Source: an uncultured Pseudanabaenaceae cyanobacterium (GTDB lineage: Bacteria > Cyanobacteriota > Cyanobacteriia > PCC-9006 > JAAUQQ01). From it: 64,000 bases of DNA. Shown piece by piece: positions 1 through 64,000 of this stretch; the first letter of the stretch is position 1, and each line of letters starts with the position of its first letter. The notes under the pieces were generated by a model. It did not search any database. It was not told the origin of the DNA and saw nothing but the letters and a program-made list of their open reading frames with translations. The translations under genes were made by a program, and so were the position numbers. The DNA lies in NCBI GenBank assembly GCA_938017515.1, contig CALIJJ010000030.1, positions 6,360 to 70,359 of the forward strand, in the 5' to 3' direction.

Positions 1-534
1 GTCAATGAGGGATTGGAGACAGAGCCTTGTCATCCTAAGCACAGGCATGACTACCGTTTGCTCTCACTACGGTAAGACAGTCTCCTCATTGGTGGGGGAC
101 CCAAGTCGTATCCTTAACAATTCCTTCGGGATTACTACGGGATAAGGGTTTTCAGTCCTGATAAATAGATAAAAATGGTGGAAAACTAAAATAAATCTTT
201 CCAGAGATAGTTGTAAAACTTAATTGCCTCCCGGCGGCTTTCAGCAACTTCCTAAAGTAATTGTGACAAGTTTGGGGCAAGTCTTCAAAAAATTGGAAGA
301 AACCGCGATTTTCCGCAATCTTTTGGGAATCACTCGCTACAGTGAGGGTGTTGTTTTGAAATGCCAATCCATCATTTCAATCCCCTACACTTCCAGCGCC
401 TTAAATCTCAGGGATTCGGAGTCTAGGGAGCTATCCCCAAGCGCTTCAGTTCGGATGATTATCCGCTCAAGTGCTTAGGAACCAGGGCGCAGACTTGAGC
501 AATCTTTCGGAGAGCTAATTAATCGGAGAGCACT

Positions 535-1557
535 ATGGTCGAATCGCTTCTGCCCCAATCCGATTCTTCTAAACGTCCCCATGGTCTTCGTTGGCAGCAA
601 CGACTGGGAACGATGTTATTGATGGCGGACAAGACAGCCTCGGAGCAGGTGCAGTGGTTGGCTGGGAAACTGGCGATCGCCACCCTCATCCTCATGGCCA
701 TCGGCAGCGCCACCCGTGTCATGAACGCGGGGCTCGCCTGTCCCGACTGGCCCCTCTGCTACGGCACCCTGTTTCCGGCCCAGCAGATGAACCTCCAAGT
801 GTTTTTGGAGTGGTTCCATCGCTTGGATGCCTCCTTCGTTGGCTTTGGCACCATTGCTCTGGTGGGACTCAGCGCCTGGAAGCGCAGAGAACTGCCCCTT
901 TGGGTGCCTTGGATGGCTCTCCTGTCCCTGGGGATGGTCCTTTTTCAAGGGATCTTGGGTGCACTGACGGTGACGGAGCTGCTGCGATTTGACATTGTGA
1001 CGGCTCACCTGGGAACTGCATTGCTGTTCTTCAGTACGCTCTTGGCCCTGGCAATGCTGTTGCGTCCCTATCAGCCCGTGGGCTCAGCCGGGAAGCTACG
1101 CTGGCTTAGTTTGACGGCCGTGCTCTTCGTCTATGGCCAAAGCCTTCTCGGGGGGCTAGTGGCCTCTCGCTGGGCGCTGCACCAATGTTTGGGCGGTGGT
1201 GCCCTCTGTACCGTCATGAACAGTCACATCGTTGGTGTCGTGCCTGCCGCAGCGTCCACGCTGGCGCTGGTGGTGTGGGCCTTGCGATCGCCAGCCCTGC
1301 CGCCCATCCTTCGCCGTTTGGCGATCGCCGCTGCCACAGCCCTCGTGACTCAAGCGAGCTTGGGTGTTCTCGCGCTGAAGCTGCGTCTGCAAGTTGAACC
1401 CATCACGGTCACCCACCAACTCGTTGGGGCCACACTCCTGGGCATCCTGATTGCCTTTACGGTCCTGTCATGGCGAGATGCCTCGCAGCTCGGGTTGACC
1501 CACAGTATCCAAACCCAGAACGAGACGACCGAACCAGAATTCTTTCCCCTTGGTTGA
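535..1557 (+). CDS. ctaA: heme A synthase (COX15/CtaA family)
   Basis: 340 aa polytopic membrane protein with the paired-Cys motif CPDWPLCYG and Cys/His-rich helices typical of CtaA. The stop overlaps the ctaB start. Confidence 0.8.
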
Positions 1558-1559
1558 TC

Positions 1560-2543
1560 ATGCAAGAAACGTTTAATTCAGCACCTCGTCTCCATCAATC
1601 CTGGCTCCAGGTGCTCAAAAGTTACTATCAGCTCACCAAGCCGCGTATTATTTTGCTGCTGTTGATCACCACCGCCGCTGGTGCCTGGGTGGCATCCCGT
1701 GGAGAGGTGGATGCGCAACTGATGTTGGCCACGTTGGTGGGTGGGGCCATGGCCTCCGGGGCTGCCAATACCATCAACTGCTACTACGATCGCGACATTG
1801 ATTACGTCATGGAGCGCACCCGCTGGCGGCCTTTGCCCTCCGGGCGCATTCAGCCTCGGGACGCCTTGATTTTTGCGGCGGTTTTGACGGTTGCCTCCTT
1901 TGCTCTAATCACGACCGTCGCTAATCTGCTGGCGGCCTGCCTGGCCATGTCCGGCATTGTCTTCTACGTCCTGATCTACACCCATTGGCTCAAACGCCAC
2001 AGCACCCAAAATATTGTCATTGGTGGGGCTGCCGGTGCCATCCCGCCCCTGGTGGGCTGGGCTGCGGTCACCGGGGACCTGAGCTGGTCGCCCTGGTTGA
2101 TGTTTGTCATCATCTTTCTCTGGACGCCTCCCCACTTCTGGGCCTTGGCTCTGATGATTCGGGATGACTATGAATCGGTGGGCGTGCCGATGTTGCCCGT
2201 TGTGGAAGGGGATGAAGAGACGGCACGGCAGATCTGGATCTATTCGCTGCTGTTGATCCCGGCTTCCCTGGGGCTGGTGTTTCCCCTGGGCACAAACGGG
2301 GCGGTGTATGGAGTGATTGCCCTTTACCTGGGAGGACAACTCTTGGTACGGGCCTGGCGCTTGCTTCAACAGCCGAGCGATCGCGCGATCGCCAAGTCTC
2401 TGTTTAAGTTCTCCATCCTTTATCTGATGCTGCTCAGTGCGGCCATGGTCGTGGACGTTGTTCCCGCCGTGAGCAACATCTCCCAAGGGTTTTTGGACCA
2501 GGTTGCAACCATGGTCATGACTGTTCCGATGATGGCAATCTAG
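1560..2543 (+). CDS. ctaB: protoheme IX farnesyltransferase (heme O synthase, UbiA family)
   Basis: UbiA prenyltransferase signature NCYYDRDID...ERT and multiple TM helices. The ATG at 1560 is in the same frame as the ORF-track start at 1470, so I take the true start as MQETFNS. Confidence 0.85.
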
Positions 2544-2640
2544 ATTGCCAAGAACAAAAAGAGAAGCCCTCATTTGAGGGCTTCTCTTTTTGGGACGCTG
2601 ATCGTCCCGATGCTCTTATCGTGCCGATAGGGCCGATATT

Positions 2641-3189
2641 TTAGTCTTGAACCCAAACAAACGTGACACGCTTGCCAACCATGGCCGCCAAGACGTCATC
2701 GGTGAGGGGCATCTCGTAGGTGCGGGCTCGAACGCCAAAGGCTTTCCCCTTGACGAAAACCAGCTTGCCGCCCTGGAGGTAGGACGTATCTAGCGTGGTC
2801 CGACGTAGGCGTGTGTCGGCATCCTCCGCTTCCAGGGCAACCAATTCGCGACCCTGGGCATCCACCACCCGAACTTCCTTGGCCCAATCCATTAGTGAGC
2901 GAAAGCCAATTTCAAATTCCGTTGCGCCCAGTCCGGGTTGCTCGGTCACCTGGTACTGAATGTCATCGCTGGCCTTCAGCAAGGCAACTTCGCTCAAGCG
3001 ATAGCTCTCATTGCAGGAGAGCGTGCGGCCCACACAATCATTGGTGTTACTGAGATCCTGAAAGGAAATCGTTTCGTTGGCTTGGGCTGCACCGCCCAAT
3101 CCCAGCACGAGTGCCAATCCGCCCAGGGTATATCCCAGTCGAGACTTGAGCAGCAGAGAAAGGGATTGAGAGAAGAGGCGTCGTTTCAT
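2641..3189 (-). CDS. hypothetical secreted protein (signal peptide)
   Basis: 182 aa ORF with an N-terminal signal peptide (LVLGLGGAAQA) and a hydrophilic remainder. It sits convergent to ctaB. Confidence 0.5.
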   Translation of the reverse strand: MKRRLFSQSLSLLLKSRLGYTLGGLALVLGLGGAAQANETISFQDLSNTNDCVGRTLSCNESYRLSEVALLKASDDIQYQVTEQPGLGATEFEIGFRSLMDWAKEVRVVDAQGRELVALEAEDADTRLRRTTLDTSYLQGGKLVFVKGKAFGVRARTYEMPLTDDVLAAMVGKRVTFVWVQD

Positions 3190-3336
3190 AGGTCGTGGGT
3201 GAAGTACAACAGGTTCGCAATACGATCTAAGTCAGGATGAATCGATTTTAGGAGTTTTGTTCCATTTGGCAAGGATTTCACGAATCTTTGCTGCGCTGCT
3301 TCCAGTGCAGCCAGCCATTGCCTCAATAATATATAG

Positions 3337-4485
<1,149 letters not shown>

Positions 4486-4523
4486 TGGTTTGAGCGTGGT
4501 GTGGTTTGGACATTGTTCCAGGT

Positions 4524-4691
4524 TTAACGTCCTTTGAACAATTGCTTCACGAGATTGTCTTTGACCATCATTTGCCGCATGATTTCAACGACATAGTCCT
4601 GGGCCTGTTCAAGGCTGAGGTTTCGCACCTGTGATTGAATCACTTGCAGTTGAAACTGCTGCTCTAAGGTGAGTTGACCACTAGATTCCAT
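4524..4691 (-). CDS. nblA: phycobilisome degradation protein NblA
   Basis: 55 aa from the internal Met (MESSGQLTLEQQFQLQVIQSQVRNLSLEQAQDYVVEIMRQMMVKDN). This matches the NblA helix-loop-helix pattern (LSxEQQFxLQ...V.xLS.E.L..L..E..RQ.M..EN). A strong SD (GGAGG) lies 9 nt upstream of this ATG on the minus strand. The longer 90-aa ORF in the track (to 4796) is probably an over-extension. Confidence 0.7.
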   Translation of the reverse strand: MESSGQLTLEQQFQLQVIQSQVRNLSLEQAQDYVVEIMRQMMVKDNLVKQLFKGR

Positions 4692-5055
4692 GGGAATTTT
4701 CCTCCATTCATGCTGGCTTAATTTTGATTTGATTTTGATTTGATTCTGTGGATGTTTATGTTGATTCATTTTGGGATATGCAGGTTTCTTGAACACGTCA
4801 TAAAGCTTCAGATGTTGGCGGGGAACTTCTCATCACTTTCCCCTGAGCATGCACCCATGACTTTCCCGCGCGATCGCACTTCGGCCTGTTCCGTGATTGA
4901 ATATTTGGCCGTTGAAAATTAAGGAAGCACCATGCTTCTCCACCTGAGATTTTCCCCAGCGCATCCTCAGTTATTACTAATCTTTGAGCGAGTTACATCC
5001 TCTAAGATGGTTCAAGTTATTGTCTTTCTCTACCTCTTCAAGACTTTTTGCATTC

Positions 5056-6297
5056 ATGGATACATCCGTAACCACCAGCACACCTGCTGTCAATAGCCCT
5101 GCCATTGACAGTGCCGTTGACTACGACATTGAGCAAGCGGTTCTAGAACGCTATGAGGCCGGGGCAAGACAACCTCAAGCAGCCCTGTGCTGCCCCACGG
5201 ATGGCTACGACAGCCGTTACCTGGAGCCACTGCCCCAGGAAATTATTGAAAAGGACTATGGCTGCGGCGATCCGACTCGATATATCAACGAGGGCGAGGT
5301 CGTCGTGGACCTGGGCTCTGGAGCCGGAAAAAACTGCTACATCATGGCCCAAAAAGTGGGGCCATCCGGACGCATCATCGGTGTTGATATCAACGATGAA
5401 ATGCTAGGGCTTTCGCGCAAATATCGCGACGAAATGGCCCAGAAATTTGGCTACCAGAATGTTGATTTTGTGAAGGGAAAAATCCAAGACTTGGCCTTGG
5501 ATGTGAGTCAGCTTGAGCGCTGGATTCAGGCTAACCCGATTACCGGAATTGAGCAGATTAGCCAGTATGAAGCTGAGTGCGATCGCCTGCGCCAAACCGC
5601 TCCCCTCATTGCCACGGGCAGCGTTGATGCCGTGGTTTCTAACTGTGTCTTGAACCTTGTCAAGCCCAAGGATAAGCAGCAGCTCTTTGACGAGATTTTC
5701 CGTGTGCTGAATCGAGGAGGGCGAGCTGTTATCTCCGATATTGTCTGCGATGAGCCCCCCACGGAGAAGATTCTCAATGATCCGGATCTGTGGAGTGGCT
5801 GTATTGCTGGTGCTTTCCAGGAAGTCGAATTTCTGGAAATGTTCGAACAGGCTGGATTCCATGGTGTCGAAATCCTGAGCCGCCAAGCAGAACCTTGGCA
5901 GGTGATCGATGGGATTGAGTTTCGTTCCTTGACAGTGCGAGCCTACAAAGGCAAGCAGGGGGTCTGTCTAGAGCGTAATCAGGCGGTGATTTATAAGGGA
6001 CCCTGGAAAGCTGTATTGGATGATGATGGCCATACCTTGACCCGGGGTGAGCGCATGGCGGTGTGCGACAAAACCTTTAAGCTCTACACCGATCCAACGG
6101 GGCCTTATCGTCAGGATTTCCTGGCAATTGAACCTTACGAAACGGTGCCTTTGGATGAGGCAAAAACGTTTGATTGTGAGGTGGATGCCCTGCGTCCCGC
6201 AGCGGTAACAAAGGGATTGGACTACAGCGAAACACGTGTGATTCAGACCTCTTCTTGCTGTGACACAGATACGTCCGACGCAACCAGTTGCTGTTAG
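5056..6297 (+). CDS. arsM: arsenite S-adenosylmethionine methyltransferase (ArsM-like)
   Basis: Class I SAM methyltransferase motifs (VVDLGSGAGKNCY, VVSNCVLNLV, AVISDIV). All four cysteines conserved in ArsM are present (CC at ALCCPTD, GCGDP, SNCVLN, WSGCIAG). There is a C-terminal Cys-rich tail (SCCDTDTSDATSCC). The ATG at 5056 is preferred over the TTG at 4984 used by the ORF track. Confidence 0.7.
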   Translation: MDTSVTTSTPAVNSPAIDSAVDYDIEQAVLERYEAGARQPQAALCCPTDGYDSRYLEPLPQEIIEKDYGCGDPTRYINEGEVVVDLGSGAGKNCYIMAQKVGPSGRIIGVDINDEMLGLSRKYRDEMAQKFGYQNVDFVKGKIQDLALDVSQLERWIQANPITGIEQISQYEAECDRLRQTAPLIATGSVDAVVSNCVLNLVKPKDKQQLFDEIFRVLNRGGRAVISDIVCDEPPTEKILNDPDLWSGCIAGAFQEVEFLEMFEQAGFHGVEILSRQAEPWQVIDGIEFRSLTVRAYKGKQGVCLERNQAVIYKGPWKAVLDDDGHTLTRGERMAVCDKTFKLYTDPTGPYRQDFLAIEPYETVPLDEAKTFDCEVDALRPAAVTKGLDYSETRVIQTSSCCDTDTSDATSCC

Positions 6298-6458
6298 GGA
6301 TGTAACGGATTCTTGCTCGTTTTTCGATGAATAAGGTCCGTCACTGGGTTCAAGTTTTACGCCTTCTTAGTCTCTGTTATGCAGAAATCTAGGAAGGCGT
6401 TCTTATTCGCGTTACAGTGAAAAGACTGAAGCTTCAACCCAAGATTTATACCTCGTCC

Positions 6459-7307
6459 ATGTCTAAGGCTCCGATTCTACGTAGTGAAACCAAATGCTTT
6501 GGGGGAAAGTTGGGCTTCTATCGCCACTTCTCTAAGCAATGCCAGACCGATATGTCATTTGCTGTCTTCACACCCCCTCAAGTGAGTCAGGGCCCGGTAC
6601 CGGTGCTTTACTATCTATCCGGGTTGACCTGTACCGAAGAGAACTTCATTACCAAGGCCGGTGCCCAGCGCTATGCCGCTGACAACGGCATTATGCTGGT
6701 GGCCCCCGATACGAGTCCGCGCGGTTTAGACCTGCCAGGGGAAGCGGATGATTGGGACTTTGGCACTGGAGCTGGTTTTTATGTGGATGCAACTGTAGAG
6801 CCATGGTCTAAGCATTACCGAATGTACAGCTATGTCGTGGAGGAATTGCCGGCGTTGATAGGCCAGCATTTTCCGGCGAATACGAAGCGACAAGGCATTA
6901 TGGGGCATTCCATGGGCGGACATGGTGCCCTGGTCTGTGCTCTGCGCAATCGCGATCGCTACCTTTCGGTTTCCGCTTTTTCGCCCATTGCTGCACCGAT
7001 GCGATCGCCCTGGGGTAAAAAGGCGTTTTCGGGGTATCTCGGTAGTGATGAAGCAACCTGGAAAGACTACGATGCCAGTGAACTCGTGGCCACCGCCAAC
7101 TTTGGTGGCAATATCTTGATTGACCAAGGCACGGCGGATCAGTTCCTAGAGACTCAGCTCATGCCCCGTGTCTTTGAACAAGCCTGCGAGGCTGCGGGGC
7201 AACTGCTGACGCTACGAATGCAGCCCGGTTATAACCATAGCTACTATTTTATTGCGACGTTCATAGAAGACCATCTCAAGCACCATGCGACGGCCTTGTT
7301 GGATTGA
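6459..7307 (+). CDS. frmB: S-formylglutathione hydrolase (esterase D family)
   Basis: The N-terminus matches the SFGH consensus (FGGxxxxYxHxSxxxxxxMxFxVFxPP). It has the GHSMGGHGAL nucleophile elbow and C-terminal catalytic Asp/His region. The ATG at 6459 is preferred over the GTG at 6417. Confidence 0.8.
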   Translation: MSKAPILRSETKCFGGKLGFYRHFSKQCQTDMSFAVFTPPQVSQGPVPVLYYLSGLTCTEENFITKAGAQRYAADNGIMLVAPDTSPRGLDLPGEADDWDFGTGAGFYVDATVEPWSKHYRMYSYVVEELPALIGQHFPANTKRQGIMGHSMGGHGALVCALRNRDRYLSVSAFSPIAAPMRSPWGKKAFSGYLGSDEATWKDYDASELVATANFGGNILIDQGTADQFLETQLMPRVFEQACEAAGQLLTLRMQPGYNHSYYFIATFIEDHLKHHATALLD

Positions 7308-7428
7308 GGCGATATTGGACTGAGGTGATTGGACTGAGGCGATCGCAACAGCAAAATACCGTGCGGGTATTCTTCTTTCCTGAAATCTCCTAAAGACTTG
7401 CCCCAGTAGCGGTGAATCGACCACTAGA

Positions 7429-8499
7429 ATGGAGAAGCTCGCTCCCTGTTCTTCTTCTACCGATTGCTTTCCTATGGCTCCCGCAGTTCTCATCGAGAAG
7501 CTTCAAAAGTCCTACGGCGATGTTCAGGCCGTCAAACATGTTTCTCTGCAAATTGAGGCGGGAGAGATTTTTGGATTGCTGGGTCCCAATGGTGCCGGAA
7601 AAACCACGACGCTGCGCTGTCTTTGCACCTTGAGCACCCCCGACAGCGGTAGTCTGGAGGTCTGCGGTGTCTCGGTGCTGGGGCAGCCGAAACAGGCGCG
7701 GCAAAAATTGGGATATATTGCCCAAGAAGTGGCTCTGGATAAGGTGCTGACAGGGCGAGAGCTGTTGAAGCTTCAGGCGGCGCTGTATCACTTGCCAAAA
7801 AAGAGCATTCGCGATCGCGTTCAAGCGGTCATCGATCTCCTAGGCATTAACGACTGGGCCGACAAAAAGACGGGGACGTACTCCGGCGGCATTCGCAAGC
7901 GTCTGGACCTGGCGGCTGGGTTGCTCCATGAGCCGAGCGTTTTGGTGATGGATGAGCCGACGGTGGGACTAGACATTGAAAGCCGCACGGTGATTTGGAA
8001 TTTTTTGCGAGGGCTGCGGGATCAGGGCATCACCATTTTGATTACCAGCCATTATCTCGAGGAGATCGATGCCCTGGCGGATCGGGTGGCGATTATTGAC
8101 CAGGGGGAAGTGATTTCGGTGGGAACGCCCTCGGAGTTGAAGGATCGGGTGGGGGGCGATCGCATCACCCTACGCCTCCGCGAATTCACCCCGGACGAAG
8201 AAGCCAATCAGGCGAAGCAGATGCTGGAACAACTGCCCGTTGTCCAGGAGGTGATTCTCAATGCAGCCCAGGGTAATTCGCTCAACTTAGTGGTGAGTTC
8301 CCAGTCGGATTCGTTGTCAACGGTACAACAGGCGCTGAAGGAGGCTGGTTTGCCGACGTTTGGCATTGCCCAATCTCGGCCCAGCCTCGACGATGTCTAT
8401 CTCGCGGCAACGGGACGGACCTTGATGGATGCGGAGCTTGCGGCGGCAGGCACGCGCGATTTGAAGAAAGAGAAAAAGCAGGCTATGAAGGGCAATTAG
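7429..8499 (+). CDS. ABC transporter ATP-binding protein (ABC-2/DrrA-like, orphan ATPase with C-terminal extension)
   Basis: Walker A GPNGAGKTT, signature YSGGIRKRL, Walker B LVMDEPTVGLD and H-loop TSHYLEE. The probable start is the internal Met at 7474 (MAPAVLIEKLQ). No permease gene is adjacent. Confidence 0.75.
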   Translation: MEKLAPCSSSTDCFPMAPAVLIEKLQKSYGDVQAVKHVSLQIEAGEIFGLLGPNGAGKTTTLRCLCTLSTPDSGSLEVCGVSVLGQPKQARQKLGYIAQEVALDKVLTGRELLKLQAALYHLPKKSIRDRVQAVIDLLGINDWADKKTGTYSGGIRKRLDLAAGLLHEPSVLVMDEPTVGLDIESRTVIWNFLRGLRDQGITILITSHYLEEIDALADRVAIIDQGEVISVGTPSELKDRVGGDRITLRLREFTPDEEANQAKQMLEQLPVVQEVILNAAQGNSLNLVVSSQSDSLSTVQQALKEAGLPTFGIAQSRPSLDDVYLAATGRTLMDAELAAAGTRDLKKEKKQAMKGN

Positions 8500-8668
8500 C
8501 CAGTGCTAAGCCAGTGGACACGGCTATACGGCTATTGTGCTGACCGGGCTTCGGCTTCGCTTAGCCCTCGTCTCTTTATGGTGCGAGGATGCTGCTGGTT
8601 GAGTGGATCCGATACGAATAGAAGGAAAACGACGTTTGTTTGGGGCTGCCGACTGAATTGAATCTGTT

Positions 8669-9634
8669 CTACTGAATGAATTCCTCAGGGGAACCGGGGG
8701 CATTGGTGTTCCGATTCGGGGGATGTTGGTACGTTCCGGGTAGGGGATCCTGTTCGACTAACAGGTAGCGTTCGCCCCAGCCGCCATTAATGTCTTGGAC
8801 GCGTAGCCCTGGAGGAGTCGTTTGCCCTGTGGGGAGTGGAATCGGCAACAGTTTAGCCGCTTGGAAATATTGCTCCCCTTCAAGGGAGGTTTTAACCAGG
8901 GTATTGCTGAGGACCAAATGTGTTTCTGCGAGCTTGTTTTGGACAGGTTGTAGTCGATCGGATGCGCCATCAACCACAAGGGTTGCCAGAAAAATGACGT
9001 CTGATTCTGGCTTCCACTGGAGTTGCAGTTCTTTCTGATGGATTTGCCAGCTTTCGAGGTATTGGCCATCCCTAGCAACCTGCCAAAGATTGAGTTTTGA
9101 GGACCAGCTTCCATCGATGATGTCTGTGAGCTGATAGTCCAAAATGACGTAGCTTGGGTCGAGGGCAAGTCGCCGCAGCAGAGCGTTAGATTGCTCGGGA
9201 GATTTTTTCGATAATGATTCAGATAGCACTTCGGTATTGCTGTGGCTTGAAGCGTCATCGACAGGCGTATTCGTGGGCCCGGTTGAGTCTTCAGCTAAAA
9301 AAGATGGAGCCAAAGAAGATGGAGCCAAAGAAGCAGGCGTTAGAGTTGAGCCTTCGAGTTTGAGATAGCGGATGGCAGCGATCGCCAAGCGACTTCCCTC
9401 CGGCAACTGAGTTTGGCCGGACAGCTCATAGCGTCCCGTGGATAAAGCCTCGACATCAAAGCTCAGCTCCACTTTCTTTTGCAGTGAGTCCTCTAGGGCG
9501 GGGTGCCAGGTCAGCCACTGGCCATAATCTTGACCGAGTCTGCGATCGCCCGTGCAGCCCCCCAAGCTCAGACCCAGCATGATAAAGAGGGCAAGATGAT
9601 GGGGTCGGGGGCTCGGAGCATTCAAAACAAACAT
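8669..9634 (-). CDS. hypothetical lipoprotein
   Basis: Signal peptide with a lipobox (LGLSLGGC), followed by a Ser/Pro-rich linker. It is the last gene downstream of the pix operon on the same strand. Confidence 0.5.
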   Translation of the reverse strand: MFVLNAPSPRPHHLALFIMLGLSLGGCTGDRRLGQDYGQWLTWHPALEDSLQKKVELSFDVEALSTGRYELSGQTQLPEGSRLAIAAIRYLKLEGSTLTPASLAPSSLAPSFLAEDSTGPTNTPVDDASSHSNTEVLSESLSKKSPEQSNALLRRLALDPSYVILDYQLTDIIDGSWSSKLNLWQVARDGQYLESWQIHQKELQLQWKPESDVIFLATLVVDGASDRLQPVQNKLAETHLVLSNTLVKTSLEGEQYFQAAKLLPIPLPTGQTTPPGLRVQDINGGWGERYLLVEQDPLPGTYQHPPNRNTNAPGSPEEFIQ

Positions 9635-9684
9635 GGCGATCGGGGGCTAGAGAAACAGGCGTAGCTTGGGTCTAAATTGGGGGA

Positions 9685-10446
9685 TTAATAGGGGGTGACA
9701 CCGTGGTAACCGCTGGATTCTGGCATGATGGCGTAGAGCAAGTTGGCATTGGCTAAATTGGTTTTGCTGAGGTCGGCTCCCGTAAAATTAACAAACCTCA
9801 AATCTGCCCCTTCAAAGTTGACCCCCTCCAGATTTGCTTCAATTAAAACAGCACCATAAAGGCTGGCTCGATGACCATTGGCATCCCGCAAATTTGCACG
9901 TTTGGCATTTGAATCTCTGAGTTCTGCATCAAATAGATTAGCTCTGATGAGCGTGGCATTTTCTAAGCTAATATTGAGCATTTCGGCATGCTTTAGACTG
10001 GCCTCAGTTAGGTTAGCATTTTGGAGGTTAGCCCCCTGAAGCACTGCTTTTTCAAAGCGTGCTCGGCTAAGATTGGCGTCTTTTAATGTGGTGTTGATGA
10101 GTCGTGCGCCGGAGAAATTGGCCCCCTCCAAATCCGCGCCCATTAGATTGGCTCGGTTGAGGTCAAAGTCGCTGAGATCCGCCCCCCGGAGATTGCAGCC
10201 GATGCAGCGACGGGTGCCCCGCAGTTTTTTTAGGTTAGCGTTGACGCTGGCGGTTTTTGCAGTTTTGCTGGCTTGATACACCGGCTCTGGAAAAAGCTCA
10301 GACAGTGGGCGAGCGTAGTCAGATGATTCATCTGTAACGGGCGATGGTACTGCCGATGAGAGTTCCTGTTTTCGGCTGAGCTGTACCAGCACTGCGATGC
10401 CTAGGGAGCCGATAAACGTTCCGAGCAGCAGGAAGAAAAAGCGCAT
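9685..10446 (-). CDS. pentapeptide-repeat protein with N-terminal TM anchor
   Basis: One N-terminal TM helix followed by long runs of A(D/N)LxG/A pentapeptides (ANLMGADLEGANFSGARL...). It starts 36 nt downstream of the pixL-like gene on the same strand. Confidence 0.75.
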   Translation of the reverse strand: MRFFFLLLGTFIGSLGIAVLVQLSRKQELSSAVPSPVTDESSDYARPLSELFPEPVYQASKTAKTASVNANLKKLRGTRRCIGCNLRGADLSDFDLNRANLMGADLEGANFSGARLINTTLKDANLSRARFEKAVLQGANLQNANLTEASLKHAEMLNISLENATLIRANLFDAELRDSNAKRANLRDANGHRASLYGAVLIEANLEGVNFEGADLRFVNFTGADLSKTNLANANLLYAIMPESSGYHGVTPY

Positions 10447-10482
10447 GGGGTTGGGTTACTCCTAATCCAAGTTCTTTGCACA

Positions 10483-13400
10483 CTAGGTCGTCACCATCAT
10501 GGCCTCTAGTTCTGCTAGCAACTCCTGCTCGTTGTAGGGTTTGGAAAAGTAGGCCGATGCGCCCAGGTTCATGGCTAAGTTGCGGTGTTTGTCGCCGCTG
10601 CGGGAGGTGAGCATGGCAACGGGGAGATGGGCGATCGCCGGATCGGCCTTGACATGAGCCAAAACGCCGTAGCCGTCCAGCCGGGGCATCTCGATGTCGC
10701 AAATAATCGCCTGGACTGAAATGTCACCGGCTAGCAGCTCAAGGGCCTGTTGACCATCCTTGGCCTGTTCTACGCGGTAGCCTGCTTTCTCTAGGGTTAG
10801 GGCCAGGAAGCGCCGTACATTGATGGAGTCATCGACCACCAAAATCGCTGGCTTACGGGCGGAGAGAGGCGCTGGGCGATCGCCGGGAATTTCTGGTGTT
10901 GAGTCAGCATCAGCCAGGTCGGCATGGGCCAGCAGGTCCAGCAGTTCGGGCACGCTGACCAAGGGAATAACGCGGCCATCACCCATGATGGTGCAGTTGC
11001 TGAACCCTGCGGGCATACCGATTTGACCTTCGATGCGGCGAACGGCCACTTCTTGTTCGCCCCAGGAACGCTCGATCTCTAGTCCCACAAGCTCGTTGTT
11101 GAGGGGGGCATTGTTGAGAGGGTCGTTGTTGAGGGGGTCATGGTTATCGCTTGGGCTGGGACGATTTCTCGGGCGCTCAACATTGACGACGAGTAGCGCC
11201 GGGGTCTCGATTTTAGGGTCAGCTTCTAGGCTGTAGGGAGGACGGGGGCAGTTGAACCGCAGCCAAGGCGATAGTTCAATGCGTTCTAGGGATTGACCAT
11301 TCCAGGTGAAGCAGGCGCTGTCCTGTTGGTGTTCGGGGAGCTGCTCAATCAGAATCACTTCAGCGACCCCCTCCGCTGGAATCGCCAGCAGCATGCCCTT
11401 GCATTCGACGACCAGAACGCGCAGCACGGCGAGGCTGAAGGGAACGGCAAGGGTAAAGAGAGTGCCCTGACCGGGTTGTGTATCCACCGAAATTTCTCCT
11501 CGGACGGGCTTGAGGCGCTCGCGCACTACATCCATGCCAACCCCGCGACCGGAGAGGTTCGTGACGCGATCGCTCGTGCTGAAACCTGGTTCAAAAATCA
11601 GCGAAAGCAGCTCCTGCTGACTGGCTTCTGCCAAGAGGGCTTCGTCAAGACCCAAGTTCGTGGCCTTGGCTCGTACCTTGTCTAAGTTGATGCCACGCCC
11701 ATCATCCTGAAATTCGATCAGGGTGCGGTTGCCGCGCTGGCGGGCTCGAATCGTGATGTTGCCCTCGGCGGGCTTGCCCACGGCTTGACGATCGTCAGGG
11801 GATTCGAGACCGTGGTCAAAGGCATTGCGCAGCAGGTGCATGAGCGGTTCTTGCAGCGCCTCCAGCACATTGCGATCGACCAGGGTTTCGCTGCCTTCTA
11901 GTTTGAGCTGAACCCGTTTGCCATGTTCCTGGCTCAGTTCTCGTAGTGCCCTGGGAAAGCGATTGAGTACGTCGGACAGGGGACGCATGCGCAGGTGCGT
12001 GAGCTGATTGCTGAGGTGCTTGGTGGTTTTGTTGAGATTGCGCAGCGTGATGTCGGCTTCTTCCAGGCTCAGGTCCACGTCCGTGGTGACCTCTTGCACC
12101 TGGACAATGGTTTCCATCACCGACTGAGATTGCAGGCTGAGGGTGTCGTATCGGTCCATTTCCAAACGATCAAATTCCAGATGATCCAAGGACGGATGAC
12201 CAAAGCCCGAGCCATTACCCGAGCCATTACCTAAGCCATGGCGTGATGGGAAAACGTTGCTGGCTCCAACCATGGCGGGCTGTTTCATACCAACCGCGAT
12301 TTCGTCATAGGAAGACCGTAGGGAGCGATTGCTCTGGTCCAAGACCTGAACCCGTTGCTTGAGCAATTGGGTAAGGCTTCGGAGGCGATCGCAATACAGG
12401 GCCAGTGCATTGCGTTCAATGGTGAGTTCTCCGAAGAGGTCATTGAGCTGATCGATACGTTTGAGGGAGACGCGCACCGTACGGTCAGCATCTTCGGCTT
12501 CGTGAGAAGGTGCGTTTGCTGAACGATGGGCTGCTGCACCCACGTCTGCTTCTGAGGGCAGTGGCTCTAGGTCCGTTGGTTTGAGTCTGGTGGGCTCCGC
12601 AACAAATTCTGACTGAAACTCGGGTGCTGAATGGGGCTGAACGGCCGCTTGGGATGCGGGAGTTGGGGACGGTTCAAGGGATTCAACGCTTGATTGGGGG
12701 AGAGCCGTGGGTGGCCTAACCGTGTTCCCTGCCGTCGGCAAGACAAGCTCCGTTGAAATTAAGTCGAGTTGCTGAGCTAGGACCAGGGCCTGGGCACGTC
12801 GCCAAGCGTTCAGGGCGGCTTCAGCGACGAGCCCAGCACCATGATGGTCGAGAGCCTCAATGACGGCTTCGCAGAGCTGACTAAAGGCCGAGAGCTGAAG
12901 CATCTCGCCCAGTCCACCGAGTTCGCCCGCGAGGGTAATGAGTTCGCTACGCAACTCAGTCTCCGGCGTTTGTTGGTTTAGAAGCCCTTCGAGCTGCTGA
13001 AGCACCCCTTCCACTTCGGAGCTGAACACAATATCCAGCAACGCCTGACCCCCGTCGTCCCCCCCAAGGACTGAGGCTGCCGTTTCTTCGTCAGCATCAC
13101 CGAGTTCGGTTCGCAGCTGATCAAAAAGCGGATGAGCTTGCTGGGTGAGCCATGTCTCGTCAGGCTGCTGGTCTTGGCGAGCCATCTGGATGACCCGCTG
13201 GAGGCAGTCCACCCCGGCCAGGAGTTGATTCTCTAGAGCAAAACTGATTTCCAAGGACTGGCGCTTGGTTTTGAGCACCTTGAAGGAGTCTTCCAACCGA
13301 TGGGCAAACTCGCTCAGGGTTTGGTAGCCCATCATCGCAGCTCCCCCCTTGATCGAATGGGAGGCGCGCATGGCTTCGTTGATCTTTTGCAAGTCAATAC

Positions 13401-13506
13401 GGCTGCCCGCCAGTCCTAGGACTGCCCCTTCCAATGCACCGAGGTACTCCTGGGCCTCGTCGAGAAACTGACGTTGAATTTCCTGTTCCCTTGGATCCTG
13501 TGCCAT
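10483..13506 (-). CDS. pixL: CheA-like hybrid histidine kinase with C-terminal receiver (PixL/TaxAY-type)
   Basis: N-terminal HPt domain (RASHSIKGGA), dimerisation region, HATPase_c (HLLRNAFDHG, DDGRGI, GRGVGMDVV), CheW-like domain and C-terminal REC (ILVVDDSINVRRF...CDIEMPRLDG...YFSKP). A tandem DPLNN repeat sits in the linker. Confidence 0.85.
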   Translation of the reverse strand: MAQDPREQEIQRQFLDEAQEYLGALEGAVLGLAGSRIDLQKINEAMRASHSIKGGAAMMGYQTLSEFAHRLEDSFKVLKTKRQSLEISFALENQLLAGVDCLQRVIQMARQDQQPDETWLTQQAHPLFDQLRTELGDADEETAASVLGGDDGGQALLDIVFSSEVEGVLQQLEGLLNQQTPETELRSELITLAGELGGLGEMLQLSAFSQLCEAVIEALDHHGAGLVAEAALNAWRRAQALVLAQQLDLISTELVLPTAGNTVRPPTALPQSSVESLEPSPTPASQAAVQPHSAPEFQSEFVAEPTRLKPTDLEPLPSEADVGAAAHRSANAPSHEAEDADRTVRVSLKRIDQLNDLFGELTIERNALALYCDRLRSLTQLLKQRVQVLDQSNRSLRSSYDEIAVGMKQPAMVGASNVFPSRHGLGNGSGNGSGFGHPSLDHLEFDRLEMDRYDTLSLQSQSVMETIVQVQEVTTDVDLSLEEADITLRNLNKTTKHLSNQLTHLRMRPLSDVLNRFPRALRELSQEHGKRVQLKLEGSETLVDRNVLEALQEPLMHLLRNAFDHGLESPDDRQAVGKPAEGNITIRARQRGNRTLIEFQDDGRGINLDKVRAKATNLGLDEALLAEASQQELLSLIFEPGFSTSDRVTNLSGRGVGMDVVRERLKPVRGEISVDTQPGQGTLFTLAVPFSLAVLRVLVVECKGMLLAIPAEGVAEVILIEQLPEHQQDSACFTWNGQSLERIELSPWLRFNCPRPPYSLEADPKIETPALLVVNVERPRNRPSPSDNHDPLNNDPLNNAPLNNELVGLEIERSWGEQEVAVRRIEGQIGMPAGFSNCTIMGDGRVIPLVSVPELLDLLAHADLADADSTPEIPGDRPAPLSARKPAILVVDDSINVRRFLALTLEKAGYRVEQAKDGQQALELLAGDISVQAIICDIEMPRLDGYGVLAHVKADPAIAHLPVAMLTSRSGDKHRNLAMNLGASAYFSKPYNEQELLAELEAMMVTT
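11095..11139. repeat. 15-bp tandem repeat (x3) encoding DPLNN/APLNN linker repeats within pixL
   Basis: gttgttgagggggtc-like units repeated three times, in frame. Confidence 0.7.
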
Positions 13507-13521
13507 AGCTTCACTCCTTCC

Positions 13522-16500
13522 CTAGACCACTTTGAACGTACCGACGGATTCCTGAAGCTGTTCGGTCACGCCCATGGTGTCCTGCAACGACTCGGAAACT
13601 TGGGTTGAAGCAGTCGAGGTTCGGTGGGCGATCGCCGACAGTTTCTTCATCAACTCTGTAATGGATTGGGAGGTATCAGCCTGGGAGACCGTTGCATCGG
13701 AGATCGAATTCACCAATGCGTCAATTTCCTGGGAAACCGATACGATTTGCCCCAGGTTTTGCTTGGCATCCTCGACGAGGTGTGTCCCTTCGACGACCTG
13801 AGTGGTGCCCAGCTCCATGGCCTGGACCACTTCGCTGGTTTCCCGCTGAATGGTTTCGACGATTTGCTCAATTTCTTTGGTCGCGGTGGCGGAGCGCGCC
13901 GCCAGTTCGCCCACCTCTTCGGCAACCACCGCAAAGCCCTGTCCCTGTTCGCCTGCTCGGGCCGCCTCAATGCCTGCGTTAATGGCAAGCAAGTTGGTCT
14001 GCATGGCGATTTGGTTAATCAGATAAACCACCTTCGAAATTTGCTGGGAGGATTCGCCCAAGCGTTTGACCTTCTTGGCGGTTTCGCCGATGGTTTCCCG
14101 CAGGGTCAAGATATTTTCGACCGTACGGTCCATGGACACGCCCCCCGCCACGGCCGTTTCTGCTGCGGTCTGACTGACGGCGGCGGTTTGTCGAGCGCTC
14201 GTGGCCACCGCCTGAATGGAGCGGGTCATGCCCTCAACGGAGTTGAGCGCTGCCGTAATCTCCTCGGACTGGCGTAGCGCTTCATGGGCCAGTTGGCGAA
14301 TTTCGCCGCCACTCTCACCCACGGATTGATTCACCTGGATGGCGGAGTCTTTCACCTGAGTGACGACTTGCCGCAGATTTTCCACGATGGAGTTGAAGAA
14401 GTCGGCCACGGTACCAATGGCTCCTTCGCTCACATTGGCCCGCACGGTCAGATCACCATCAGCCACATGTTCGACATCGCCCAGCAGCTCGATGAGCTGC
14501 ATTTGCAACGTTTCGTTTTGTTGTCGCTGGGTTTCGGACATTGCTTCTGCATCGATGCGAGCCTGCTCCTGGGCACGAGCCAGTGACGCCTGCTCCATGG
14601 CATAGCCTAATTGAATTGCAACTTGCTGGGCAAAGTTGACTTCATTCTCTTGCCATTCCCGTGGACTTTGGCACTGATGAATGCACAACAGGCCCAATAG
14701 TGTTTCGTTGACCAACACCGGAGCCACGAGATTTGCCTTAACTTCAAAGGGATCTAACTCCTGGCGATAGCAGTCTTCGAGTCCTGACGTTGCGATGTTG
14801 CTGATGACATGAACCCGTCCCTGGCGGTAGGGTTCCACATACTTTTCTGCAAAGCAAGGGTCGGCGACTTCTCGGCCGATGACCGATGACCAGCCCGGTA
14901 GCACGGATTCCGCTGCGATTTTGCCGCTGTAATCCTCGTCAAACTGATAGATGACCGCGCGGTCTGCATCTAGGGTTTCCCGGATGCCATCCACTGCGGC
15001 CTTGAAAATTTCTGCATCGTTGGGGGTCTCTCGCATGGCCACTGTGATGTTGGCCAACTGGCGTGCTTGGTGAGCTTGGGTTTCTTGGCGACGGGCTTCG
15101 TTGGCAAGCGATGTCTCGGATTCAACAATACTGTCCGCCATACCGTTGAACGTCATGGCAAGCTGACCCACTTCATCCACACTGTAGATGTTGGCGCGCT
15201 GGCTGCGATCGCCCTCGGCAAAGGCTTCCGTTGCACGCCCTAGATTGAGCAGTGGCTTGAGCACGGTTCGTCGGAACACAATCGCCCACAGGCCAATGAG
15301 ACCTGCGGAAATACCCAGCACAAGCAATTTTTGCATCAAACTCCGGTTCAGAAGTTCTGTGATGATGCGCTCGGGCGTACCGTGAACCAAAATGGCGTGG
15401 GTTGATGCCGGATCATAAATCGGAACATCGCGGCGAGTGTTGGAATAGTCGGTGTAGATACGAGAGGGCTCAGCCTGGACGGCCACGGTGTGCATCTGCC
15501 CATTAATCGCCATCCGTTCAATGAATGTTTTGCCGGGACTTGCGACGGCACGTTTCAGCAAGGCGTCGTTGTTGAGCTGAACATCACTCTTATAGAGGTT
15601 GATGTCTTGCCCCTCCTCAACTAGGATTCCCGATGACAACGTAAACTCGCCGTCCTCTGTATGTTGGTAAATCGCACTGTAGCCCTTTTTCAAGGATTGC
15701 AAAACGGCTCGTGCGATCGAAGGTTTTCCGTTGATGATGTCACCGAGGACCAGGGCACCAATGGTTTGCGTCGAATCCTGTGGGTCAAAAATAGGGGTTA
15801 CAACATAGCGAATGAGGATGTCCTCTGGGTCCATCCCTTCTGCGAGGGGAGCACCTTCCTGTTTGATTTCTGACCAAGGGACAATTTCGTTGGCTTTGAC
15901 CTGGCGTCCTTGCTGGAGGGTCAGGCTGACCAAACCGGCGGGATCAAAGGTTTCACCCGTGCGATCGCGATTGGCACTGGCGAGGATTTCGAGGTCTGTT
16001 CCAACCAGAGTTGCATACTCAATCTGACGGGCATTCACTTCATTGCGCAGAATCTGGGTGACGCGAATGGCGGCATCCGGTGCCATCGTTTCACCGTATT
16101 GGTCCGTCAGAGCAGCGTTCACCAAGGCCAAATTGTCTGACTGCCCCCGGGAACCAAACGCCATTTGGTTCACTTTGGTGCGGTACTCAATGTCAGTGAT
16201 CGCCACCTCCGAGCGAGCAAGCTCGACGAGCTGCTGACGGAGACTGCTGTTGAGAATCCAAATGGTGCCAATGCCCAAACCCACCAGGGGAATGAGTTCG
16301 GAAATGATCATCGCTAGGAGCTGTTTCCGACCAATGGGCAGATTCGTGAACCAGCGCTGTAAGGGAAAGCGTCGCGGTTTGATCGGCTTTTGGAGCGATC
16401 CCTCCTGCGGCTGCGGTGGAATTGCCTCGGGTTCCAGGGATGCCCTAGAGCGATTGCTCAAATCACCATGAGCCTGTTCCGAAGGAGCGGAGGACCGATC

Positions 16501-16560
16501 CATTGCTTCGGACTGAGGAGCTAGTGGCTTTTTCTTGGGTAACCCGTTGGTGAGTGTCAT
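13522..16560 (-). CDS. pixJ: methyl-accepting chemotaxis protein with periplasmic sensor, HAMP and cyanobacteriochrome-like GAF (PixJ-like)
   Basis: Two TM helices flank a periplasmic domain of about 300 aa, followed by HAMP and then a GAF domain. The GAF carries a DXCF-type motif ([10 protein letters not shown]) and a canonical-Cys region ([23 protein letters not shown]). A C-terminal MCP signalling domain follows ([37 protein letters not shown]). Confidence 0.85.
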
Positions 16561-16665
16561 TGGTTTTTCTAGCGTGGCGAATGGGCAAGGGCAGGGGAGG
16601 CGCGAAGTCAGGTGCGAGGGGAAGGAACAGTAAGGGGGACAGAAGACTCGGGAGAAAGCTGAGGA

Positions 16666-17232
16666 CTATTGCAAGCCAAGCGATCGCAACACCGGCGCTT
16701 GTAAAATGGCTGCCCCATCTAAAATTAGAGGGCTGGGCTCGCCTGCTTCTGTGGTGCGACTGCCCGCCACAAATGAGGTCAGCGGACTGGGCAAAGATGG
16801 GGGAGCGGATTGGGTTTCTTCCTCCCCCAGCCACTGCATGCTTTCGACCTGGTTGACCGCCAGACCCAGAGCCGCGGAACCCGAGCGTAGAATGATGACA
16901 CTGTGCTGCTGAGTGCTGGGTTCTAGGCGGGAGATTCCCAGTAGCTGAGCGAGGTCCACGAGCCAGAAAATACGATTGCCACGGTTCATTAATCCCAAGA
17001 CGCAGCTCGGCATATTGGGCATGGGGCTAAGCCGTTGAACGGACAGCGACAAAACCTCTTGAATGTCGCTCATCTGTATTAGGGCGGGAGCCGAGGGCTG
17101 CGATTCGGAGGCAGGTAGTTGGAACTGCAAGTAGCGTTCACCGGATTTTGTGCCACTTCGATTTTTGCTGCGATCGCTAAGGGAAGGCAGTGATTGAGTG
17201 ATCGATGGGGCATTAAGCTCGGCCTGGGCCAT
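16666..17232 (-). CDS. pixI: CheW-like coupling protein (PixI-like)
   Basis: 188 aa CheW fold pattern (VLSLSVQRLSP...VLGLMNRGNRIFWLVDLAQLLG). It lies between the MCP and CheY genes. Confidence 0.8.
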   Translation of the reverse strand: MAQAELNAPSITQSLPSLSDRSKNRSGTKSGERYLQFQLPASESQPSAPALIQMSDIQEVLSLSVQRLSPMPNMPSCVLGLMNRGNRIFWLVDLAQLLGISRLEPSTQQHSVIILRSGSAALGLAVNQVESMQWLGEEETQSAPPSLPSPLTSFVAGSRTTEAGEPSPLILDGAAILQAPVLRSLGLQ

Positions 17233-17310
17233 GGCAATAGCGTCCTGGGGAGATTGCGAAAAGGAGGATAGAAAATCCCTGGAGATAGTTTGAAAAAAAG
17301 CTGCTCCGCT

Positions 17311-17691
17311 TTAGCTCAGGATGGATTGAATGACCTGAACCAATTCATCTCGCGTAAAGGGCTTTGTGACGTAGGCCGCTGCGCCCTGTTTCATCGCCCA
17401 CAGGCGATCGATTGCCTCGCTCTTTGACGAACACACCACAATGGGAATGGTGGCTGTCTTCGGATCTCGTTTAAGGCTGCGACACAGCTCAAATCCGCTC
17501 ATGTCGGGCATCACAATGTCCGTCACAATGAGGTCGGGTAGATTCTCATTGATGCGATTTAGGGCATCCTTGGCACTAACGGCATTAAAAACAGAAAAGC
17601 CGCTTTCACGGAGATAGTGGCTAATAAGCTCCATCTCAGAGAGCGTATCTTCAACCACTAAAACGGTAGATTTTTTGACAACAGTATTCAT
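17311..17691 (-). CDS. pixH: CheY-like single-domain response regulator (PixH-like)
   Basis: 126 aa REC domain with LVVED...DLIVTDIVMPDMSG...YVTKP. Confidence 0.85.
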   Translation of the reverse strand: MNTVVKKSTVLVVEDTLSEMELISHYLRESGFSVFNAVSAKDALNRINENLPDLIVTDIVMPDMSGFELCRSLKRDPKTATIPIVVCSSKSEAIDRLWAMKQGAAAYVTKPFTRDELVQVIQSILS

Positions 17692-17814
17692 AAGCTTGTC
17701 TTCCCTGATGATTAAAAAATGAGCTGCATCTTTTCAATCTATAGAGGCCATAGAAGCCATAGAAATTGTTAGCAGCATCGTTGCCCTAGGCCATTGCGAT
17801 GGTGTCGAAACGGC

Positions 17815-19032
17815 CTAAACCGATAGATTGCGGAACACGATTTTGAGCAACTCTGAACGGTTGAAGGGTTTGGTGAGATAGCCTGATGCCCCGACCAGCT
17901 TTGCCCTTGCCCGATCCACAAAACCCGTATTGCCTGTCACCATGATGATGGGAACCGATTTGAACGCCGGATGGCGGCGCAATAATGAGCAGAGTTCATA
18001 GCCATCTAGGCTGGGCATTTCCACATCGAGCAGCACCAAGTCCGGTTTGCAGCGCACCACCTGCATCAGCGCTCGCACCGGGTCATTGATCATGAACACC
18101 GAGAAATCGTCCTCTTCCAGATAGCTATGAATGAGCTTCAGGATGCTGGGACTGTCGTCGACACAAACGACGCGATACCGCTTTGTCGAGGAGGCCGTTG
18201 CTGCTCCTGACCCATTCTGCTGGGGAGCAATTGTCCGGCCTGGCGACTGTGCCGGTGCTGGGGAGAAGGCACCGGGCTGGAACGGCAACGATGCAGGGGT
18301 AGAGGGGGAGGAAAGTGAGTCAGCCTTGAAGGGCTGTCCGGTGTTGAAATTCTGTGCAGGCTTGAACTTCTGGTCGGATTTGAAGTTCTGCTCAGGTTGG
18401 AAGGATTGAACCGAGGATGCCGATTGCTCTGCTTTGAAGGAAATCGGCGCAGAACCGCCGTTCAGTAGACCCAGGCGAGGCGCTTCGGCTGGGTCATCAA
18501 GTTCCCCGACATTTTGAATGATATTGCGTAGGTTTAGGCGACAAACGCTAAACCAGTCTTCCAACTGGGCTCGCTCCACAATGTCGTAGCTGCCTGTGGA
18601 GACAGAGAGCAGCGAACGAATGGATTCCTTCGCCAAATTTTCCACCAGGCCCGCCGCCTGAAGCGGTGTGAGGTACTGTTGCTCAAGCAACCACTGGATG
18701 GCCTGATAATCGGGACTCAGTGCCGAAGGCATGGGCTGACGTGTCTCGAAGAGCAGTCTGACCTGCACCCGTACCGCACTGACGAGGGAGGGCACCACGC
18801 GCCCCATGTGCCTGAGGTGGCGCTCTAGGCGATCGAAGGCAGCATCTGCTGCAGAGGCATAGACCAACTCGCCCTCTTCCAAATACAGCCGCCAGGATTT
18901 TGAGCCACTGTAGATCATGAGACAGCCATTTGTCTTTTGCCCGGACACTTGGGCCAGGAGCGTCAATGGATTAAATCTCAAGAAAGAGGGGTCGCTTTGG
19001 GCGTAAAGGCTCGCCATAATTCGATGCTCCAC
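17815..19032 (-). CDS. pixG: PatA-type response regulator (N-terminal PATAN domain + C-terminal REC; PixG/PilG-like)
   Basis: N-terminal PATAN-like domain, a low-complexity linker with QNFK repeats, and a C-terminal REC (VVCVDDSPSILKL...LDVEMPSLDG...YLTKP). It is the first gene of the operon. Confidence 0.8.
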   Translation of the reverse strand: MEHRIMASLYAQSDPSFLRFNPLTLLAQVSGQKTNGCLMIYSGSKSWRLYLEEGELVYASAADAAFDRLERHLRHMGRVVPSLVSAVRVQVRLLFETRQPMPSALSPDYQAIQWLLEQQYLTPLQAAGLVENLAKESIRSLLSVSTGSYDIVERAQLEDWFSVCRLNLRNIIQNVGELDDPAEAPRLGLLNGGSAPISFKAEQSASSVQSFQPEQNFKSDQKFKPAQNFNTGQPFKADSLSSPSTPASLPFQPGAFSPAPAQSPGRTIAPQQNGSGAATASSTKRYRVVCVDDSPSILKLIHSYLEEDDFSVFMINDPVRALMQVVRCKPDLVLLDVEMPSLDGYELCSLLRRHPAFKSVPIIMVTGNTGFVDRARAKLVGASGYLTKPFNRSELLKIVFRNLSV

Positions 19033-19302
19033 CTAGGACAAGGTCGTGGTTTTGCGAAACGCTGAAGAATGAAAAGTTAGAGTTAACTCAGGGGAAACTC
19101 GAATCGTTGCAGATTGTCTAGCCTTGGCCAGAACCACGGATACTCAACAATTTTGCTAGGGCTAAAAACCGCAAAATAAAAAGATATAGTCATCTGAAAC
19201 TCGTGAATCTCACCACGCTCTTGAGATGAATAATAAATAATTACTGATCTAAACCTATCATGTCGAACTCCCAGATAAACCCGTATTAAAATATTTTTTT
19301 TC

Positions 19303-19316
19303 GTCAATTAATTGAC
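19303..19316. promoter_or_regulatory. perfect 14-bp palindrome GTCAATTAATTGAC in the pixG upstream region
   Basis: Seen directly. It lies about 270 bp upstream of the pixG start, inside an AT-rich 450-bp intergenic region. Confidence 0.3.
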
Positions 19317-19485
19317 AATGAAAAGAACCCAGATGGATGTGTTGGAAGGACTTTTGAGTTTTTATCATGATTGATCAATGCCTTTGTAATTCTTTTGACG
19401 CTGTTTCTTTGAATTTGTATCACTAAAGACAGTTTTTGTTTGATTTCTGGGAGCTTGATGGCATTGAGAATATTGCTTGAGATCG

Positions 19486-22233
19486 TTATTGTTCACCATA
19501 GTGACTAAGGATTTGTTTGATTTTTCCGCGCTGCTGGCTTTGTAACTCTTTGGGGAAGCTCAGCTCTAGGGCGGCGCGATCGCTCATCTGGGATGACGAA
19601 AACTCTAAACTCTGAACCCGAGCAATGAGACTGTAGGGGGTGGATTGGCTCGGATCAAAGACGAGGATGCCGAGTGTCGGTCGCAAAATTTCTAAATCGC
19701 TGATTTCATCAAAGTCAGGGCAGTCGATTTCGATGCGGAGATCCTGTAGCCCCAGTTCGGTAATTTGTCCGATTTTAGTCTCGCTACCCCAGCCTTCCCA
19801 ATAGAGTTGGGCCTGCGATCGCCCCCGCTTTCGCATCTGCACCCCCATCTCTGGGCGGAACTGTTCGAAGACACGGCGAATGCTCGTGGCAATAAACTGT
19901 AGGGATTCCAGTGGAATGTCCTGCTCATCCCGCTTTTGGGAATACCACTCGTCTACGTCGGAATACAGGACGACGGTCAGGTCATCCCGCTGAATCGGTG
20001 TGGGGTCCAGGAACTGGAGCGATAGTAAGGCTTCGAGTTGGCGCGTTCCGGCGGCGCGAACCACCTGGGCATTGAGCAGAGCCCGTGCTCCAAAATCCCC
20101 TACGAATTCCACCCGAACTTCGCCAGGGATATTAGGCCAAGACGGCAGTAAAATCTGCGTACCTCCTTCGCTTAAATTGATCGTTTTTCCCGGCCAACTT
20201 TGCCCGTCAGCATGAATAATGGCTTGGATTTGTCGCGGTAGCCGATGGAATTTCCGTAGCTGAGGTTGTTCAAAGGCGACGAGACAGGCTGCGATGACTA
20301 GGATTAAGTTAAACAGACACCAAAACGCATTGATTAAAACGGCTTGGGTATCGGCAGGGCTCCACCATAGCCAAAGCGGAACGGCTAGGAGAGAGGCAGC
20401 ACCGATGACGCCTAAGACGACCAAATAACGAATGCTATCAACGTCAAACGATCGCTTTGTTACGGTCAAGCCCTTGTCGGTGACATTGAACGAACCCAGT
20501 TTGGGATTGATCAGAGCTAATAGCGTGACGATGCCCGCCTGAAATGACATCGCAAATTCGTAAATCTCATTCCAGAATGAGAATCGAACGTGTTTATAGG
20601 GAATGTAGTTGGTCTGCATCGACAGGATGACGTAGGGCAAGGCGTAAAAGAGGGTTTCAACCCCTAGACCTTTGACCGAATTAATGCCGAACAATAAATA
20701 AAGGGCTGGTGCAATTAAGTACATCAGCCGTGGAAAGCCAAAAAAGAAATGGGAGGTTGCGCTGAAGTAGCAAATACGTTGGGGAATGGTCAGTTTGAGC
20801 TGTCGATTGAACAGAGGATTTTCTAACCGTAAAATCTGGGCCATGCCCCTGGCCCAACGCACTTGCTGACCCACGTAGGACGAAAACATTTCTGGAGCGA
20901 GACCCGCCACCATGATTTTGTCGTAGTAGATCGTTTTGAGACCTCTGGAGTGGAGCCGCAATGCTGTGTGGCAGTCTTCCGTGACGGTTTCTGTCGCAAT
21001 ACCACCGACCTCCAGCAGACTGTCACGGCGAATAATGGCAGCGGACCCACAAAAGAACGTGGCGTTCCAGGTGTCGTTGCCCTTTTGTAAGACCTTGTAA
21101 AACAGCTCGTTGCCGACCGGAATTCGTCCCCGGGTGCGTAGATTGCGCTCGAAGGGATCAGGGTTGTAGAACCAATGCGGCGTCTGGACTAGGGCAACTC
21201 TCGGATCTTGGAAAAAACCGACGGTTTCACTGAGGATTTTGCAGGCGGGAATATGGTCACAGTCGAGGATCAGCACCAAGTCGCCTTGGGTTTTCGGCAG
21301 GGCCGTGTTGATGTTGCCTGCCTTGGCATGTTCGTTGTTGTCACGGGTGAGCATGGTGCAGTCCAGTTCGTCGCACATCTGTTGTAGCGATCGACGGCGT
21401 TCCCGATACTTTTCCGCCCGACCATCATCCAAAACGTAAATCGCGGTTTTGGGATAGTGAATGGAGAGGGCCCCGATGACGGTCTTGCGTACGATGTCCA
21501 CATCTTCGTTGTAGGTGGGGATGTAGATATCGACCGTGGGCCAGTCCGCTTCGGGAATGGTGTCCAGGGGGATGGAGCGGCGATCGCGAATCCTCAGGGT
21601 CTGGAAATAGGCCAAAAACAACGTCGCAATGGCGTAGAGTTCCGCCGCATAGAGCAGCAGTGAGAAAAACGTGTTGAGGATGCCCTCAAAGTTGAGCGTG
21701 TAAAACGTGCGGTAATACCAATAGCGCAGCGTCATGATGGTGCTGAGGGCAATCAGCAACAGGTGGAACCGCTCGCTGGTTCGCTGATTGTTTCGGATGC
21801 CTTCGGGGGAATCGTCCTGGGGTTGATTGTCCTCCAGTTGCACCAGCAGTGTGCCGAGTAAAACGACGCCGACGGCAAGGACAGCCTGCTGTTGCCAGGT
21901 GTTTGCCCGCAGTGTGATCAGCGGAACGCTGGCCCAGCCCAATAGCCCCAGCAACAAGAGCAGCGGGCGACGGCCCAGCCAGCCCAGCCCTTGTTCAAAT
22001 CCTGTGGGCAGTTGCTCGGTCAAGAACTGGGTCAGCGGTGGTGCCCAGCGATGGAAGCCAAACCTGGTCTTGGGATAAACGGGATGTTGCGATCGCCGTT
22101 TATCCCTGGACCCCAGGCTAGCCTCAGGTGTCTGACTGGGGTTTGTCAAACTAGATGAGGCAGGGGAAGATATGGCTCGATGGGGCTCAGAGGCGGATGG
22201 GTTGTGACGGGTAGAGGGATCATTAACCAGCAT
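19486..22233 (-). CDS. bcsA: cellulose synthase catalytic subunit (GT2, BcsA-like) with C-terminal PilZ domain
   Basis: GT2 motifs (DDG, DCDH), the QxxRW motif (QQVRWARG), multiple TM helices and a C-terminal PilZ-like motif (RLPRQ...NLSEGG). It has long N- and C-terminal extensions. Confidence 0.85.
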   Translation of the reverse strand: MLVNDPSTRHNPSASEPHRAISSPASSSLTNPSQTPEASLGSRDKRRSQHPVYPKTRFGFHRWAPPLTQFLTEQLPTGFEQGLGWLGRRPLLLLLGLLGWASVPLITLRANTWQQQAVLAVGVVLLGTLLVQLEDNQPQDDSPEGIRNNQRTSERFHLLLIALSTIMTLRYWYYRTFYTLNFEGILNTFFSLLLYAAELYAIATLFLAYFQTLRIRDRRSIPLDTIPEADWPTVDIYIPTYNEDVDIVRKTVIGALSIHYPKTAIYVLDDGRAEKYRERRRSLQQMCDELDCTMLTRDNNEHAKAGNINTALPKTQGDLVLILDCDHIPACKILSETVGFFQDPRVALVQTPHWFYNPDPFERNLRTRGRIPVGNELFYKVLQKGNDTWNATFFCGSAAIIRRDSLLEVGGIATETVTEDCHTALRLHSRGLKTIYYDKIMVAGLAPEMFSSYVGQQVRWARGMAQILRLENPLFNRQLKLTIPQRICYFSATSHFFFGFPRLMYLIAPALYLLFGINSVKGLGVETLFYALPYVILSMQTNYIPYKHVRFSFWNEIYEFAMSFQAGIVTLLALINPKLGSFNVTDKGLTVTKRSFDVDSIRYLVVLGVIGAASLLAVPLWLWWSPADTQAVLINAFWCLFNLILVIAACLVAFEQPQLRKFHRLPRQIQAIIHADGQSWPGKTINLSEGGTQILLPSWPNIPGEVRVEFVGDFGARALLNAQVVRAAGTRQLEALLSLQFLDPTPIQRDDLTVVLYSDVDEWYSQKRDEQDIPLESLQFIATSIRRVFEQFRPEMGVQMRKRGRSQAQLYWEGWGSETKIGQITELGLQDLRIEIDCPDFDEISDLEILRPTLGILVFDPSQSTPYSLIARVQSLEFSSSQMSDRAALELSFPKELQSQQRGKIKQILSHYGEQ

Positions 22234-22236
22234 CGT

Positions 22237-24732
22237 TTAGTTCTCCCCCGGGCGAGATGGATTGTGGTGGGTTGCCGAGACAGGCTCTCGTTGGTGCGGT
22301 TCGGTCTCTGTTTTGGGGATGTCATGATCTGAAGCGGGGGCGTAGCGGCTGAGGTAGGTTTGCACGATGCCGTAGCCCAGGGCTGCGATGACTAGGAGTG
22401 CTGGAATGGCAAACATCCAATTCCCCGTGAGCGATCGCTGGAGTTGGGCTGCTCTTGACAACTCACTGACCTTGCGTCGTTCGGGGGCCTGGGAGAGAAA
22501 TTCTAAATCGTAGTCTCGTGGGTTGTAGGGGGAGGGGTCCAGTTCCTTGGCGCTGATCAAGACGGTGTCCTGCTGGAGCTGGAAAAAGAGACCGTCGCGA
22601 TCGAACACATCCTGGACCCGCTCCAACCCCTCGGCGGTTTGGCCGCTGAGCATCAGCAACACACGGTTGGGATTCCAAGGGGATAAAATCTCGCGAATTA
22701 TGCCGTCTGTATCGGGCAGCGTGCGGATTTCGCTTTTGGCTCGCTGGCGTTTCCAGCGGGATCGCAGCCGAAAGTTGCCGGTTTCGAGGGCTTGGAGAAA
22801 GGGAAACCGTGCCTGAGTGCCGAGGGCGATGAGGTGGGCACTGTTGCGAACCTCATCGGGCAGCGTGCTCTCGGAATAGACGCCCAGTTTGACGGAATTG
22901 GCTCGGCTAACGCGACCCAATCGTTCGGCGACTTCCAGCAACAGCAGCATTTCTTCGGGCTTGGCTTGGTCGGGCAGAACCATCGCAGTGCGCGACAGAT
23001 CCTGGGGTGCTGCGAAGGGATATCCCGCCTGGAGGCGATCGAGATCCGGTAGTTTGGTGCCCACCTCGCGCTGAAGGTCAAATTCGGTTGTGCCGTGAAC
23101 CGTGCCCCAGAGGTGTTGATCAACGGCTCGGTTGCAGGAGCGGCGCTCGCGCGGGTCCATCTGGAACAGGACCTGGAGTTTGGAGTTGTGGCGGATTTTG
23201 TTTTCCGGCAGTTTGACGATTAGGTTTTCGTTGCGTGAGCCCTTAATGGAATCGAGTTTCTTGCCTCCCAGGGGAAGCCCGTCGAGGCGCACCTCCAGCA
23301 GTGACGTGAGCGGATTCATTTGGGGGCCATAGCTGTAGCGCAGTTTGACCTCGTTACCCGGTAAAAAGCTGTCGTCGGGTAAGGCCCGCATATCAAACTC
23401 GATGGTGGGGGCTTCTGCGCCGCGTACGGTGATGTCGCCGTAGGGGCGGTCGAGAAAGTCCGTCAGGTTTTGCAGTTCAAAGCGATCGCTGCTGGGCAAA
23501 TACCCCGGCCAGTCGCGGGCATCCGGCGAAGGGACATCCGCCAGGGTTTCGACCACGAGGGTCTGGCCCGTGGCAATGTCGCGATCGCGATCTTGGAGCA
23601 GCAACTGAACCGCTTTGGCGATGCCCGCATCATCTGGGCCACTGGCCACCAGAACGGACTGCCCCTGGGGAGCACTGCCGAGCATCAGAAGACCGGTTTC
23701 GGCGCTGAGGGTTTTGCCCTGCTCGTCCTGGAGTTTGCCACTCAGCGCCAGCGGTAGCTGCAATGTATCGAGGGATTCAACGTCAGCAAACTGCTCCGGG
23801 TTGCCGACAATGACGAGACGTTCGTTGACCTTGAGCTCATCGGGCGATCGCACCAGCCGAGTCTCCAAGGGGCGATAGCGAGCATAGCGGCCAAAGGAGG
23901 TTTGCAGCCGAGCCACCGCCGTCAGCCAGGTATCGTCCACGGTTTTGGGGAGCAGATAGGCAATCTGATTGGGGTCAAGGCTCAGTTCATCAAAAATCGG
24001 ATAGGGGTATTGGCTGAAGTCCAGGGCCACGGGCTGGGGGGCGAAGTTAAACACCAGCTTGGAGTCGGGCATGACCTCGGTCCAGAGGGACGGGTCGAAG
24101 GGGTCCTGGGTGCAGGTGGGAGAGTTGTTTTGCAGCGCCGCAACGACGACTTCGTTGTAGTCCTGGAGCAGGTGGGTGGGAATGTCGTAGATCGCTGTAC
24201 CAATGGTGCCCTCACGGTTATTCAAGGGCACGGTGCCAACGCTGACCCCGTTGATCAGCACGCTTAGGTTGGAGCGGGTTGCATACAGGGCCGGAGAATG
24301 GCGAAACCGCAGCATGATTTTGGCATTCTGGGTCTCCCAGTTGCGGGGACGGGTAAAGCGCAGTCGAGCCTCGTCGTAGATGCTGCGCAACTGCAGACGA
24401 CTGCCGACGATCGGACTGCGGTTAAATTCCAGAATGTATTCGCCGGAGTCGAGGGATTCGATCGGGCCGACCTTTGGGGGCAGCGTCGGGATTTCATCCC
24501 GGAGAATCCGTTCGTTTTGGCGTATTTCTTGCTCTAGGATGCGGGCATCAGCTGGACGAGCCGGTGCGTCGGACTCCAGTTGGGCGGGGGCTGGTTGGCT
24601 CCAGATACTCAGCCAGCATGAGGCAGCCAGTAGGCTTAGCAACAATAGGGGCTTCAGGGATTTATTTCGCCGGGCTGAGTTGAATTTGATGCTTCGTGGC
24701 GATCCTGTTCTCTGTTTCCTCACCTGTTTCAT
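22237..24732 (-). CDS. BcsB-like periplasmic cellulose synthase subunit (signal peptide, C-terminal TM anchor)
   Basis: 831 aa protein that is largely periplasmic, with a single C-terminal TM helix as in BcsB. Its stop lies 3 nt before the bcsA start, implying translational coupling. The family assignment rests on architecture and context only. Confidence 0.5.
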   Translation of the reverse strand: MKQVRKQRTGSPRSIKFNSARRNKSLKPLLLLSLLAASCWLSIWSQPAPAQLESDAPARPADARILEQEIRQNERILRDEIPTLPPKVGPIESLDSGEYILEFNRSPIVGSRLQLRSIYDEARLRFTRPRNWETQNAKIMLRFRHSPALYATRSNLSVLINGVSVGTVPLNNREGTIGTAIYDIPTHLLQDYNEVVVAALQNNSPTCTQDPFDPSLWTEVMPDSKLVFNFAPQPVALDFSQYPYPIFDELSLDPNQIAYLLPKTVDDTWLTAVARLQTSFGRYARYRPLETRLVRSPDELKVNERLVIVGNPEQFADVESLDTLQLPLALSGKLQDEQGKTLSAETGLLMLGSAPQGQSVLVASGPDDAGIAKAVQLLLQDRDRDIATGQTLVVETLADVPSPDARDWPGYLPSSDRFELQNLTDFLDRPYGDITVRGAEAPTIEFDMRALPDDSFLPGNEVKLRYSYGPQMNPLTSLLEVRLDGLPLGGKKLDSIKGSRNENLIVKLPENKIRHNSKLQVLFQMDPRERRSCNRAVDQHLWGTVHGTTEFDLQREVGTKLPDLDRLQAGYPFAAPQDLSRTAMVLPDQAKPEEMLLLLEVAERLGRVSRANSVKLGVYSESTLPDEVRNSAHLIALGTQARFPFLQALETGNFRLRSRWKRQRAKSEIRTLPDTDGIIREILSPWNPNRVLLMLSGQTAEGLERVQDVFDRDGLFFQLQQDTVLISAKELDPSPYNPRDYDLEFLSQAPERRKVSELSRAAQLQRSLTGNWMFAIPALLVIAALGYGIVQTYLSRYAPASDHDIPKTETEPHQREPVSATHHNPSRPGEN

Positions 24733-24850
24733 TGCTCAGCTCCTGTCGATAACACACCCATGCTGCTCTCCCTCAAGGCTCAAACGTTGCTCTAATCCAT
24801 CCGTGCTCTAATCCATCCGTGTTCTAATCCATCCGTTCTGGCTGCCTGGC

Positions 24851-26419
24851 TCAGTAGCGCTCCCATCGCGGTTGAAAGCCGCGTCGCCTCAGAAAACTTC
24901 GCCGGACGCTGCGTTGGCGCTGGCGAATCGCCCGGTCTGTATCGGGATTTTCAACGTCAGATAGGCTAGCTCCAGATACATCAGCTTCCGGTACACCGGC
25001 TTTTGGTACATCGGCTTCCGGTACATCGGCCAGCGCCAATCGTGCCGCTTCAAACTGGGCCAGGGCCTCCTTTGGCTTGTCCTGGGCTAGCAGTAGCTCC
25101 GCAAAGGTTCGCCGTGTCGTTGCATCGCTGGGCCGTTGGGAAATTAACTGGCGATAGAGGGATTCCGCCTCGCTCAGACGCTGCTGCTCAAATCGGATAG
25201 CGGCAATACCGGCCAAGGCATCGAGCTGTTGGGGGGCATCGGCAACGTCGCGCAGTGTCTGATAGCGAGTGGCGCTGGCTTCCAGCTGGCCGTCCCGTCG
25301 ATCGAGCTCCGCCAACAGAAACTCTGTACCGATGTCCAAATCGGGCGTTGCGGCCTGGTATGCGAGTAGATTGGTTCGCGCACTGACCCAGTCCTGTTGC
25401 TGCATCTCAATTTGTGCGACCCGAAAGCGCAAAAACTCGACGGGCTCGGGTTCTTGCAAGAGTTGCTGGAGGGTGGGCAATAGGCGCGGGGGCAGCGCAT
25501 CAAAGGTGGTGAGGACATTGGCGATCGCCCGCCGTTTTTCCGCTTCGGGCAAGAGCGGCTCCAGGGTTGGCTTGAGTGCAGACAGGGCTGCTGCTGGATC
25601 GCCGTTGGCTTGGTGGGAAAGGGTCAAGCCAATCAGTTGTTCAAAGGCTTGATTGGCATCGTCGGGTTTGAAGCGTTCCAGGATTTGAATCGCGGTTCGA
25701 GGTTGATCTTGCTTGCGCAGGGCGGTGGCGTAGGCCAGCGTCGCCGCAGACGATAAGGCTTTCCCCTGGGCCTGATAGCGTTCGAACAGGGGCAGGGCAA
25801 CGTCGGTGCGATCGCTGTAGGTATAGATTTGGGCGGCATTGACGAGGATTGTTGGCTCGGGCTGTGGGGCCGCCAGCAAAATTTCGTAGTCGGCGATCGC
25901 CTCGGGGAACCGTTGTTGGTAGCCCAACAGCAAAGCACGCTGGCCACGCAGTGTCAGCTCATCATCGGGGCGCTGCTGGAGCAGCTGACTCAAAGCTGCG
26001 ATTCCTGTGGTCTGCCATTCCGGACGATAGCTGCCCATGGTTCCGACGGCCCGCAGGGCGTCAGCATCGTCTGGTGCTTGAGCCAATACGGATTGGTAGG
26101 TGTTCCAGGCCTCTTCATCTCGCCCCGCTTTTTGGTAGGCCATGGCGAGACCCTGCTTCGCTCGCAGGGCATTGGGGGTTGCGGCTAGCGCAGCTTCGAA
26201 GGCTGCAATGGCATCATCAATCCAACCCTTGGCCAGGAAGTCATACCCCGCTGCTAGGGCGCTTGGGGTTGAGGTTTCTACAGGATTGTTGCCGGGGAGG
26301 AGATCGGTGCTTTGCGCCTGGGCGGGTTGTATCCCAACCCCGCTGCACAGGGCGATCGCCCCCCAAGCATATGCCCATCCCCAGCGACTCAACCGATGCT
26401 CCATGGTTCGACCTTCCAT
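24851..26419 (-). CDS. secreted TPR-repeat protein (BcsC N-terminal-like)
   Basis: Signal peptide followed by repeated TPR-like helical pairs (AxxAxxxGxxEEAxxxYQ). It lies immediately upstream of the bcsB-like gene. Confidence 0.6.
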   Translation of the reverse strand: MEGRTMEHRLSRWGWAYAWGAIALCSGVGIQPAQAQSTDLLPGNNPVETSTPSALAAGYDFLAKGWIDDAIAAFEAALAATPNALRAKQGLAMAYQKAGRDEEAWNTYQSVLAQAPDDADALRAVGTMGSYRPEWQTTGIAALSQLLQQRPDDELTLRGQRALLLGYQQRFPEAIADYEILLAAPQPEPTILVNAAQIYTYSDRTDVALPLFERYQAQGKALSSAATLAYATALRKQDQPRTAIQILERFKPDDANQAFEQLIGLTLSHQANGDPAAALSALKPTLEPLLPEAEKRRAIANVLTTFDALPPRLLPTLQQLLQEPEPVEFLRFRVAQIEMQQQDWVSARTNLLAYQAATPDLDIGTEFLLAELDRRDGQLEASATRYQTLRDVADAPQQLDALAGIAAIRFEQQRLSEAESLYRQLISQRPSDATTRRTFAELLLAQDKPKEALAQFEAARLALADVPEADVPKAGVPEADVSGASLSDVENPDTDRAIRQRQRSVRRSFLRRRGFQPRWERY

Positions 26420-26472
26420 AAAAATTGCTGTTTGCCCTGATATCCCGTGCCTTAAACCTGATGTCCCTTGCC

Positions 26473-27711
26473 TTAAAACTGGGCCCTGAGACGAATACCC
26501 AGCACCGTCTCTGTAAACGCTTCGCGCTCCTGAAGCGACACGGCAACGCGGACATCGTCCCGAATGGGAACGTCATAAAAGGCTTCCAGGACATCTGGGC
26601 GATTGCCTGTGCGTAAATCATTCTGGGAGAGTTCTCGCCCGTAGCCGAGTCCGAGGCGATCGCCCTCCCAAGCCACATTGAGCCAGTTGAGTCCAAAACT
26701 GTAGGTGTCGCCTGCCTCATCCAATTCAATATTGCGATAGCGACTGTAGCGACCAAACAGACCGAGGTTGGCGGCCGGGATAAAGACCTCTCCATTGACG
26801 CCGTAGGCTTCTTCGCGATCGCCATCCCTCAGCCCAAACTGTCCGTCACCGCGATCGAATTGGAAAATCTCGTCAAAACCGCTGCGATTGCCCGCATCTC
26901 GAGCCGTGGTGTAGGTTCCACGCACAATCACATTGTCCCAGCGAACGCCGAGTTCCCCCGCAAAGGCATCAAGAGACCAATCCTCTAACGCTCGACTGGA
27001 CGAAAATCCCGATGCTTTCAGCTCCAGCGCATCGACCGGACTCCAGTTCACGAGTAAACCTGGCTTGGCTCCAATGCCTGCTGCATTGAGGGCAGGGCTG
27101 GTTTCAAAGACTGGATTGAAGAAGTGTGTTGTCTTGTCCTTCGAAAAGCTATTGCGATCGAAGTAGGAGGTCAAATCGATCAACCCCGCTACAAACCGTA
27201 GCTCCGGCATGGGTTCAGGAGCGTAGGCAACATAGAGTTCGTTCAGCTTGAGGCTCAAATCAGACTCCGTGAAGGCCTCCCCAAAAAGAAGGTCAGCCTC
27301 CGCGCCCAGCAGTAGCGAATCGCCCATGGGGTAAAGCACGGTTCCCCTCAGTCGGCCGGAACTTTCGCCATTCTCTTGAAAGAAAACGGCTTGCCCTCGC
27401 GTTTCAAGGGGACCATATGCCTGGGATATTTCTGGACGTAATGCGTCGTTGTCTTCAAAAATTTGAGCGTGCAAATCTGATGCATCGACAGAGATACGCT
27501 GCGGCAACGTTTCTGCTCGCTCGATCGGCACAATTACCGTCTCAAAAATGTCTTGAGGTGGTGCCTGTGCAGATACAGTTGTGAGGACACCTGTACTGAC
27601 ACACAAGAATGTGGCAACTGAAAACGGGTGCCCAATGACGGAAGTCTTGAGCCCTAAAAAATACACGCTACTCCTAAGTTGCTCGTTTGGATGCTCAAAC
27701 GATGCTGCCAA
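26473..27711 (-). CDS. outer-membrane beta-barrel protein (porin / BcsC C-terminal-like)
   Basis: Alternating amphipathic beta-strand pattern, rich in aromatic residues and Gly, ending in a C-terminal Phe (RLRAQF). The start lies 53 nt upstream of the TPR gene on the same strand. Confidence 0.55.
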   Translation of the reverse strand: MAASFEHPNEQLRSSVYFLGLKTSVIGHPFSVATFLCVSTGVLTTVSAQAPPQDIFETVIVPIERAETLPQRISVDASDLHAQIFEDNDALRPEISQAYGPLETRGQAVFFQENGESSGRLRGTVLYPMGDSLLLGAEADLLFGEAFTESDLSLKLNELYVAYAPEPMPELRFVAGLIDLTSYFDRNSFSKDKTTHFFNPVFETSPALNAAGIGAKPGLLVNWSPVDALELKASGFSSSRALEDWSLDAFAGELGVRWDNVIVRGTYTTARDAGNRSGFDEIFQFDRGDGQFGLRDGDREEAYGVNGEVFIPAANLGLFGRYSRYRNIELDEAGDTYSFGLNWLNVAWEGDRLGLGYGRELSQNDLRTGNRPDVLEAFYDVPIRDDVRVAVSLQEREAFTETVLGIRLRAQF

Positions 27712-28097
27712 ATAGTGCTCCAGAATACAAAAGCGAGATGACTCGATTTGCCTATCGCGATTTGGCTTAAAAAAATGGAATGGTTAGAAAATCGCTTCAG
27801 CAATCTCCCTTAAAACTATACCCATAGAGATAGATGCAAGCAAGAAGAAAACCGTATTTATGCCCGATTATCTACTGCTCAGTTGATTCTGTAAGTCTGT
27901 CGCTTAGAAGACAAGATCAAACTTTACTGTTGTCCGCTTGAATCTCAAAACCCCCATGGTCTCGCCCCTGAGGGGTCTAACCCGTGGCTGCTATTGGCGA
28001 AAAGTATTGCGCTTATTGCATCACTAATCTGATGCTTTTCGCTAGGAATTTGATTCAGTAATGTTGTGTTTTTGACTTCATTGTTCGACGTTTTTTT

Positions 28098-28154
28098 ACC
28101 AGGAAATTGGAACAGAATCAGCCGTTGTGTATCGTATTTTTCCTGGTTTTTTTT
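28098..28154 (+). terminator. orphan intrinsic-terminator-like hairpin (9-bp stem ACCAGGAAA/TTTCCTGGT, 32-nt loop) followed by T7
   Basis: Seen in sequence. There is no plus-strand gene upstream within 470 bp, and both flanking genes are on the minus strand. Confidence 0.35.
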
Positions 28155-28179
28155 AGGGATTAGTGTCTCTCTGTCTGCT

Positions 28180-29421
28180 TTAGTCGGTCTTTCGTTTGGG
28201 GAGGAACCGTTGTGGGCTTAATTGTGTCACTAGGGCGTCATTCTGTTTTTTATACATCGCTTTGGCAAAGCGTTGGGCGACTGGCAGGACATAGACAAAA
28301 GGGCTGCTAAATCCTGAAAATAGTAATAGGTTTTCCATATTCGGAACTTCTCCAACCAAGGGAAGTCCGTCTTGGCTAAAGGCAACACAGGTGGAAATCC
28401 ACTGGCCGGTTAGGGGTTTGCTGCAGGGTAGAACTCGACCCACGGCCTCTCGAATGTGTTGGCTGCTCTCAGTCGCGTTCGTCTGAAATGTCAAGCTCGT
28501 TTGGGCGCGGCTGATTTGACCTAGGCAGCAGTGACCATCTGCAAACTGAACGAGTCCTGCATCTAGAATGGGTGCCAGAATCGTTTGCCCGGTCTGGTCT
28601 GATTCCCAGTCCTGGGCTTGGGTCGGACTGCCCGCCTCTGCTTCCAGGGCAAAGCGTTGCTGAACCGCAGGCATCACCAGGGTTTGCATCTCAAAGGGGG
28701 CCGGTGGGGTTTCGATCAGCTCAGCATGGGTGAAGTAGAGCGGTATGGAGAGATTCTGTTGTTTGAGCAACCTTCGCGTCCAGGCTCCGGCGCAGAGAAT
28801 GACGCGATCGCCCAAAATCCTCTCGCTGATGCGATCCTCGGTGACCTGAACGCCGCAGGCTCGGCGATTCTCTGCTGACCTTCCGTCCTGCAAGATGTCC
28901 GTTACCTGTCCGATCTTGGTGATGCCGCCCAAGCGCTCGAAAGCACGACGATATCCTGTCACGAGCGCGAGCGGGGAAACATGGCCGTGGGGTAGGCATA
29001 GGGCGCCGGCGATCGCCTCCGGATTGAGGAGGGGCTCTCGCTCCAGTGCCTCCGTTCGGCTCAGTACTTCCGGCTGAATCATAAATGATTCGTAGCGAGT
29101 GGCGATCGCCGCTGGATCTTGGCCCGCCTCGACGGTGAGCAGGAGGGAGCGCTGCTGAAATTGCGTATCAAATTCTAATTCATCCGAGAGTTGCGGGTGA
29201 CGGGCGATCGCTTCATGGCAGAGTGTTTGCGTGAGTTCGGAGGTGCCTGCCCAGTAAGCGATGCCCCCATAGCTATAGCGCGTTGCTCCGGGTGAAGTTG
29301 GATTTGGATCGATTAGAAGTACAGAATCTCCATACTGGATCAGCTCGTAAGCCAGTGCGGCTCCGCATAGACCTCCCCCCACGAGAATCCAGTCGTACTT
29401 GTCGTCTTTATGGGGTCCCAT
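28180..29421 (-). CDS. FAD-dependent oxidoreductase (DAO/glycine-oxidase-like)
   Basis: N-terminal Rossmann dinucleotide-binding motif DWILVGGGLCGAALAYEL. 413 aa. Confidence 0.7.
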   Translation of the reverse strand: MGPHKDDKYDWILVGGGLCGAALAYELIQYGDSVLLIDPNPTSPGATRYSYGGIAYWAGTSELTQTLCHEAIARHPQLSDELEFDTQFQQRSLLLTVEAGQDPAAIATRYESFMIQPEVLSRTEALEREPLLNPEAIAGALCLPHGHVSPLALVTGYRRAFERLGGITKIGQVTDILQDGRSAENRRACGVQVTEDRISERILGDRVILCAGAWTRRLLKQQNLSIPLYFTHAELIETPPAPFEMQTLVMPAVQQRFALEAEAGSPTQAQDWESDQTGQTILAPILDAGLVQFADGHCCLGQISRAQTSLTFQTNATESSQHIREAVGRVLPCSKPLTGQWISTCVAFSQDGLPLVGEVPNMENLLLFSGFSSPFVYVLPVAQRFAKAMYKKQNDALVTQLSPQRFLPKRKTD

Positions 29422-29483
29422 TCTCTTCTATCCCTTTTTTCCTTGCTGCACTCCCACCTTTATTCATTGAAGCTGATTTTTGA

Positions 29484-29753
29484 ATGCTTCTGGGTTTGGG
29501 CATGCTAAAGCTACCGTGGCTCGAATGGACTGAACCATCGGCTTTCAGCCCGGCGTCAACTCAGACCAGCATCAATAAAATCACCATGGAAGACAATGTT
29601 CAGGATGCTCTCATCCTGGCCTTTATTGCCCTGCTTGGCCTGATGGGAGGTTATCTTCTGTGGCTATGGCTGGGGGCAGTGGGCTTTGCCGGTCTCCTTT
29701 TCGGATATCTCACCGGTTTACTGGTCTACTTTGCACCTTTGCCTGAGGCCTAG
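29484..29753 (+). CDS. small hypothetical membrane protein
   Basis: 89 aa ORF whose C-terminal half forms two hydrophobic helices with GxxxG. The real start is possibly an internal Met. Support is weak. Confidence 0.3.
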   Translation: MLLGLGMLKLPWLEWTEPSAFSPASTQTSINKITMEDNVQDALILAFIALLGLMGGYLLWLWLGAVGFAGLLFGYLTGLLVYFAPLPEA

Positions 29754-29763
29754 TGACACGGTG

Positions 29764-30432
29764 CTAGAGATTGCTTGAATAGGGAGCACCCAACGTAACG
29801 GAGGAGACACTGGTCTGCGTGACCTTGTCTTGGGCCGTTTCAGATTGCGCCTGGTCATTGTGTGCCGTTCTATAGAGAGCAGCAGCCCGACCTGTTGCAA
29901 GATCTTGAGCTTTTTGCTGTTCTGCGGCACCCAGAAGTTTGCGCAGGAGTTGGGTTAGGGTGGCTTGCTCTCGACGAGTTAAATGATCCATCAGCGCCTG
30001 TTCCTGTTCTGTCTGGCGCTGCAATGCTTTTTCCAGCGTTGCTTGACCAAATGACGTCAATTTTACAATCACGCTGCGACCGTCCACTGGATCTGGCATT
30101 CGAGTAACAAAGCGTAGATCCTCAGCGCGATCCAAAAGGTTGCTCATACCACCAGAACTCATGTTGAGCTGGGCTGCCAGGGCCCGAGGGGAGCTTTCAT
30201 GGGGATGCCCCTGACGATGGAGAATGGCGCTTAGGGCAAAAATTCCCGGTTTCAGGCCAAGCTGCTCCAGGATAGGGGTGGCTTCTCCTTCGAGATGAGC
30301 TGCAAGCTGTTGAATCCTAAAGGTGACATCTTTTGTAGAAAGGTCGAGGGCTGGATGGGATTGTGCCCAGCTATCCAAAATACCGTCTACTTGGTCGTAG
30401 GTTGTCACTGTCATCACTCTGAATCGTAGCAA
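29764..30432 (-). CDS. MarR-family transcriptional regulator
   Basis: Winged-helix pattern LAAQLNMSSGGMSNLLDRAEDLRFVTRMPDPVDGRSVIVKLTSFG. It has a Q/A-rich C-terminal extension. Confidence 0.75.
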   Translation of the reverse strand: MLRFRVMTVTTYDQVDGILDSWAQSHPALDLSTKDVTFRIQQLAAHLEGEATPILEQLGLKPGIFALSAILHRQGHPHESSPRALAAQLNMSSGGMSNLLDRAEDLRFVTRMPDPVDGRSVIVKLTSFGQATLEKALQRQTEQEQALMDHLTRREQATLTQLLRKLLGAAEQQKAQDLATGRAAALYRTAHNDQAQSETAQDKVTQTSVSSVTLGAPYSSNL

Positions 30433-30696
30433 GGGTGTGAGCCAAACATTGGCTGCAAAAACAGCGCCCGTAAACTGTTCAGTTCACGCAACGGAAGGCC
30501 CCAAAACCTTGAGCGCTGAGGGGCACATGTAGCCAAAAATCTTTGAGTCAACCGGGGTCAACATAAGGAACGTACCAGATTCATCCCCAATCGTTATTAG
30601 GGGTTCTGGGGTGAGGGGGCAGAGACCTCATTTTGATAAGGGTTATTGCCCCCTACGGAAGAGTTGTCTGGGTCGGCTTTCCCTCAAAGGCTTGTC

Positions 30697-33027
30697 CTAG
30701 GACGATTCCAGGATGTCGCGGGAGGCAAAATCTGGGGATGTCAGAACGAACATGGCGGTGGGTAATCCCTGGGTCATGGCCTGAACCCGCTGGTAGGAGG
30801 ACCGTAGATCATTGTCGGGATTGGCCAGACCCAGAAGAATCAGGTCGGCATTGCGGGAGGAGTGGCGCAGAATTTCGGGGAAGGGGCGATCGCCCGCCAC
30901 AATCACCTGAGCCTTGGCATCAATGCGGAACTTTTGCAGCAACCGCTGAAGGTTTTCCCGAGCCGGTTGCTCTCCTGCCTTCGCCGGAATGACCAGCTTG
31001 AGGTGAATTTCGGCATTGCGCCAGGCGTCACTGGTTTGCAGCAGGTAGGCGAGGATGAGCTTGAAGCCACCGTTGTTTTGTAGATCGCTGACCCAGACAT
31101 CAATGCGCTGAAAACGACCAAAGCCCCGGTCGAGATTGTCCTGGACAATCATGACGTTGCGGCGGGCCTTGTAGAAATTGGCCACCATATCGCAGTAGCG
31201 ATCGAGCTGTTCCTCATCCTGAGATGCCCCCAAAAGGACCGTGTTGGGGACCAGTGGGCCGAGGCCGTAGGTTTGAACCAATTGCTCTGCACCGACAAAA
31301 CGATCCTCCGCCATGATCAACCGCACCAGGCCCTCGACGCCCCGCTGCTCCATGTAGCTGCGAATCATCGACTCCGACTTTTGCTGCTGTTCCAGACTGC
31401 GGGAGCCGCTGGGCAAGATGCTGGCGACGGTGATTAGACCGCGATTGTGGGTCAGGGCCGAGGCCATTTCGATCAGGGGCCAGCGTCGGGTGGGAATACC
31501 CGAAAGGACCAAAAAGTGGGGACGCCAATTTCGACCATCGGCGTGGGGTTCGCTGCCCAGCTTCAAGATGCCCTGGCGCACGAGTGCCAGCCAAATGCCC
31601 CGACCCACGTCGCCCCAGGCGCTCTGGATTTCCTGTTGCTTGAGCCAGAGAAAGACGCCCAAAACAATCATGGCCGCCATGATGGTGGCCAGGGGATTGA
31701 TCAAAAACATCACCGCGACGCAGCCCAGGGCTCCCAGGAGGGACAGGCTCCAGTGGACACGGAAGGTTGGGCGGAATGACGGACTTTTGAGGAAGTTTTC
31801 CAGACCCGCTGCCACATTCAAGACCATGTAGGTCGTGAGGAAGAACATAGTCAGGACCGGAGCGAGCAGGTCCAGATCGCCAAAGACGACAGAGAGTAGG
31901 ACGGCGCCTAGGGTCACCAGGGTGCCAATGCGAGGTTCGTCCTCACTGCCGCTGCCCGCGCCGAGCCAGCGCAGAGATGCGGGCAGAACGCGATCGCGGG
32001 CCAGCGCCTGCAACACCCGGGGCGCACCCAAGATACTGCCCAAGGCACTGGACAATGTTGCCCCCCAAACCCCCAACAAGATTGCAGGACCCCAGAGCGC
32101 CATTCGTTCCATGACAAAGGATTCGGCTAGCAGTGTGCCCTGATCAGCCCAGCGTGCCAGGAAAAGCGGAATGATCATATAGACCAAGTAGCCCGATCCC
32201 ACAGCTGCCAGCGTCCCTTTGGGGATCGATTTGGTCGGTTCCTTTAGATCGCCGGACATCCCCACGCCGGACATGATGCCGGTGACGGCGGGGAAAAAGA
32301 CGGCGAAAACGACCCAAAATGACTCTCGGGGCTGGGCCAGGATTTCTGCTGCTTCCGGGGCCGGGGTGACGGGATGTCCAGCAAAGAAGGAGAGTAAGGA
32401 GAGGATGATCCCCCCCATGATCACGTACTGAATCTTGACCGCGAAGGCTGCTGATTTGACGGCAACGCCAGCCACTGCGAGGGCGGTGAGGACACCAATA
32501 ATTTTTTGCCCCAATACGGAAAGGGCTCCCAAGCTGACTAAGGGCACCAGGCCACTGAGCTGATTGAGAATGGTCTGGGCTTGGTCGGGATAGCTGATGG
32601 CCAAACTACGAATAAAGTCCACCATGCTCTCGGCAAAGCCGATCACATATAGCCCCACTGATAGGGTTTGGGCAATGTATAGCGGAATACCAACGGCTCC
32701 CCCCACTTCGATCCCGAGGGAGCGGCTGATCATATAGTAGGCACCGCCTGCTCGCACCACGCGATCGGTGGCGATTTCGGCAATGGACAGGGCCGTCAAA
32801 AACGTGATCGCTGTCGAGAGGGTGACAATGGCGAAGGTTCCGACGAGGCCCACTTGTCCGACCACCCAGCCGAACCGCAGGTACATGATGACGCCCAGGA
32901 TCGTCAGGATCGACGGCGTATAGACCCCGCCGAAGGTACCGAGTCCTGAGGCTTCGGTCGTTTCTGATCCGGTCTCTGCCTTCGTGCTGCCCTTGGATTT
33001 TCCAGTGAGGCTCCAGAGCTTTTTCAT
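30697..33027 (-). CDS. APC-superfamily transporter (amino acid permease / cation-chloride cotransporter-like) with large C-terminal cytoplasmic domain
   Basis: About 12 TM helices with an SLC12/AA-permease signature (GxxxGxGVYTPSILTILGVIMYLRFGWVVG), followed by a soluble C-terminal domain of about 280 aa. Confidence 0.75.
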   Translation of the reverse strand: MKKLWSLTGKSKGSTKAETGSETTEASGLGTFGGVYTPSILTILGVIMYLRFGWVVGQVGLVGTFAIVTLSTAITFLTALSIAEIATDRVVRAGGAYYMISRSLGIEVGGAVGIPLYIAQTLSVGLYVIGFAESMVDFIRSLAISYPDQAQTILNQLSGLVPLVSLGALSVLGQKIIGVLTALAVAGVAVKSAAFAVKIQYVIMGGIILSLLSFFAGHPVTPAPEAAEILAQPRESFWVVFAVFFPAVTGIMSGVGMSGDLKEPTKSIPKGTLAAVGSGYLVYMIIPLFLARWADQGTLLAESFVMERMALWGPAILLGVWGATLSSALGSILGAPRVLQALARDRVLPASLRWLGAGSGSEDEPRIGTLVTLGAVLLSVVFGDLDLLAPVLTMFFLTTYMVLNVAAGLENFLKSPSFRPTFRVHWSLSLLGALGCVAVMFLINPLATIMAAMIVLGVFLWLKQQEIQSAWGDVGRGIWLALVRQGILKLGSEPHADGRNWRPHFLVLSGIPTRRWPLIEMASALTHNRGLITVASILPSGSRSLEQQQKSESMIRSYMEQRGVEGLVRLIMAEDRFVGAEQLVQTYGLGPLVPNTVLLGASQDEEQLDRYCDMVANFYKARRNVMIVQDNLDRGFGRFQRIDVWVSDLQNNGGFKLILAYLLQTSDAWRNAEIHLKLVIPAKAGEQPARENLQRLLQKFRIDAKAQVIVAGDRPFPEILRHSSRNADLILLGLANPDNDLRSSYQRVQAMTQGLPTAMFVLTSPDFASRDILESS

Positions 33028-33400
33028 GGTTCAACTCCAGGGGACGCGAGATGCCGTAGAAACACGGGGTGTTGGTCAAAGTGTTTACGGTACAGCAGAA
33101 CTGCTCCTTTCAAAAACATCCTTTAGAAGAGAGAATAATAGGCCGAGATGCAATCCTTTCCAGGCTCCCTGGCAAGGCAATGGCCTCCCGATTGAAAGTT
33201 GAAGATAACGGTGAAATTACCACCTATCACTTCTGACGGTTCATCATTGACAACTCAGACTCCGTAAAACGGCTATGGTCCAGTAGTGATGGGATTCGTT
33301 ACCTTGGGGAAACCTAAGGCTAGCCTGTGTGCCGTTTTTTCTGCCACATGTGAAAGCTAATTTTTCTCGACCTCTCATGGCTTGGAACAGCTTGCTCTAA

Positions 33401-34186
33401 ATGCTGGGTCCGTTTCGGCGCTGTTTGTGTCCTTTCCTACAGACAACTTTTCTCCGCTGTTCGATGTCAGCCAACGGTTCTATGTCAATTTCTTCCACCT
33501 CTGAGTTTCCCTTAGAAAACCCACAGGCCGCACTAAACGTACCGGATTACGTTGATAATGGTTTGGTGAGTAATGCCGGTGCCTTGAACGCCGGGTTTGA
33601 GGTGGAGCAAACAGTCGGCAATGATGATGCCAAGCCATCGACCGAATTCCGCAGTCAGTTCACTGACTGTATGGAAATGTGTGCTGACGTTGCAGTGGTC
33701 GCAGAATATTTAGATAACCACCAGGACTGGTTCCGTCGCTGTGCTTCGCCCATGGGTACGAATCCCTTGGGTGACAATGGCTATGCCTTGTCCTTGGGCA
33801 AGCATGGGGCCTTGGGCTATGCTGTGGAGCCCCAAATTGGTTTGGATTTGCTGCCCCAGGATGGTGGCGTCTATCGCATTCGCACGATTGAGGTGCCTGG
33901 CTATGAACCGGCGGGGTATGACGTTGATTTCCAGGCGGCCCTGGAGTTGAATGCCGTAGACCCCACTGAAGCGGGGATAGCGGCGATGACCCATGTGGAA
34001 TGGGTGCTGGACTTGGGCGTCACCATTGAATTTCCCCGGTTTATCCAAATTCTTCCTCAAAACCTGATTCAGAACACCGGCGATCGCCTCCTCCGTCAGA
34101 TTGTCCGCCAAATCTCTCGCCGTCTGACCCGCAAGGTCCAGGAAGATTTTCACTCGAAATTTAATCTGCCCATGCCCAAAGCCTAG
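33401..34186 (+). CDS. hypothetical protein (cyanobacterial DUF1997-like)
   Basis: 261 aa soluble ORF. The real start is probably the internal Met near 33464. The family call is from memory of the domain pattern only. Confidence 0.45.
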   Translation: MLGPFRRCLCPFLQTTFLRCSMSANGSMSISSTSEFPLENPQAALNVPDYVDNGLVSNAGALNAGFEVEQTVGNDDAKPSTEFRSQFTDCMEMCADVAVVAEYLDNHQDWFRRCASPMGTNPLGDNGYALSLGKHGALGYAVEPQIGLDLLPQDGGVYRIRTIEVPGYEPAGYDVDFQAALELNAVDPTEAGIAAMTHVEWVLDLGVTIEFPRFIQILPQNLIQNTGDRLLRQIVRQISRRLTRKVQEDFHSKFNLPMPKA

Positions 34187-34276
34187 GGAGCCAAATCCTA
34201 GGGATCCCAAATCCTAGGGGCCCAAATCTCACGGAGGTGAGAGTGCCGCTCGGGATTGAACGCTGGGGGGCAAACG

Positions 34277-34873
34277 CTAGCGCCAGTGGAAATGGTTTTT
34301 GTTGCGATAAAAATGCAGGCGACCGTACCCGATGAACTGTGGGGCGACCTTTTCTCCTGCGGGAAAAACCGTGACACCCCAGAGATAGATTCCCGCCGAT
34401 GGTGTTTGCACCGGTCTAATGCCTAGGGTGACGGTTTGTCCGGGCTGAATCGGAGGATCAAAGCGAGTCGTTAGACTACGGTCGTCATGGTTGAGATCGA
34501 TGGATGAAACATTGGCCCGTTGCTGGCGATCGCCATCCACAAAGGCAATGGTTTCATCCAAGTCATAACGACCAAAGCGATCGGCCCCCTCATCCTGGCG
34601 AAGCACGAGCTGACCTAACGGCTCGCTGGCATCATCCGGTATGCTGACCGTGAAATAGTAGCGACCGCCCCAGGTGCGGGCCTGGGTTTGGGTCGCGCGG
34701 GCTTTGACTAGGCGCGGAACTCCGGCGAAATGAATCGTGCCGTCGGAGAATTCAACGGCGATCGCCGCACGCTGGAACAACGGTGCTAGCGAAACGAACG
34801 GCATCAATAAACTTGTGCCTAGGCTGAGGCGTAGGACAAAGGTCAATAAAGGGGATTTCATCTCTCCCTCCAC
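34277..34873 (-). CDS. hypothetical secreted protein
   Basis: 198 aa with a signal peptide (SLLMPFVSLAPLFQRAA). Confidence 0.5.
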   Translation of the reverse strand: MEGEMKSPLLTFVLRLSLGTSLLMPFVSLAPLFQRAAIAVEFSDGTIHFAGVPRLVKARATQTQARTWGGRYYFTVSIPDDASEPLGQLVLRQDEGADRFGRYDLDETIAFVDGDRQQRANVSSIDLNHDDRSLTTRFDPPIQPGQTVTLGIRPVQTPSAGIYLWGVTVFPAGEKVAPQFIGYGRLHFYRNKNHFHWR

Positions 34874-34938
34874 AAACAGCGTATGTTTCCTACTCTAGCG
34901 CTGGCCTTGGGAATCTTGCGGTCACGTCATTGTGAGAT

Positions 34939-34990
34939 CAAGACTCTGCGATTAAGACTCTGCGATCAAGACTCTGCGATCAAGTGCGAT
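34939..34990. repeat. 14-bp tandem repeat (CAAGACTCTGCGAT x about 3.7)
   Basis: Seen directly. It contains HIP1-like GCGATC cores and abuts the stop of the WecB-like gene. Confidence 0.8.
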
Positions 34991-35762
34991 AGTTCAGCGC
35001 CTTCAAGGCAAAGACCGGCAGTGCCAGCATCCGTCGCCAGCGCCAGGGCTCTTTGTAAAGCCGATAAACCCACTCCAAATTATTGTTGCGCAGCCAGCCC
35101 GGAGCCCGTTGCTTGGTGCCGGACCAGATATCGAAACTACCGCCGACGCCAATCCAAATGCTGTTGGGACAAATGTCACGATATTGCTGAATCCAAACTT
35201 CCTGGCGGGGCACGCCAAGACCCACGAGAATTAGCTGGGGTTGGAGCGCCTTGAGCCGTTCTCGCAACGCGACTTCGTCTTCACCCTGGATATAGCCATT
35301 TTCAACACCGATGATGTTGATCCCCGGTGCACGCTGTTGCCATTGCTCCGCAGCTGCGGTGATGATTTCAGGTTTGCCGCCGTAGAGAAAGACAGACCAA
35401 TCGTTTTGAGCCGAACGCCGCAGCATTTCCTCTGCTAGCTCAATGCCGGGACAGCGTTGGACAGCTTTGCCCCGTAGCTTGAGATAGAGCACCACACCGG
35501 CTCCGTCGGGAATAACGAGATCGGCGCGGCGAATGACCTGATCCAGGGTGGTGTTTTTTTCGGCTTCGATGGCCATTTCTGCGTTGAGCGTCACCACGTG
35601 AATGCTTTCTCCGGCGGTGAGGCGATCGCCCAGCCAATCGGCATAGCTATTCAGGAGCTGGATGGGTAGCCCCAGAACGGTGGCGGTTTCGGGTTGGGGG
35701 GAAGATGTCTGGGTGGACATCGGAATCTCCGGGAATGATTCGGCCAGGACACACCATAGCAA
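34980..35762 (-). CDS. WecB/TagA/CpsF-family glycosyltransferase (N-acetylmannosaminyltransferase-like)
   Basis: Family pattern VVTLNAEM, PDGAGVV, FLYGGKPE and IWIGVGGSFD. The start may be the internal Met at 35720. Confidence 0.75.
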   Translation of the reverse strand: MLWCVLAESFPEIPMSTQTSSPQPETATVLGLPIQLLNSYADWLGDRLTAGESIHVVTLNAEMAIEAEKNTTLDQVIRRADLVIPDGAGVVLYLKLRGKAVQRCPGIELAEEMLRRSAQNDWSVFLYGGKPEIITAAAEQWQQRAPGINIIGVENGYIQGEDEVALRERLKALQPQLILVGLGVPRQEVWIQQYRDICPNSIWIGVGGSFDIWSGTKQRAPGWLRNNNLEWVYRLYKEPWRWRRMLALPVFALKALNYRT

Positions 35763-35935
35763 GCTTTTGTGTCCGGCTGTTGCTGCGTTCTTTGATAAGG
35801 ATGATTACGTCCTAGATTTGACGCTTTCGGGAAACTGTTGTTAGGGTACAGGTAGGCAACGGCGGATCTGCTGTGGATTCGTGCCCAAGCCATCTTTAAT
35901 TTTTGCCATCCTCAGTTTTTCAATTACTTAGCGCC

Positions 35936-35989
35936 ATGTTCTCACCCCGATTTTACTTTTTTTGGTTTATGGAGGTTCACCGGAAGTGA
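35936..35989 (+). CDS. candidate leader peptide MFSPRFYFFWFMEVHRK (17 codons, six consecutive aromatic codons)
   Basis: The sequence reads ATG TTC TCA CCC CGA TTT TAC TTT TTT TGG TTT ATG GAG GTT CAC CGG AAG TGA. It lies 220 nt upstream of the DAHP synthase gene on the same strand, and its stop codon lies within the left arm of a 14-bp inverted repeat. Confidence 0.45.
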   Translation: MFSPRFYFFWFMEVHRK

Positions 35990-36048
35990 GCGCTAGGCGC
36001 TGATGCCAAAACTTCCGGTGAACCGCAGTCCAGGGGCTGCGGTTTTTT
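35974..36048 (+). promoter_or_regulatory. attenuator-like RNA structure: 14-bp perfect inverted repeat (GGTTCACCGGAAGT ... ACTTCCGGTGAACC) overlapping an intrinsic terminator
   Basis: The arms are at 35974-35987 and 36011-36024, with an internal palindrome AGCGCTAGGCGCT between them. The terminator stem is CCGCAG/CTGCGG (36023-36042) followed by TTTTTT. Confidence 0.5.
36023..36048 (+). terminator. rho-independent terminator (6-bp GC stem, 8-nt loop, T6) in the DAHP synthase leader
   Basis: Seen in sequence. There is no upstream plus-strand gene. Confidence 0.55.
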
Positions 36049-36211
36049 GTTGGTGATTTTTCAGGTGATGTTCATTCAACCCACAAAAAACGTCCGAAGC
36101 TCCTCACGTTTAGTCTTTTTGATCGCTTTGGCCTAATTGCTCCAGCTTTGTTGCCTGGACGTTATTGCCCTCACTCATCACTTCCCGACATCCCTTAACC
36201 TGGAGAATCCT

Positions 36212-37156
36212 ATGAAATCTGCTCCCCTCGTTGGAACCAACGCATCGCCGGCCAGTTTGTCGCCAGCCAGTCCATCATCAGCCAGTCCAACCACCCGAGT
36301 TCGGGTCGGCAACAGCACGATTGGTGGCCGCGAGATTTTCATTGCTGCGGGTCCCTGCGCGATCGAAAGCACAGAACAAATGGAGGCGATCGCTTCTACC
36401 CTTGGCCCAGCTCCCATCCAAGCCCTGCGCGGCGGTATCTACAAACCCCGCACCTCACCCTACGATTTCCAGGGAATTGGCGGTGAAGGTTTCGAGATCC
36501 TGCGCCAGGTGCGTCAGCACCATGGCTTACCGGTTGTGACCGAAGTGATGGCGGTGTCTCAAATCGAAGCTCTGTCCGAAGAAGTGGATATGCTTCAGGT
36601 GGGCAGCCGCAATATGCAAAATTTTGACCTGCTCAAGGCTCTGGGACAGGCCAATCGCCCCGTTCTGCTGAAGCGAGGTCTGGCCGCAACCCTCGAAGAG
36701 TTCGTGATGGCGGCGGAATATATCGCGAGCCACGGCAATCCCAATATCGTGTTGTGCGAACGGGGCATTCGTAGCTTCGACAACTACACGCGCAACGTCT
36801 TGGATTTGGGCGGTGTTGTTGCCCTCAAGACCCTGACCCATTTGCCGGTGATTGTGGATCCGAGCCATGCGGCGGGTCGGCGGGAACTGGTGCCCAGTTT
36901 GGCACGGGCGGCGATCGCCGCAGGGGCCGATGGCCTGATCCTGGAATGTCACCCCCGTCCCGATGAATCTATTTCTGATGCCCAACAAAGCCTCTCTCTG
37001 GAAGCGACGACAGATTTGATTGAGAGTCTGCGTCCCTTAGCAGAGGCCGTGGATCGGTCGATTGCGCTGCCGATTTTTCAGCCCAAGCGAGCCCCTCAGC
37101 AAGCCCCTGAATGTACCTCTGAACGGACTCCTGAACGAGCATTACTAGTGGCTTAG
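36212..37156 (+). CDS. aroG: 3-deoxy-7-phosphoheptulonate (DAHP) synthase, class I-beta (KDO8PS-like fold)
   Basis: Family motifs are present (AGPCAIES, GIYKPRTSPYDFQG, LKRG, VDPSHA, ILECHP). The ATG at 36212 has GGAG 8 nt upstream. Confidence 0.85.
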   Translation: MKSAPLVGTNASPASLSPASPSSASPTTRVRVGNSTIGGREIFIAAGPCAIESTEQMEAIASTLGPAPIQALRGGIYKPRTSPYDFQGIGGEGFEILRQVRQHHGLPVVTEVMAVSQIEALSEEVDMLQVGSRNMQNFDLLKALGQANRPVLLKRGLAATLEEFVMAAEYIASHGNPNIVLCERGIRSFDNYTRNVLDLGGVVALKTLTHLPVIVDPSHAAGRRELVPSLARAAIAAGADGLILECHPRPDESISDAQQSLSLEATTDLIESLRPLAEAVDRSIALPIFQPKRAPQQAPECTSERTPERALLVA

Positions 37157-37175
37157 AGCTTGCTCAGGGGCAGGA

Positions 37176-37583
37176 TTACTGGGGACGGGTGGCGATCGCC
37201 AGCTTCACGCCCTCCAATTTGCGGAGTTGATCCATCACCTCGACAACGAGGCCGTGGTTGACGCTTTCATCGGCATTGAGAATCACCAGTAGCTCAGGCT
37301 TTTGCCCTTTAACCGTTTGGATGCGCTTGGCGAGTGTCTCTAAGGTGACTTCATCGCGATTGAGATAAACCGCCCCGTCGGGTTGAATTGTGACTAGGGC
37401 ATCGAGATTATTCTGCTGGAGCCGTGAAGTCACGGCCCCCGGCAAGTTGACGGGTAAACTCTCCACCCGTGTCAGCGTCAGCGTTGACATAATCAAGAAT
37501 GCCAAAATGGCAAAGATCACATCGATCATCGGCAGGATATTAATCTGAGCGGGCAATTCGGGGTCGTCGTCGTGGAGGCGCAT
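37176..37583 (-). CDS. exbD: biopolymer transport protein ExbD/TolR
   Basis: 135 aa with a single N-terminal TM helix (INILPMIDVIFAILAFLI) and an ExbD periplasmic domain. Confidence 0.8.
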   Translation of the reverse strand: MRLHDDDPELPAQINILPMIDVIFAILAFLIMSTLTLTRVESLPVNLPGAVTSRLQQNNLDALVTIQPDGAVYLNRDEVTLETLAKRIQTVKGQKPELLVILNADESVNHGLVVEVMDQLRKLEGVKLAIATRPQ

Positions 37584-37633
37584 GGGAAATGTGGCGGAGA
37601 GAATCTGGGCTGAAGTGGCATTTTGGCCATGGT

Positions 37634-38314
37634 CTATCGCACTTGGCCAGAACGTTGGCTAGGTTTAGGCCGTGGGGGATTTCCTTTGCGGTCCTGGAGC
37701 TGATGACGACGATAGAGCAGTTCGAGTTGCCCACCGTACTCTTCGATGAGGGCACGCTGTCGCCGATACAACCCACGAAAAGCGTTGGCAAACAGTAGAA
37801 CAATAATGGCAATGATAAGTCCCGTTGCGGTAGAAACTAAAGCCTCGCTGATGCCGCCCGTGACGGCTTCCGTTTGAGTCGTGTCGCCACTGCCCAAGTT
37901 GAGAGAGGCGAAGGAGGAAATCAAACCCAGAACCGTTCCCAGCAAACCGAGCAACGGAGCCGCTGCAATAACGGTGTCAAAGACGGTATTAAACCGGCGC
38001 AATACCGGGAGTTCAGCTTGGCCTGCGCTTTCTAAGGCGAGACGAAATTCGTCTGGGGTAGCATATTCCAACTCAACGGCGGAGAGAAAAATGCGGGCGA
38101 TGGGTAAGTCAGCATTTTGCTTCAGCTTTTTGTAGGCCATGGCAGGACTGTCGCGGTAGAGCTTCAGCACCTCCCGTACAAGCGGATCCTGGCGCTGAAG
38201 CAGACCGGCCCAAAAGAAAATGCGCTCGATGATGAGGGCGATCGCCACCACCGAAAACATCAGTAGCGGCAGCATCACAATGCCCCCGGCCTGTAAGAGC
38301 GACAGAATCGACAT
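37634..38314 (-). CDS. exbB: MotA/TolQ/ExbB proton-channel protein
   Basis: Three TM helices and the conserved TVLGLISSF and ALVSTATGLIIAI motifs. Confidence 0.8.
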   Translation of the reverse strand: MSILSLLQAGGIVMLPLLMFSVVAIALIIERIFFWAGLLQRQDPLVREVLKLYRDSPAMAYKKLKQNADLPIARIFLSAVELEYATPDEFRLALESAGQAELPVLRRFNTVFDTVIAAAPLLGLLGTVLGLISSFASLNLGSGDTTQTEAVTGGISEALVSTATGLIIAIIVLLFANAFRGLYRRQRALIEEYGGQLELLYRRHQLQDRKGNPPRPKPSQRSGQVR

Positions 38315-38448
38315 CCCGCTTAGTACCTATGGTAAATACGTAGAAAATTGCCGTCACCATAGTAACCGTCCACTGAAAATCGACGATAGGGGGCTATGCC
38401 AGTTGATATGCTGATTTTTGTCGCCAGAAACGGATATCGGAAACGGTC

Positions 38449-39312
38449 ATGGAATACGGCTTGATTGGCACAGGTTTGATGGGAGCCCCGATGGCACTGC
38501 GGTTGCATAATGCGGGATTGGAGATGACTATCTACAACCGCACAACTGAGAAGGTGCAGCACCTTGCGGAGTTTGGCATCGCCATTGCCGGGTCTCCCCA
38601 AGCCCTTGCTGGTGTGGTGGATTGTGTCATTTTGATGCTGACCGATGCCCATGCCATCCGCGAATTGATTTTGACGGATGCGGTCAAGGCAGCGCTGGCG
38701 GGAAAAACTGTCATCCAGATGGGAACTATTGGACCTAGCGAGAGTCAGGATATTGCAAAAGAGCTTGAGGAAGCAGGGATTCAGTATTTAGAAGCCCCTG
38801 TGCTGGGCAGTATTCCCCAGGTGCAAGATGGGTCACTCTTGCTCATGGTCGGTAGTACGCCGGAGCAGTTCGGGCGGTGGCAGTCGCTTCTACAACACTT
38901 CGGGGAAAGCGTTCGCCACATTGGCCCGGTGGGTACTGCGATGGCCCTAAAGTTATCTCTCAATCAACTGATTGCCAGCTTGACCAACAGCTTCGCCCTC
39001 AGCTTGGCATTTGCCAATCAGAATCAGGTGCCTGTGGAGCAATTCATGGAGATTCTGCGGGAGAGTGCCCTGTACGCACCAACCTTTGATAAGAAGTTGG
39101 CGCGGATGCAGGAACACAATTTTGAGAATCCAAATTTTCCAACTAAGCACCTGCTGAAGGATGTACAACTCTTTTTGAAAGAGGCTTCGACGCTAGAGTT
39201 GCAGACCGGCAACCTCAATGGCACGGAGCGAATTTTGGAAAAGGCGATCGCCCTGGGTCTTGGAGACCTGGATTATTCCGCGATCGCCGCCGCCGTTGAA
39301 CCCCGCGAATAG
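38449..39312 (+). CDS. NAD(P)-dependent oxidoreductase (3-hydroxyisobutyrate dehydrogenase / 6PGDH NAD-binding family)
   Basis: N-terminal GLIGTGLMGAPMA Rossmann motif and overall HIBADH-like length and pattern. Confidence 0.75.
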   Translation: MEYGLIGTGLMGAPMALRLHNAGLEMTIYNRTTEKVQHLAEFGIAIAGSPQALAGVVDCVILMLTDAHAIRELILTDAVKAALAGKTVIQMGTIGPSESQDIAKELEEAGIQYLEAPVLGSIPQVQDGSLLLMVGSTPEQFGRWQSLLQHFGESVRHIGPVGTAMALKLSLNQLIASLTNSFALSLAFANQNQVPVEQFMEILRESALYAPTFDKKLARMQEHNFENPNFPTKHLLKDVQLFLKEASTLELQTGNLNGTERILEKAIALGLGDLDYSAIAAAVEPRE

Positions 39313-39344
39313 GTCACGGAAAGAGCGAAAAGCAATCGTGATGT

Positions 39345-40997
39345 CTAGGCGATGCGTCCCTCTGCAAAGCCGCTCTGGATAAAGTGCTGCCTAGCAGCAG
39401 CCAGATTGTTGCCAAAGGCGGCTTGCAAGTCAGAGTATCGATTGAGATAGGCTGCTTCATCGAAGCTATCCGAAGCTCGCTGCTCGCTGGCTCCAAACTG
39501 GATGTAGTGCTGAGTCGCAGCGGCGGGATTATATCCAAAGATGCGTATCAAATCCCCATGGGAGGCGAGGTAATCTTCGGCGCTAAAGGTGACTGTGCGA
39601 CCTTCATTAAAGCCGGATTGTAGGTAGTGTTGACGCCCAGCGTCGGGATTGTAACCAAAGACCTGTTGCAGATCCCTGTAGGAGGCGATGTAGGCACCGG
39701 GGTCAAAGCCCGTGAGCTGGTCGCGACCCTCTCGAAAGCCGAATTCGATGTAGTGGCGGGTTGCTGCCGCTAAATCTTGACCAAAGACCTGTTGCAGGTC
39801 TGTGTAGGCAGAGAGATAGATGGCAGGGTTGAACAGATTGGTGGCACGTCCTTCCCCGAGACCAGACTGGATATAGTGTTGAGTCGCGGCGGCCAGGTTG
39901 TAGCCAAAGGCATTGATGAGATCACCATTGGAGGCGATGTACAAATCCTCAGCAAAGCTATCTTTGCTGCGCTGTTCATTGCGACCAAACTGCCGATAGT
40001 GATCGCGGGCAGCAGTGGGGTTGTAGCCAAAGGCTTGGGTGAGGTCGGGGTTGGACGCCAGGTAGTTATCGGGGTCAAAGGTTTCGACGCCAACGACAAA
40101 GCTGTCATCAACAAAGGCACCCTGGAGATTTGTGGCTCGTACCGTGATGGTGGTTGAACCCGTTGCATTCGGAGCGTAGTCGAGTTCGAGCTGATTGTTG
40201 GTAATGGTCGGCGTAAGGAGACTTGGATTACTGTTGCCGATGACCGAAAAGGTTAGCTCCGGCTGCTGCGTTACTGTAATGCTGCGATAGCGGACAAAGT
40301 CTTCGTCTCCATTAATGGAGCCGTCGGTGGGAATAAAGGGTAGGTTGTCGAAGGCCGATTGTTGGAACGCTTCGACGCCATTGCTGACCTTGGGGAGGGC
40401 GGCGATCGCATCCACCGTATTCAAATCAGCTTCAGAAATAACCTCCCCAAAAACTGTAAATCCACCATTCTGATTGTCTAAACTGTTTGGATTATTGGGG
40501 TCGTTGTTGTCTGCCAGATTGAAGAACCATTGGTTCGTGGCACTGTCTGGATCACCCCCGAGCTTTGCATAGGCGAGTGTTCCTCGGGTGTTGGAGCGAA
40601 CCAGGTTGAATTCATTGTCCACGGGCAAATTGGCCGGGACGCGAGTGACTGAATCCGGTGCACTTTGGGTCGCTAAGCCATCCAAGACAAAGCCACCACC
40701 CTGTACGACAAATCCACTGACTGAACGGTGAATAATACTGTTGATGTAGTCGCCGTCGTTGGCATAATCGATAAAGTTCTGAACGCTCTGGGGGGCACCA
40801 AAGCCGGGTTGATCGTAAAGGACAACGTTGGTGACACCGCCGCTACCAATCGTGGTGTCATAGAGTTCGAACCGTGCGACCTGCCCCGTGGTGTAGGGGT
40901 CATCAAAAACGGTGGAGAGATTGATGATGGTATTGGCATCGTTGACAAGTGCTGCTTGATCGGCGAGGGGTTGGGTAACAATCGTCGTTGATGGCAT
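39345..40997 (-). CDS. cyclophilin-type peptidyl-prolyl isomerase domain protein with C-terminal tandem 36-aa repeats
   Basis: The N-terminal region matches cyclophilin motifs (HRSVSGFVVQGGGF, GTLAYAKLGGDPDSATNQWFFNL, GGFTVFGEVI). The C-terminal 260 aa contain at least six repeats of DLxxxFGYNxAAAxQHYIQSGFxEGR. There is no obvious signal peptide. Confidence 0.7.
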   Translation of the reverse strand: MPSTTIVTQPLADQAALVNDANTIINLSTVFDDPYTTGQVARFELYDTTIGSGGVTNVVLYDQPGFGAPQSVQNFIDYANDGDYINSIIHRSVSGFVVQGGGFVLDGLATQSAPDSVTRVPANLPVDNEFNLVRSNTRGTLAYAKLGGDPDSATNQWFFNLADNNDPNNPNSLDNQNGGFTVFGEVISEADLNTVDAIAALPKVSNGVEAFQQSAFDNLPFIPTDGSINGDEDFVRYRSITVTQQPELTFSVIGNSNPSLLTPTITNNQLELDYAPNATGSTTITVRATNLQGAFVDDSFVVGVETFDPDNYLASNPDLTQAFGYNPTAARDHYRQFGRNEQRSKDSFAEDLYIASNGDLINAFGYNLAAATQHYIQSGLGEGRATNLFNPAIYLSAYTDLQQVFGQDLAAATRHYIEFGFREGRDQLTGFDPGAYIASYRDLQQVFGYNPDAGRQHYLQSGFNEGRTVTFSAEDYLASHGDLIRIFGYNPAAATQHYIQFGASEQRASDSFDEAAYLNRYSDLQAAFGNNLAAARQHFIQSGFAEGRIA

Positions 40998-41135
40998 GAT
41001 TCGTTTGTCCTCCTTAATCTGGTGTTGATGGGCTGCTGCGGATTCGCCCGCCGGTTTGTGCTCGGCTTAGGTGCTTTGACCCTAGATGCTTTGACCCACA
41101 GTGCCAGGGCGAAGTGCCCAGGCTCCCCTTCGATG

Positions 41136-42017
41136 TTACTGAGACTTATTGATACGCTCCAGGTTGAACTTACCCATTAAGAGCCGATCGAGTAGCGGAG
41201 TGGGTAGCCAGCGGCGTAGAAGCGTTAGTTGAAGGCTCTTTTTGCCGATACGAATTTGGCTAGGAGGCTGATTTCGGCTCAGTAGATTTACGAGCTGAGC
41301 TGCGAAGTCTTCGGTGGAGGTGGCATCTACTTGGGAGGCATTAGCGCGATTTTGGATACTGCTTTCGAGGCTGTGGTAGCGCGAAGTTGAGGTCAGGAAT
41401 CGATGGACGACTTGGCTTGCGGTATTGCCAAATTGAGAGGCGATCGCCCCAGGCTGCACCGTAACCACCCGCAGGCCAAAGGGGGCAAGTTCCAGACGCC
41501 AGGCGTCAGATAGGGCATGGACTGCGGCCTTGCTGGCGCAGTAGGCTCCGGCAAAGGGGGTCACGAAAATCCCGGAGACGCTGCCGATGTTGGCGATGGT
41601 GCCACTGCCCCGCTCGATCATGCTGGGGGCCACGGCCTGGATCAGGGCATTGATGGCAAAGACATTGGTTTCAAACTGTTGGCGCAGTTCGTCGATGGGG
41701 ATATCGAGGAGTGGTCCCATGAGGCCGTAGCCAGCATTGTTGATCAGCAAGTCGATGGAGCCGGACTGTTGAAGGATGTGGGCGATCGCCGCGTTTCGGC
41801 TCTCATCATCGGTGACATCAAGTCGGATGGTATGGATACCCTGGGCTTTGAGGTCGGCCATCGCTGACAGATTCCGCGCCGTTGCCCAGACTTGGTCGCC
41901 CCGGTGATGGAAGGCCTGTGCCAGGGCTCGACCGATGCCGCTGGAGCAGCCTGTGATGAGAACGACGCGGGATTGAGACATGCTGATGGTGCCGAGAGAA
42001 GCTGTGCCAACACTCAT
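41136..42017 (-). CDS. short-chain dehydrogenase/reductase (SDR)
   Basis: TGCSSGIGRALA cofactor motif, NNAG, and catalytic YCASKAA. The probable start is the internal Met at 41981. Confidence 0.8.
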   Translation of the reverse strand: MSVGTASLGTISMSQSRVVLITGCSSGIGRALAQAFHHRGDQVWATARNLSAMADLKAQGIHTIRLDVTDDESRNAAIAHILQQSGSIDLLINNAGYGLMGPLLDIPIDELRQQFETNVFAINALIQAVAPSMIERGSGTIANIGSVSGIFVTPFAGAYCASKAAVHALSDAWRLELAPFGLRVVTVQPGAIASQFGNTASQVVHRFLTSTSRYHSLESSIQNRANASQVDATSTEDFAAQLVNLLSRNQPPSQIRIGKKSLQLTLLRRWLPTPLLDRLLMGKFNLERINKSQ

Positions 42018-42148
42018 ATTAGCGATTTCCTTCAGAGCACAGAGGACTTGCTCCTAGCGATGCTCATGACAGGAATTGGGGAGTGGAATGAGCCTCGTGT
42101 TTGATTCGGATGGGGTAAAGTTCAAAGGCACTGAGCGCGCACAAATCA

Positions 42149-43165
42149 ATGGCTGAGAAAATTCGAGTGGGATTGGTGGGGACGGGGTATGCAGCCAAGC
42201 TGCGAGCCCAGGCCTTTACAGCGGAGACGCGGGCCGAGTTGGTGGCGATCGCCGGACAGGATGCTCACCGCACCGCAGAATTCTCTGCCCCCTACGCGAC
42301 TGAGACCACAACGGATTGGCGATCGCTCGTGGCCCGTACTGACATCGATCTGGTTGTTATCTCAACACTGAACCGAGATCATGGCGCCATCACAGAAGCC
42401 GCACTCCAGGCCGGAAAGCATGTGGTGGTTGAATACCCGTTGTCCTTGGACTTGGCCCAGGCGCGATCGCTCGTCGCCCTAGCCGAAGCCAAAAAATTGC
42501 TGCTCCATGTAGAGCACATTGAACTCCTGGGGGGCTTACACAAGGCGTTGCTGGCCAACCTCCATCGAGTGGGTCATCCCCATCACGTTCGTTATGCCAC
42601 GCTTGCACCCAAGTCTCCAGCTCCTCGGCGTTGGAGTTTCAACTTCCAGGAGCTTGGCTTTCCACTCATGGGGGCATTGTCCCGCATTCACCGGCTGACC
42701 CATGCGTTTGGCCCCGTTGCCTCGGTCAGTTGTCAGGCCAAATTCTGGACCGCTGACGATGATCCGAGCTATTTCACAACTTGTCTGTGCAACGCTCAGC
42801 TCTTTTTTGAGACGGGGGTCTTGGGCTCGGTAACTTACGGTAAAGGGGAATCCCTCTGGCGGGCGGAGCGACTGATGGAAGTGGGGGGCGATCGCGGTGC
42901 TCTACGCTTTGACAAGGATCAAGGCATCTTCTGCGGTCGTGACGCAGCGGGAAACCTGGTTGAAACTCCGTTGGAGATGGGAGGACGGCGAGGTCTTTTT
43001 CAGCGAGATACGGAGATGGTCCTAGATACTCTATTTGAAGGGACACCGCTCTATGTCTCGGTGGCAGGAAGCCTCTATGCTCTGGAAGTGGCGGATGCCG
43101 CCCGGCGTGCGGCCGAGACAGGGCAGACCATTCCCCTGCCTTCCAGAGCTGACGCCCAGCTCTGA
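42149..43165 (+). CDS. bvdR: Gfo/Idh/MocA-family oxidoreductase, biliverdin reductase (BvdR)-like
   Basis: N-terminal VGLVGTGYAAKLRAQAF Rossmann motif. EYPLSL and HVEHIELLGG blocks are conserved. The C-terminal pattern resembles cyanobacterial BvdR from memory of that family. The family call is firm. The bvdR assignment is an inference. Confidence 0.55.
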   Translation: MAEKIRVGLVGTGYAAKLRAQAFTAETRAELVAIAGQDAHRTAEFSAPYATETTTDWRSLVARTDIDLVVISTLNRDHGAITEAALQAGKHVVVEYPLSLDLAQARSLVALAEAKKLLLHVEHIELLGGLHKALLANLHRVGHPHHVRYATLAPKSPAPRRWSFNFQELGFPLMGALSRIHRLTHAFGPVASVSCQAKFWTADDDPSYFTTCLCNAQLFFETGVLGSVTYGKGESLWRAERLMEVGGDRGALRFDKDQGIFCGRDAAGNLVETPLEMGGRRGLFQRDTEMVLDTLFEGTPLYVSVAGSLYALEVADAARRAAETGQTIPLPSRADAQL

Positions 43166-43211
43166 CTTTTAGAGCTGAATTCTAGGGCTAAATTCCAGAC
43201 TCGAACAAGCC

Positions 43212-43910
43212 CTAGCGGTGCACAATCACTTCGGTGCCGACTTCAATTTGCTCAAAGAGGGCTTCCACATCGGCATTTCTCATGCGTACACAACCATGGG
43301 AAACAGCCTGCCCAATGAGGGATTCGTTGGTGGTGCCATGGAAGCCAAAGGCCTCACTGCCCCGGTCGAGAAACCCAGCCCAACGATATCCCAGAGGATT
43401 ATCGGGCCCCGGTCCAACAATGGAACCGTTCCAAGGATGACGCCAGGTGGGGTTGACCACTTTCTGGTAAATCTTAAACCGACCGGTGGGGGTTTCCCAT
43501 CCCGTCTTACCGACGGCGACCGGATAGCTAACCACTTCACGCTCACCCTGGTAGAGCCGCACCCGACGTTCGGAGATGGAGAGCACTAGTCGAGGGGCTG
43601 CTTCAATGGACTCAACAGCGGTGTCCTTGGCTGTGGTGTCCTTGGCTGTGGTGTTAATGCTCCCAAGGGGAGTGCTCGATTCAGCCGTCTCTTTGACTGC
43701 GATCGCCTCCTCCTCCCTCACTTCCGTTGCAACCGCCTGGGTCGGACCGCGATCGTTTGTTTGGGAGGTTGGAGCAATAGACTCTGTTTCGCTAATGAGT
43801 CTCTGCGGCTGCTCTTGGGCCTGTGCTATGAACCCAGCTTGGCTTGTTCCTAGTACAAATAGTCCGCCTAGAAGTTGGATCGCCAGTCGTTGTGCTTTTG
43901 CCGCTCGCAT
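43212..43910 (-). CDS. L,D-transpeptidase (YkuD domain) with signal peptide
   Basis: C-terminal catalytic motif SHGCVRM. Signal peptide present. It contains an in-frame 15-bp tandem duplication that gives TAKDTTAKDT. Confidence 0.75.
   Translation of the reverse strand: MRAAKAQRLAIQLLGGLFVLGTSQAGFIAQAQEQPQRLISETESIAPTSQTNDRGPTQAVATEVREEEAIAVKETAESSTPLGSINTTAKDTTAKDTAVESIEAAPRLVLSISERRVRLYQGEREVVSYPVAVGKTGWETPTGRFKIYQKVVNPTWRHPWNGSIVGPGPDNPLGYRWAGFLDRGSEAFGFHGTTNESLIGQAVSHGCVRMRNADVEALFEQIEVGTEVIVHR
43621..43650. repeat. 15-bp in-frame tandem duplication (GTGTCCTTGGCTGTG x2) inside the L,D-transpeptidase gene
   Basis: Seen directly. Confidence 0.8.
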
Positions 43911-44568
43911 AGGAATAAGTCTAGTTTATGGCTAATATCACGAGGCCACATACAGAGCCCGCTTACAATAAGATTCCCCAAATTTTTATTCCTCAATTAC
44001 GGTAATTTTTCTTGCTGATTTAGAAAATATTTCTTTGCTCAAATAATTGATGAACTGTCCGGTGTCTAGTGAGGAAATACAATATATGGTTTTGAGATTA
44101 ATGCTCAATGATTGATTGACATGAATGGGCTAGCCTAGCTTCTCTTGAATTAAAAATATGCTTGTTAAGTCTATCCCTGATTGGCTTGCGTAAAATTTTT
44201 CTTGTGAGGGGAAGACCCGAGCTACTCCTGAAAGTATTTCTTCTTTAGAGAAATAATTAGATGATTTTTTCCTCTTTTGCTTGAAGTGATTATTTACTCA
44301 GAGTGGAGAATTTTGAAAGAATAAATGCAAACCATAAATGATTAGATTCAAAGGCCATGTCTTGATTTAATTTATGAATTAAATGTGACTAAAAACTATA
44401 AGTTAAGTGATTTTTCTGAAGGTTTAGTGGAGTCGAAGCGGGCAACATTCATTTAGGAGCGAACGGGCCGGAATGCACTGGTTCTCGAATGGCACCTTGC
44501 TTTTAGTCTTCGAGAATGCTTCCGTTCCCTTTCTCCTTTCGTATTGATGTAGCACTGGATTTGCAAGT
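43911..44568. other. AT-rich intergenic island (about 30% GC versus about 57% background) with two degenerate direct repeats of about 70 bp
   Basis: The repeat copies are near 43995-44055 and 44190-44265 (for example TTTTTCTTGCTGATTTAGAAAATATTTCTTTGCTCAAATAATTGATGA versus TTTTTCTTGTGAGG...GAAAGTATTTCTTCTTTAGAGAAATAATTAGATGA). An 8-bp-stem hairpin sits at 44481-44515 in the 5' region of the downstream gene. Confidence 0.6.
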
Positions 44569-45252
44569 ATGAAATTCTCCGTTAAGCTTTCCGCACTGAT
44601 CGGCCTCGGTTTGAGTGCAATGATGCCCGCCGCTGCTAATGCTGCTGAGGCACTAACTCTGATTAACGGCGCTCTGCACCAGTCCGTGACCATGGATGAA
44701 CTCAACCTGCTGGTTGACGAGGGCATTTCCAAGGGTGGTCTGCACTTGGTTCTCTCCGAGAGCAACGTCGAGCCTTCTGAGGCACGTGGCTTCTTGACCC
44801 AGACCATCAACTACAACCTGTCCTCCGCTGACGCACTCTTTAACTCCGGTGCTGGTCAGGAAATGCTGGCTGATCTGTCCGAAGTGATCATGCCCCGCAG
44901 CACCGAAGATGATGCTGAGCAGGCACTGCGTGCTGCTGTGATCAACTCCTTGGTTGATGATAACTCCCTGACTCCTCTGGAGATCGTTGCTAACTATCCC
45001 GTGGATGCTCAGGTTGATGTGATTGAGCTGCGCCGCCGCAACTCTACCTATGCTGGCATTGACGAAGTGGCTTCCATGCTGAAGACCACCCAGGCCAAGT
45101 CCAAGGCTCAAATTGCTAACGAGACCCTGGGTGCTCGCTTCTCCCAGACTGAAGCACGTCGCCAAGAGCGCATGCAGGCAATGTGGGCTGGCGTGAGCGT
45201 TGGTGGCCGCGTTGCTATCGATGCTTATCAGCCCATCAATGGCATGTGGTAG
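44569..45252 (+). CDS. hypothetical secreted acidic protein
   Basis: 227 aa with a clear signal peptide (LSALIGLGLSAMMPAAANA), followed by the terminator at 45311-45347. Confidence 0.55.
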   Translation: MKFSVKLSALIGLGLSAMMPAAANAAEALTLINGALHQSVTMDELNLLVDEGISKGGLHLVLSESNVEPSEARGFLTQTINYNLSSADALFNSGAGQEMLADLSEVIMPRSTEDDAEQALRAAVINSLVDDNSLTPLEIVANYPVDAQVDVIELRRRNSTYAGIDEVASMLKTTQAKSKAQIANETLGARFSQTEARRQERMQAMWAGVSVGGRVAIDAYQPINGMW

Positions 45253-45310
45253 AAGATTGCTCTGCAATCTCACCTTGCTTCAATAATTAGGGGTTTTATT
45301 CATAGCATTT

Positions 45311-45347
45311 AGCGGTCAGATGTTGATACATCTGACCGCTTTTCTTT
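45311..45347 (+). terminator. rho-independent terminator (12-bp perfect stem AGCGGTCAGATG/CATCTGACCGCT, 6-nt loop, T-run)
   Basis: Seen directly. It lies 58 nt after the stop of the 44569-45252 gene. Confidence 0.8.
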
Positions 45348-45467
45348 GATGCTTTCTGGGGCGCGTGTTACGAACCAGCCATGATCAAACAGGCGTCGTG
45401 TGACGATTCATTTTTTGAGTCGTCTGCTTTGATGTTGCAAAATATTGCTCTTGCAACTCGCTTTTCC

Positions 45468-45956
45468 CTAGAAGGTATAACCGACACCGGCTGTGAGATC
45501 AAGATCAGCTTCATCAATGAAGGAGACGTTGACTGAGGCATTGGCAGTCCATTTCTCGGCAAAGCGATAGTCTACCCCTCCGGTGATGAGCGCACCGAAA
45601 TTGTCATCGCCATGGGTGGCAAGACGGACACCGGCACCCCCAAAGGGTAGGAGATCGGCTCCAGCGGCTTCAATGGAAGGAAAATCGTAGGTGACGGGAA
45701 CCAAGACGGTCGCGTCATCAAAGTCGTAGTCCAGGATGACGGTGGGTCTGAGGGACAGATTGGGGTTGAGGCGGGCTTTCCCGTTGATGATGAACCCTTC
45801 GTCGCTGATACCACTGCCGACGTAGTTATAGTCGTTTTGGCTGGCTTGACCATTGGGTTGGGCTTGAGCGCCAGGTGCAGTGGCGATCGCCACCAGGCTC
45901 ACAGCTAGCCCTAAACCAAACCGGGAAAGAGCGGCAGCGGGAGTCATTTTGAACAT
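45468..45956 (-). CDS. small outer-membrane beta-barrel protein (OmpW/OmpA-like 8-strand family), paralog 1
   Basis: 162 aa with a signal peptide. It has alternating beta-strand patterning and a C-terminal YTF. Confidence 0.65.
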   Translation of the reverse strand: MFKMTPAAALSRFGLGLAVSLVAIATAPGAQAQPNGQASQNDYNYVGSGISDEGFIINGKARLNPNLSLRPTVILDYDFDDATVLVPVTYDFPSIEAAGADLLPFGGAGVRLATHGDDNFGALITGGVDYRFAEKWTANASVNVSFIDEADLDLTAGVGYTF

Positions 45957-46151
45957 GATGCTCGTCTCCTGAGACGATGGGGGAATCGACGTCAGTGTGG
46001 CAGTTCTCCCCGGGGGCGTCGGGAGGGGCAGAGACCTTGTTGATTACGCTCTGTAGCCCCTTGTTTGTCTGCCCCTTTGTGGCGTGAATCGTCTCTTTAC
46101 CGCTTATCTGGATTGGACTTCACCCACGCGATGAATTAATCCGTGGCTGCT

Positions 46152-46204
46152 AGCGAAAAAAACGCAAAAAAATACCTCCTTCCCGCACATGCTGAGGAAG
46201 GAGG
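46152..46204 (-). terminator. rho-independent terminator for OMP paralog 2 (9-bp stem CCTCCTTCC/GGAAGGAGG, 12-nt loop, then two T-runs on the minus strand)
   Basis: Seen directly. It lies about 70 nt downstream of the stop at 46273. Confidence 0.75.
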
Positions 46205-46272
46205 TGAATCGAGTAGGAGGTCATTCGGAATGCGTTCCCTACTCGCCTAGATGAGGCAGATTTAAGCCAGAA

Positions 46273-46746
46273 CTAGAATGTGTAGCCAACACCTGCGACG
46301 AAGTCGATATCAGTGTCGTCAATGAACGTTAGGTTGATGGAACCATTCGCGGTCCAGCGCTCGGTGAAACGATAGTCAGCCCCCCCCGTGAGCAGCAGAC
46401 CGAAGTCAGTGTCGTCGCCGCCTGTGGAAACGCGTGCACCAATACCACCAAAGGGCAGCAGGTCAGCATCGCCCACTTCAAAGGCAGGAGCATCGTAGGT
46501 GACGGGGATCAAGAAAGTGGCGTTATCGAAGTCGTAGTCCACGATAGCTGCGGGACGTAAAGATAGGGAGCGGGTGACGCGAGCTTTACCGTTGATGACA
46601 AAGCCTTCGTCGCTGATGCCGCCGCCGACATAGTTGTAGTCATTGTAGGACTGGGCTTGGGCTGTGCCTGCGGAGGTGGCGATCGCCACCAAGCTGCCAC
46701 CCAGAACCAGACCGCTCAAAACCAGACCGTTGCGTAAGTTAAACAC
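46273..46746 (-). CDS. small outer-membrane beta-barrel protein, paralog 2 (tandem duplicate)
   Basis: 157 aa that aligns with paralog 1 over its full length at roughly 70% identity, by eye. C-terminal YTF. Confidence 0.65.
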   Translation of the reverse strand: MFNLRNGLVLSGLVLGGSLVAIATSAGTAQAQSYNDYNYVGGGISDEGFVINGKARVTRSLSLRPAAIVDYDFDNATFLIPVTYDAPAFEVGDADLLPFGGIGARVSTGGDDTDFGLLLTGGADYRFTERWTANGSINLTFIDDTDIDFVAGVGYTF

Positions 46747-47062
46747 CGTTCATCTCTCCTCAAATACTAAATCGCGGTCAACATGACCGATAGATTGTCT
46801 AGTGACCACATCGCACCGGACAATATCACACCAAACTGCTGAAACGCTAGCAGCCATTACACCGTATGGGTGTCTCAGGCTTGTGTAGCGTTCACATCCC
46901 TGTTCACATCTCTACAATGGCAGAATTTTTAGTGCTCGTAGAAAGATGGTGTGACAGTTCTAAAAGCGATAAAACCGTCTCGAAATTTTTCCTAAAAATG
47001 GGCCCTCACCATTGGCCTTAAAAACTGGCCCTAAAAACTGGCCCGATTTGGAGGGGACAGTA

Positions 47063-48226
47063 TTAGGTGTAAACCTTGCTGTAATACGCTTGGTATTCCT
47101 CAGATAGCAGCGGTTGCCACCAATCTCGGTGGCTGAGATACCACGCCACGGTTTTTTGCAGTCCTGTTTCCAGCGTTTCCTCCGGTTCCCAGTTCAAATC
47201 CCGCTGAATCTTGGTGGCATCAATGGCATAGCGGCGATCGTGGCCGGGACGATCCTTCACAAATTGAATCAGCTCCTGGGGAGAGGCGACCGGCAATTCC
47301 CAGCCAAACGTGGGTGCCATATCCTGGACCAGATCGCAGAGTGTCTGGACCAAATCTAAATTCTTGACTTCGTTATTGCCGCCAACGTTGTAGGTCTCGC
47401 CGGGGGCTCCGGCGGTCATGACGCGATCGATGGCGCGGCAGTGGTCTTCTACGTAGAGCCAGTCACGTATATTCTGACCATCCCCATAGACCGGTAAAGG
47501 TTTCCCCAACAACATATTGATGATCATCAATGGAATCAGCTTTTCCGGGAAGTGGAAGGGACCATAGTTGTTGGAGCAATTGGTGATCAGTGTGGGGAGG
47601 CCATAGGTATGGAAGTAGGCGCGTACCAGGTGGTCGCTGCCCGCTTTTGAGGCTGAGTAGGGGCTGTTCGGAGCGAAGGGGGTTGTTTCGCTGAAACCTG
47701 GGTCGTCCGGGGCAAGGCTGCCGTAGACTTCGTCGGTGGAGACGTGAAGAAAACGGTAGTCGCTGGGTTGCTCCTGGGTGAGCCAGTGTTGGCGAAATTG
47801 TTCGAGGAGCGTGAATGTGCCGACGACGTTGGTCTGAATAAAAGCACCGGGGCCGAGGATGGAGCGATCGACGTGGGACTCAGCCGCAAAGTGGGCGACG
47901 GTGTCAATGGATTCAGATTTCAGCAGCGCCGCCACCTGGTCTGCATCGCAAATGTCGCCTTGGACAAAGATTAGATTGGGATTTCCGTCTAGGGTCGCTA
48001 GGTTGCTGCGGTTACCGGCGTAGGTGAGGGCATCAAGCACAATGACGCGATCGCCGGGGTGTGCCGCACACCAATGGTGGACAAAATTCGAGCCAATAAA
48101 CCCAGCTCCGCCAGTGATCAGAATGCAGCGTTGGGGGGCATCGGGCGAAGATGGGCGGCTAGAGGATGCAGTGGTCAAATCAGATCTCCCGGAACTCAAA
48201 CTCAAAAACTCAAAAGGGAACGCCAA
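47063..48226 (-). CDS. rfbB: dTDP-glucose 4,6-dehydratase
   Basis: Extended-SDR motifs ([23 protein letters not shown]) and the RfbB-specific C-terminal pattern ([20 protein letters not shown]). It has a 30-aa N-terminal extension, and its start abuts the prmA stop. Confidence 0.85.
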
Positions 48227-49204
48227 CTAGTTCCGTCGAATATTAAAGCAGCACCACTCCTTCCGTTTCCAGAGCGTTGCTACAATCCAGCCCTCTTGTT
48301 CCAGCAGATCGGCCACCATTTTGGCTTGGCTGGTCAAAATCCCGCTCAAAATCCCCCAGGTGTGGGGTTTGGCCACAGCGGAAAAGGTGGGAATCATATC
48401 CACAATGATTTCGGCCAGAATATTGCAGACAATGCCGTCGAGTACGACGCCTGCGTTGTCTAGATCCTTAAGGCGTTCGGCGCTGGCACAGTCCGTCGAA
48501 ATTTGGGATTCCGTAATCTGGTTGAGGTCGCGATTGTCCCCTGTGGACTTGACGGCGAGGGGATCATTGTCCATGGCGTAGACCCGGTGGGCCCCCAACA
48601 TAATGCCCCCAATGGACAAAATGCCAGAGCCGCAGCCGACGTCGGCGAGGGTGAGTCGTTGGTCTGCCTTGAGTTCGGAGAGACGCATCTCTAAAGATTC
48701 GAGGCAAAGCTGGGTGGTGGGATGGGCTCCGGTGCCAAAGGCGGCACCGGGGTCCAGTTTGAGGATGAGGCGATCGGTGGCGGGGGGGTCAATCCAGGCC
48801 GGACAAATGAGGAAGCGATCGCCGATGGTCTCGGGTTGCCAGTGTTGTTTCCAGCTACTGGACCAGTCCTCCTCATCAATCCGTTTCCAGGAAACCTGGG
48901 GGGCGGGTTGTTCTACAGCAATGGCATCTTGCTGAAGCCAGACGGCCAAGGCACCGAGGTCCAAAATCTGTACCTGATCTTGAGGGACATAACCCCGCAC
49001 TCGACGCGTTGCGTCATGGGTCGGAGCATTCGTTTTGGAATGACCCGTCTCCTCCGGCGGTGTTTTGGTCCAAGCAGCTCCCTGAAAGGCTCCCTTGGCC
49101 TCACTCGCAAAGCCCCGACAGCCGAATTTCTCCAGCCGCACGGAGACAATGTCCTCCAGCATGGGCTCACAGAGCACTTCAATTTCCCACCAACCCTGTG
49201 CCAT
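48227..49204 (-). CDS. prmA: ribosomal protein L11 methyltransferase
   Basis: N-terminus MxxWWEIEV. SAM-binding motif [15 protein letters not shown] and the PrmA pattern DNDPLAV. Confidence 0.8.
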
Positions 49205-49228
49205 TGCTGATCCCCTGATTTTCCTAGT

Positions 49229-49275
49229 TTGTTTTTGGGTTTGTTTCTGGGTTTATCTCTGGGCTTATCTCTGGG
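49229..49275. repeat. short tandem repeat (CTGGGTTTATCT-like, about 12 bp x3-4) in the serA-prmA intergenic region
   Basis: Seen directly. Confidence 0.6.
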
Positions 49276-49302
49276 GGTACCCCGGGCCTACAGCTCGATG
49301 CC

Positions 49303-50889
49303 TCAGAGCTTGACGGTGTAAGCGTCCCGGATGCCGTCGATCTTGACGATCTCGGTCAACACGCCATCGGGCAATGGGTCATCCAAACTCAAGACCATGA
49401 CGGCTTCGCCGCGCACGATCTTGCGACCCACCTGCATGCTGGCAATGTTGACATTGAAACTGCCCAGCAAGGAACCAATTTTGCCGATGATGCCCGGCAT
49501 ATCCCGGTGACGGGTGAACAGCATGTACTTATTGGGCGGGACGTTAATGGGGAAGTCGCCCAGGTGGGTGATGAAGACCTCGTTATCCCCCAGCAGGGCA
49601 CCTGCAACGGAATGCTCACCGCGTTCGCCCGTGGCGGAGAGATAGAGCGAACCACCGGAGTAGTCGCTGATGCTTTCGTCGCGGGTTTCGATGACCCGAA
49701 TGCCCCGCTCCTTGGCTTCGATGGAGGCGTTGACGTAGTTGACTCGCTCGCGCAGGGCCTGGGATAGCAGTCCCTTCAGCGACGCAATCACCATGGCCTG
49801 ACTGTTGCTCTGGGCCAGTTCACCCTGCATGCGTACCGTGAGCTGATTGATCCGGCCGCCGGTCAACTGACTCAGCACATTGCCCAGGGTTTCGGCCAGC
49901 TCCAGGTAGGGCCGCATTTTCTCGAGCACGCTGGGATGCAGTCCAGGAATATTCACTGCAGAGCGAGCGGGAAGACCCAACAGGACATCGCGAATTTGCT
50001 CCGCAACGTCCACCGCGACATTGACTTGAGCTTCAGCGGTGGAAGCGCCCAGGTGCGGCGTCAGGATGACGTTTTTGCCCAGCTTGCGCAGGGGAGAGTC
50101 AGCTTCCAGGGGCTCACTGTCGTAGACATCAAGGGCTGCACCAGCCAGCCGACCTTCTTCGATGGCCCGGGCGAGGGCTGCTTCATCAATGACACCGCCC
50201 CGAGAGCAATTGATCAGGCGGGTCGTAGGCTTCATCTTGGCGATGGTTTCATCGTTGATGAGGTTCGCCGTTTCTGGGGTCTTGGGGACGTGAAGCGTGA
50301 TGTAGTCTGCTTCGCTAAAGAGCTGATCCAGCTCGACCAGGCGACAGCCCAACTGGTCTGCCCGCTCGGCGGAGATGAACGGATCGTAGGCCATTAGCTT
50401 CATGCCCATGGCCCGGGCCACGCTCGCGACGTGGGCACCAATTTTGCCCAGGCCGACAACGCCCAATGTCTTTTTGTAAACTTCAGAGCCGATGAATGCT
50501 TTGCGATTCCATTCACCCGCCTTGGTGGACTGGTTGGCGTCTGGAATGTAGCGCGAGACGGTCATCATCATCGCCAAGGCATGTTCCGCGGCGGCGATCG
50601 TGTTGCCTTCGGGGGAGTTGACGACGACGATGCCCTTACGAGTTGCAGCGGGAACATTGACATTGTCAACTCCAACCCCAGCCCGCCCAATGATCTTGAG
50701 GGGTTTGCTGGCTTCGATCACAGCTTCGGTGACCTGGGTCCCGGAGCGGATCATGAGGGCGTCGTATTCGGGGATGATTTCAATCAATTCCGCTTCAGAC
50801 AGACCCGTCTTGAGATCGACATGGGCAACCTGAGAGAGGATTTCAATCCCGACGGGATCGATGGAATCGGAGACGAGGACCTTTGGCAT
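49303..50889 (-). CDS. serA: D-3-phosphoglycerate dehydrogenase (with ASB and ACT domains)
   Basis: 528 aa 2-hydroxyacid dehydrogenase. The NAD motif is GVVGLGKIGAHVA, the catalytic motifs are present, and the C-terminal ACT domain (VMVLSLDDPLPDGVLTEIVKIDGI) is typical of long-form SerA. Confidence 0.9.
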   Translation of the reverse strand: MPKVLVSDSIDPVGIEILSQVAHVDLKTGLSEAELIEIIPEYDALMIRSGTQVTEAVIEASKPLKIIGRAGVGVDNVNVPAATRKGIVVVNSPEGNTIAAAEHALAMMMTVSRYIPDANQSTKAGEWNRKAFIGSEVYKKTLGVVGLGKIGAHVASVARAMGMKLMAYDPFISAERADQLGCRLVELDQLFSEADYITLHVPKTPETANLINDETIAKMKPTTRLINCSRGGVIDEAALARAIEEGRLAGAALDVYDSEPLEADSPLRKLGKNVILTPHLGASTAEAQVNVAVDVAEQIRDVLLGLPARSAVNIPGLHPSVLEKMRPYLELAETLGNVLSQLTGGRINQLTVRMQGELAQSNSQAMVIASLKGLLSQALRERVNYVNASIEAKERGIRVIETRDESISDYSGGSLYLSATGERGEHSVAGALLGDNEVFITHLGDFPINVPPNKYMLFTRHRDMPGIIGKIGSLLGSFNVNIASMQVGRKIVRGEAVMVLSLDDPLPDGVLTEIVKIDGIRDAYTVKL

Positions 50890-51039
50890 GGTGACGAAAT
50901 CGAGCGTGTTGAAAGGATTGATCGTAAGCAGTCTGGGGCTTTCCCAGGGGCCATTCTAGGATAAAGGGGCGGCCACTCTGGCGGTCATTAAGTAAGATCA
51001 ACAGTGGTGTTAAGAAGATGCTGCTTGTGAGGGCTGGGT

Positions 51040-51540
51040 GTGAGTTATTTGGTTGTGGTGTTACCGGATCGCATTAAGGCTGAGGAGGCATATCTGTCCT
51101 TGGAAGGGGAGTCGTTCCCCATGGACAAGATTGAAATTCTGGGCCGGGGCTATAAAACACCGGAGGAATTCGGCTTGATCGATCCGCTGGAAAAGGTGAA
51201 GACGCGGGCCAAGCGGATGGCGTTTTGGCTGATGCCCTTTGGTTTTTTAGGGGGGGTTGGCTTTAGCTTGACCACTCAGCTTCAGACCTTTGCCTGGGCT
51301 GGCAGCGTGGGCAACCATGTGCTGGGCGGTCTGATGGGGGTGATTGGGGGCGCTATGGGCAGCTTCTTTATTGGGGGAGGACCGACGCTGGTGCTGAATC
51401 GGAGCAGCGATGGCAGCTATGGCGATCGCATCGAAGCGGGGAAATATCTCCTGGCGGTGAACGGACCTGAAATTCTGATCAATCAGGTTGTTCTCACGAT
51501 TCGCAAATTTCAGCCGGAAGCGGTGGAAGTGTTGGACTAG
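51040..51540 (+). CDS. hypothetical membrane protein with glycine-zipper TM segment
   Basis: 166 aa with a central Gly-rich hydrophobic stretch (GGLMGVIGGAMGSFFIGGG). Confidence 0.5.
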   Translation: MSYLVVVLPDRIKAEEAYLSLEGESFPMDKIEILGRGYKTPEEFGLIDPLEKVKTRAKRMAFWLMPFGFLGGVGFSLTTQLQTFAWAGSVGNHVLGGLMGVIGGAMGSFFIGGGPTLVLNRSSDGSYGDRIEAGKYLLAVNGPEILINQVVLTIRKFQPEAVEVLD

Positions 51541-51625
51541 CGGTGCTGCCAGCGCTGGAAGTTCCGTTTTGGATTGGCCGTTTTGGATTGGCCGTTTTGG
51601 ATTATTTGGATGAGTCTCTGAAATT

Positions 51626-52405
51626 ATGCTCCCGAAGGAAGACCTGCTGAAAGGCATTGAAAATCGTGAGGCCGTGTCTCGCGTCATCGATAAGGCTGAC
51701 CAGGCCCTCAAAACCTGGGAAATTGTGGTGACCGATTTTCTGTCGCCCCCAGAAATGGCGGAGGCCACCGGAATTTTTCAGCGCTTGACCGAAGTCAGTT
51801 GCCTGCCCTGGGGGGGCTATCCCCAGGCGGAACGCCAGCGTTTGGCCCTGGCCCGCTCGGATATTCCCCTAGATACGTCCCATGTGGCGGTGACGGCGCT
51901 GGAAATTGCAGGTAACTTTCTCTTTGACTCCGCGACCCATCGAGATTTCTTGGGCTCGCTGCTGGGGACCGGTCTAGTGCGGGATAAGGTGGGCGACATC
52001 ATTGTGGTGGGCGATCGCGGTGCCCAGGCTGTCGTGGTGCCAGAACTGGTGGAGTTTTTAGAAATGAGCCTGGTTCAGGTGCGCTCGGTCAAGGTGAAAA
52101 CCCGGCCCATTGAGCTAGACCAGCTCAGAATTCGGCAACCCAAAATCAAGGAAATGACCACCGTGGAGGCCTCGATGCGACTGGATGCGATCGCCTCCGC
52201 AGGATTCGGGATGTCTCGTAGCAAAATGGTGGACTTGATCACTAGTGGAGATGTGCGAGTCAACTGGAAAACAATGAGTCAAGCCAGCCATGCCGTTCAG
52301 TCAGAGGATTTGATTGCCATTCGCGGCAAGGGACGTCTCAGTGTTGGTGATGTTTCTGTGACAAAGAAACAGCGTTATCGGGTTCAACTAAAGCGATTTG
52401 TATAG
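51626..52405 (+). CDS. S4-domain RNA-binding protein (YlmH / cyanobacterial PSII S4 domain protein family)
   Basis: C-terminal S4-like motif (RLDAIASAGFGMSRSKMVDLITSGDVRVN). Overall length and order resemble the photosystem II S4 domain protein family. Confidence 0.6.
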   Translation: MLPKEDLLKGIENREAVSRVIDKADQALKTWEIVVTDFLSPPEMAEATGIFQRLTEVSCLPWGGYPQAERQRLALARSDIPLDTSHVAVTALEIAGNFLFDSATHRDFLGSLLGTGLVRDKVGDIIVVGDRGAQAVVVPELVEFLEMSLVQVRSVKVKTRPIELDQLRIRQPKIKEMTTVEASMRLDAIASAGFGMSRSKMVDLITSGDVRVNWKTMSQASHAVQSEDLIAIRGKGRLSVGDVSVTKKQRYRVQLKRFV

Positions 52406-52438
52406 GCATTTGCTAACTTTTTTAAGCTTTGTAAGGCA

Positions 52439-53053
52439 ATGCAAACTGCATTACAGATCATTGATCCCCTTGGGCATTCTGGGAAAAGCAGCGCATTTAG
52501 CAAAGGAGTTTGGGAGATGGTCAATGTAGTGAGTCGTGATGGTCGCGATCGCCAGCTCTTCCCGAACCCGTCTCAAGTTGTAGAGCGGATCACAGAACGA
52601 AACGCTGCGGCCCGTCGTTCCTACAACCAGGTTCTCGCCGAAACGCTTCAAGCTCAGGCAGAGCAGGCCCTGCAAACTCAGAACCTGGGGGGCACCGTCG
52701 CTGACCTCAACCGGGGAATGATCATGGAAACCTTGTCTTGGGAGGCTCCCCATCCCCAAGCTGGATGCCATGTGTTTCGGACGCTGGAGGAAATGGCACA
52801 GGTCTGGCTCCTGCATGGCGGTGAAGCCATCGCCCTTCCCCAGGTCAACTTCGAGCAGTTCACCGTGTTAGCGGTCTTTTCGGGGGAGGGGAGCTTTCGC
52901 GAATACACCACCATCAATCGGCTGAAGTATCAGGCGGACATGCTTGAAGCCTATATTTGCTCCTATACCCGCCCCTGGACCGTCAAAAATCCCATGAGCG
53001 TCATTCAGATTGCAAAGACAGAGCAACCCATTCGTTTCATCACGTTAATGTAG
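52439..53053 (+). CDS. hypothetical protein
   Basis: 204 aa ORF with no recognisable motif. The start may be the internal Met (MVNVVSRDG). Confidence 0.4.
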   Translation: MQTALQIIDPLGHSGKSSAFSKGVWEMVNVVSRDGRDRQLFPNPSQVVERITERNAAARRSYNQVLAETLQAQAEQALQTQNLGGTVADLNRGMIMETLSWEAPHPQAGCHVFRTLEEMAQVWLLHGGEAIALPQVNFEQFTVLAVFSGEGSFREYTTINRLKYQADMLEAYICSYTRPWTVKNPMSVIQIAKTEQPIRFITLM

Positions 53054-53127
53054 GCCTTGATGTAGACCTTGCCTCTCCTGATGCAGATCCTGCCTCTGAA
53101 GATGGGAATTCATTCCCCCGTGGGTGG

Positions 53128-53877
53128 CTAGTCTACCCGCACGTTGAAGCGGTATTCATAACCACGGAACTTGGAATCGAGCCTGAGCAAGTAATCGCCC
53201 TCTTCAGGGAGTTTGCCGGACCATTTGGTGGGGTCACCTTCCTCTGGACCAGAAAAAAGCACCTGATTGTTCGGTGTGGTGAGCACGGGCATGGGCCCTG
53301 CCAAATTGGTCAGGGTTAGGGTTTGGTTTTTGGAGGCCCGCAGCTTGTACTGGTGATTTCCGGTACCGACGAAGCGACCCGCCAGGTCTAGGTCACGCTT
53401 GCCTCGGGGAAAGGCTACCCGAGCTGTTTTTTCATTGCAGGCATAACGAGTGAGGGAGCGGGGAGCCCATCCCTGGACCGGGGCCGTCACGGCAAACCAT
53501 TCCCCTTGGGTTCCTGCGACATCGATGATTTGGTCATTATTGGCTTCGCCGACGATATTGCCCTGGGGAGATGCAGCATCCCGAATGCTGAGGGGCGGGC
53601 GTGGGTCATTGACCTGAGCCATGGTGACGATGCATTCTTCTAGCTCGATGCCATCCTTGGAAGCGGGGTCGAGCTGAAATGAATGGGTCGCGCTGTTGGC
53701 TTTGGCAATGTTTGGCCTGTCTGTTGCCTGAACTGTGGATGGTGCCGCAGACTCATTCAGGGGGCGCAGGCGGCGACTGGTGTTTTTTTGATTGGCGATC
53801 TGGGTTCCGGTCCAGATCGAAAATCCTGTGGCGAGTAAAAAGGCGCCCAACATCGGCAATTTGTAGGGAGATGCCAT
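53128..53877 (-). CDS. hypothetical secreted protein
   Basis: 249 aa with an N-terminal signal or TM segment (LPMLGAFLLATGFSIWTG). Confidence 0.5.
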   Translation of the reverse strand: MASPYKLPMLGAFLLATGFSIWTGTQIANQKNTSRRLRPLNESAAPSTVQATDRPNIAKANSATHSFQLDPASKDGIELEECIVTMAQVNDPRPPLSIRDAASPQGNIVGEANNDQIIDVAGTQGEWFAVTAPVQGWAPRSLTRYACNEKTARVAFPRGKRDLDLAGRFVGTGNHQYKLRASKNQTLTLTNLAGPMPVLTTPNNQVLFSGPEEGDPTKWSGKLPEEGDYLLRLDSKFRGYEYRFNVRVD

Positions 53878-54010
53878 GGTGTTTTGATGAGCTCCTGGGG
53901 TTGACGACAGACAAAACGACAGACAAATGGTCTAGAAGGAGATTATGCGCTTCTTTGAGCGTACTTTGAGAAAATAAGGACTGTCCCACAAAAAATCAAG
54001 TTTTTACGAT

Positions 54011-55159
54011 TTGTCACCTGCTCGCCCCTTGCCTCCATCTGCCTCTGAATCTGCCTCTGAATCTGATCTCCAACTCAGTAGCTATGACTATGAGTTGCCC
54101 CAGGAACGCATTGCCCAAAACCCTGCTGTTCCTAGGGATAGCTCACGCTTGTTGGTGATTGATTCTGCCGCAACCCAACAGCATCGAATCTTCCGAGAGT
54201 TGCCGGAATTTTTGCAGCCCGGAGACTTGCTTGTTATGAATAACACGCGAGTTTTGCCTGCCCGGCTGAAGGGAGAAAAAATCATTGATCCCCATTTGAG
54301 GGCACGGGGGGCTCGCGGTGCCCAGGTGGAGGTCTTGCTGTTAGAAGAACAGGGGCCGGAATATTGGTTAGCCTTGGTGAAGCCAGGGCGACGGCTAAAG
54401 CCGGGGATGTCGATTGCTTTCGGGAATGATCTCTGCGGCACTCTGCTCACGGCCAAAATACTCGACAGCGATCCCGCTACGGGGGGGCGGATTTTGAAAT
54501 TTACGGCGGTTCCCGGCGAAACTTTTTGGACTGCCCTGGAAAAATTGGGGGAGGTGCCCCTGCCGCCCTATATCGATCGCTCAGAATCCGACGCAGAACA
54601 GTATCAAACGGTCTACAGCGATCCCGTTGGTGCCGTGGCAGCACCGACCGCAGGGTTACATTTCACACCTGAGTTGCTGGAGAAACTTAAGGAACGAGGC
54701 GTCGAACAAGCCTTTGTCACGCTCCATGTGGGCGTGGGAACGTTCCGGCCCGTGGAGGCTGAAACGATTACGGATCACGAGATGCATGGCGAGTGGGTGG
54801 AGGTGACGCCCGAGGTGGTGGCACAGATTACGGCCACAAAGGCCCGAGGGGGACGTGTGTTTGCGGTGGGTACGACGGCGGTGCGATCGCTGGAGGGCGC
54901 GGCTCAGTTCGGCCAACTGCGTCCGGTGCGCGGCAAAGTGAATCTGTTTATTTATCCCGGTTACCACTGGAACGTCGTTGATGGGCTGATCACCAACTTT
55001 CATTTGCCCAAGTCAAGCTTGATGATGCTGGTGAGTGCGCTTGTGGGTCGGGAGCGATTGTTGCAGTTGTATGGAGAGGCGATCGCCCGGGAGTACCGTT
55101 TCTACTCCTTTGGAGATGCGATGCTAATTTTACCGGCGGGGGTGCTTGAGAGGGAGTGA
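54011..55159 (+). CDS. queA: S-adenosylmethionine:tRNA ribosyltransferase-isomerase
   Basis: QueA motifs (YDYELPQERIAQ, LLVMNNTRVLPARL, GTTAVRSLE). There is no in-frame ATG before the conserved N-terminus, so a TTG (54011) or nearby non-ATG start is implied. Confidence 0.85.
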   Translation: MSPARPLPPSASESASESDLQLSSYDYELPQERIAQNPAVPRDSSRLLVIDSAATQQHRIFRELPEFLQPGDLLVMNNTRVLPARLKGEKIIDPHLRARGARGAQVEVLLLEEQGPEYWLALVKPGRRLKPGMSIAFGNDLCGTLLTAKILDSDPATGGRILKFTAVPGETFWTALEKLGEVPLPPYIDRSESDAEQYQTVYSDPVGAVAAPTAGLHFTPELLEKLKERGVEQAFVTLHVGVGTFRPVEAETITDHEMHGEWVEVTPEVVAQITATKARGGRVFAVGTTAVRSLEGAAQFGQLRPVRGKVNLFIYPGYHWNVVDGLITNFHLPKSSLMMLVSALVGRERLLQLYGEAIAREYRFYSFGDAMLILPAGVLERE

Positions 55160-55204
55160 TCCAAGCTTTGGAGTGATCCAAGCTTTGGAGTGATACAAGC
55201 TTTG
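55154..55204. repeat. 17-bp tandem repeat x3 (GAGTGATCCAAGCTTTG) overlapping the queA stop codon
   Basis: Seen directly. Each copy contains TGA and AAGCTT. Confidence 0.8.
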
Positions 55205-55634
55205 ATCCGCTGCTTGCCCTGATAGATGCCATCGAGAGTCTGCCCCATCCAGGAGGAAGGCAAGGCTTGAATGTTGACGCTTCTATGTCTCACAATCCTT
55301 GTTCTCCAGTCAATAGGCAGATGGCTGAGCAACTTTTGAGCCGAAACCTGCTTTAGCTGCCGTTGCATTTTGAGGACGATTGGAACGTAAATTTCTCGTT
55401 TTTTAATGGCCCTAGGAAAGAATGAAATAGCACTGCGGTGAGCATTTTGTCGCGTGAATTCCCGTATAGTTTCTATGCCATGCTCGCCCTATAATTAAGT
55501 CCCAGACTTGATCCTAAACGACAGTCATTTGATGTTGTATAGGCCTATTTATTTTGCCTCAAGACGATTTGGGTTAAGCGATTTGGCTGTTTCCCCAGAC
55601 CGGATGATCTCAGATGCTAAAGAAACATTGATCG

Positions 55635-56069
55635 ATGGTTGGCTACCGATCGATGGACTCCTCGTTGGGAGCAAGTCGTGTCTTCAGGGGGCATGGTGTA
55701 ATGGATGCGCTAGCAAAGCAGGCGGTTGGAATCTCTCATCCTGAGTTGTCCAAAGAGTATGTGATTTCTCGGCATGTGAGAGGCGTTGATTGTGAGGACT
55801 GTCCGGTTTGGGAACTTCAGATTGATGTTCCTAACCTTTCCGATGCAAAGTCGCTGCATGAGCAGCAGGCGTTGTTGAACCGTGTTGCAGAATCGTTAGA
55901 GGCAGATTGGATTTGTCTCACGATTCAAGGGCAACTGTACTGGCGTTGGCCCAGGGCATGGGAGGAAAAGTTGCATCGTTGGCAAGCTTCACAACAGGAG
56001 CAAATCCGTTGGGAGCAGCAGCTTGGCAGGCGACTGGAGCAGTTTCGCGCTCGATGGCAGCAGCAATAG
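55635..56069 (+). CDS. hypothetical protein (Q/R/W-rich C-terminus)
   Basis: 144 aa ORF followed immediately by an 18-bp tandem repeat. Weak coding evidence. Confidence 0.35.
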   Translation: MVGYRSMDSSLGASRVFRGHGVMDALAKQAVGISHPELSKEYVISRHVRGVDCEDCPVWELQIDVPNLSDAKSLHEQQALLNRVAESLEADWICLTIQGQLYWRWPRAWEEKLHRWQASQQEQIRWEQQLGRRLEQFRARWQQQ

Positions 56070-56072
56070 GGT

Positions 56073-56123
56073 CAATCTATTTTTCAGGGTAAATCTATTT
56101 TTCAGGGTAAATCTATTGGTCAG
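56073..56123. repeat. 18-bp tandem repeat (AAATCTATTTTTCAGGGT x about 2.8)
   Basis: Seen directly. Confidence 0.8.
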
Positions 56124-56190
56124 CCTCGACTGTTGGGATGTCCGTTGAGACATCGTGATGCATGGGGACATCGTGGTGGATGGAGATGAT

Positions 56191-56715
56191 TTATCCATCA
56201 ACTGGCGTTTGAGGTGTGTTGAGTAGGCGTTGATAAAAGGCGAGATCGAGCCAACGACCAAACTTAAAACCGGCCTGGCGAATCGTTCCAGCATGGCGAA
56301 ACCCCAGGGATTGGTGGAGCGCAATGCTGCCTGTATTCTCTGCATCAATACCGCCGATGAGGGTGTGATATTGCTGTTTAGTTGCCTGTGCAGTGAGCTG
56401 TTGTAGGAGCGATCGCCCAATGCCCCGACGGTGATGGGCTCGGTGAACATAGACGGAATGCTCGACGGAATATTTAAAGGCTGGCCAGGCACGGAACGTT
56501 CCGTAACTGGCAAAGCCGAGGAGCTGGTTGTCCTCAACAGCTCCGATGATGGGGAATTGCCCAATTTCTTTGACCTTGAACCAGTCTTGCATTTGACTGA
56601 GCGATCGCGGTTCGTAGTCGTAGAGCGCGGTGGTATTGATGATGGCATCGTTGAGGATGTCGAGAATGGCGATCCCATGCTGCGCGTAGGTGCAGGGGAT
56701 AAATTGCATGGACAT
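56191..56715 (-). CDS. GNAT-family N-acetyltransferase (phosphinothricin acetyltransferase-like)
   Basis: Acetyl-CoA motif HRRGIGRSLL, and family-typical LGFASYG and IALHQSLGF blocks. Confidence 0.75.
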   Translation of the reverse strand: MSMQFIPCTYAQHGIAILDILNDAIINTTALYDYEPRSLSQMQDWFKVKEIGQFPIIGAVEDNQLLGFASYGTFRAWPAFKYSVEHSVYVHRAHHRRGIGRSLLQQLTAQATKQQYHTLIGGIDAENTGSIALHQSLGFRHAGTIRQAGFKFGRWLDLAFYQRLLNTPQTPVDG

Positions 56716-56853
56716 AACGGATGGAATAGTCTCAGAAATCCGAAAAAAACAGCGGCAATCAAAGGGATGCCGCTGTTCGATTCTTAGCCCTTTTGGCCTA
56801 GATTTTTTGATCTAGACTTTGTGGCCTCAACCTTTTGGCCTCGACCTTTTGAT

Positions 56854-58392
56854 TTAGGCCTTGACGGCCTCTTTGGCGGCGTACATCACTTCAGCATTAA
56901 TGGCATTAATACCCTGCTTGATCGCATAGGCTTCCACATTGCGGCGGACCTTACTGCGTACAAAGCCGGGGACGCGCTTCAGTTCCGTGAGGCCATCGGG
57001 GGTCCATTGCAGCTCGGCGTCGTTGGAGACTTCCTTGGTCAGGATCTCCTTCGTGTCGTGGCCGCCGAAGATCTCCAGCAGGTGATCTTCCATGCCCAAG
57101 GTGAATGAGTTGTAGATCAAATCCACCAGTTGGTTGGCCCCTTCATAGCCCATGTAGGGTCGGTAGCCGACGGGGAAGTTTTGGATGTGGATGGGGGCGG
57201 CAATGACGCCACAGGGGAGGTCCAGGCGTTTGCCGACGTGGCGTTCCATTTGGGTGCCAAATAAGGCAGCGGGTTCGAGACGGGCGATCGCATTGGCAAT
57301 CTCCGCATTATCTTCGCTGATTAAGATCTCGTCACAAAAACCGCTCACTTCCTCCCGGAACCAATCTGCATCGTACTTACAGTAGGTGCCTGCCAGGACC
57401 ACTTTGATCCCCATTTCCCGAGTCAGAATCTTGGTGATGGCTGCGGCATGAGTATTGTCGCCAAAGACCACAGCCCGCTTGCCCGTCAGATTTTGGCAGT
57501 CGATGGAGCGAGAGAACCAAGCCGCCTGGGAGACGTGGCGGGTTTGCTGATCAATGAACCCTTCGAAATCAACCTCAATGCTGGTTTCGCTGGTTTGAGC
57601 ATTGATGATCTGCTGACATTTGCGAACGAAGCGCGCCGTATCGACAATGCCCATGGGGGTAATGTCCACGTAGGGCATATCAAATTCTTTTTCGAGATAC
57701 TGCGCCGTCATCACGCCCAGCTCTCGGTAGGGCACCACATTGAACCAAGCCTGGGGTAGCTTCTTCAGATCATGGACTGATGCTTTGTAGGGCAGAACGA
57801 GATTGACATCAATCCCCAGGTCCGCCATGAGCTTCTTCAGCTCGGTGCAGTCGTGGTTATTGTGGAAACCTAGGGTTGAAAAGCCAATCAGGTTGACCGA
57901 GGGCTTGGGTGTTTTTTGGGTGACTAAGTCGTCTTGCTTGCGCGCTTTATTGATGTAGAGCTGGACGATTTGCTCTAGGGTTCGGTCGGCGGCCTGGAGT
58001 TCGTTGTAGCGGTAGTGGTTGACATCGGCGAGCATGACGTCCGCCTTGGCATCCATTTGAGCCCGCTCAACGAAGTTATTGAGGTCTTCCTGCAGGATGC
58101 TGGAGGTGCAGGTGGGGGTCAGCACAATCAGGTCGGGATGTTCTTCGCCGTCCTTGCGGGTGATGTTGTCCACCACTTTTTCCTGGGAGCCGCGGGCGAG
58201 CACGTGACGATCGACGACACTGGTGGTGACCGGCGTAAAGTCCCGCTCCCGTTCCAGCATTGATCGCATCACATTGAAGTAGTCGTCCCCCAGGGGGGCA
58301 TGCATGATGGCATGGACATTCTCAAACGAGCTGGCAACACGCAGGGTGCCAATGTGAGCCGGACCTGCATACATCCAATAGGCCAATTTCAT
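56854..58392 (-). CDS. chlB: light-independent protochlorophyllide reductase subunit B
   Basis: 512 aa with a strong full-length match to the ChlB pattern ([23 protein letters not shown]...[16 protein letters not shown]...). Confidence 0.9.
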
Positions 58393-58637
58393 AAAATTGC
58401 GCTCCCTGCGCGATCGGGCTACCCGCTATGCTCCCGTGCGAGGGGACCCTTTGCCCCAAGCTTGAAGAAGCACGAAGCGATCCCGGCTGGATTGTTGAAC
58501 AGCGTTACACAAGCGCAACGAATCTCAATCCGTTAGGCTGGTAACGCTGTGATTTCCGCTTGCGTCGCGTGAGTTCGAGTCGTGCGTGAGTTTGAGTGGA
58601 ATGGAGCAGCGCTTTTCCTTGTCAGATGTGAATCGCC

Positions 58638-60530
58638 ATGCCGTCGGCTTCCCCCGCCCCCCAACGTAATGCCCGTTCCCATCGTCGTGGTGCCAACCGC
58701 CGCGAGACGGATTGGCAACTGGTCAAGCGGCTGGTGCCCTATGCCAAGCAGAATGGTCGGTTGCTGACGACCTCACTGTTGCTGTTGGTGCCGGTGGCGA
58801 TCGCCGGAGCCGTCCAGCCGGTCATCCTGGGCCTCGCCACGTCGCTGCTGCTGGGCCAGGTCTGCCCAGAGCCCTCCCCCGGAAATCCCACGCCGAGCTG
58901 TGGCTTTTTCGAGAATTTTTTGGCTCAGCAGGGGTCCATGACCGCGGGCCTGAACCTGTTGGCGATCGCCCTCCTGGGCACAATTCTGTTGCGGCTGGCC
59001 TTTCGCGGCTGGCAGGGCTACCTCGTCCAGGAAGTGGGCCAAAGAATTACGGCGGCCATTCGAGCAGATCTGTTTGAGCATGTCACCTCCCTGTCTGTGC
59101 GCTTCTTTGACCGCACGCCCGTGGGTCGGCTGATTACGCGATTGACCAGTGACGTGGAATCCCTGGGGGATGTCTTTTCAACGGGGGCCATCGGTATCGT
59201 CAGCGATCTGTTTGCCCTGCTGACCCTCGTGGTGATCATGTTCCTGCGCCAGTGGCAGCTGGGCTTGCTGCTGACGGTGTTGCTGCTGCCCGTCACCGCA
59301 CTGATCGTCTTTTTTCAGCAGCGCTATCGCAAGGCCAATTACAAATCCCGTGAGGAGTTGTCCAAGCTCAACTCCATGCTCCAGGAAAATGTCATGGGCA
59401 TCAATGTGGTGCAGCTTTTCCGGCGGGAGCGCTACAACAGCGAGGTGTTTCGGGCGACCAATCAGCGCTACATCAAGGAAGTGGATAAGACGATTTTCCA
59501 CGACTCGGCGATTTCAGCCACGCTGGAGTGGATTTCCTTTACGGCGATCGCCGTCATCCTCTACTTCGGGGCACTCCTGGTCCTGCGGGGCCCCATCGGC
59601 GTCGGGCAACTGGTGGAATTCATCCTCTTCGCCCAGAAGCTCTTTGATCCCCTGCGGCAATTGGCCGAGAAATTCACGGCGATCCAGTCCGGTCTCACCG
59701 CCGTGGAGCGCATTAGTGATCTGCTCAACGAGCCGATTGAGATCGAAGACCGGGCCGGAGACTTGGCGGTGTTGGCCAAGAGCACCCGCACGGAACAGCG
59801 AGGGTCAATCCGATTTGACAATGTTTGGTTTGGCTATAAGCCCGATGAATTTGTTCTCACGGGGCTGGACTTTGAGATCAAGCCCGGTGAGAAAATTGCC
59901 CTGGTGGGACCGACCGGCGCCGGAAAAAGTTCAATCATTCGCCTGCTCTGCCGCTTGTATGAACCCAGCAAAGGCCGCATCCTGATCGATGGCGTGGACA
60001 TTCGCGATTTGCCCCAGCAGGAGTTGCGCCGCCACATCGGCGTGATTTTGCAGGACGGTTTCCTTTTTGCTGGAGATGTGAAAAGCAACATTGCCCTGGG
60101 GGAGTCCTACCCCTTTGAGCAAATCCAGGCGGCGGCGGAACAGACCAACGTGGCACCGTTCATCGAACAATTGCCCCAGGGCTACGACACGGAGCTGCGC
60201 CAGCGAGGCGCAAACCTGTCCGGTGGGCAAAAGCAGCTCTTGGCCTTTGCTCGGGTTGCGGTGCGGGATCCTGAGATTTTGGTGCTGGATGAAGCCACGT
60301 CCAATTTGGACGTGGGTACCGAAGCAGATATTCAGGTTGCGCTGGAAACGTTGCTAGAGCAACGGACTGCGATCATCATTGCTCACCGCCTTTCGACCAT
60401 TCGCAATGTCGATCGCATTTTGGTGCTAAAGCAAGGGAAGCTGGTCGAGTCCGGCAGCCATCAGGCCCTCTTGGAGGAGGATGGTCTCTATGCCGGTCTC
60501 TATAAGCTCCAGCTCCTTGGGGCGGCTTAA
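58638..60530 (+). CDS. ABC exporter, fused permease/ATP-binding protein (MsbA/type I exporter family)
   Basis: Six TM helices, then an NBD with Walker A GPTGAGKSS, signature LSGGQKQLLAFAR, Walker B ILVLDEATSNLD and H-loop IAHRLST. Confidence 0.85.
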   Translation: MPSASPAPQRNARSHRRGANRRETDWQLVKRLVPYAKQNGRLLTTSLLLLVPVAIAGAVQPVILGLATSLLLGQVCPEPSPGNPTPSCGFFENFLAQQGSMTAGLNLLAIALLGTILLRLAFRGWQGYLVQEVGQRITAAIRADLFEHVTSLSVRFFDRTPVGRLITRLTSDVESLGDVFSTGAIGIVSDLFALLTLVVIMFLRQWQLGLLLTVLLLPVTALIVFFQQRYRKANYKSREELSKLNSMLQENVMGINVVQLFRRERYNSEVFRATNQRYIKEVDKTIFHDSAISATLEWISFTAIAVILYFGALLVLRGPIGVGQLVEFILFAQKLFDPLRQLAEKFTAIQSGLTAVERISDLLNEPIEIEDRAGDLAVLAKSTRTEQRGSIRFDNVWFGYKPDEFVLTGLDFEIKPGEKIALVGPTGAGKSSIIRLLCRLYEPSKGRILIDGVDIRDLPQQELRRHIGVILQDGFLFAGDVKSNIALGESYPFEQIQAAAEQTNVAPFIEQLPQGYDTELRQRGANLSGGQKQLLAFARVAVRDPEILVLDEATSNLDVGTEADIQVALETLLEQRTAIIIAHRLSTIRNVDRILVLKQGKLVESGSHQALLEEDGLYAGLYKLQLLGAA

Positions 60531-61103
60531 GGTTTGCGTTGGGTTGGCGTTGGGTTGGCCTTACGCTGGGCGGACCCTCGTGATGAACCACGGTTCATCC
60601 CTGAGTACAGGATTAGGCTGGGTGGGTTGGTGTGGAGGGGGGAATCGTTGGGGTGATTCGGCTGGAGGCTGGGATGTTGCGGCCAGCGCCAGCTTGGTAG
60701 GCGGCATAGAACCACCGATTGTTTCTGGGATAACGAACTCTTGCGCCAGCCTGGTAGCTCTGAACGTACTGCATAGAAAAATTAGAGAATTCTACAAAAT
60801 GCAGGAGACAAAGCCTTGAAGAACTCCAAGGGAGTGGGCATTTGCTCTGCATCACGGTTCTGCGTAACGGTTCGTCGAACGATTGAGGCAAACTATCCAA
60901 ACAGACCTTCGCGGCAAAATTCATCGAAACAGGAAAACCTGGCAAAGTTCAGTGCGATCGCTGAATTCTCTTGTGTATGATTCCTCTTGCTTGGCCGATG
61001 GCTCCCGCCGTGGCTCGACTATGGGTTGATCGATGGCGTAACGGCTTGATGGCCCCAGGGCTCTAGCCCGCTGCCCTGGTACGGGCGAGATAAGCCAGGT
61101 TCG

Positions 61104-61150
61104 CCAATAAAAATCCTCCGAAACAACGCTGGCAAACGTTGCTTTGGAGG
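61104..61150 (-). terminator. rho-independent terminator downstream of the 96-aa gene
   Basis: Imperfect 14-bp stem CCTCCGAAACAACG/CGTTGCTTTGGAGG followed on the minus strand by ATTTTTATT. Confidence 0.6.
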
Positions 61151-61193
61151 CTGGTGCTGATTCCTTGTGGCTGGGGACCGCGAGCGATGCCGC

Positions 61194-61484
61194 CTAGCCC
61201 TTGGGTCCGTAGTAGAAGGCAATTTCCTTATCCTTCAGACCTGCCCAACCGGCATCAACCAGCTTTTGGTTGAGTTCATCCTGGGCGATGTGCTTGGCAC
61301 CGATGCGGACAATGCGCGATCGCATGCTATTCGTCACGCCGCTGCGCTTACGGTTACCCTCTAGGCCCATCACGCCGGTGTAGAGATCCAGCATCTTGGG
61401 GGGAATGGGGGAACCGTCGAGGTCGAGGCCCTGGGCGATCGCCGCATCAACGGCTTCGGCACCACTTTGTTGTTGGTCACTCAT
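61194..61484 (-). CDS. conserved hypothetical small protein
   Basis: 96 aa ORF with its own downstream terminator. I could not place it in a named family. Confidence 0.5.
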   Translation of the reverse strand: MSDQQQSGAEAVDAAIAQGLDLDGSPIPPKMLDLYTGVMGLEGNRKRSGVTNSMRSRIVRIGAKHIAQDELNQKLVDAGWAGLKDKEIAFYYGPKG

Positions 61485-61628
61485 GGCAATGAAGTCTAAC
61501 GATTACTTCTCCAGCCTACCGGTGAACCTGTTGTTTACTGATTCGGTTACGGGGGCGTTCGCCGTCGTGTTTGTCGGGGCGTTCGCCGAGTCCTCATTGG
61601 ATATGTGTGATGGCCCCGAAAAATAGGC

Positions 61629-61665
61629 AAAAAAAAGCGACCCTAAAGCACCTAGATGGGTCGCT
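61629..61665 (-). terminator. orphan rho-independent terminator (8-bp stem AGCGACCC/GGGTCGCT, 14-nt loop, U8 on the minus strand)
   Basis: Seen directly. It terminates a minus-strand unit that originates between 61.7 and 62.09 kb and contains no annotated gene. Confidence 0.7.
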
Positions 61666-61698
61666 AAATCTTCCTTCAATGCTGGAAACCCGGTGGGG

Positions 61699-61932
61699 TT
61701 AAGACCGAGTTTGCCCTGATGTCGGGGTTACATGTCTCTCATCATAGTCTTCACGCTTTGAAATGGGATGAGGGTGCAGACCCCTCACAAGTAATACAGC
61801 ATAAGCCGTATTTATACGGAGGACGCAATGCCAAAGGGGAGCTACCCCTTCGGGGCCTGACTCCTCACCCTTGAGACGACGTTTTATCGCCTTTGCTTCC
61901 GTGATTGTTCGGGAAATCGTGGGTTGTCCCAT
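61699..61932 (-). other. candidate small gene (77 aa ORF) or ncRNA ending at the orphan terminator
   Basis: The ORF stop lies 35 nt before the terminator stem. The region contains a C(UUCG)G tetraloop hairpin on the plus strand and the motif ACTCCTCACCC. Confidence 0.3.
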
Positions 61933-62092
61933 CGCAGGATTTTGGATGATTCTGAGCGTAATGCTGATGGCATTGCCCCTTAGAATGGGACGGGTGCGTT
62001 TTGCATCTATTTCGCGCTAGTTTTCGCGCCTGATCTTGATCCCTGACGTTGCCTCGGCGATGTTTTGGGGACAGCCCTTCTGAGCAATTGTG

Positions 62093-64000
62093 ATGAGCAT
62101 TTTTACGCTGCAATCGGTGTCCAAGGATTTTGGCATCAAGCCGATTTTGAATGACGCTAGTTTCAGTTTGGGCGCAACGGACAAGATTGGATTAATTGGA
62201 ACCAATGGTTCGGGGAAATCGACCCTGCTGAAAATGATTGCGGGTTTGGAGCCCATTGATACGGGCGATCGCTTGGTTAACTCAGCGGTCCGCATTGTCT
62301 ATCTCCCCCAGGAGCCGGAGCTGGACGAGGGCAAGACGGTCATCGAACAAATCTTTGCCGATAGCGGCGAGCTGATGACCCTGGTCCGCGAGTACGAAGC
62401 GGTGTCCCACCAGATGGAACTGGGGGATACGAGTGATGCGTTGCTGAAGAAGCTGTCGCGTCTGACCGAGCAGATGGATGCCCTGGGCGGCTGGGATCTG
62501 GAGGCCAAGGCCAAGATTGTCCTGACGAAACTGGGCATCGAGGATTTTGAGGCGCGTATTGGTTCCCTTTCTGGAGGCTATCGCAAGCGTATTGCTTTGG
62601 CCATGGCGCTGCTATCGGAGCCGGATGTGCTGCTGATGGATGAGCCGACCAACCATTTGGATGCCCTGTCAGTGGAGTGGCTGCAAAGCTATTTGAATCG
62701 CTATCCCGGTGCCTTGCTGCTGATCACCCACGATCGCTACTTCCTGGATCGGGTGACGACGCGCATTCTGGAGCTGGACCGGGGCGACCTGTCCAATTTT
62801 AACGGCAACTATTCCTACTATTTGCAGAAGAAAGCGGAGCTGGAAGATTCCGCCGCCAGCAGCCAGCAGAAGCACAAAGGGGTGTTGCGGCGGGAACTGG
62901 AGTGGTTGAGCCGGGGAGCCAAGGCCCGCAGTACCAAGCAACGGGCCCGGATCCAGCGTATTGAGGCGATGCAGGAGAAGGAATTCAAGCAGGACCTCGG
63001 AAAAGTTGAAGTTTCAACTGTGGGGCGGCGCATTGGTAAGAAGGTGATTGATGTGGAAGGTGTCTCGAAGGGCTATGGCGAGCGTACGCTGATCAACAAC
63101 TTCTCCCACGCCTTCACCCCCGAAGACCGCATCGGCATCATTGGCCCCAACGGTGCCGGAAAATCCACGCTGATGGACATGATCACCGGGCGGCTGGAGC
63201 CGGATTCGGGCCATGTGGAAATTGGTCAGACGATTCACATTGGCTATTTTGATCAGTATTCCAATGATTTGCTGGAGGCCGCGGACGAGAACCAGCGAGT
63301 GATTGACTACATCAAAGAGGTGGCGGAGCTGGTGGAGACCTCCGACGGGAGCACCATCACGGCTTCGCAGATGCTGGAGCGCTTTCTGTTTCCGCCGGAG
63401 CAGCAGTATTCCCCCCTGTCGAAGCTGTCCGGTGGGGAGCGGCGGCGACTGTTTTTGTTGCGGGTGTTGATGGGAGCACCCAATGTTCTGATTTTGGACG
63501 AGCCGACGAATGATTTGGATGTGCAGACCCTGTCGGTGTTGGAGGAATATCTCGAAGAGTTTAACGGCTGTGTGATTACGGTGTCCCACGATCGCTATTT
63601 CCTCGATCGCGCTGTGGACACGATTTTTTCGCTAGAGGAAGGCGGCAATATTCGTCGCTATCCCGGCAATTATTCGGTCTATCTGGACTATAAGAAGGCG
63701 GAGGAGGATGCGGCCAAGGAGGCTGCGGCCCAGGCGGAGAAGGCTGCGAAGGCGTCGGCAACTAAAGGGGCAAAGGAGAAGGAAGGGCGATCGCAGTCGG
63801 AGCGTGCACGCCGTTTGTCCTATAAGGAAAAGCGCGAGCTAGAGAGCCTCGAAACGCAAATTCCGAAGATGGAAGAAGAAAAGGAGCAGTTGGAGAAGAC
63901 GCTGTACCAGAATCCGCCGTCGGACTTTACGGAGTTGGAAAAGCTGTCGGCGAAGTTGGGTGAGTTGACCGAGGCGATCGAGACGGGGACGGAGCGCTGG
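62093..64000 (+). CDS. ABC-F family ATPase (Uup/EttA-like; tandem NBDs, no TMD), 3'-truncated by the window end
   Basis: Two NBDs (GLIGTNGSGKSTL ... LSGGYRKRIALA ... LLMDEPTNHLD, then GIIGPNGAGKSTL ... LSGGERRRL ... LILDEPTNDLD) with a charged inter-domain linker. The frame is open to position 64000. It is absent from the ORF track because no stop falls in the window. Confidence 0.85.
   Translation, partial: MSIFTLQSVSKDFGIKPILNDASFSLGATDKIGLIGTNGSGKSTLLKMIAGLEPIDTGDRLVNSAVRIVYLPQEPELDEGKTVIEQIFADSGELMTLVREYEAVSHQMELGDTSDALLKKLSRLTEQMDALGGWDLEAKAKIVLTKLGIEDFEARIGSLSGGYRKRIALAMALLSEPDVLLMDEPTNHLDALSVEWLQSYLNRYPGALLLITHDRYFLDRVTTRILELDRGDLSNFNGNYSYYLQKKAELEDSAASSQQKHKGVLRRELEWLSRGAKARSTKQRARIQRIEAMQEKEFKQDLGKVEVSTVGRRIGKKVIDVEGVSKGYGERTLINNFSHAFTPEDRIGIIGPNGAGKSTLMDMITGRLEPDSGHVEIGQTIHIGYFDQYSNDLLEAADENQRVIDYIKEVAELVETSDGSTITASQMLERFLFPPEQQYSPLSKLSGGERRRLFLLRVLMGAPNVLILDEPTNDLDVQTLSVLEEYLEEFNGCVITVSHDRYFLDRAVDTIFSLEEGGNIRRYPGNYSVYLDYKKAEEDAAKEAAAQAEKAAKASATKGAKEKEGRSQSERARRLSYKEKRELESLETQIPKMEEEKEQLEKTLYQNPPSDFTELEKLSAKLGELTEAIETGTERW

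What the first reader, a model, noticed from the sequence alone, without database searches (positions are those of the whole stretch)
9685..19032. pix/tax-type phototaxis operon whose MCP combines a periplasmic sensor with a CBCR-like GAF
Seen in sequence. Seven co-directional genes are tightly spaced: PatA-type response regulator, CheY, CheW, MCP, CheA-REC hybrid, pentapeptide-repeat protein, and a lipoprotein gene that is possibly co-transcribed. The gene order matches cyanobacterial pixGHIJL/pilGHIJL systems, which are known to steer type IV pilus motility and phototaxis.

Inference. This MCP has a periplasmic domain of about 300 aa between two TM helices, possibly Cache-like. It also has a single cytoplasmic GAF with a DXCF motif, which suggests dual chemical and light input. 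The two membrane and secreted genes downstream of pixL are not part of the canonical operon.
Basis: partly seen in the sequence, partly recalled or inferred. Interest (0 to 1): 0.55.

Follow-up and report, generated by a model that had tools for sequence, protein, structure and literature searches.

The report
TePixJ-like light-sensing operon inside cellulose cluster
This is an ordinary cyanobacterial light-steering (Pix/Tax) signalling operon whose receptor has the same layout as the known photoreceptor TePixJ; the new point is that it sits inside a cellulose-secretion gene cluster in several related genomes.

Summary
On the minus strand lie a PATAN-REC (PatA-type) regulator, CheY, CheW, a 1012-aa MCP, a CheA-REC hybrid, a membrane-anchored pentapeptide-repeat protein and a lipoprotein. 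The lipoprotein (8669-9634) lies outside the stated coordinates.

The MCP reads TM1, ~300-aa periplasmic domain, TM2, HAMP, one GAF, MCP signalling domain. The periplasmic domain is a double-Cache fold (AF2 pLDDT 94.9; all top PDB fold matches are dCache sensors). The GAF aligns without gaps to TePixJ's GAF (E 1.6e-36) and keeps both chromophore cysteines. The Tyr replacing the usual His is a published natural variant linked to blue/teal photocycles.

The "combination" is not new. TePixJ is drawn as TM/HAMP/GAF/MCP, and every homologous cyanobacterial MCP I retrieved carries the same periplasmic domain.

The operon lies between porin-like/TPR/BcsB/BcsA-PilZ genes and a lipoprotein whose homologues neighbour bcs clusters in 37 of 39 informative metagenomic loci. 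The bcsA-to-patA junction recurs in orthologous loci and in rearranged variants.

Verdict: a known kind of system, with an apparently undescribed and possibly functional link to cellulose secretion. Interest is moderate.

The parts
26473..27711 (-). Porin-like protein (412 aa, no Pfam hit). It is the first gene of the conserved cellulose-secretion block.
   Evidence: Homologues at 44-67% identity sit next to the TPR/BcsB/BcsA genes in L002, L005, L019, L020 and most lipoprotein-anchored metagenome loci. A precomputed faint OprB hit is recorded on the L002 orthologue.
24851..26419 (-). TPR protein (522 aa). Together with the porin-like gene it is probably a split BcsC-like export component.
   Evidence: Pfam TPR_14, TPR_19 and TPR_16 at E 1e-12 to 6e-15. 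Its position is conserved in all bcs-linked loci. The BcsC analogy is an inference.
22237..24732 (-). BcsB, the cellulose synthase periplasmic subunit.
   Evidence: Pfam BcsB 2e-94.
19486..22233 (-). BcsA cellulose synthase with a C-terminal PilZ (c-di-GMP receptor) domain.
   Evidence: Pfam Glycos_transf_2 1e-21, Cellulose_synt 3e-15 and PilZ 7e-13.
19033..19485 (-). AT-rich 453-nt spacer between bcsA and patA. It probably holds the tax operon's own promoter.
   Evidence: Two sigma-70-like sites on the minus strand at 19318-19290 and 19266-19237, but the count does not exceed shuffles. Sequence read. No Rfam family.
17815..19032 (-). PatA-type response regulator (PATAN/DUF4388 plus REC), PixG/PilG-like.
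   Evidence: Pfam. The database gene model starts 5 codons later, giving 400 aa.
17311..17691 (-). Single-domain CheY (PixH-like).
   Evidence: Pfam REC 2e-27.
16666..17232 (-). CheW (PixI-like).
   Evidence: Pfam CheW 1e-20.
13522..16560 (-). MCP, 1012 aa: TM1, dCache, TM2, HAMP, DXCF-GAF, MCP signalling domain.
15340..16251 (-). Periplasmic double-Cache domain of the MCP (aa 104-407).
   Evidence: AF2 pLDDT 94.9, pTM 0.90. Foldseek top hits are all dCache ligand-binding domains (MkcA, DvhD, DctB, TlpA, KinD, Tlp3, LuxQ), with E down to 3.6e-8 and probability 1.0. Pfam dCache_3 scores 23.7 bits against a cut-off of 25.7.
15124..15276 (-). HAMP domain (aa 429-479).
   Evidence: Pfam 5e-16.
14599..15012 (-). 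DXCF cyanobacteriochrome-type GAF (aa 517-654). The second Cys is Cys569, the first (canonical) Cys is Cys597, and Tyr598 replaces the usual His.
   Evidence: Gapless 142-aa alignment to TePixJ GAF 3VV4/4GLQ, E 1.6e-36. Residue table.
13633..14178 (-). MCP signalling domain (aa 795-976).
   Evidence: Pfam 5e-41.
10483..13506 (-). CheA-REC hybrid kinase (PixL/PilL/HmpE-like).
   Evidence: Pfam Hpt, H-kinase_dim, HATPase_c, CheW and REC.
9685..10446 (-). Pentapeptide-repeat protein with an N-terminal signal/anchor helix.
   Evidence: Pfam Pentapeptide 3e-51. Hydrophobic segment at aa 1-24. Orthologues follow cheA in L003 and L005, and the pair is inverted in L002. It lies next to the lipoprotein gene in 10 of 80 metagenome loci.
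8669..9634 (-). Lipoprotein of a cyanobacteria-wide uncharacterised family that accompanies bcs clusters.
   Evidence: 73 homologues, all 'hypothetical' with no Pfam domain. Cys27 is invariant. It neighbours bcs genes in Calothrix PCC 7507 and Trichocoleus desertorum. 37 of 39 metagenome loci with at least 5 kb of upstream sequence hold bcs-cluster genes.

Best explanation
This is a cyanobacterial Pix/Tax-class chemosensory operon (patA-type RR, cheY, cheW, mcp, cheA-REC) whose receptor has the TePixJ layout.

Shown:
- The domain composition of the operon.
- A dCache periplasmic fold in the MCP.
- A GAF that is a close relative of TePixJ's DXCF cyanobacteriochrome domain. It keeps Asp567, Cys569, Arg582, Cys597, Leu602 and Asn610, and has Tyr598 at the known His/Tyr tuning position.

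Inferred mechanism:
- The GAF binds phycocyanobilin at Cys597 and may isomerise it to phycoviolobilin.
- Cys569 adds reversibly to C10, giving a blue-absorbing dark state and a teal or green photoproduct.
- This light signal, possibly combined with a periplasmic ligand or protein partner sensed by the dCache domain, passes through HAMP to the MCP tip and changes CheA-REC autophosphorylation.
- CheA phosphorylates the PATAN-REC and CheY regulators, which act antagonistically on the type IV pilus motor (PilB/PilC), as shown for Synechocystis PixG/PixH. The result is steering of gliding relative to light.

Context:
- The operon has no cheB or cheR.
- It lies between bcsA-PilZ and a bcs-associated lipoprotein gene, so it is nested in a cellulose-secretion locus. 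This suggests, but does not show, that pilus-driven movement and cellulose export are coordinated.
- The pentapeptide and lipoprotein genes belong to that bcs neighbourhood rather than to the signalling pathway.
For: - Domain hits. TM topology.
- dCache model and fold matches, and the near-threshold dCache_3 hit.
- TePixJ GAF is the best PDB match, gapless, with both Cys in register 28 residues apart.
- Tuning residues are identical to TePixJ apart from H523Y and Q526E.
- 8 of 10 closest orthologues keep the whole residue set.
- TePixJ architecture (PMC6955287).
- PixG/PixH action on PilB1/PilC (PMC12288463).
- The order porin-TPR-BcsB-BcsA-PatA-CheY-CheW-MCP-CheA is conserved in L002, L003/4, L005, L006 and L017, while the outer flanks all differ.
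- The bcsA-to-patA junction also occurs in the rearranged loci L033, L043 and L051. The tax operon abuts the lipoprotein/pentapeptide genes in L044, L048/49 and L068.
- The lipoprotein family is linked to bcs clusters.
Against: - No experiment exists. Bilin binding, the photocycle, the dCache ligand and the output are all inferred.
- Two close orthologues have lost the first Cys (P0021) or the whole motif (P0024), so light input is dispensable in some lineages.
- The 453-nt spacer and promoter-like sites suggest that bcs and tax are separate transcription units.
- bcs-tax adjacency could be inherited synteny within one order. It is absent from L007, L008 and L018, and partly broken in L016.
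- I could not retrieve full-length TePixJ, SyPixJ1, PtxD, HmpD or PilJ, so orthology to a particular named system is not established.
- In N. punctiforme, recent work is cited as questioning PixJ's role in phototaxis (PMC9090330).
Confidence: 0.72

Rival explanations
1. The system's main output is cellulose secretion rather than pilus steering. Under this reading it is a chemosensory pathway dedicated to the Bcs machine, functionally comparable to Wsp control of cellulose in Pseudomonas. The PATAN-REC or CheY regulators would act on BcsA/BcsB or on the periplasmic accessory proteins, so that light or a periplasmic cue switches cellulose export on or off.
For: - The operon is nested between bcsA-PilZ and the bcs-associated lipoprotein.
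- The linkage persists through several rearrangements.
- The outer flanks are not conserved.
- In Thermosynechococcus, blue/green cyanobacteriochromes control cellulose-dependent aggregation (PMC5871770 abstract).
Against: - Every characterised PATAN-REC regulator of a tax operon acts on the pilus motor.
- No GGDEF or EAL output is encoded in the operon, although BcsA carries PilZ.
- A separate promoter region is likely.
- There is no precedent in the literature I searched.
Confidence: 0.13
2. The GAF is a non-photoactive relay module. The system would then be a chemo- or mechanosensory pilus regulator of the PilJ/HmpD (tax3/hmp) kind, driven by the dCache domain or by an indirect cue such as proton motive force.
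For: - Many related MCPs of the same layout (the 940-960 aa 'PilJ' group) have degenerate GAFs lacking both Cys.
- Two close orthologues have lost the first Cys.
- The dCache domain has many invariant residues across all groups, which implies a conserved input.
Against: - The query and 8 of 10 closest orthologues keep every chromophore-pocket residue tested.
- The GAF matches TePixJ at E 1.6e-36 without gaps.
- Tyr at the His position is compatible with, and promotes, the two-Cys photocycle.
- The signalling domain is closer to the multi-GAF photoreceptor MCPs (~70% identity) than to the Cys-less group (52-62%).
Confidence: 0.12
3. The bcs-tax neighbourhood is inherited gene order with no functional meaning. 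Two independent systems happen to be adjacent in one lineage of Leptolyngbya-like cyanobacteria.
For: - All loci with the linkage come from relatives whose MCP signalling domain is at least 54% identical to the window's.
- The intergenic spacers are long: 453 nt here and 330-1900 nt elsewhere.
- Other tax operons lack bcs neighbours.
- L078 shows bcsA followed by 3 kb without patA.
Against: - Linkage survives at least four different arrangements while the outer flanks are unrelated.
- Both sides of the tax operon are bcs-associated genes.
Confidence: 0.3

Closest known systems
TePixJ (Tll0569) of Thermosynechococcus, a blue/green DXCF cyanobacteriochrome MCP
   Same: - The GAF is the best solved-structure match: E 1.6e-36, gapless over 142 aa, about 50% identical by eye from the printed alignment.
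- Both Cys are in register (C494/C522 correspond to C569/C597).
- D492, R507, L527 and N535 are kept.
- Both have the TM/HAMP/single GAF/MCP layout and similar size, 940 vs 1012 aa.
   Different: - His523 is Tyr and Gln526 is Glu.
- There is an extra N-terminal cytoplasmic stretch of about 75 aa.
- The full-length TePixJ sequence and its locus could not be retrieved, so similarity of the periplasmic domain and gene order was not tested.
- No bcs neighbourhood is reported for TePixJ.
Synechocystis tax1 (pixGHIJ1J2L) phototaxis operon
   Same: - Same gene order: PATAN-REC, CheY, CheW, MCP, CheA-REC.
- PixJ1 has two TM segments, GAF domains and an MCP module, and binds bilin in a DXCF GAF.
- Output is through PixG/PixH to PilB1/PilC.
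   Different: - There is one MCP here, not two tandem ones. Tandem MCPs are seen in L007 and L018.
- There is one GAF, not two.
- The operon is nested in a bcs locus.
- Sequence orthology was not tested.
Multi-GAF MCPs of Stenomitos, Tildeniella and other Leptolyngbya-like cyanobacteria (1150-1680 aa; P0002-P0042)
   Same: - The locus is orthologous: TPR-BcsB-BcsA-PatA-CheY-CheW-MCP-CheA in L006 and L017.
- The signalling domain is about 70% identical and the dCache about 44%.
- Many of their DXCF GAFs also carry Cys-Tyr.
   Different: - They carry 2-5 GAFs, the first with a DPL...CHC motif.
- They are followed by a CheW-like gene and a 354-358 aa pentapeptide-related gene instead of the pentapeptide-lipoprotein pair.
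Nostoc hmp / Synechocystis tax3 (PilJ/HmpD) systems
   Same: - Same operon plan.
- Database homologues labelled 'PilJ' share the dCache-HAMP-GAF-MCP layout.
   Different: - Their GAFs lack both Cys, and reviews state that tax2 and tax3 MCPs lack a cyanobacteriochrome domain.
- Their signalling domains are only 52-62% identical to the query.
- No hmpF-like gene is seen beside this operon.
Blue/teal DXCF cyanobacteriochromes of the AM1_1499g1/AM1_6305g1 lineage
   Same: [quoted passage not shown] Published mutagenesis links this Tyr to reversible Cys ligation.
   Different: Those are Acaryochloris GAF domains in other protein contexts. Identity to the query was not measured.
Bacterial Bcs cellulose secretion systems (BcsA-BcsB-BcsC)
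   Same: BcsA with PilZ, BcsB, and TPR plus porin-like genes in one co-directional block.
   Different: - The BcsC role appears to be split into two genes.
- There is no GH8/BcsZ in the window, although it is present in Calothrix and Trichocoleus.
- A chemosensory operon is inserted.
- A 2025 review describes cyanobacterial operons as typically lacking bcsB (PMC12430437).

Membership tests
Cyanobacterial Pix/Tax/Pil-class chemosensory operon | Gene order: PATAN-REC regulator, CheY, CheW, MCP, CheA. | tested here: met
   Same order in 9 related loci.
Cyanobacterial Pix/Tax/Pil-class chemosensory operon | CheA is a hybrid with a C-terminal receiver domain. | tested here: met
   REC at aa 888-1000, E 7e-23.
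Cyanobacterial Pix/Tax/Pil-class chemosensory operon | No CheB or CheR adaptation enzymes in the operon. | tested here: met
   None among the operon genes or the other 39 ORFs scanned with Pfam in the window.
Cyanobacterial Pix/Tax/Pil-class chemosensory operon | Controls type IV pilus motility or phototaxis. | not testable with these tools
   Needs knockouts and motility assays.
DXCF cyanobacteriochrome GAF | GAF homologous to bilin-binding CBCR GAFs. | tested here: met
   The top 15 PDB sequence hits are CBCR GAFs or derivatives. TePixJ is best at 1.6e-36.
DXCF cyanobacteriochrome GAF | First (canonical) Cys on the helix that attaches ring A. | tested here: met
   Cys597 aligns with TePixJ C522.
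DXCF cyanobacteriochrome GAF | Asp-X-Cys-Phe motif with the second Cys. | tested here: met
   D567-P-C569-F570 aligns with D492-P-C494-F.
DXCF cyanobacteriochrome GAF | His following the first Cys. | tested here: not met
   Tyr598 occupies this position. It is a documented His/Tyr variable position, and natural blue/teal DXCF domains carry Tyr, so this is not disqualifying.
DXCF cyanobacteriochrome GAF | Covalent bilin binding and reversible photoconversion. | not testable with these tools
   Needs recombinant expression with PCB and spectroscopy.
TePixJ-like architecture | TM segments, HAMP, one or two CBCR GAFs, then the MCP domain. | tested here: met
   compared with the published descriptions. 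A second HAMP before the MCP domain, as described, was not detected by Pfam.
TePixJ-like architecture | Orthology to Tll0569 over the full length and shared locus structure. | not tested
   Full-length TePixJ was not retrievable.
dCache (double Cache) extracytoplasmic sensor | Pfam dCache model above the gathering score. | tested here: inconclusive
   dCache_3 E 4e-5, 23.7 bits against a 25.7 cut-off. A precomputed PF14827 hit exists on homologue P0025.
dCache (double Cache) extracytoplasmic sensor | A long N-terminal helix followed by two PAS-like alpha/beta modules, placed between two TM helices. | tested here: met
   AF2 pLDDT 94.9 with matching secondary-structure order. 83 PDB matches at E<=0.001; the top 27 are all dCache domains, with TM scores of 0.36-0.66. 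TM helices.
dCache (double Cache) extracytoplasmic sensor | Binds a small-molecule ligand in the membrane-distal module. | not testable with these tools
   Needs ligand screening. LuxQ-type partner-protein sensing is an alternative.
PilJ/HmpD (tax3/hmp) type MCP | No bilin-binding cyanobacteriochrome domain. | tested here: not met
   The query keeps both Cys and the pocket residues, unlike the Cys-less 'PilJ' group.

The most novel reading that the evidence does not exclude
The Pix/Tax operon is an integral, selected part of a cyanobacterial cellulose-secretion locus. Under this reading, a light-sensing (blue/teal-green CBCR) and dCache-sensing chemosensory pathway couples type IV pilus activity to Bcs-dependent cellulose export, or directly gates the Bcs machine. 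The periplasmic pentapeptide protein and the bcs-associated lipoprotein would feed information on cellulose export back to the MCP's dCache domain, as LuxP does for LuxQ.
Probability: 0.2. Interest if true: 0.7.

Novelty: new variant of a known kind. Interest (0 to 1): 0.4.

Why it matters
On its own, the operon adds one more TePixJ-like photoreceptor system. It is useful mainly as a natural Cys-Tyr DXCF domain with a predictable blue/teal or blue/green photocycle.

The nesting in a bcs locus could matter more. How cyanobacteria coordinate pilus-driven gliding with polysaccharide secretion is still open. Cellulose-dependent aggregation in Thermosynechococcus is already known to be controlled by light colour through c-di-GMP. 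A chemosensory operon that stays linked to bcsA-PilZ through rearrangements gives a concrete locus where this coupling can be tested genetically.

Two further points:
- The uncharacterised lipoprotein family becomes a candidate new Bcs accessory protein.
- Canonical bcsB-containing clusters are common in filamentous cyanobacteria, contrary to a recent review's generalisation.

Tried and rejected
1. Retrieving full-length TePixJ and its locus. A protein search with the TePixJ GAF returned only short fragments. The single genome-contig scan found seven Nostocales loci that are not MCP operons and no Thermosynechococcus. Orthology to named model systems therefore remains untested.
2. Organism name. 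Cluster look-up gave no names for the window protein or its closest orthologues. Only relatives of the multi-GAF group are named.
3. Lipoprotein function. There was no Pfam or NCBIfam hit. The AF2 model has a confident beta-rich core (pLDDT 75), but there was no PDB fold match better than E 0.04.
4. RNA elements. No Rfam family was found anywhere in the window, so there is no c-di-GMP riboswitch in the bcsA-patA spacer.
5. Terminators. No minus-strand terminator-like site lies in any intergenic gap from patA to the lipoprotein gene. The two minus-strand sites lie inside genes, and the counts are below the shuffled expectation, so the scan is uninformative.
6. I first treated His-to-Tyr as a possible defect of the chromophore pocket. 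I rejected this after reading that Tyr at this position promotes reversible Cys ligation.
7. I first read Calothrix and Trichocoleus as lacking a tax operon at the bcs locus. I withdrew this because bcsA is cut by the locus edge there, so what follows bcsA is unseen.
8. NCBIfam gave only generic sub-threshold hits for all seven proteins.

Full report
**Observation**

The interval holds six co-directional minus-strand genes, and a seventh lies just outside it. Pfam assigns them as follows:
- 17815-19032: PATAN (DUF4388) plus receiver, a PatA-type regulator.
- 17311-17691: single receiver (CheY).
- 16666-17232: CheW.
- 13522-16560: HAMP, GAF and MCPsignal, the MCP.
- 10483-13506: Hpt, dimerisation, HATPase, CheW and receiver, a CheA hybrid.
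- 9685-10446: pentapeptide repeats behind an N-terminal hydrophobic helix.
- 8669-9634: a protein with no Pfam or NCBIfam hit. It has a lipobox-like LGGC whose Cys27 is invariant in 41 homologues.

The gaps between genes are 123, 78, 105, 15, 36 and 50 nt. No minus-strand terminator-like site falls in any of them, although that scan has no statistical power here.

**The MCP**

Hydropathy gives TM1 at about aa 79-103 and TM2 at about aa 408-431. I modelled the ~300 residues between them with an alignment of 42 homologues. The model scored pLDDT 94.9 and pTM 0.90, with a long helix followed by two alpha/beta modules. Foldseek against the PDB returned 83 matches at E<=0.001. The best were all double-Cache ligand-binding domains: MkcA, DvhD, DctB, TlpA, KinD, Tlp3, LuxQ, TlpQ and PctD, with E down to 3.6e-8 and probability 1.0. 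Pfam dCache_3 scores 23.7 bits, just under its 25.7-bit cut-off. The "possibly Cache-like" guess is therefore correct at fold level.

**The GAF**

Searched against PDB sequences, the GAF matches TePixJ's GAF best (3VV4, 4GLQ, 6P58) at E 1.6e-36, over 142 residues without a gap. Other cyanobacteriochrome GAFs follow. With an offset of 75 residues the correspondences are:
- D567-P-C569-F matches TePixJ D492-P-C494-F.
- C597 matches C522.
- R582, L602 and N610 match R507, L527 and N535.
- Only H523 (Tyr598 here) and Q526 (Glu601 here) differ among the pocket residues named in the TePixJ literature.

I first took the Tyr to be a possible defect. A preprint on DXCF colour tuning says otherwise. [quoted passage not shown] Natural blue/teal DXCF domains carry Tyr at this "His/Tyr position". 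TePixJ is the Arg/Leu/Asn blue/green type (bioRxiv 10.1101/2020.12.27.424465). The query is Arg/Leu/Asn plus Tyr, so I predict a two-Cys photocycle with a blue-absorbing dark state and a teal or green photoproduct. This is inference from sequence only.

**Is the combination unusual?**

It is not. TePixJ is described as a 940-residue protein with TM, HAMP, GAF (435-584) and MCP modules (PMC6955287). An in-silico survey names this the "TePixJ-like architecture". Synechocystis PixJ1 likewise has two TM segments, GAFs and an MCP module (PMC5812497).

In my own homologue set, the ~300-aa periplasmic domain is present at 39-70% identity in essentially every related cyanobacterial MCP and in some histidine kinases. 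The homologues fall into three groups:
- Group A: close orthologues with one DXCF GAF and Cys-Tyr. The signalling domain is 73-87% identical to the query.
- Group B: multi-GAF proteins of 1150-1680 aa, about 70% identical, many also with Cys-Tyr GAFs.
- Group C: proteins of about 940-960 aa, often labelled PilJ, whose GAF has lost both Cys. These are 52-62% identical.

The query belongs with the photoreceptor groups, not with the Cys-less PilJ-like group. In group A, 8 of 10 members keep the full residue set. P0021 has lost the first Cys and P0024 has lost the whole motif.

Directly upstream on the same strand are BcsA with a PilZ domain (19486-22233), BcsB (22237-24732), a TPR protein (24851-26419) and a porin-like protein (26473-27711).

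The block porin/TPR/BcsB/BcsA/PatA/CheY/CheW/MCP/CheA recurs in three further group A loci (L002, L003/4, L005) and two group B loci (L006, L017). The genes outside the block differ in each case. It is absent from the tax operons of L007, L008 and L018. In L016 it is partly dissolved.

The pentapeptide-lipoprotein pair follows cheA in the window, L003 and L005. In L002 the pair is present but inverted, so co-transcription with cheA is not obligatory.

**The lipoprotein is a bcs companion**

It has 73 homologues across cyanobacteria, all unannotated. In Calothrix PCC 7507 and Trichocoleus desertorum the homologue lies divergently beside porin-like/TPR/GH8/BcsB/BcsA-PilZ genes.

A metagenome scan anchored on the lipoprotein gave 80 loci. 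Of the 39 with at least 5 kb upstream, 37 contain bcs-cluster genes. The same set shows three other arrangements that also link tax to bcs:
- lipoprotein, then BcsB, BcsA, PatA (L033, L043, L051).
- a tax operon convergent on the lipoprotein/pentapeptide genes next to the porin gene (L048/49).
- a tax operon convergent on the lipoprotein/pentapeptide genes next to a complete bcs cluster (L068).

L078 shows bcsA followed by 3 kb without patA. In most loci, including Calothrix and Trichocoleus, bcsA is cut by the locus edge, so what follows it is unknown. I therefore make no claim about how widespread the bcsA-patA junction is.

**Mechanism**

- Shown: domain composition, fold and residue conservation.
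[quoted passage not shown] Phosphorylated PixG (PATAN-REC) binds PilB1/PilC and PixH antagonises it (PMC12288463).
- Inferred here: light and perhaps a periplasmic cue modulate CheA-REC, and the two regulators bias pilus activity.
- Not shown: whether the neighbouring cellulose machinery is coordinated with, or controlled by, this pathway. The 453-nt AT-rich spacer with promoter-like sites and the absence of any Rfam element suggest a separate promoter.

**Literature check on the linkage**

Searches combining cellulose synthase, BcsB, PilZ, PATAN, chemotaxis-like systems, PixJ and cyanobacteria found no paper describing a tax operon inside a bcs cluster. A 2025 review of cyanobacterial cellulose synthesis does not mention chemotaxis and states that cyanobacterial operons typically lack bcsB. 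A 2025 review of cyanobacterial type IV pili does not link chemotaxis-like systems to cellulose. The searchable library is limited to open-access papers, so this is absence of evidence only.

**Verdict**

The finding is real and correctly classified, but its headline feature is the standard TePixJ-type layout. What is new is a variant context: a Cys-Tyr DXCF/dCache receptor operon nested in a canonical-type bcs locus, flanked by a previously unnoticed bcs-associated lipoprotein family. I rate it a new variant of a known kind, with interest 0.4.

Noticed in passing
window 19486-27711 (minus strand): A co-directional porin-like/TPR/BcsB/BcsA-PilZ cellulose-secretion cluster with a canonical BcsB (Pfam 2e-94). 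Homologous clusters appear in Calothrix PCC 7507, Trichocoleus desertorum and dozens of metagenomic cyanobacterial contigs. A 2025 review says cyanobacterial operons typically lack bcsB.
   Followed up: partly
window 8669-9634; loci L019-L100: The uncharacterised lipoprotein family (no Pfam; invariant Cys27, W177, W184, a GWG motif at 285-287) neighbours bcs-cluster genes in 37 of 39 informative loci. It is a candidate new Bcs accessory protein. The AF2 core is beta-rich with no PDB fold match.
   Followed up: yes
P0002-P0042 (e.g. L006 10001-14029, L017 10001-15049): At the orthologous locus, other genera carry MCPs with 2-5 GAFs. The first GAF has a DPL...C-H-C motif instead of DXCF, and the later ones are DXCF with Cys-Tyr or Cys-His. 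GAF number therefore varies widely at a single locus.
   Followed up: partly
P0021, P0024 (L005 10001-13249): Two close single-GAF orthologues have lost the first Cys (C to F) or the whole DXCF/Cys set, while keeping the dCache domain, the operon and the bcs context. Light input seems dispensable in some lineages.
   Followed up: partly
L008 4116-12868 (Leptolyngbya sp. NIES-3755, AP017308.1): This tax operon has an MCP that Pfam recognises as dCache_1-HAMP-GAF-MCP. A second MCP with a Cys-less GAF is encoded after cheA.
   Followed up: no
P0104-P0108: The same periplasmic dCache-like domain plus HAMP is fused to histidine-kinase outputs in Calothrix PCC 7507, Roseofilum and others (37-42% identity). 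It is a shared cyanobacterial sensor module.
   Followed up: no
P0113: A Chromera velia (alveolate) UniRef protein matches the periplasmic domain at 35% over 204 aa. This could be contamination or a gene of plastid or cyanobacterial origin.
   Followed up: no
P0008, P0147: Proteins labelled as coming from a 'Verrucomicrobia bacterium' MAG are clearly cyanobacterial (a multi-GAF PixJ-like MCP and a lipoprotein homologue). This suggests a mis-binned contig.
   Followed up: no
Genome-contig scan: A scan with the TePixJ GAF peptide patterns found no Thermosynechococcus locus in the species-representative genome collection. This was unexpected for a well-known gene. One paper notes that pixJ is deleted in a T. 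vulcanus laboratory strain.
   Followed up: no
window 13522-16560 and 17815-19032: Start codons are ambiguous. Database gene models start the MCP 19 codons downstream (993 aa) and the PatA-type gene 5 codons downstream at an ATG (400 aa). A 1012-aa MCP version also exists in the database.
   Followed up: partly

Follow-up and report, generated by a model that had tools for sequence, protein, structure and literature searches.

Does the short, aromatic-rich reading frame in front of a cyanobacterial DAHP synthase gene control that gene, and if so, by what mechanism? The gene (positions 36212–37156, plus strand) encodes a 314-aa protein of the DAHP_synth_1 family (Pfam PF00793, 243 bits) and lies in the window, the stretch of 64,000 nucleotides analyzed here. 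Its upstream neighbor, a WecG/TagA glycosyltransferase gene on the minus strand, is divergent, as the initial annotation had described; exbD and exbB lie downstream in convergent orientation, and the DAHP synthase gene appears to be monocistronic. That annotation had proposed that a ribosome-mediated attenuator precedes the gene.

The leader ORF (35936–35989, plus strand, as are all leader features given below) starts with ATG at 35936, comprises 17 codons (MFSPRFYFFWFMEVHRK) and ends with TGA at 35987–35989. Its six consecutive aromatic codons, TTT TAC TTT TTT TGG TTT (F Y F F W F; 35951–35968), are as originally read, and on both strands of the 64-kb window it is the sole ATG ORF of 6–45 aa with at least five aromatic residues per seven. 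The perfect 14-nt inverted repeat noticed at the outset is found with its left arm, GGTTCACCGGAAGT, at 35974–35987 and its right arm, ACTTCCGGTGAACC, at 36011–36024; we refer to the helix as P1. The left arm takes in four sense codons, the final ones of the leader, plus one base of the stop codon: the earlier statement that it contains the leader stop codon holds for T 35987 but not for the other two bases. The inner palindrome seen between the arms, AGCGC-TAG-GCGCT at 35989–36001, is predicted in constrained folds as the hairpin AGCGC-UAG-GCGCU. An intrinsic terminator occupies 36020–36048, with stem strands GAACCGCAGTC (36020–36030) and GGCTGCGGTTT (36035–36045), a CAGG loop and a T6 run (36043–36048). 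It had been placed at 36023–36048; the GC stem and T6 stand, whereas the terminator scan extends the core stem CCGCAG/CTGCGG to 11 pairs (36020–36045) and thereby moves its start to 36020. The DAHP synthase ATG at 36212 follows the T-run by 163 nt, close to the 160 nt first estimated.

Such an arrangement might be fortuitous, a T-rich spacer reading as aromatic codons beside an ordinary hairpin. Two statistics would allow this: 800 nt contain one terminator-like site against 0.9 ± 0.9 in shuffles, which is not significant alone, and the fold z-score is just −2.3 (−1.65 for the full leader). Comparison with relatives decides the matter. In the regions upstream of the 78 closest cyanobacterial DAHP synthase genes, an equivalent short ATG ORF with at least five aromatic residues in seven was present in 77, compared with 0/78 reverse complements, 14/884 other tiles and 9/390 shuffles. 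The N-termini of these leaders differ in sequence and length, yet without exception share the reading frame of the aromatic run, and the peptide C-terminus, V-H-x-x, is conserved. We designated as class A the combination of an aromatic run, x-x-V-H-x-x-stop, and a GGUUCAC...GUGAACC P1 abutting a GCAG...CUGC terminator, all of it immediately 5′ of the DAHP synthase gene. The covariance model of this class, R1, has a single match in the window (84.2 bits, E 2.5e-18), where the sequence is itself within the seed alignment, and matches 73 of the 79 related loci for which upstream DNA is available at 39–114 bits, always on the gene strand and just upstream of DAHP synthase. Over 505 kb, it otherwise produced just two weak cross-matches, on the class B elements (see below) of the same loci. 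A pattern scan of metagenomes returned 122 matches, about 100 of which were chance ones inside unrelated genes; we retained only the 22 that combine an aromatic leader with a T-run, and every true match with enough downstream DNA (19/19) precedes DAHP synthase. The initial annotation had named absence of the arrangement from orthologous regions as evidence against its reading; instead, leader, hairpin and terminator are kept across dozens of genera and many cyanobacterial lineages. This spread, the exclusive linkage to DAHP synthase, and the covariation and fixed geometry described next refute a chance origin, to which we assign a negligible probability. The significance of the terminator lies in its conservation, not in the scan count.

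The covariation analysis of orthologous leaders that had been suggested found compensatory changes in both P1 and the terminator, which compete for the same bases. P1 and terminator helices were defined by hand on the alignment and their pairs counted, the RNAalifold consensus of the same alignment (A1) having given only the middle of P1, with outer and inner pairs lost. Among 52 distinct sequences, both sides of P1 changed at 8 of 14 pairs, and none of 500 shuffles equaled the observed score; the terminator helix was paired in 92.7% of cells (52 sequences), with compensatory changes among relatives and a covarying lower stem. The geometry is also fixed: of 62 class A members, 56 have the stop codon beginning 13 nt after the first G of the P1 left arm, and 53 have a gap of 5 or 8 nt behind the final aromatic codon. 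It is exactly the P1 left arm that encodes the conserved peptide C-terminus, which varies in step with compensating changes in the right arm. Sequence conservation of GGTTCAC and GTGAACCGCAG exceeds what pairing alone demands; dual pairing may be the reason, and a bound factor is a conceivable other one. A local mini-hairpin, UUCAC-N5-GUGAR, which includes the stop codon, is able to form in 97.7% of cells. At the site of the inner hairpin, relatives have a hairpin of other sequence (judged by eye); a role as a pause hairpin is a possibility.

The bases for which the two helices compete are GAACC (36020–36024), at once the last 5 nt of the P1 right arm and the base of the terminator stem; the overlap had previously been given as 2 nt. 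Column 70 of the alignment has two partners, column 23 (UA 47, UG 5) and column 97 (AU 47, GC 5), as has column 71, with column 22 (UA 47, CG 4, UG 1) and column 96 (AU 47, GU 5). The shared AA of GAACC therefore covaries with one partner and is wobble-compatible with the other, and from these counts we conclude that both the P1 and the terminator partners are maintained. Five of the 11 terminator pairs are contested: the full stem has −17.1 kcal/mol, compared with −8.5 kcal/mol for the 6 bp left once P1 takes GAACC, and with P1 formed this residual hairpin is two bases from the U-tract. Given an overlap of just 5 nt and upper 6 bp that form with a probability of at least 0.95 in every modeled ribosome state, exclusion is partial and dependent on kinetics and on stem/U-tract spacing. 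The initial annotation could derive no clean exclusion logic between antiterminator and terminator; the 5-nt overlap at the stem base supplies part of that logic, and exclusion remains incomplete.

In addition to class A, cyanobacterial DAHP synthase genes have a second leader type, class B (for example, L023 2842–2958), which lies downstream of class A in tandem at 69 of 79 loci. Its covariance model, R2, found no class B element in the window or at the related loci L001–L004, and a decayed copy in the 163 nt before the window DAHP synthase was considered and dismissed on the same result. The two classes share the target gene, the aromatic-codon logic, the use of the last leader codons as antiterminator strand, and an intrinsic terminator. 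They differ in peptide (...SWFYGFYFWPRxSSG in class B), in helix sequences and in the extent of overlap. The class B helix strands are AGUUCCGGG / CCCGGAACU / AGUUCCGGG, that is, the leader end is identical to the terminator 3′ arm and the overlap of antiterminator and terminator is complete; both helices are about 90% paired, with 5 compensatory pairs each. Class B leaders also often have a Shine-Dalgarno sequence, with AAGGAG before the ATG in 25 of 62.

The codons themselves bear on whether the leader is translated. In class A, the run contains six aromatic residues at 44 of 65 loci, with a total composition of 184 F, 134 Y and 66 W. Tyr codons are divided between TAT and TAC (84 vs 69); since both occur, Tyr is retained through synonymous change. 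Phe codons are TTT over TTC by 188 to 27. UGA is the stop in 58 of 65 class A leaders, a preference that hints at a constraint on translation termination. No Shine-Dalgarno-like sequence was seen before the window leader ORF or in 64 of the 65 class A leaders. This last result, the high sequence conservation of the helices and the excess of TTT would suit an untranslated ORF whose U-rich run is an RNA motif within a ligand- or protein-binding switch, for instance a riboswitch or an RNA resembling a T-box or a TRAP target. We regard such a switch as very improbable. ATG, run and stop are in frame at 77 of 78 loci despite the variable N-terminus, Tyr codons vary synonymously, and class B leaders carry AAGGAG. 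The metagenomic locus L101 has a Tyr-only leader, MSARRYYYYYPNEVHPQ, in which TAC/TAT repeats replace the U-rich run while P1 and terminator are retained; with all else kept, codon identity is the variable part. Furthermore, the aromatic run is the least structured section of the RNA in predicted folds, and a search of Rfam 15 at E up to 10 matched neither a T-box nor a Phe, Trp, His, Leu, Thr or leu/phe leader family nor any other relevant entry in window positions 35600–36400 or at L021 2430–3010; at gathering score, the window and six related loci gave no match. On our reading, the leader ORF would be translated, its translation would be coupled to transcription, and the system would respond to amino-acid supply.

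We then asked where the leader transcript begins and whether it belongs to the DAHP synthase gene. The window contains a promoter of the form TTGACG-N18-TAGGGT (35818–35847), with the −35 hexamer TTGACG at 35818–35823 and an extended −10 element, TGtTAGGGT, at 35839–35847 (hexamer 35842–35847), both conserved among class A loci. TTGAC-N17–20-TAnnnT occurs no more than 190 nt upstream of the aromatic run at 59 of 65 class A loci, compared with 31 of 1620 control windows; TGn precedes TAnnnT in 57 of the 59 matches, and TAGGGT is among the recurrent −10 hexamers in relatives. Between the window and the related locus L004, the −35 TTGACG is the same while the flanking 5′ UTR has diverged, promoter and attenuator being islands of identity within a diverged spacer. 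This promoter, which we propose to be of sigma-70 type, was identified through conservation among relatives; a consensus scan returned no site for the leader region because TAGGGT matches TATAAT at just 3 of 6 positions. The −10 element originally suggested, TAATTT at 35897–35902, is present in the sequence, but nothing is conserved there among relatives, and it was rejected for this reason. With the conserved −10 in its stead, the predicted length of the terminated leader transcript changes from 110–140 nt to about 195 nt: spacing alone would put the transcription start near 35854, and the transcript would end near 36048.

A unit with a strong conserved promoter, an efficient-looking terminator and a conserved V-H-x-x peptide C-terminus, separated from DAHP synthase by 163 nt that are not conserved between the window and L004, could be a gene in its own right, whose product is a small RNA acting in trans or a small hydrophobic peptide. 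In that case, DAHP synthase would have a separate promoter within the 163 nt, and the linkage would reflect co-regulation or history. We consider this quite unlikely. A promoter scan found no promoter-like site between terminator and gene, and over 505 kb the element is confined to the position directly before DAHP synthase on the gene strand; the same placement holds for all 19 metagenome matches. The conserved C-terminus is the P1 left arm and is compensated in the right arm, whereas the N-termini of the peptide are not conserved and its aromatic run can turn Tyr-only.

The folding with a ribosome footprint that the initial annotation had recommended switched the window RNA from a P1 state, with the ribosome on the first four aromatic codons, to a full-terminator state, with the ribosome at the stop codon. 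At F6–F9, the predicted probabilities were 0.94 for the P1 inner pairs and 0.09–0.48 for the terminator lower stem; at the stop codon, they were 0.00 for P1 and 0.68 for the lower stem. A ribosome stalled at the end of the aromatic run (W10, F11) was predicted to favor the terminator. For full-length RNAs of 61 class A members, the terminator 5′ arm was paired upstream at 42% in the stalled state vs 8% with the ribosome at the stop codon, and when the RNA was cut before the terminator 3′ arm, the 5′ arm paired with the last 8 leader codons at 63% (stalled) vs 2% (stop). Equilibrium folds of full-length class B RNA favored the terminator at any ribosome position and are therefore unable to model a kinetic switch, so truncated-transcript folding was used. 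An additional pairing in the window, 35930–35945 / 35986–36001, is predicted to make the untranslated RNA terminate; it was left out of the mechanism because it is seen neither family-wide nor in L004.

In the mechanism that we propose, the conserved promoter would start the leader RNA, whose 17-codon ORF presents the six aromatic codons ahead of a P1 5′ strand made up of the four final codons and the beginning of the stop, and of a P1 3′ strand ending in GAACC, the same five bases that form the foot of the terminator stem. With an ample supply of aromatic aminoacyl-tRNAs, the ribosome would reach UGA and mask the P1 left arm; the freed GAACC would complete the 11-bp terminator beside the U-tract, and transcription would stop near 36048. 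When they are scarce, the ribosome would stall on the first aromatic codons and leave the left arm exposed, and P1 would form once the right arm is transcribed, taking the five basal terminator pairs and leaving a 6-bp hairpin apart from the U-tract. RNA polymerase would read through this weakened terminator into the DAHP synthase gene. By the fixed geometry and the masked folding, it is ribosome position that selects the structure in this model. The partial P1/terminator overlap, the mini-hairpin over the stop codon and the UGA preference would also fit a leader peptide that regulates otherwise, through translation or mRNA stability, or with reversed polarity such that P1 stabilizes or pauses. 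This is unlikely in our view: hairpin and U-tract are conserved with a covarying lower stem, the class B overlap is complete, 163 nt separate the element from the DAHP synthase start in the window, and starvation should induce a biosynthetic gene, which is the polarity of the P1 model. Overall, conservation, covariation, the fixed stop position and the modeled folds support the ribosome-mediated attenuator first proposed, and we hold with considerable confidence that the DAHP synthase leader is a transcription attenuator tied to the availability of Phe-, Tyr- and Trp-tRNA in charged form.

How does this leader relate to known systems? The initial annotation was aware of no attenuation of a cyanobacterial DAHP synthase gene, and our literature search likewise found no description of such a leader attenuator. 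The closest parallel is the Corynebacterium glutamicum aroR leader (Phe-Tyr-Phe), which is reported to attenuate aroF, a DAHP synthase gene (PMC4046766, PMC11802643), and was first noted in PMC4046766, with PMC11802643 crediting the attenuator to Neshat et al. 2014. PMC11802643 reports that ribosome stalling on the aroR aromatic codons raises transcription of the operon and that the attenuator responds to Phe, not Tyr. Both leaders place an aromatic-codon peptide upstream of a DAHP synthase gene. However, aroR–aroF belongs to Actinomycetota and has three aromatic codons, whereas the cyanobacterial leaders have 5–7, for all three aromatic amino acids, and usually form two different attenuators in tandem. 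We consider homology of the two unlikely.

The E. coli pheL-pheA and trpL-trpEDCBA attenuators, which we take to be Rfam Phe_leader (RF01859) and Trp_leader (RF00513), resemble the cyanobacterial leader in having end-product codons in a short ORF and alternative hairpins between which ribosome position decides, and in an untranslated RNA predicted to terminate, as seen for the window. The classical E. coli arrangement has four segments (pairing 1:2, 2:3 and 3:4) and carries its regulatory codons in segment 1. In contrast, the cyanobacterial leader has essentially three, the end of the leader ORF, stop codon included, being the antiterminator 5′ strand; the class A terminator overlap is just 5 nt, and no Rfam leader model matches. 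In E. coli, control of DAHP synthase itself falls to the repressors TyrR and TrpR rather than to attenuation (PMC11802643).

Two cyanobacterial elements were considered as earlier descriptions and set aside. Sml0012 of Synechocystis 6803 is a conserved 45-aa protein, detected by western blot and encoded upstream of aroQ, for which a possible role as attenuator peptide is suggested in a preprint (bioRxiv 10.64898/2025.12.20.695498). It too is a small ORF upstream of a cyanobacterial shikimate-pathway gene, but this gene is aroQ, not DAHP synthase, and the part of the preprint consulted mentions no aromatic run or terminator switch; we regard it as a different element. Searching the supplements of the same preprint turned up no leader ORF next to sll0934. 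The conserved cyanobacterial small RNA ncl0160 encodes a peptide of 23–25 aa (PMC4734099); its Nostoc 7120 probe primers are unmatched in the leader regions examined, and transcript and peptide sizes differ.

We lean, by a small measure, towards the view that these leaders are the first leader-peptide transcription attenuators recognized in cyanobacteria and form a two-class, mostly tandem, widely conserved system that controls entry into the shikimate pathway and whose codon content can be re-programmed. To our knowledge, the control described for this pathway in cyanobacteria is enzyme feedback inhibition, and our literature search found no description of control at the gene level; a conserved attenuator before the committed enzyme would fill that gap. 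The models R1 and R2 could annotate the element, which no Rfam family covers now, in cyanobacterial genomes. If our reading is true, ribosomes trail RNA polymerase in cyanobacteria closely enough for classical attenuation. We know of no demonstration of transcription-translation coupling in these organisms. The leader would be a natural, compact reporter for such coupling, which is relevant as cyanobacteria are without Rho, according to the abstract of PMC12642595. Two serial attenuators and single-amino-acid variants would provide a system for studying the combination of signals and its evolution, and removal of one or both attenuators would be an obvious step towards strains that overproduce aromatic compounds.

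The DAHP synthase gene (ATG at 36212, plus strand; Pfam PF00793, 243 bits) is preceded on the same strand by a leader ORF at 35936-35989, which starts with ATG, encodes MFSPRFYFFWFMEVHRK and carries the aromatic run Phe-Tyr-Phe-Phe-Trp-Phe at codons 6–11 (35951-35968). Downstream follow a perfect 14-nt inverted repeat (35974-35987 / 36011-36024), whose arms form the putative antiterminator helix P1, the small palindrome AGCGC-TAG-GCGCT between the arms (35989-36001), and a terminator with an 11-pair stem (36020-36045) and T6 (36043-36048). All of these elements are present as described in the initial annotation, with two corrections: of the stop codon placed within the left repeat arm, only the T of TGA lies there and the other two bases do not, and the terminator shares five bases, GAACC, with the right arm rather than two. 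The upstream neighbor, encoding a WecG/TagA-family glycosyltransferase, is divergent, as had been reported; downstream, exbD and exbB are convergent, so the DAHP synthase gene looks monocistronic. The synthase N-terminus includes three 15-nt direct repeats (36243-36286) in an Ala/Ser/Pro low-complexity stretch, ASPASLSPASPSSASP, and this N-terminal extension aligns poorly to most relatives, whose matches start at query residue 19-37.

By themselves, the local signals are weak, and it is the comparison with relatives that decides: the shuffled 800-nt region yielded 0.9 terminator-like sites on average, and fold z-scores were only -2.3 and -1.65. We compared the 80 closest of 483 confirmed DAHP synthase relatives (synthase identity 60-83%), a sample that lies outside the model strains and picocyanobacteria and consists almost entirely of loci labelled cyanobacterial, from many families. 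A short ATG-initiated ORF with at least 5 aromatics per 7 residues was found in 77 of the 78 loci having sufficient upstream DNA, compared with 0/78 on the reverse strand, 14/884 in other tiles of the loci and 9/390 in shuffles, which ignore phylogeny. On both strands of the window, the leader ORF is the single ORF of this kind.

Leaders upstream of the related synthases sort into two types. In class A, to which the window element belongs, the peptide ends in ...YFYFWF-x-x-V-H-x-x-stop, and the ORF end GGUUCACCGG... is complementary to ...CCGGUGAACC, which adjoins the terminator GCAG...CUGCGGUUUUU. In class B, the peptide ends in ...SWFYGFYFWPRxSSG-stop, and the final codons AGU UCC GGG have the same sequence as the terminator 3′ arm and are complementary to the 5′ arm CCCGGAACU. 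The class A covariance model has one match in the window (35958-36062, 84 bits) and matches 73 of 79 loci, invariably on the gene strand and just 5′ of the synthase; thus, the arrangement of peptide, hairpin and terminator first read from the window recurs in orthologous regions. Apart from those matches, the 505 kb searched contained only two weak cross-matches, both to class B elements of these loci. The class B model matches 75/79 loci (including L023 2842-2958 and L021 2672-2786), with no match in the window or its four nearest relatives, L001-L004. Class A precedes class B in 69/79 loci, class B lying between the class A terminator and the synthase gene. The distribution of the two models thus gives 69 loci with the tandem, six with class B only, and the window's lineage with class A only. 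Two Calothrix class B elements (L044 2790-2924 and L067 2782-2916) lack the usual stop codon after UCCGGG, and their ORFs extend ~20 codons across the terminator hairpin into the T-run, which should change or abolish the switch. L005 (JBLNEP010000075.1), a contig labelled Actinomycetota MAG and probably mis-binned, encodes a DAHP synthase of cyanobacterial type (72% identity), preceded by leaders of both classes.

Covariation upholds the proposed helices. In the 54-sequence class A alignment, 84% of the P1 cells are paired, and 8 of the 14 pairs show changes on both sides (arm variants GUUCGCC/GGCGAAC, GUUCAUCGG/CCGAUGAAC and GGCUCACC/GGUGAGCC), and the P1 covariation score was reached by 0/500 shuffles, which ignore phylogeny; for the terminator, the paired fraction is 92.7%. 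Judged from the alignment, the informative positions are both A's within GAACC, the segment common to the two helices. A G at the first A goes with C in the terminator partner (AU 47, GC 5) and an unchanged U in the leader partner (UA 47, UG 5); a G at the second goes mostly with C in the leader partner (CG 4, UG 1) and an unchanged U in the terminator partner (GU 5). Both pairings are therefore kept by selection, as an alternative-helix switch predicts. The class B antiterminator and terminator follow the same pattern, at 89.6% and 91.2% paired, each with 5 compensatory pairs. The P1 left arm can also form a local 5-bp hairpin, UUCAC-N5-GUGAR (window 35975-35990; class A alignment columns 22-26 / 32-36), which encloses the stop codon and is possible in 97.7% of cells; it is almost invariant, with one compensatory case (L022). 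UGA is the stop codon in 58/65 class A leaders, a preference this hairpin may explain.

The leaders also bear marks of being read by ribosomes. Their N-termini differ in sequence and length, yet the ATG, aromatic run and stop remain in frame, with both TAT and TAC used for Tyr. The stop starts exactly 13 nt past the first base of GGUUCAC in 56/62 class A members and immediately follows UCCGGG in 59/62 class B members. A Shine-Dalgarno-like sequence precedes 25/62 class B leaders versus 1/65 of class A. Metagenomic contig L101 (2196-2440) has the complete class A architecture with a leader, MSARRYYYYYPNEVHPQ, in which Tyr is the sole aromatic codon type. That codon identity is altered with all else kept is hard to account for except by codon reading. 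A second Tyr-only leader (MLMTQSYYYYRR..., YYYY) with its own terminator follows, and then a DAHP synthase (63% identity); from their sequences, these tandem leaders may represent Tyr-specific isoenzyme control.

A promoter pattern, TTGAC-N17-20-TAnnnT, precedes the class A leader in 59/65 loci versus 31/1620 control windows, with an extended -10 TGn in 57 of the 59. In the window it corresponds to TTGACG (35818-35823) and TGtTAGGGT (35839-35847) on the plus strand, which replaces the TAATTT (35897-35902) initially taken for the -10 element. Between the window and L004, promoter and attenuator are identity islands within a diverged spacer. We infer a transcription start near 35854 and a terminated leader RNA of ~195 nt. 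The predicted 5′ UTR is unusually long (~80 nt) and contains a tandem direct repeat, GCCATCTTTAATTTTT / GCCATCCTCAGTTTTT (35889-35920); from the -10 end to the start of the aromatic run it measures 103 nt, whereas the median in relatives is shorter, at 64 nt.

Rfam 15 gave no family match, even at E up to 10, which places the element outside the curated Phe, Trp, His, Leu and Thr leader families and the T-box family. It would share its working principle with the curated amino-acid leader attenuators but has its own three-segment layout, in which the ORF end serves as antiterminator strand. Functionally, the nearest precedent comes from Corynebacterium glutamicum, where the aroR leader (Phe-Tyr-Phe) stands in front of the DAHP synthase gene aroF (PMC4046766, PMC11802643). 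In the full text of 7.7 million PubMed Central papers and of bioRxiv, a scope outside which most subscription-journal papers fall, no leader-peptide attenuator of a cyanobacterial DAHP synthase was found. Attenuation, aromatic amino acids and DAHP go unmentioned both in a 2026 RNA-structure survey covering 202 cyanobacterial genomes and in a 2025 preprint about transcription termination in cyanobacteria; in a Synechocystis ribosome-profiling preprint (bioRxiv 10.64898/2025.12.20.695498), attenuator speculation is limited to Sml0012 before aroQ. The conserved peptide-coding RNA ncl0160, considered as an earlier description, was judged unrelated to this leader. The element is apparently undescribed, although an earlier description may exist; attenuation by leader peptide is itself already known.

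Window RNA was refolded with a 28-nt ribosome footprint masked. When one of the first four aromatic codons occupies the A site, the P1 inner pairs reach 0.94 and the terminator lower stem 0.09-0.48; a ribosome at the stop codon removes P1 (0.00; terminator 0.68), in keeping with the ribosome-mediated switch originally proposed. For the last two aromatic codons, the corresponding values are 0.64 and 0.71 on W10 and 0.00 and 0.95 on F11; with no ribosome they are 0.14 and 0.87. In the ribosome-free fold, 35930-35945, the start-codon region (AGCGCCAUGUUCUCAC), pairs with 35986-36001, comprising the stop-codon region and inner palindrome, and the full terminator is predicted; the pairing resembles 1:2 of the trp leader and shows no conservation in L004 or across the family. 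The U-tract GTTTTTTGTTGGT (36042-36054) is complementary at 12/13 bases to ACCCACAAAAAAC (36079-36091), 24 nt away, and could be sequestered by it in read-through transcripts; the latter region is not conserved in L004. Folds across the family agree: the terminator 5′ arm in full-length RNA is paired upstream 42% when the ribosome is stalled versus 8% when it is at the stop codon. In RNAs cut off ahead of the terminator 3′ arm, a stalled ribosome leaves 63% of the 5′ arm in class A and 70% in class B paired to the final eight codons of the leader; once the ribosome has reached the stop codon, this falls to 1-2%.

The weak point of the class A model is that P1 contests only 5 of 11 terminator stem pairs, and the predicted leftover 6-bp hairpin (-8.5 versus -17.1 kcal/mol for the full stem) still forms, two bases off the U-tract. 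Together, the window and family-wide folding results point to classical attenuation of DAHP synthase by the leader peptide as the best, and a quite probable, explanation. Ample aromatic aminoacyl-tRNA would bring the ribosome to the stop codon and lead to transcription termination; scarcity would stall it early, letting P1 form and transcription read through into DAHP synthase.
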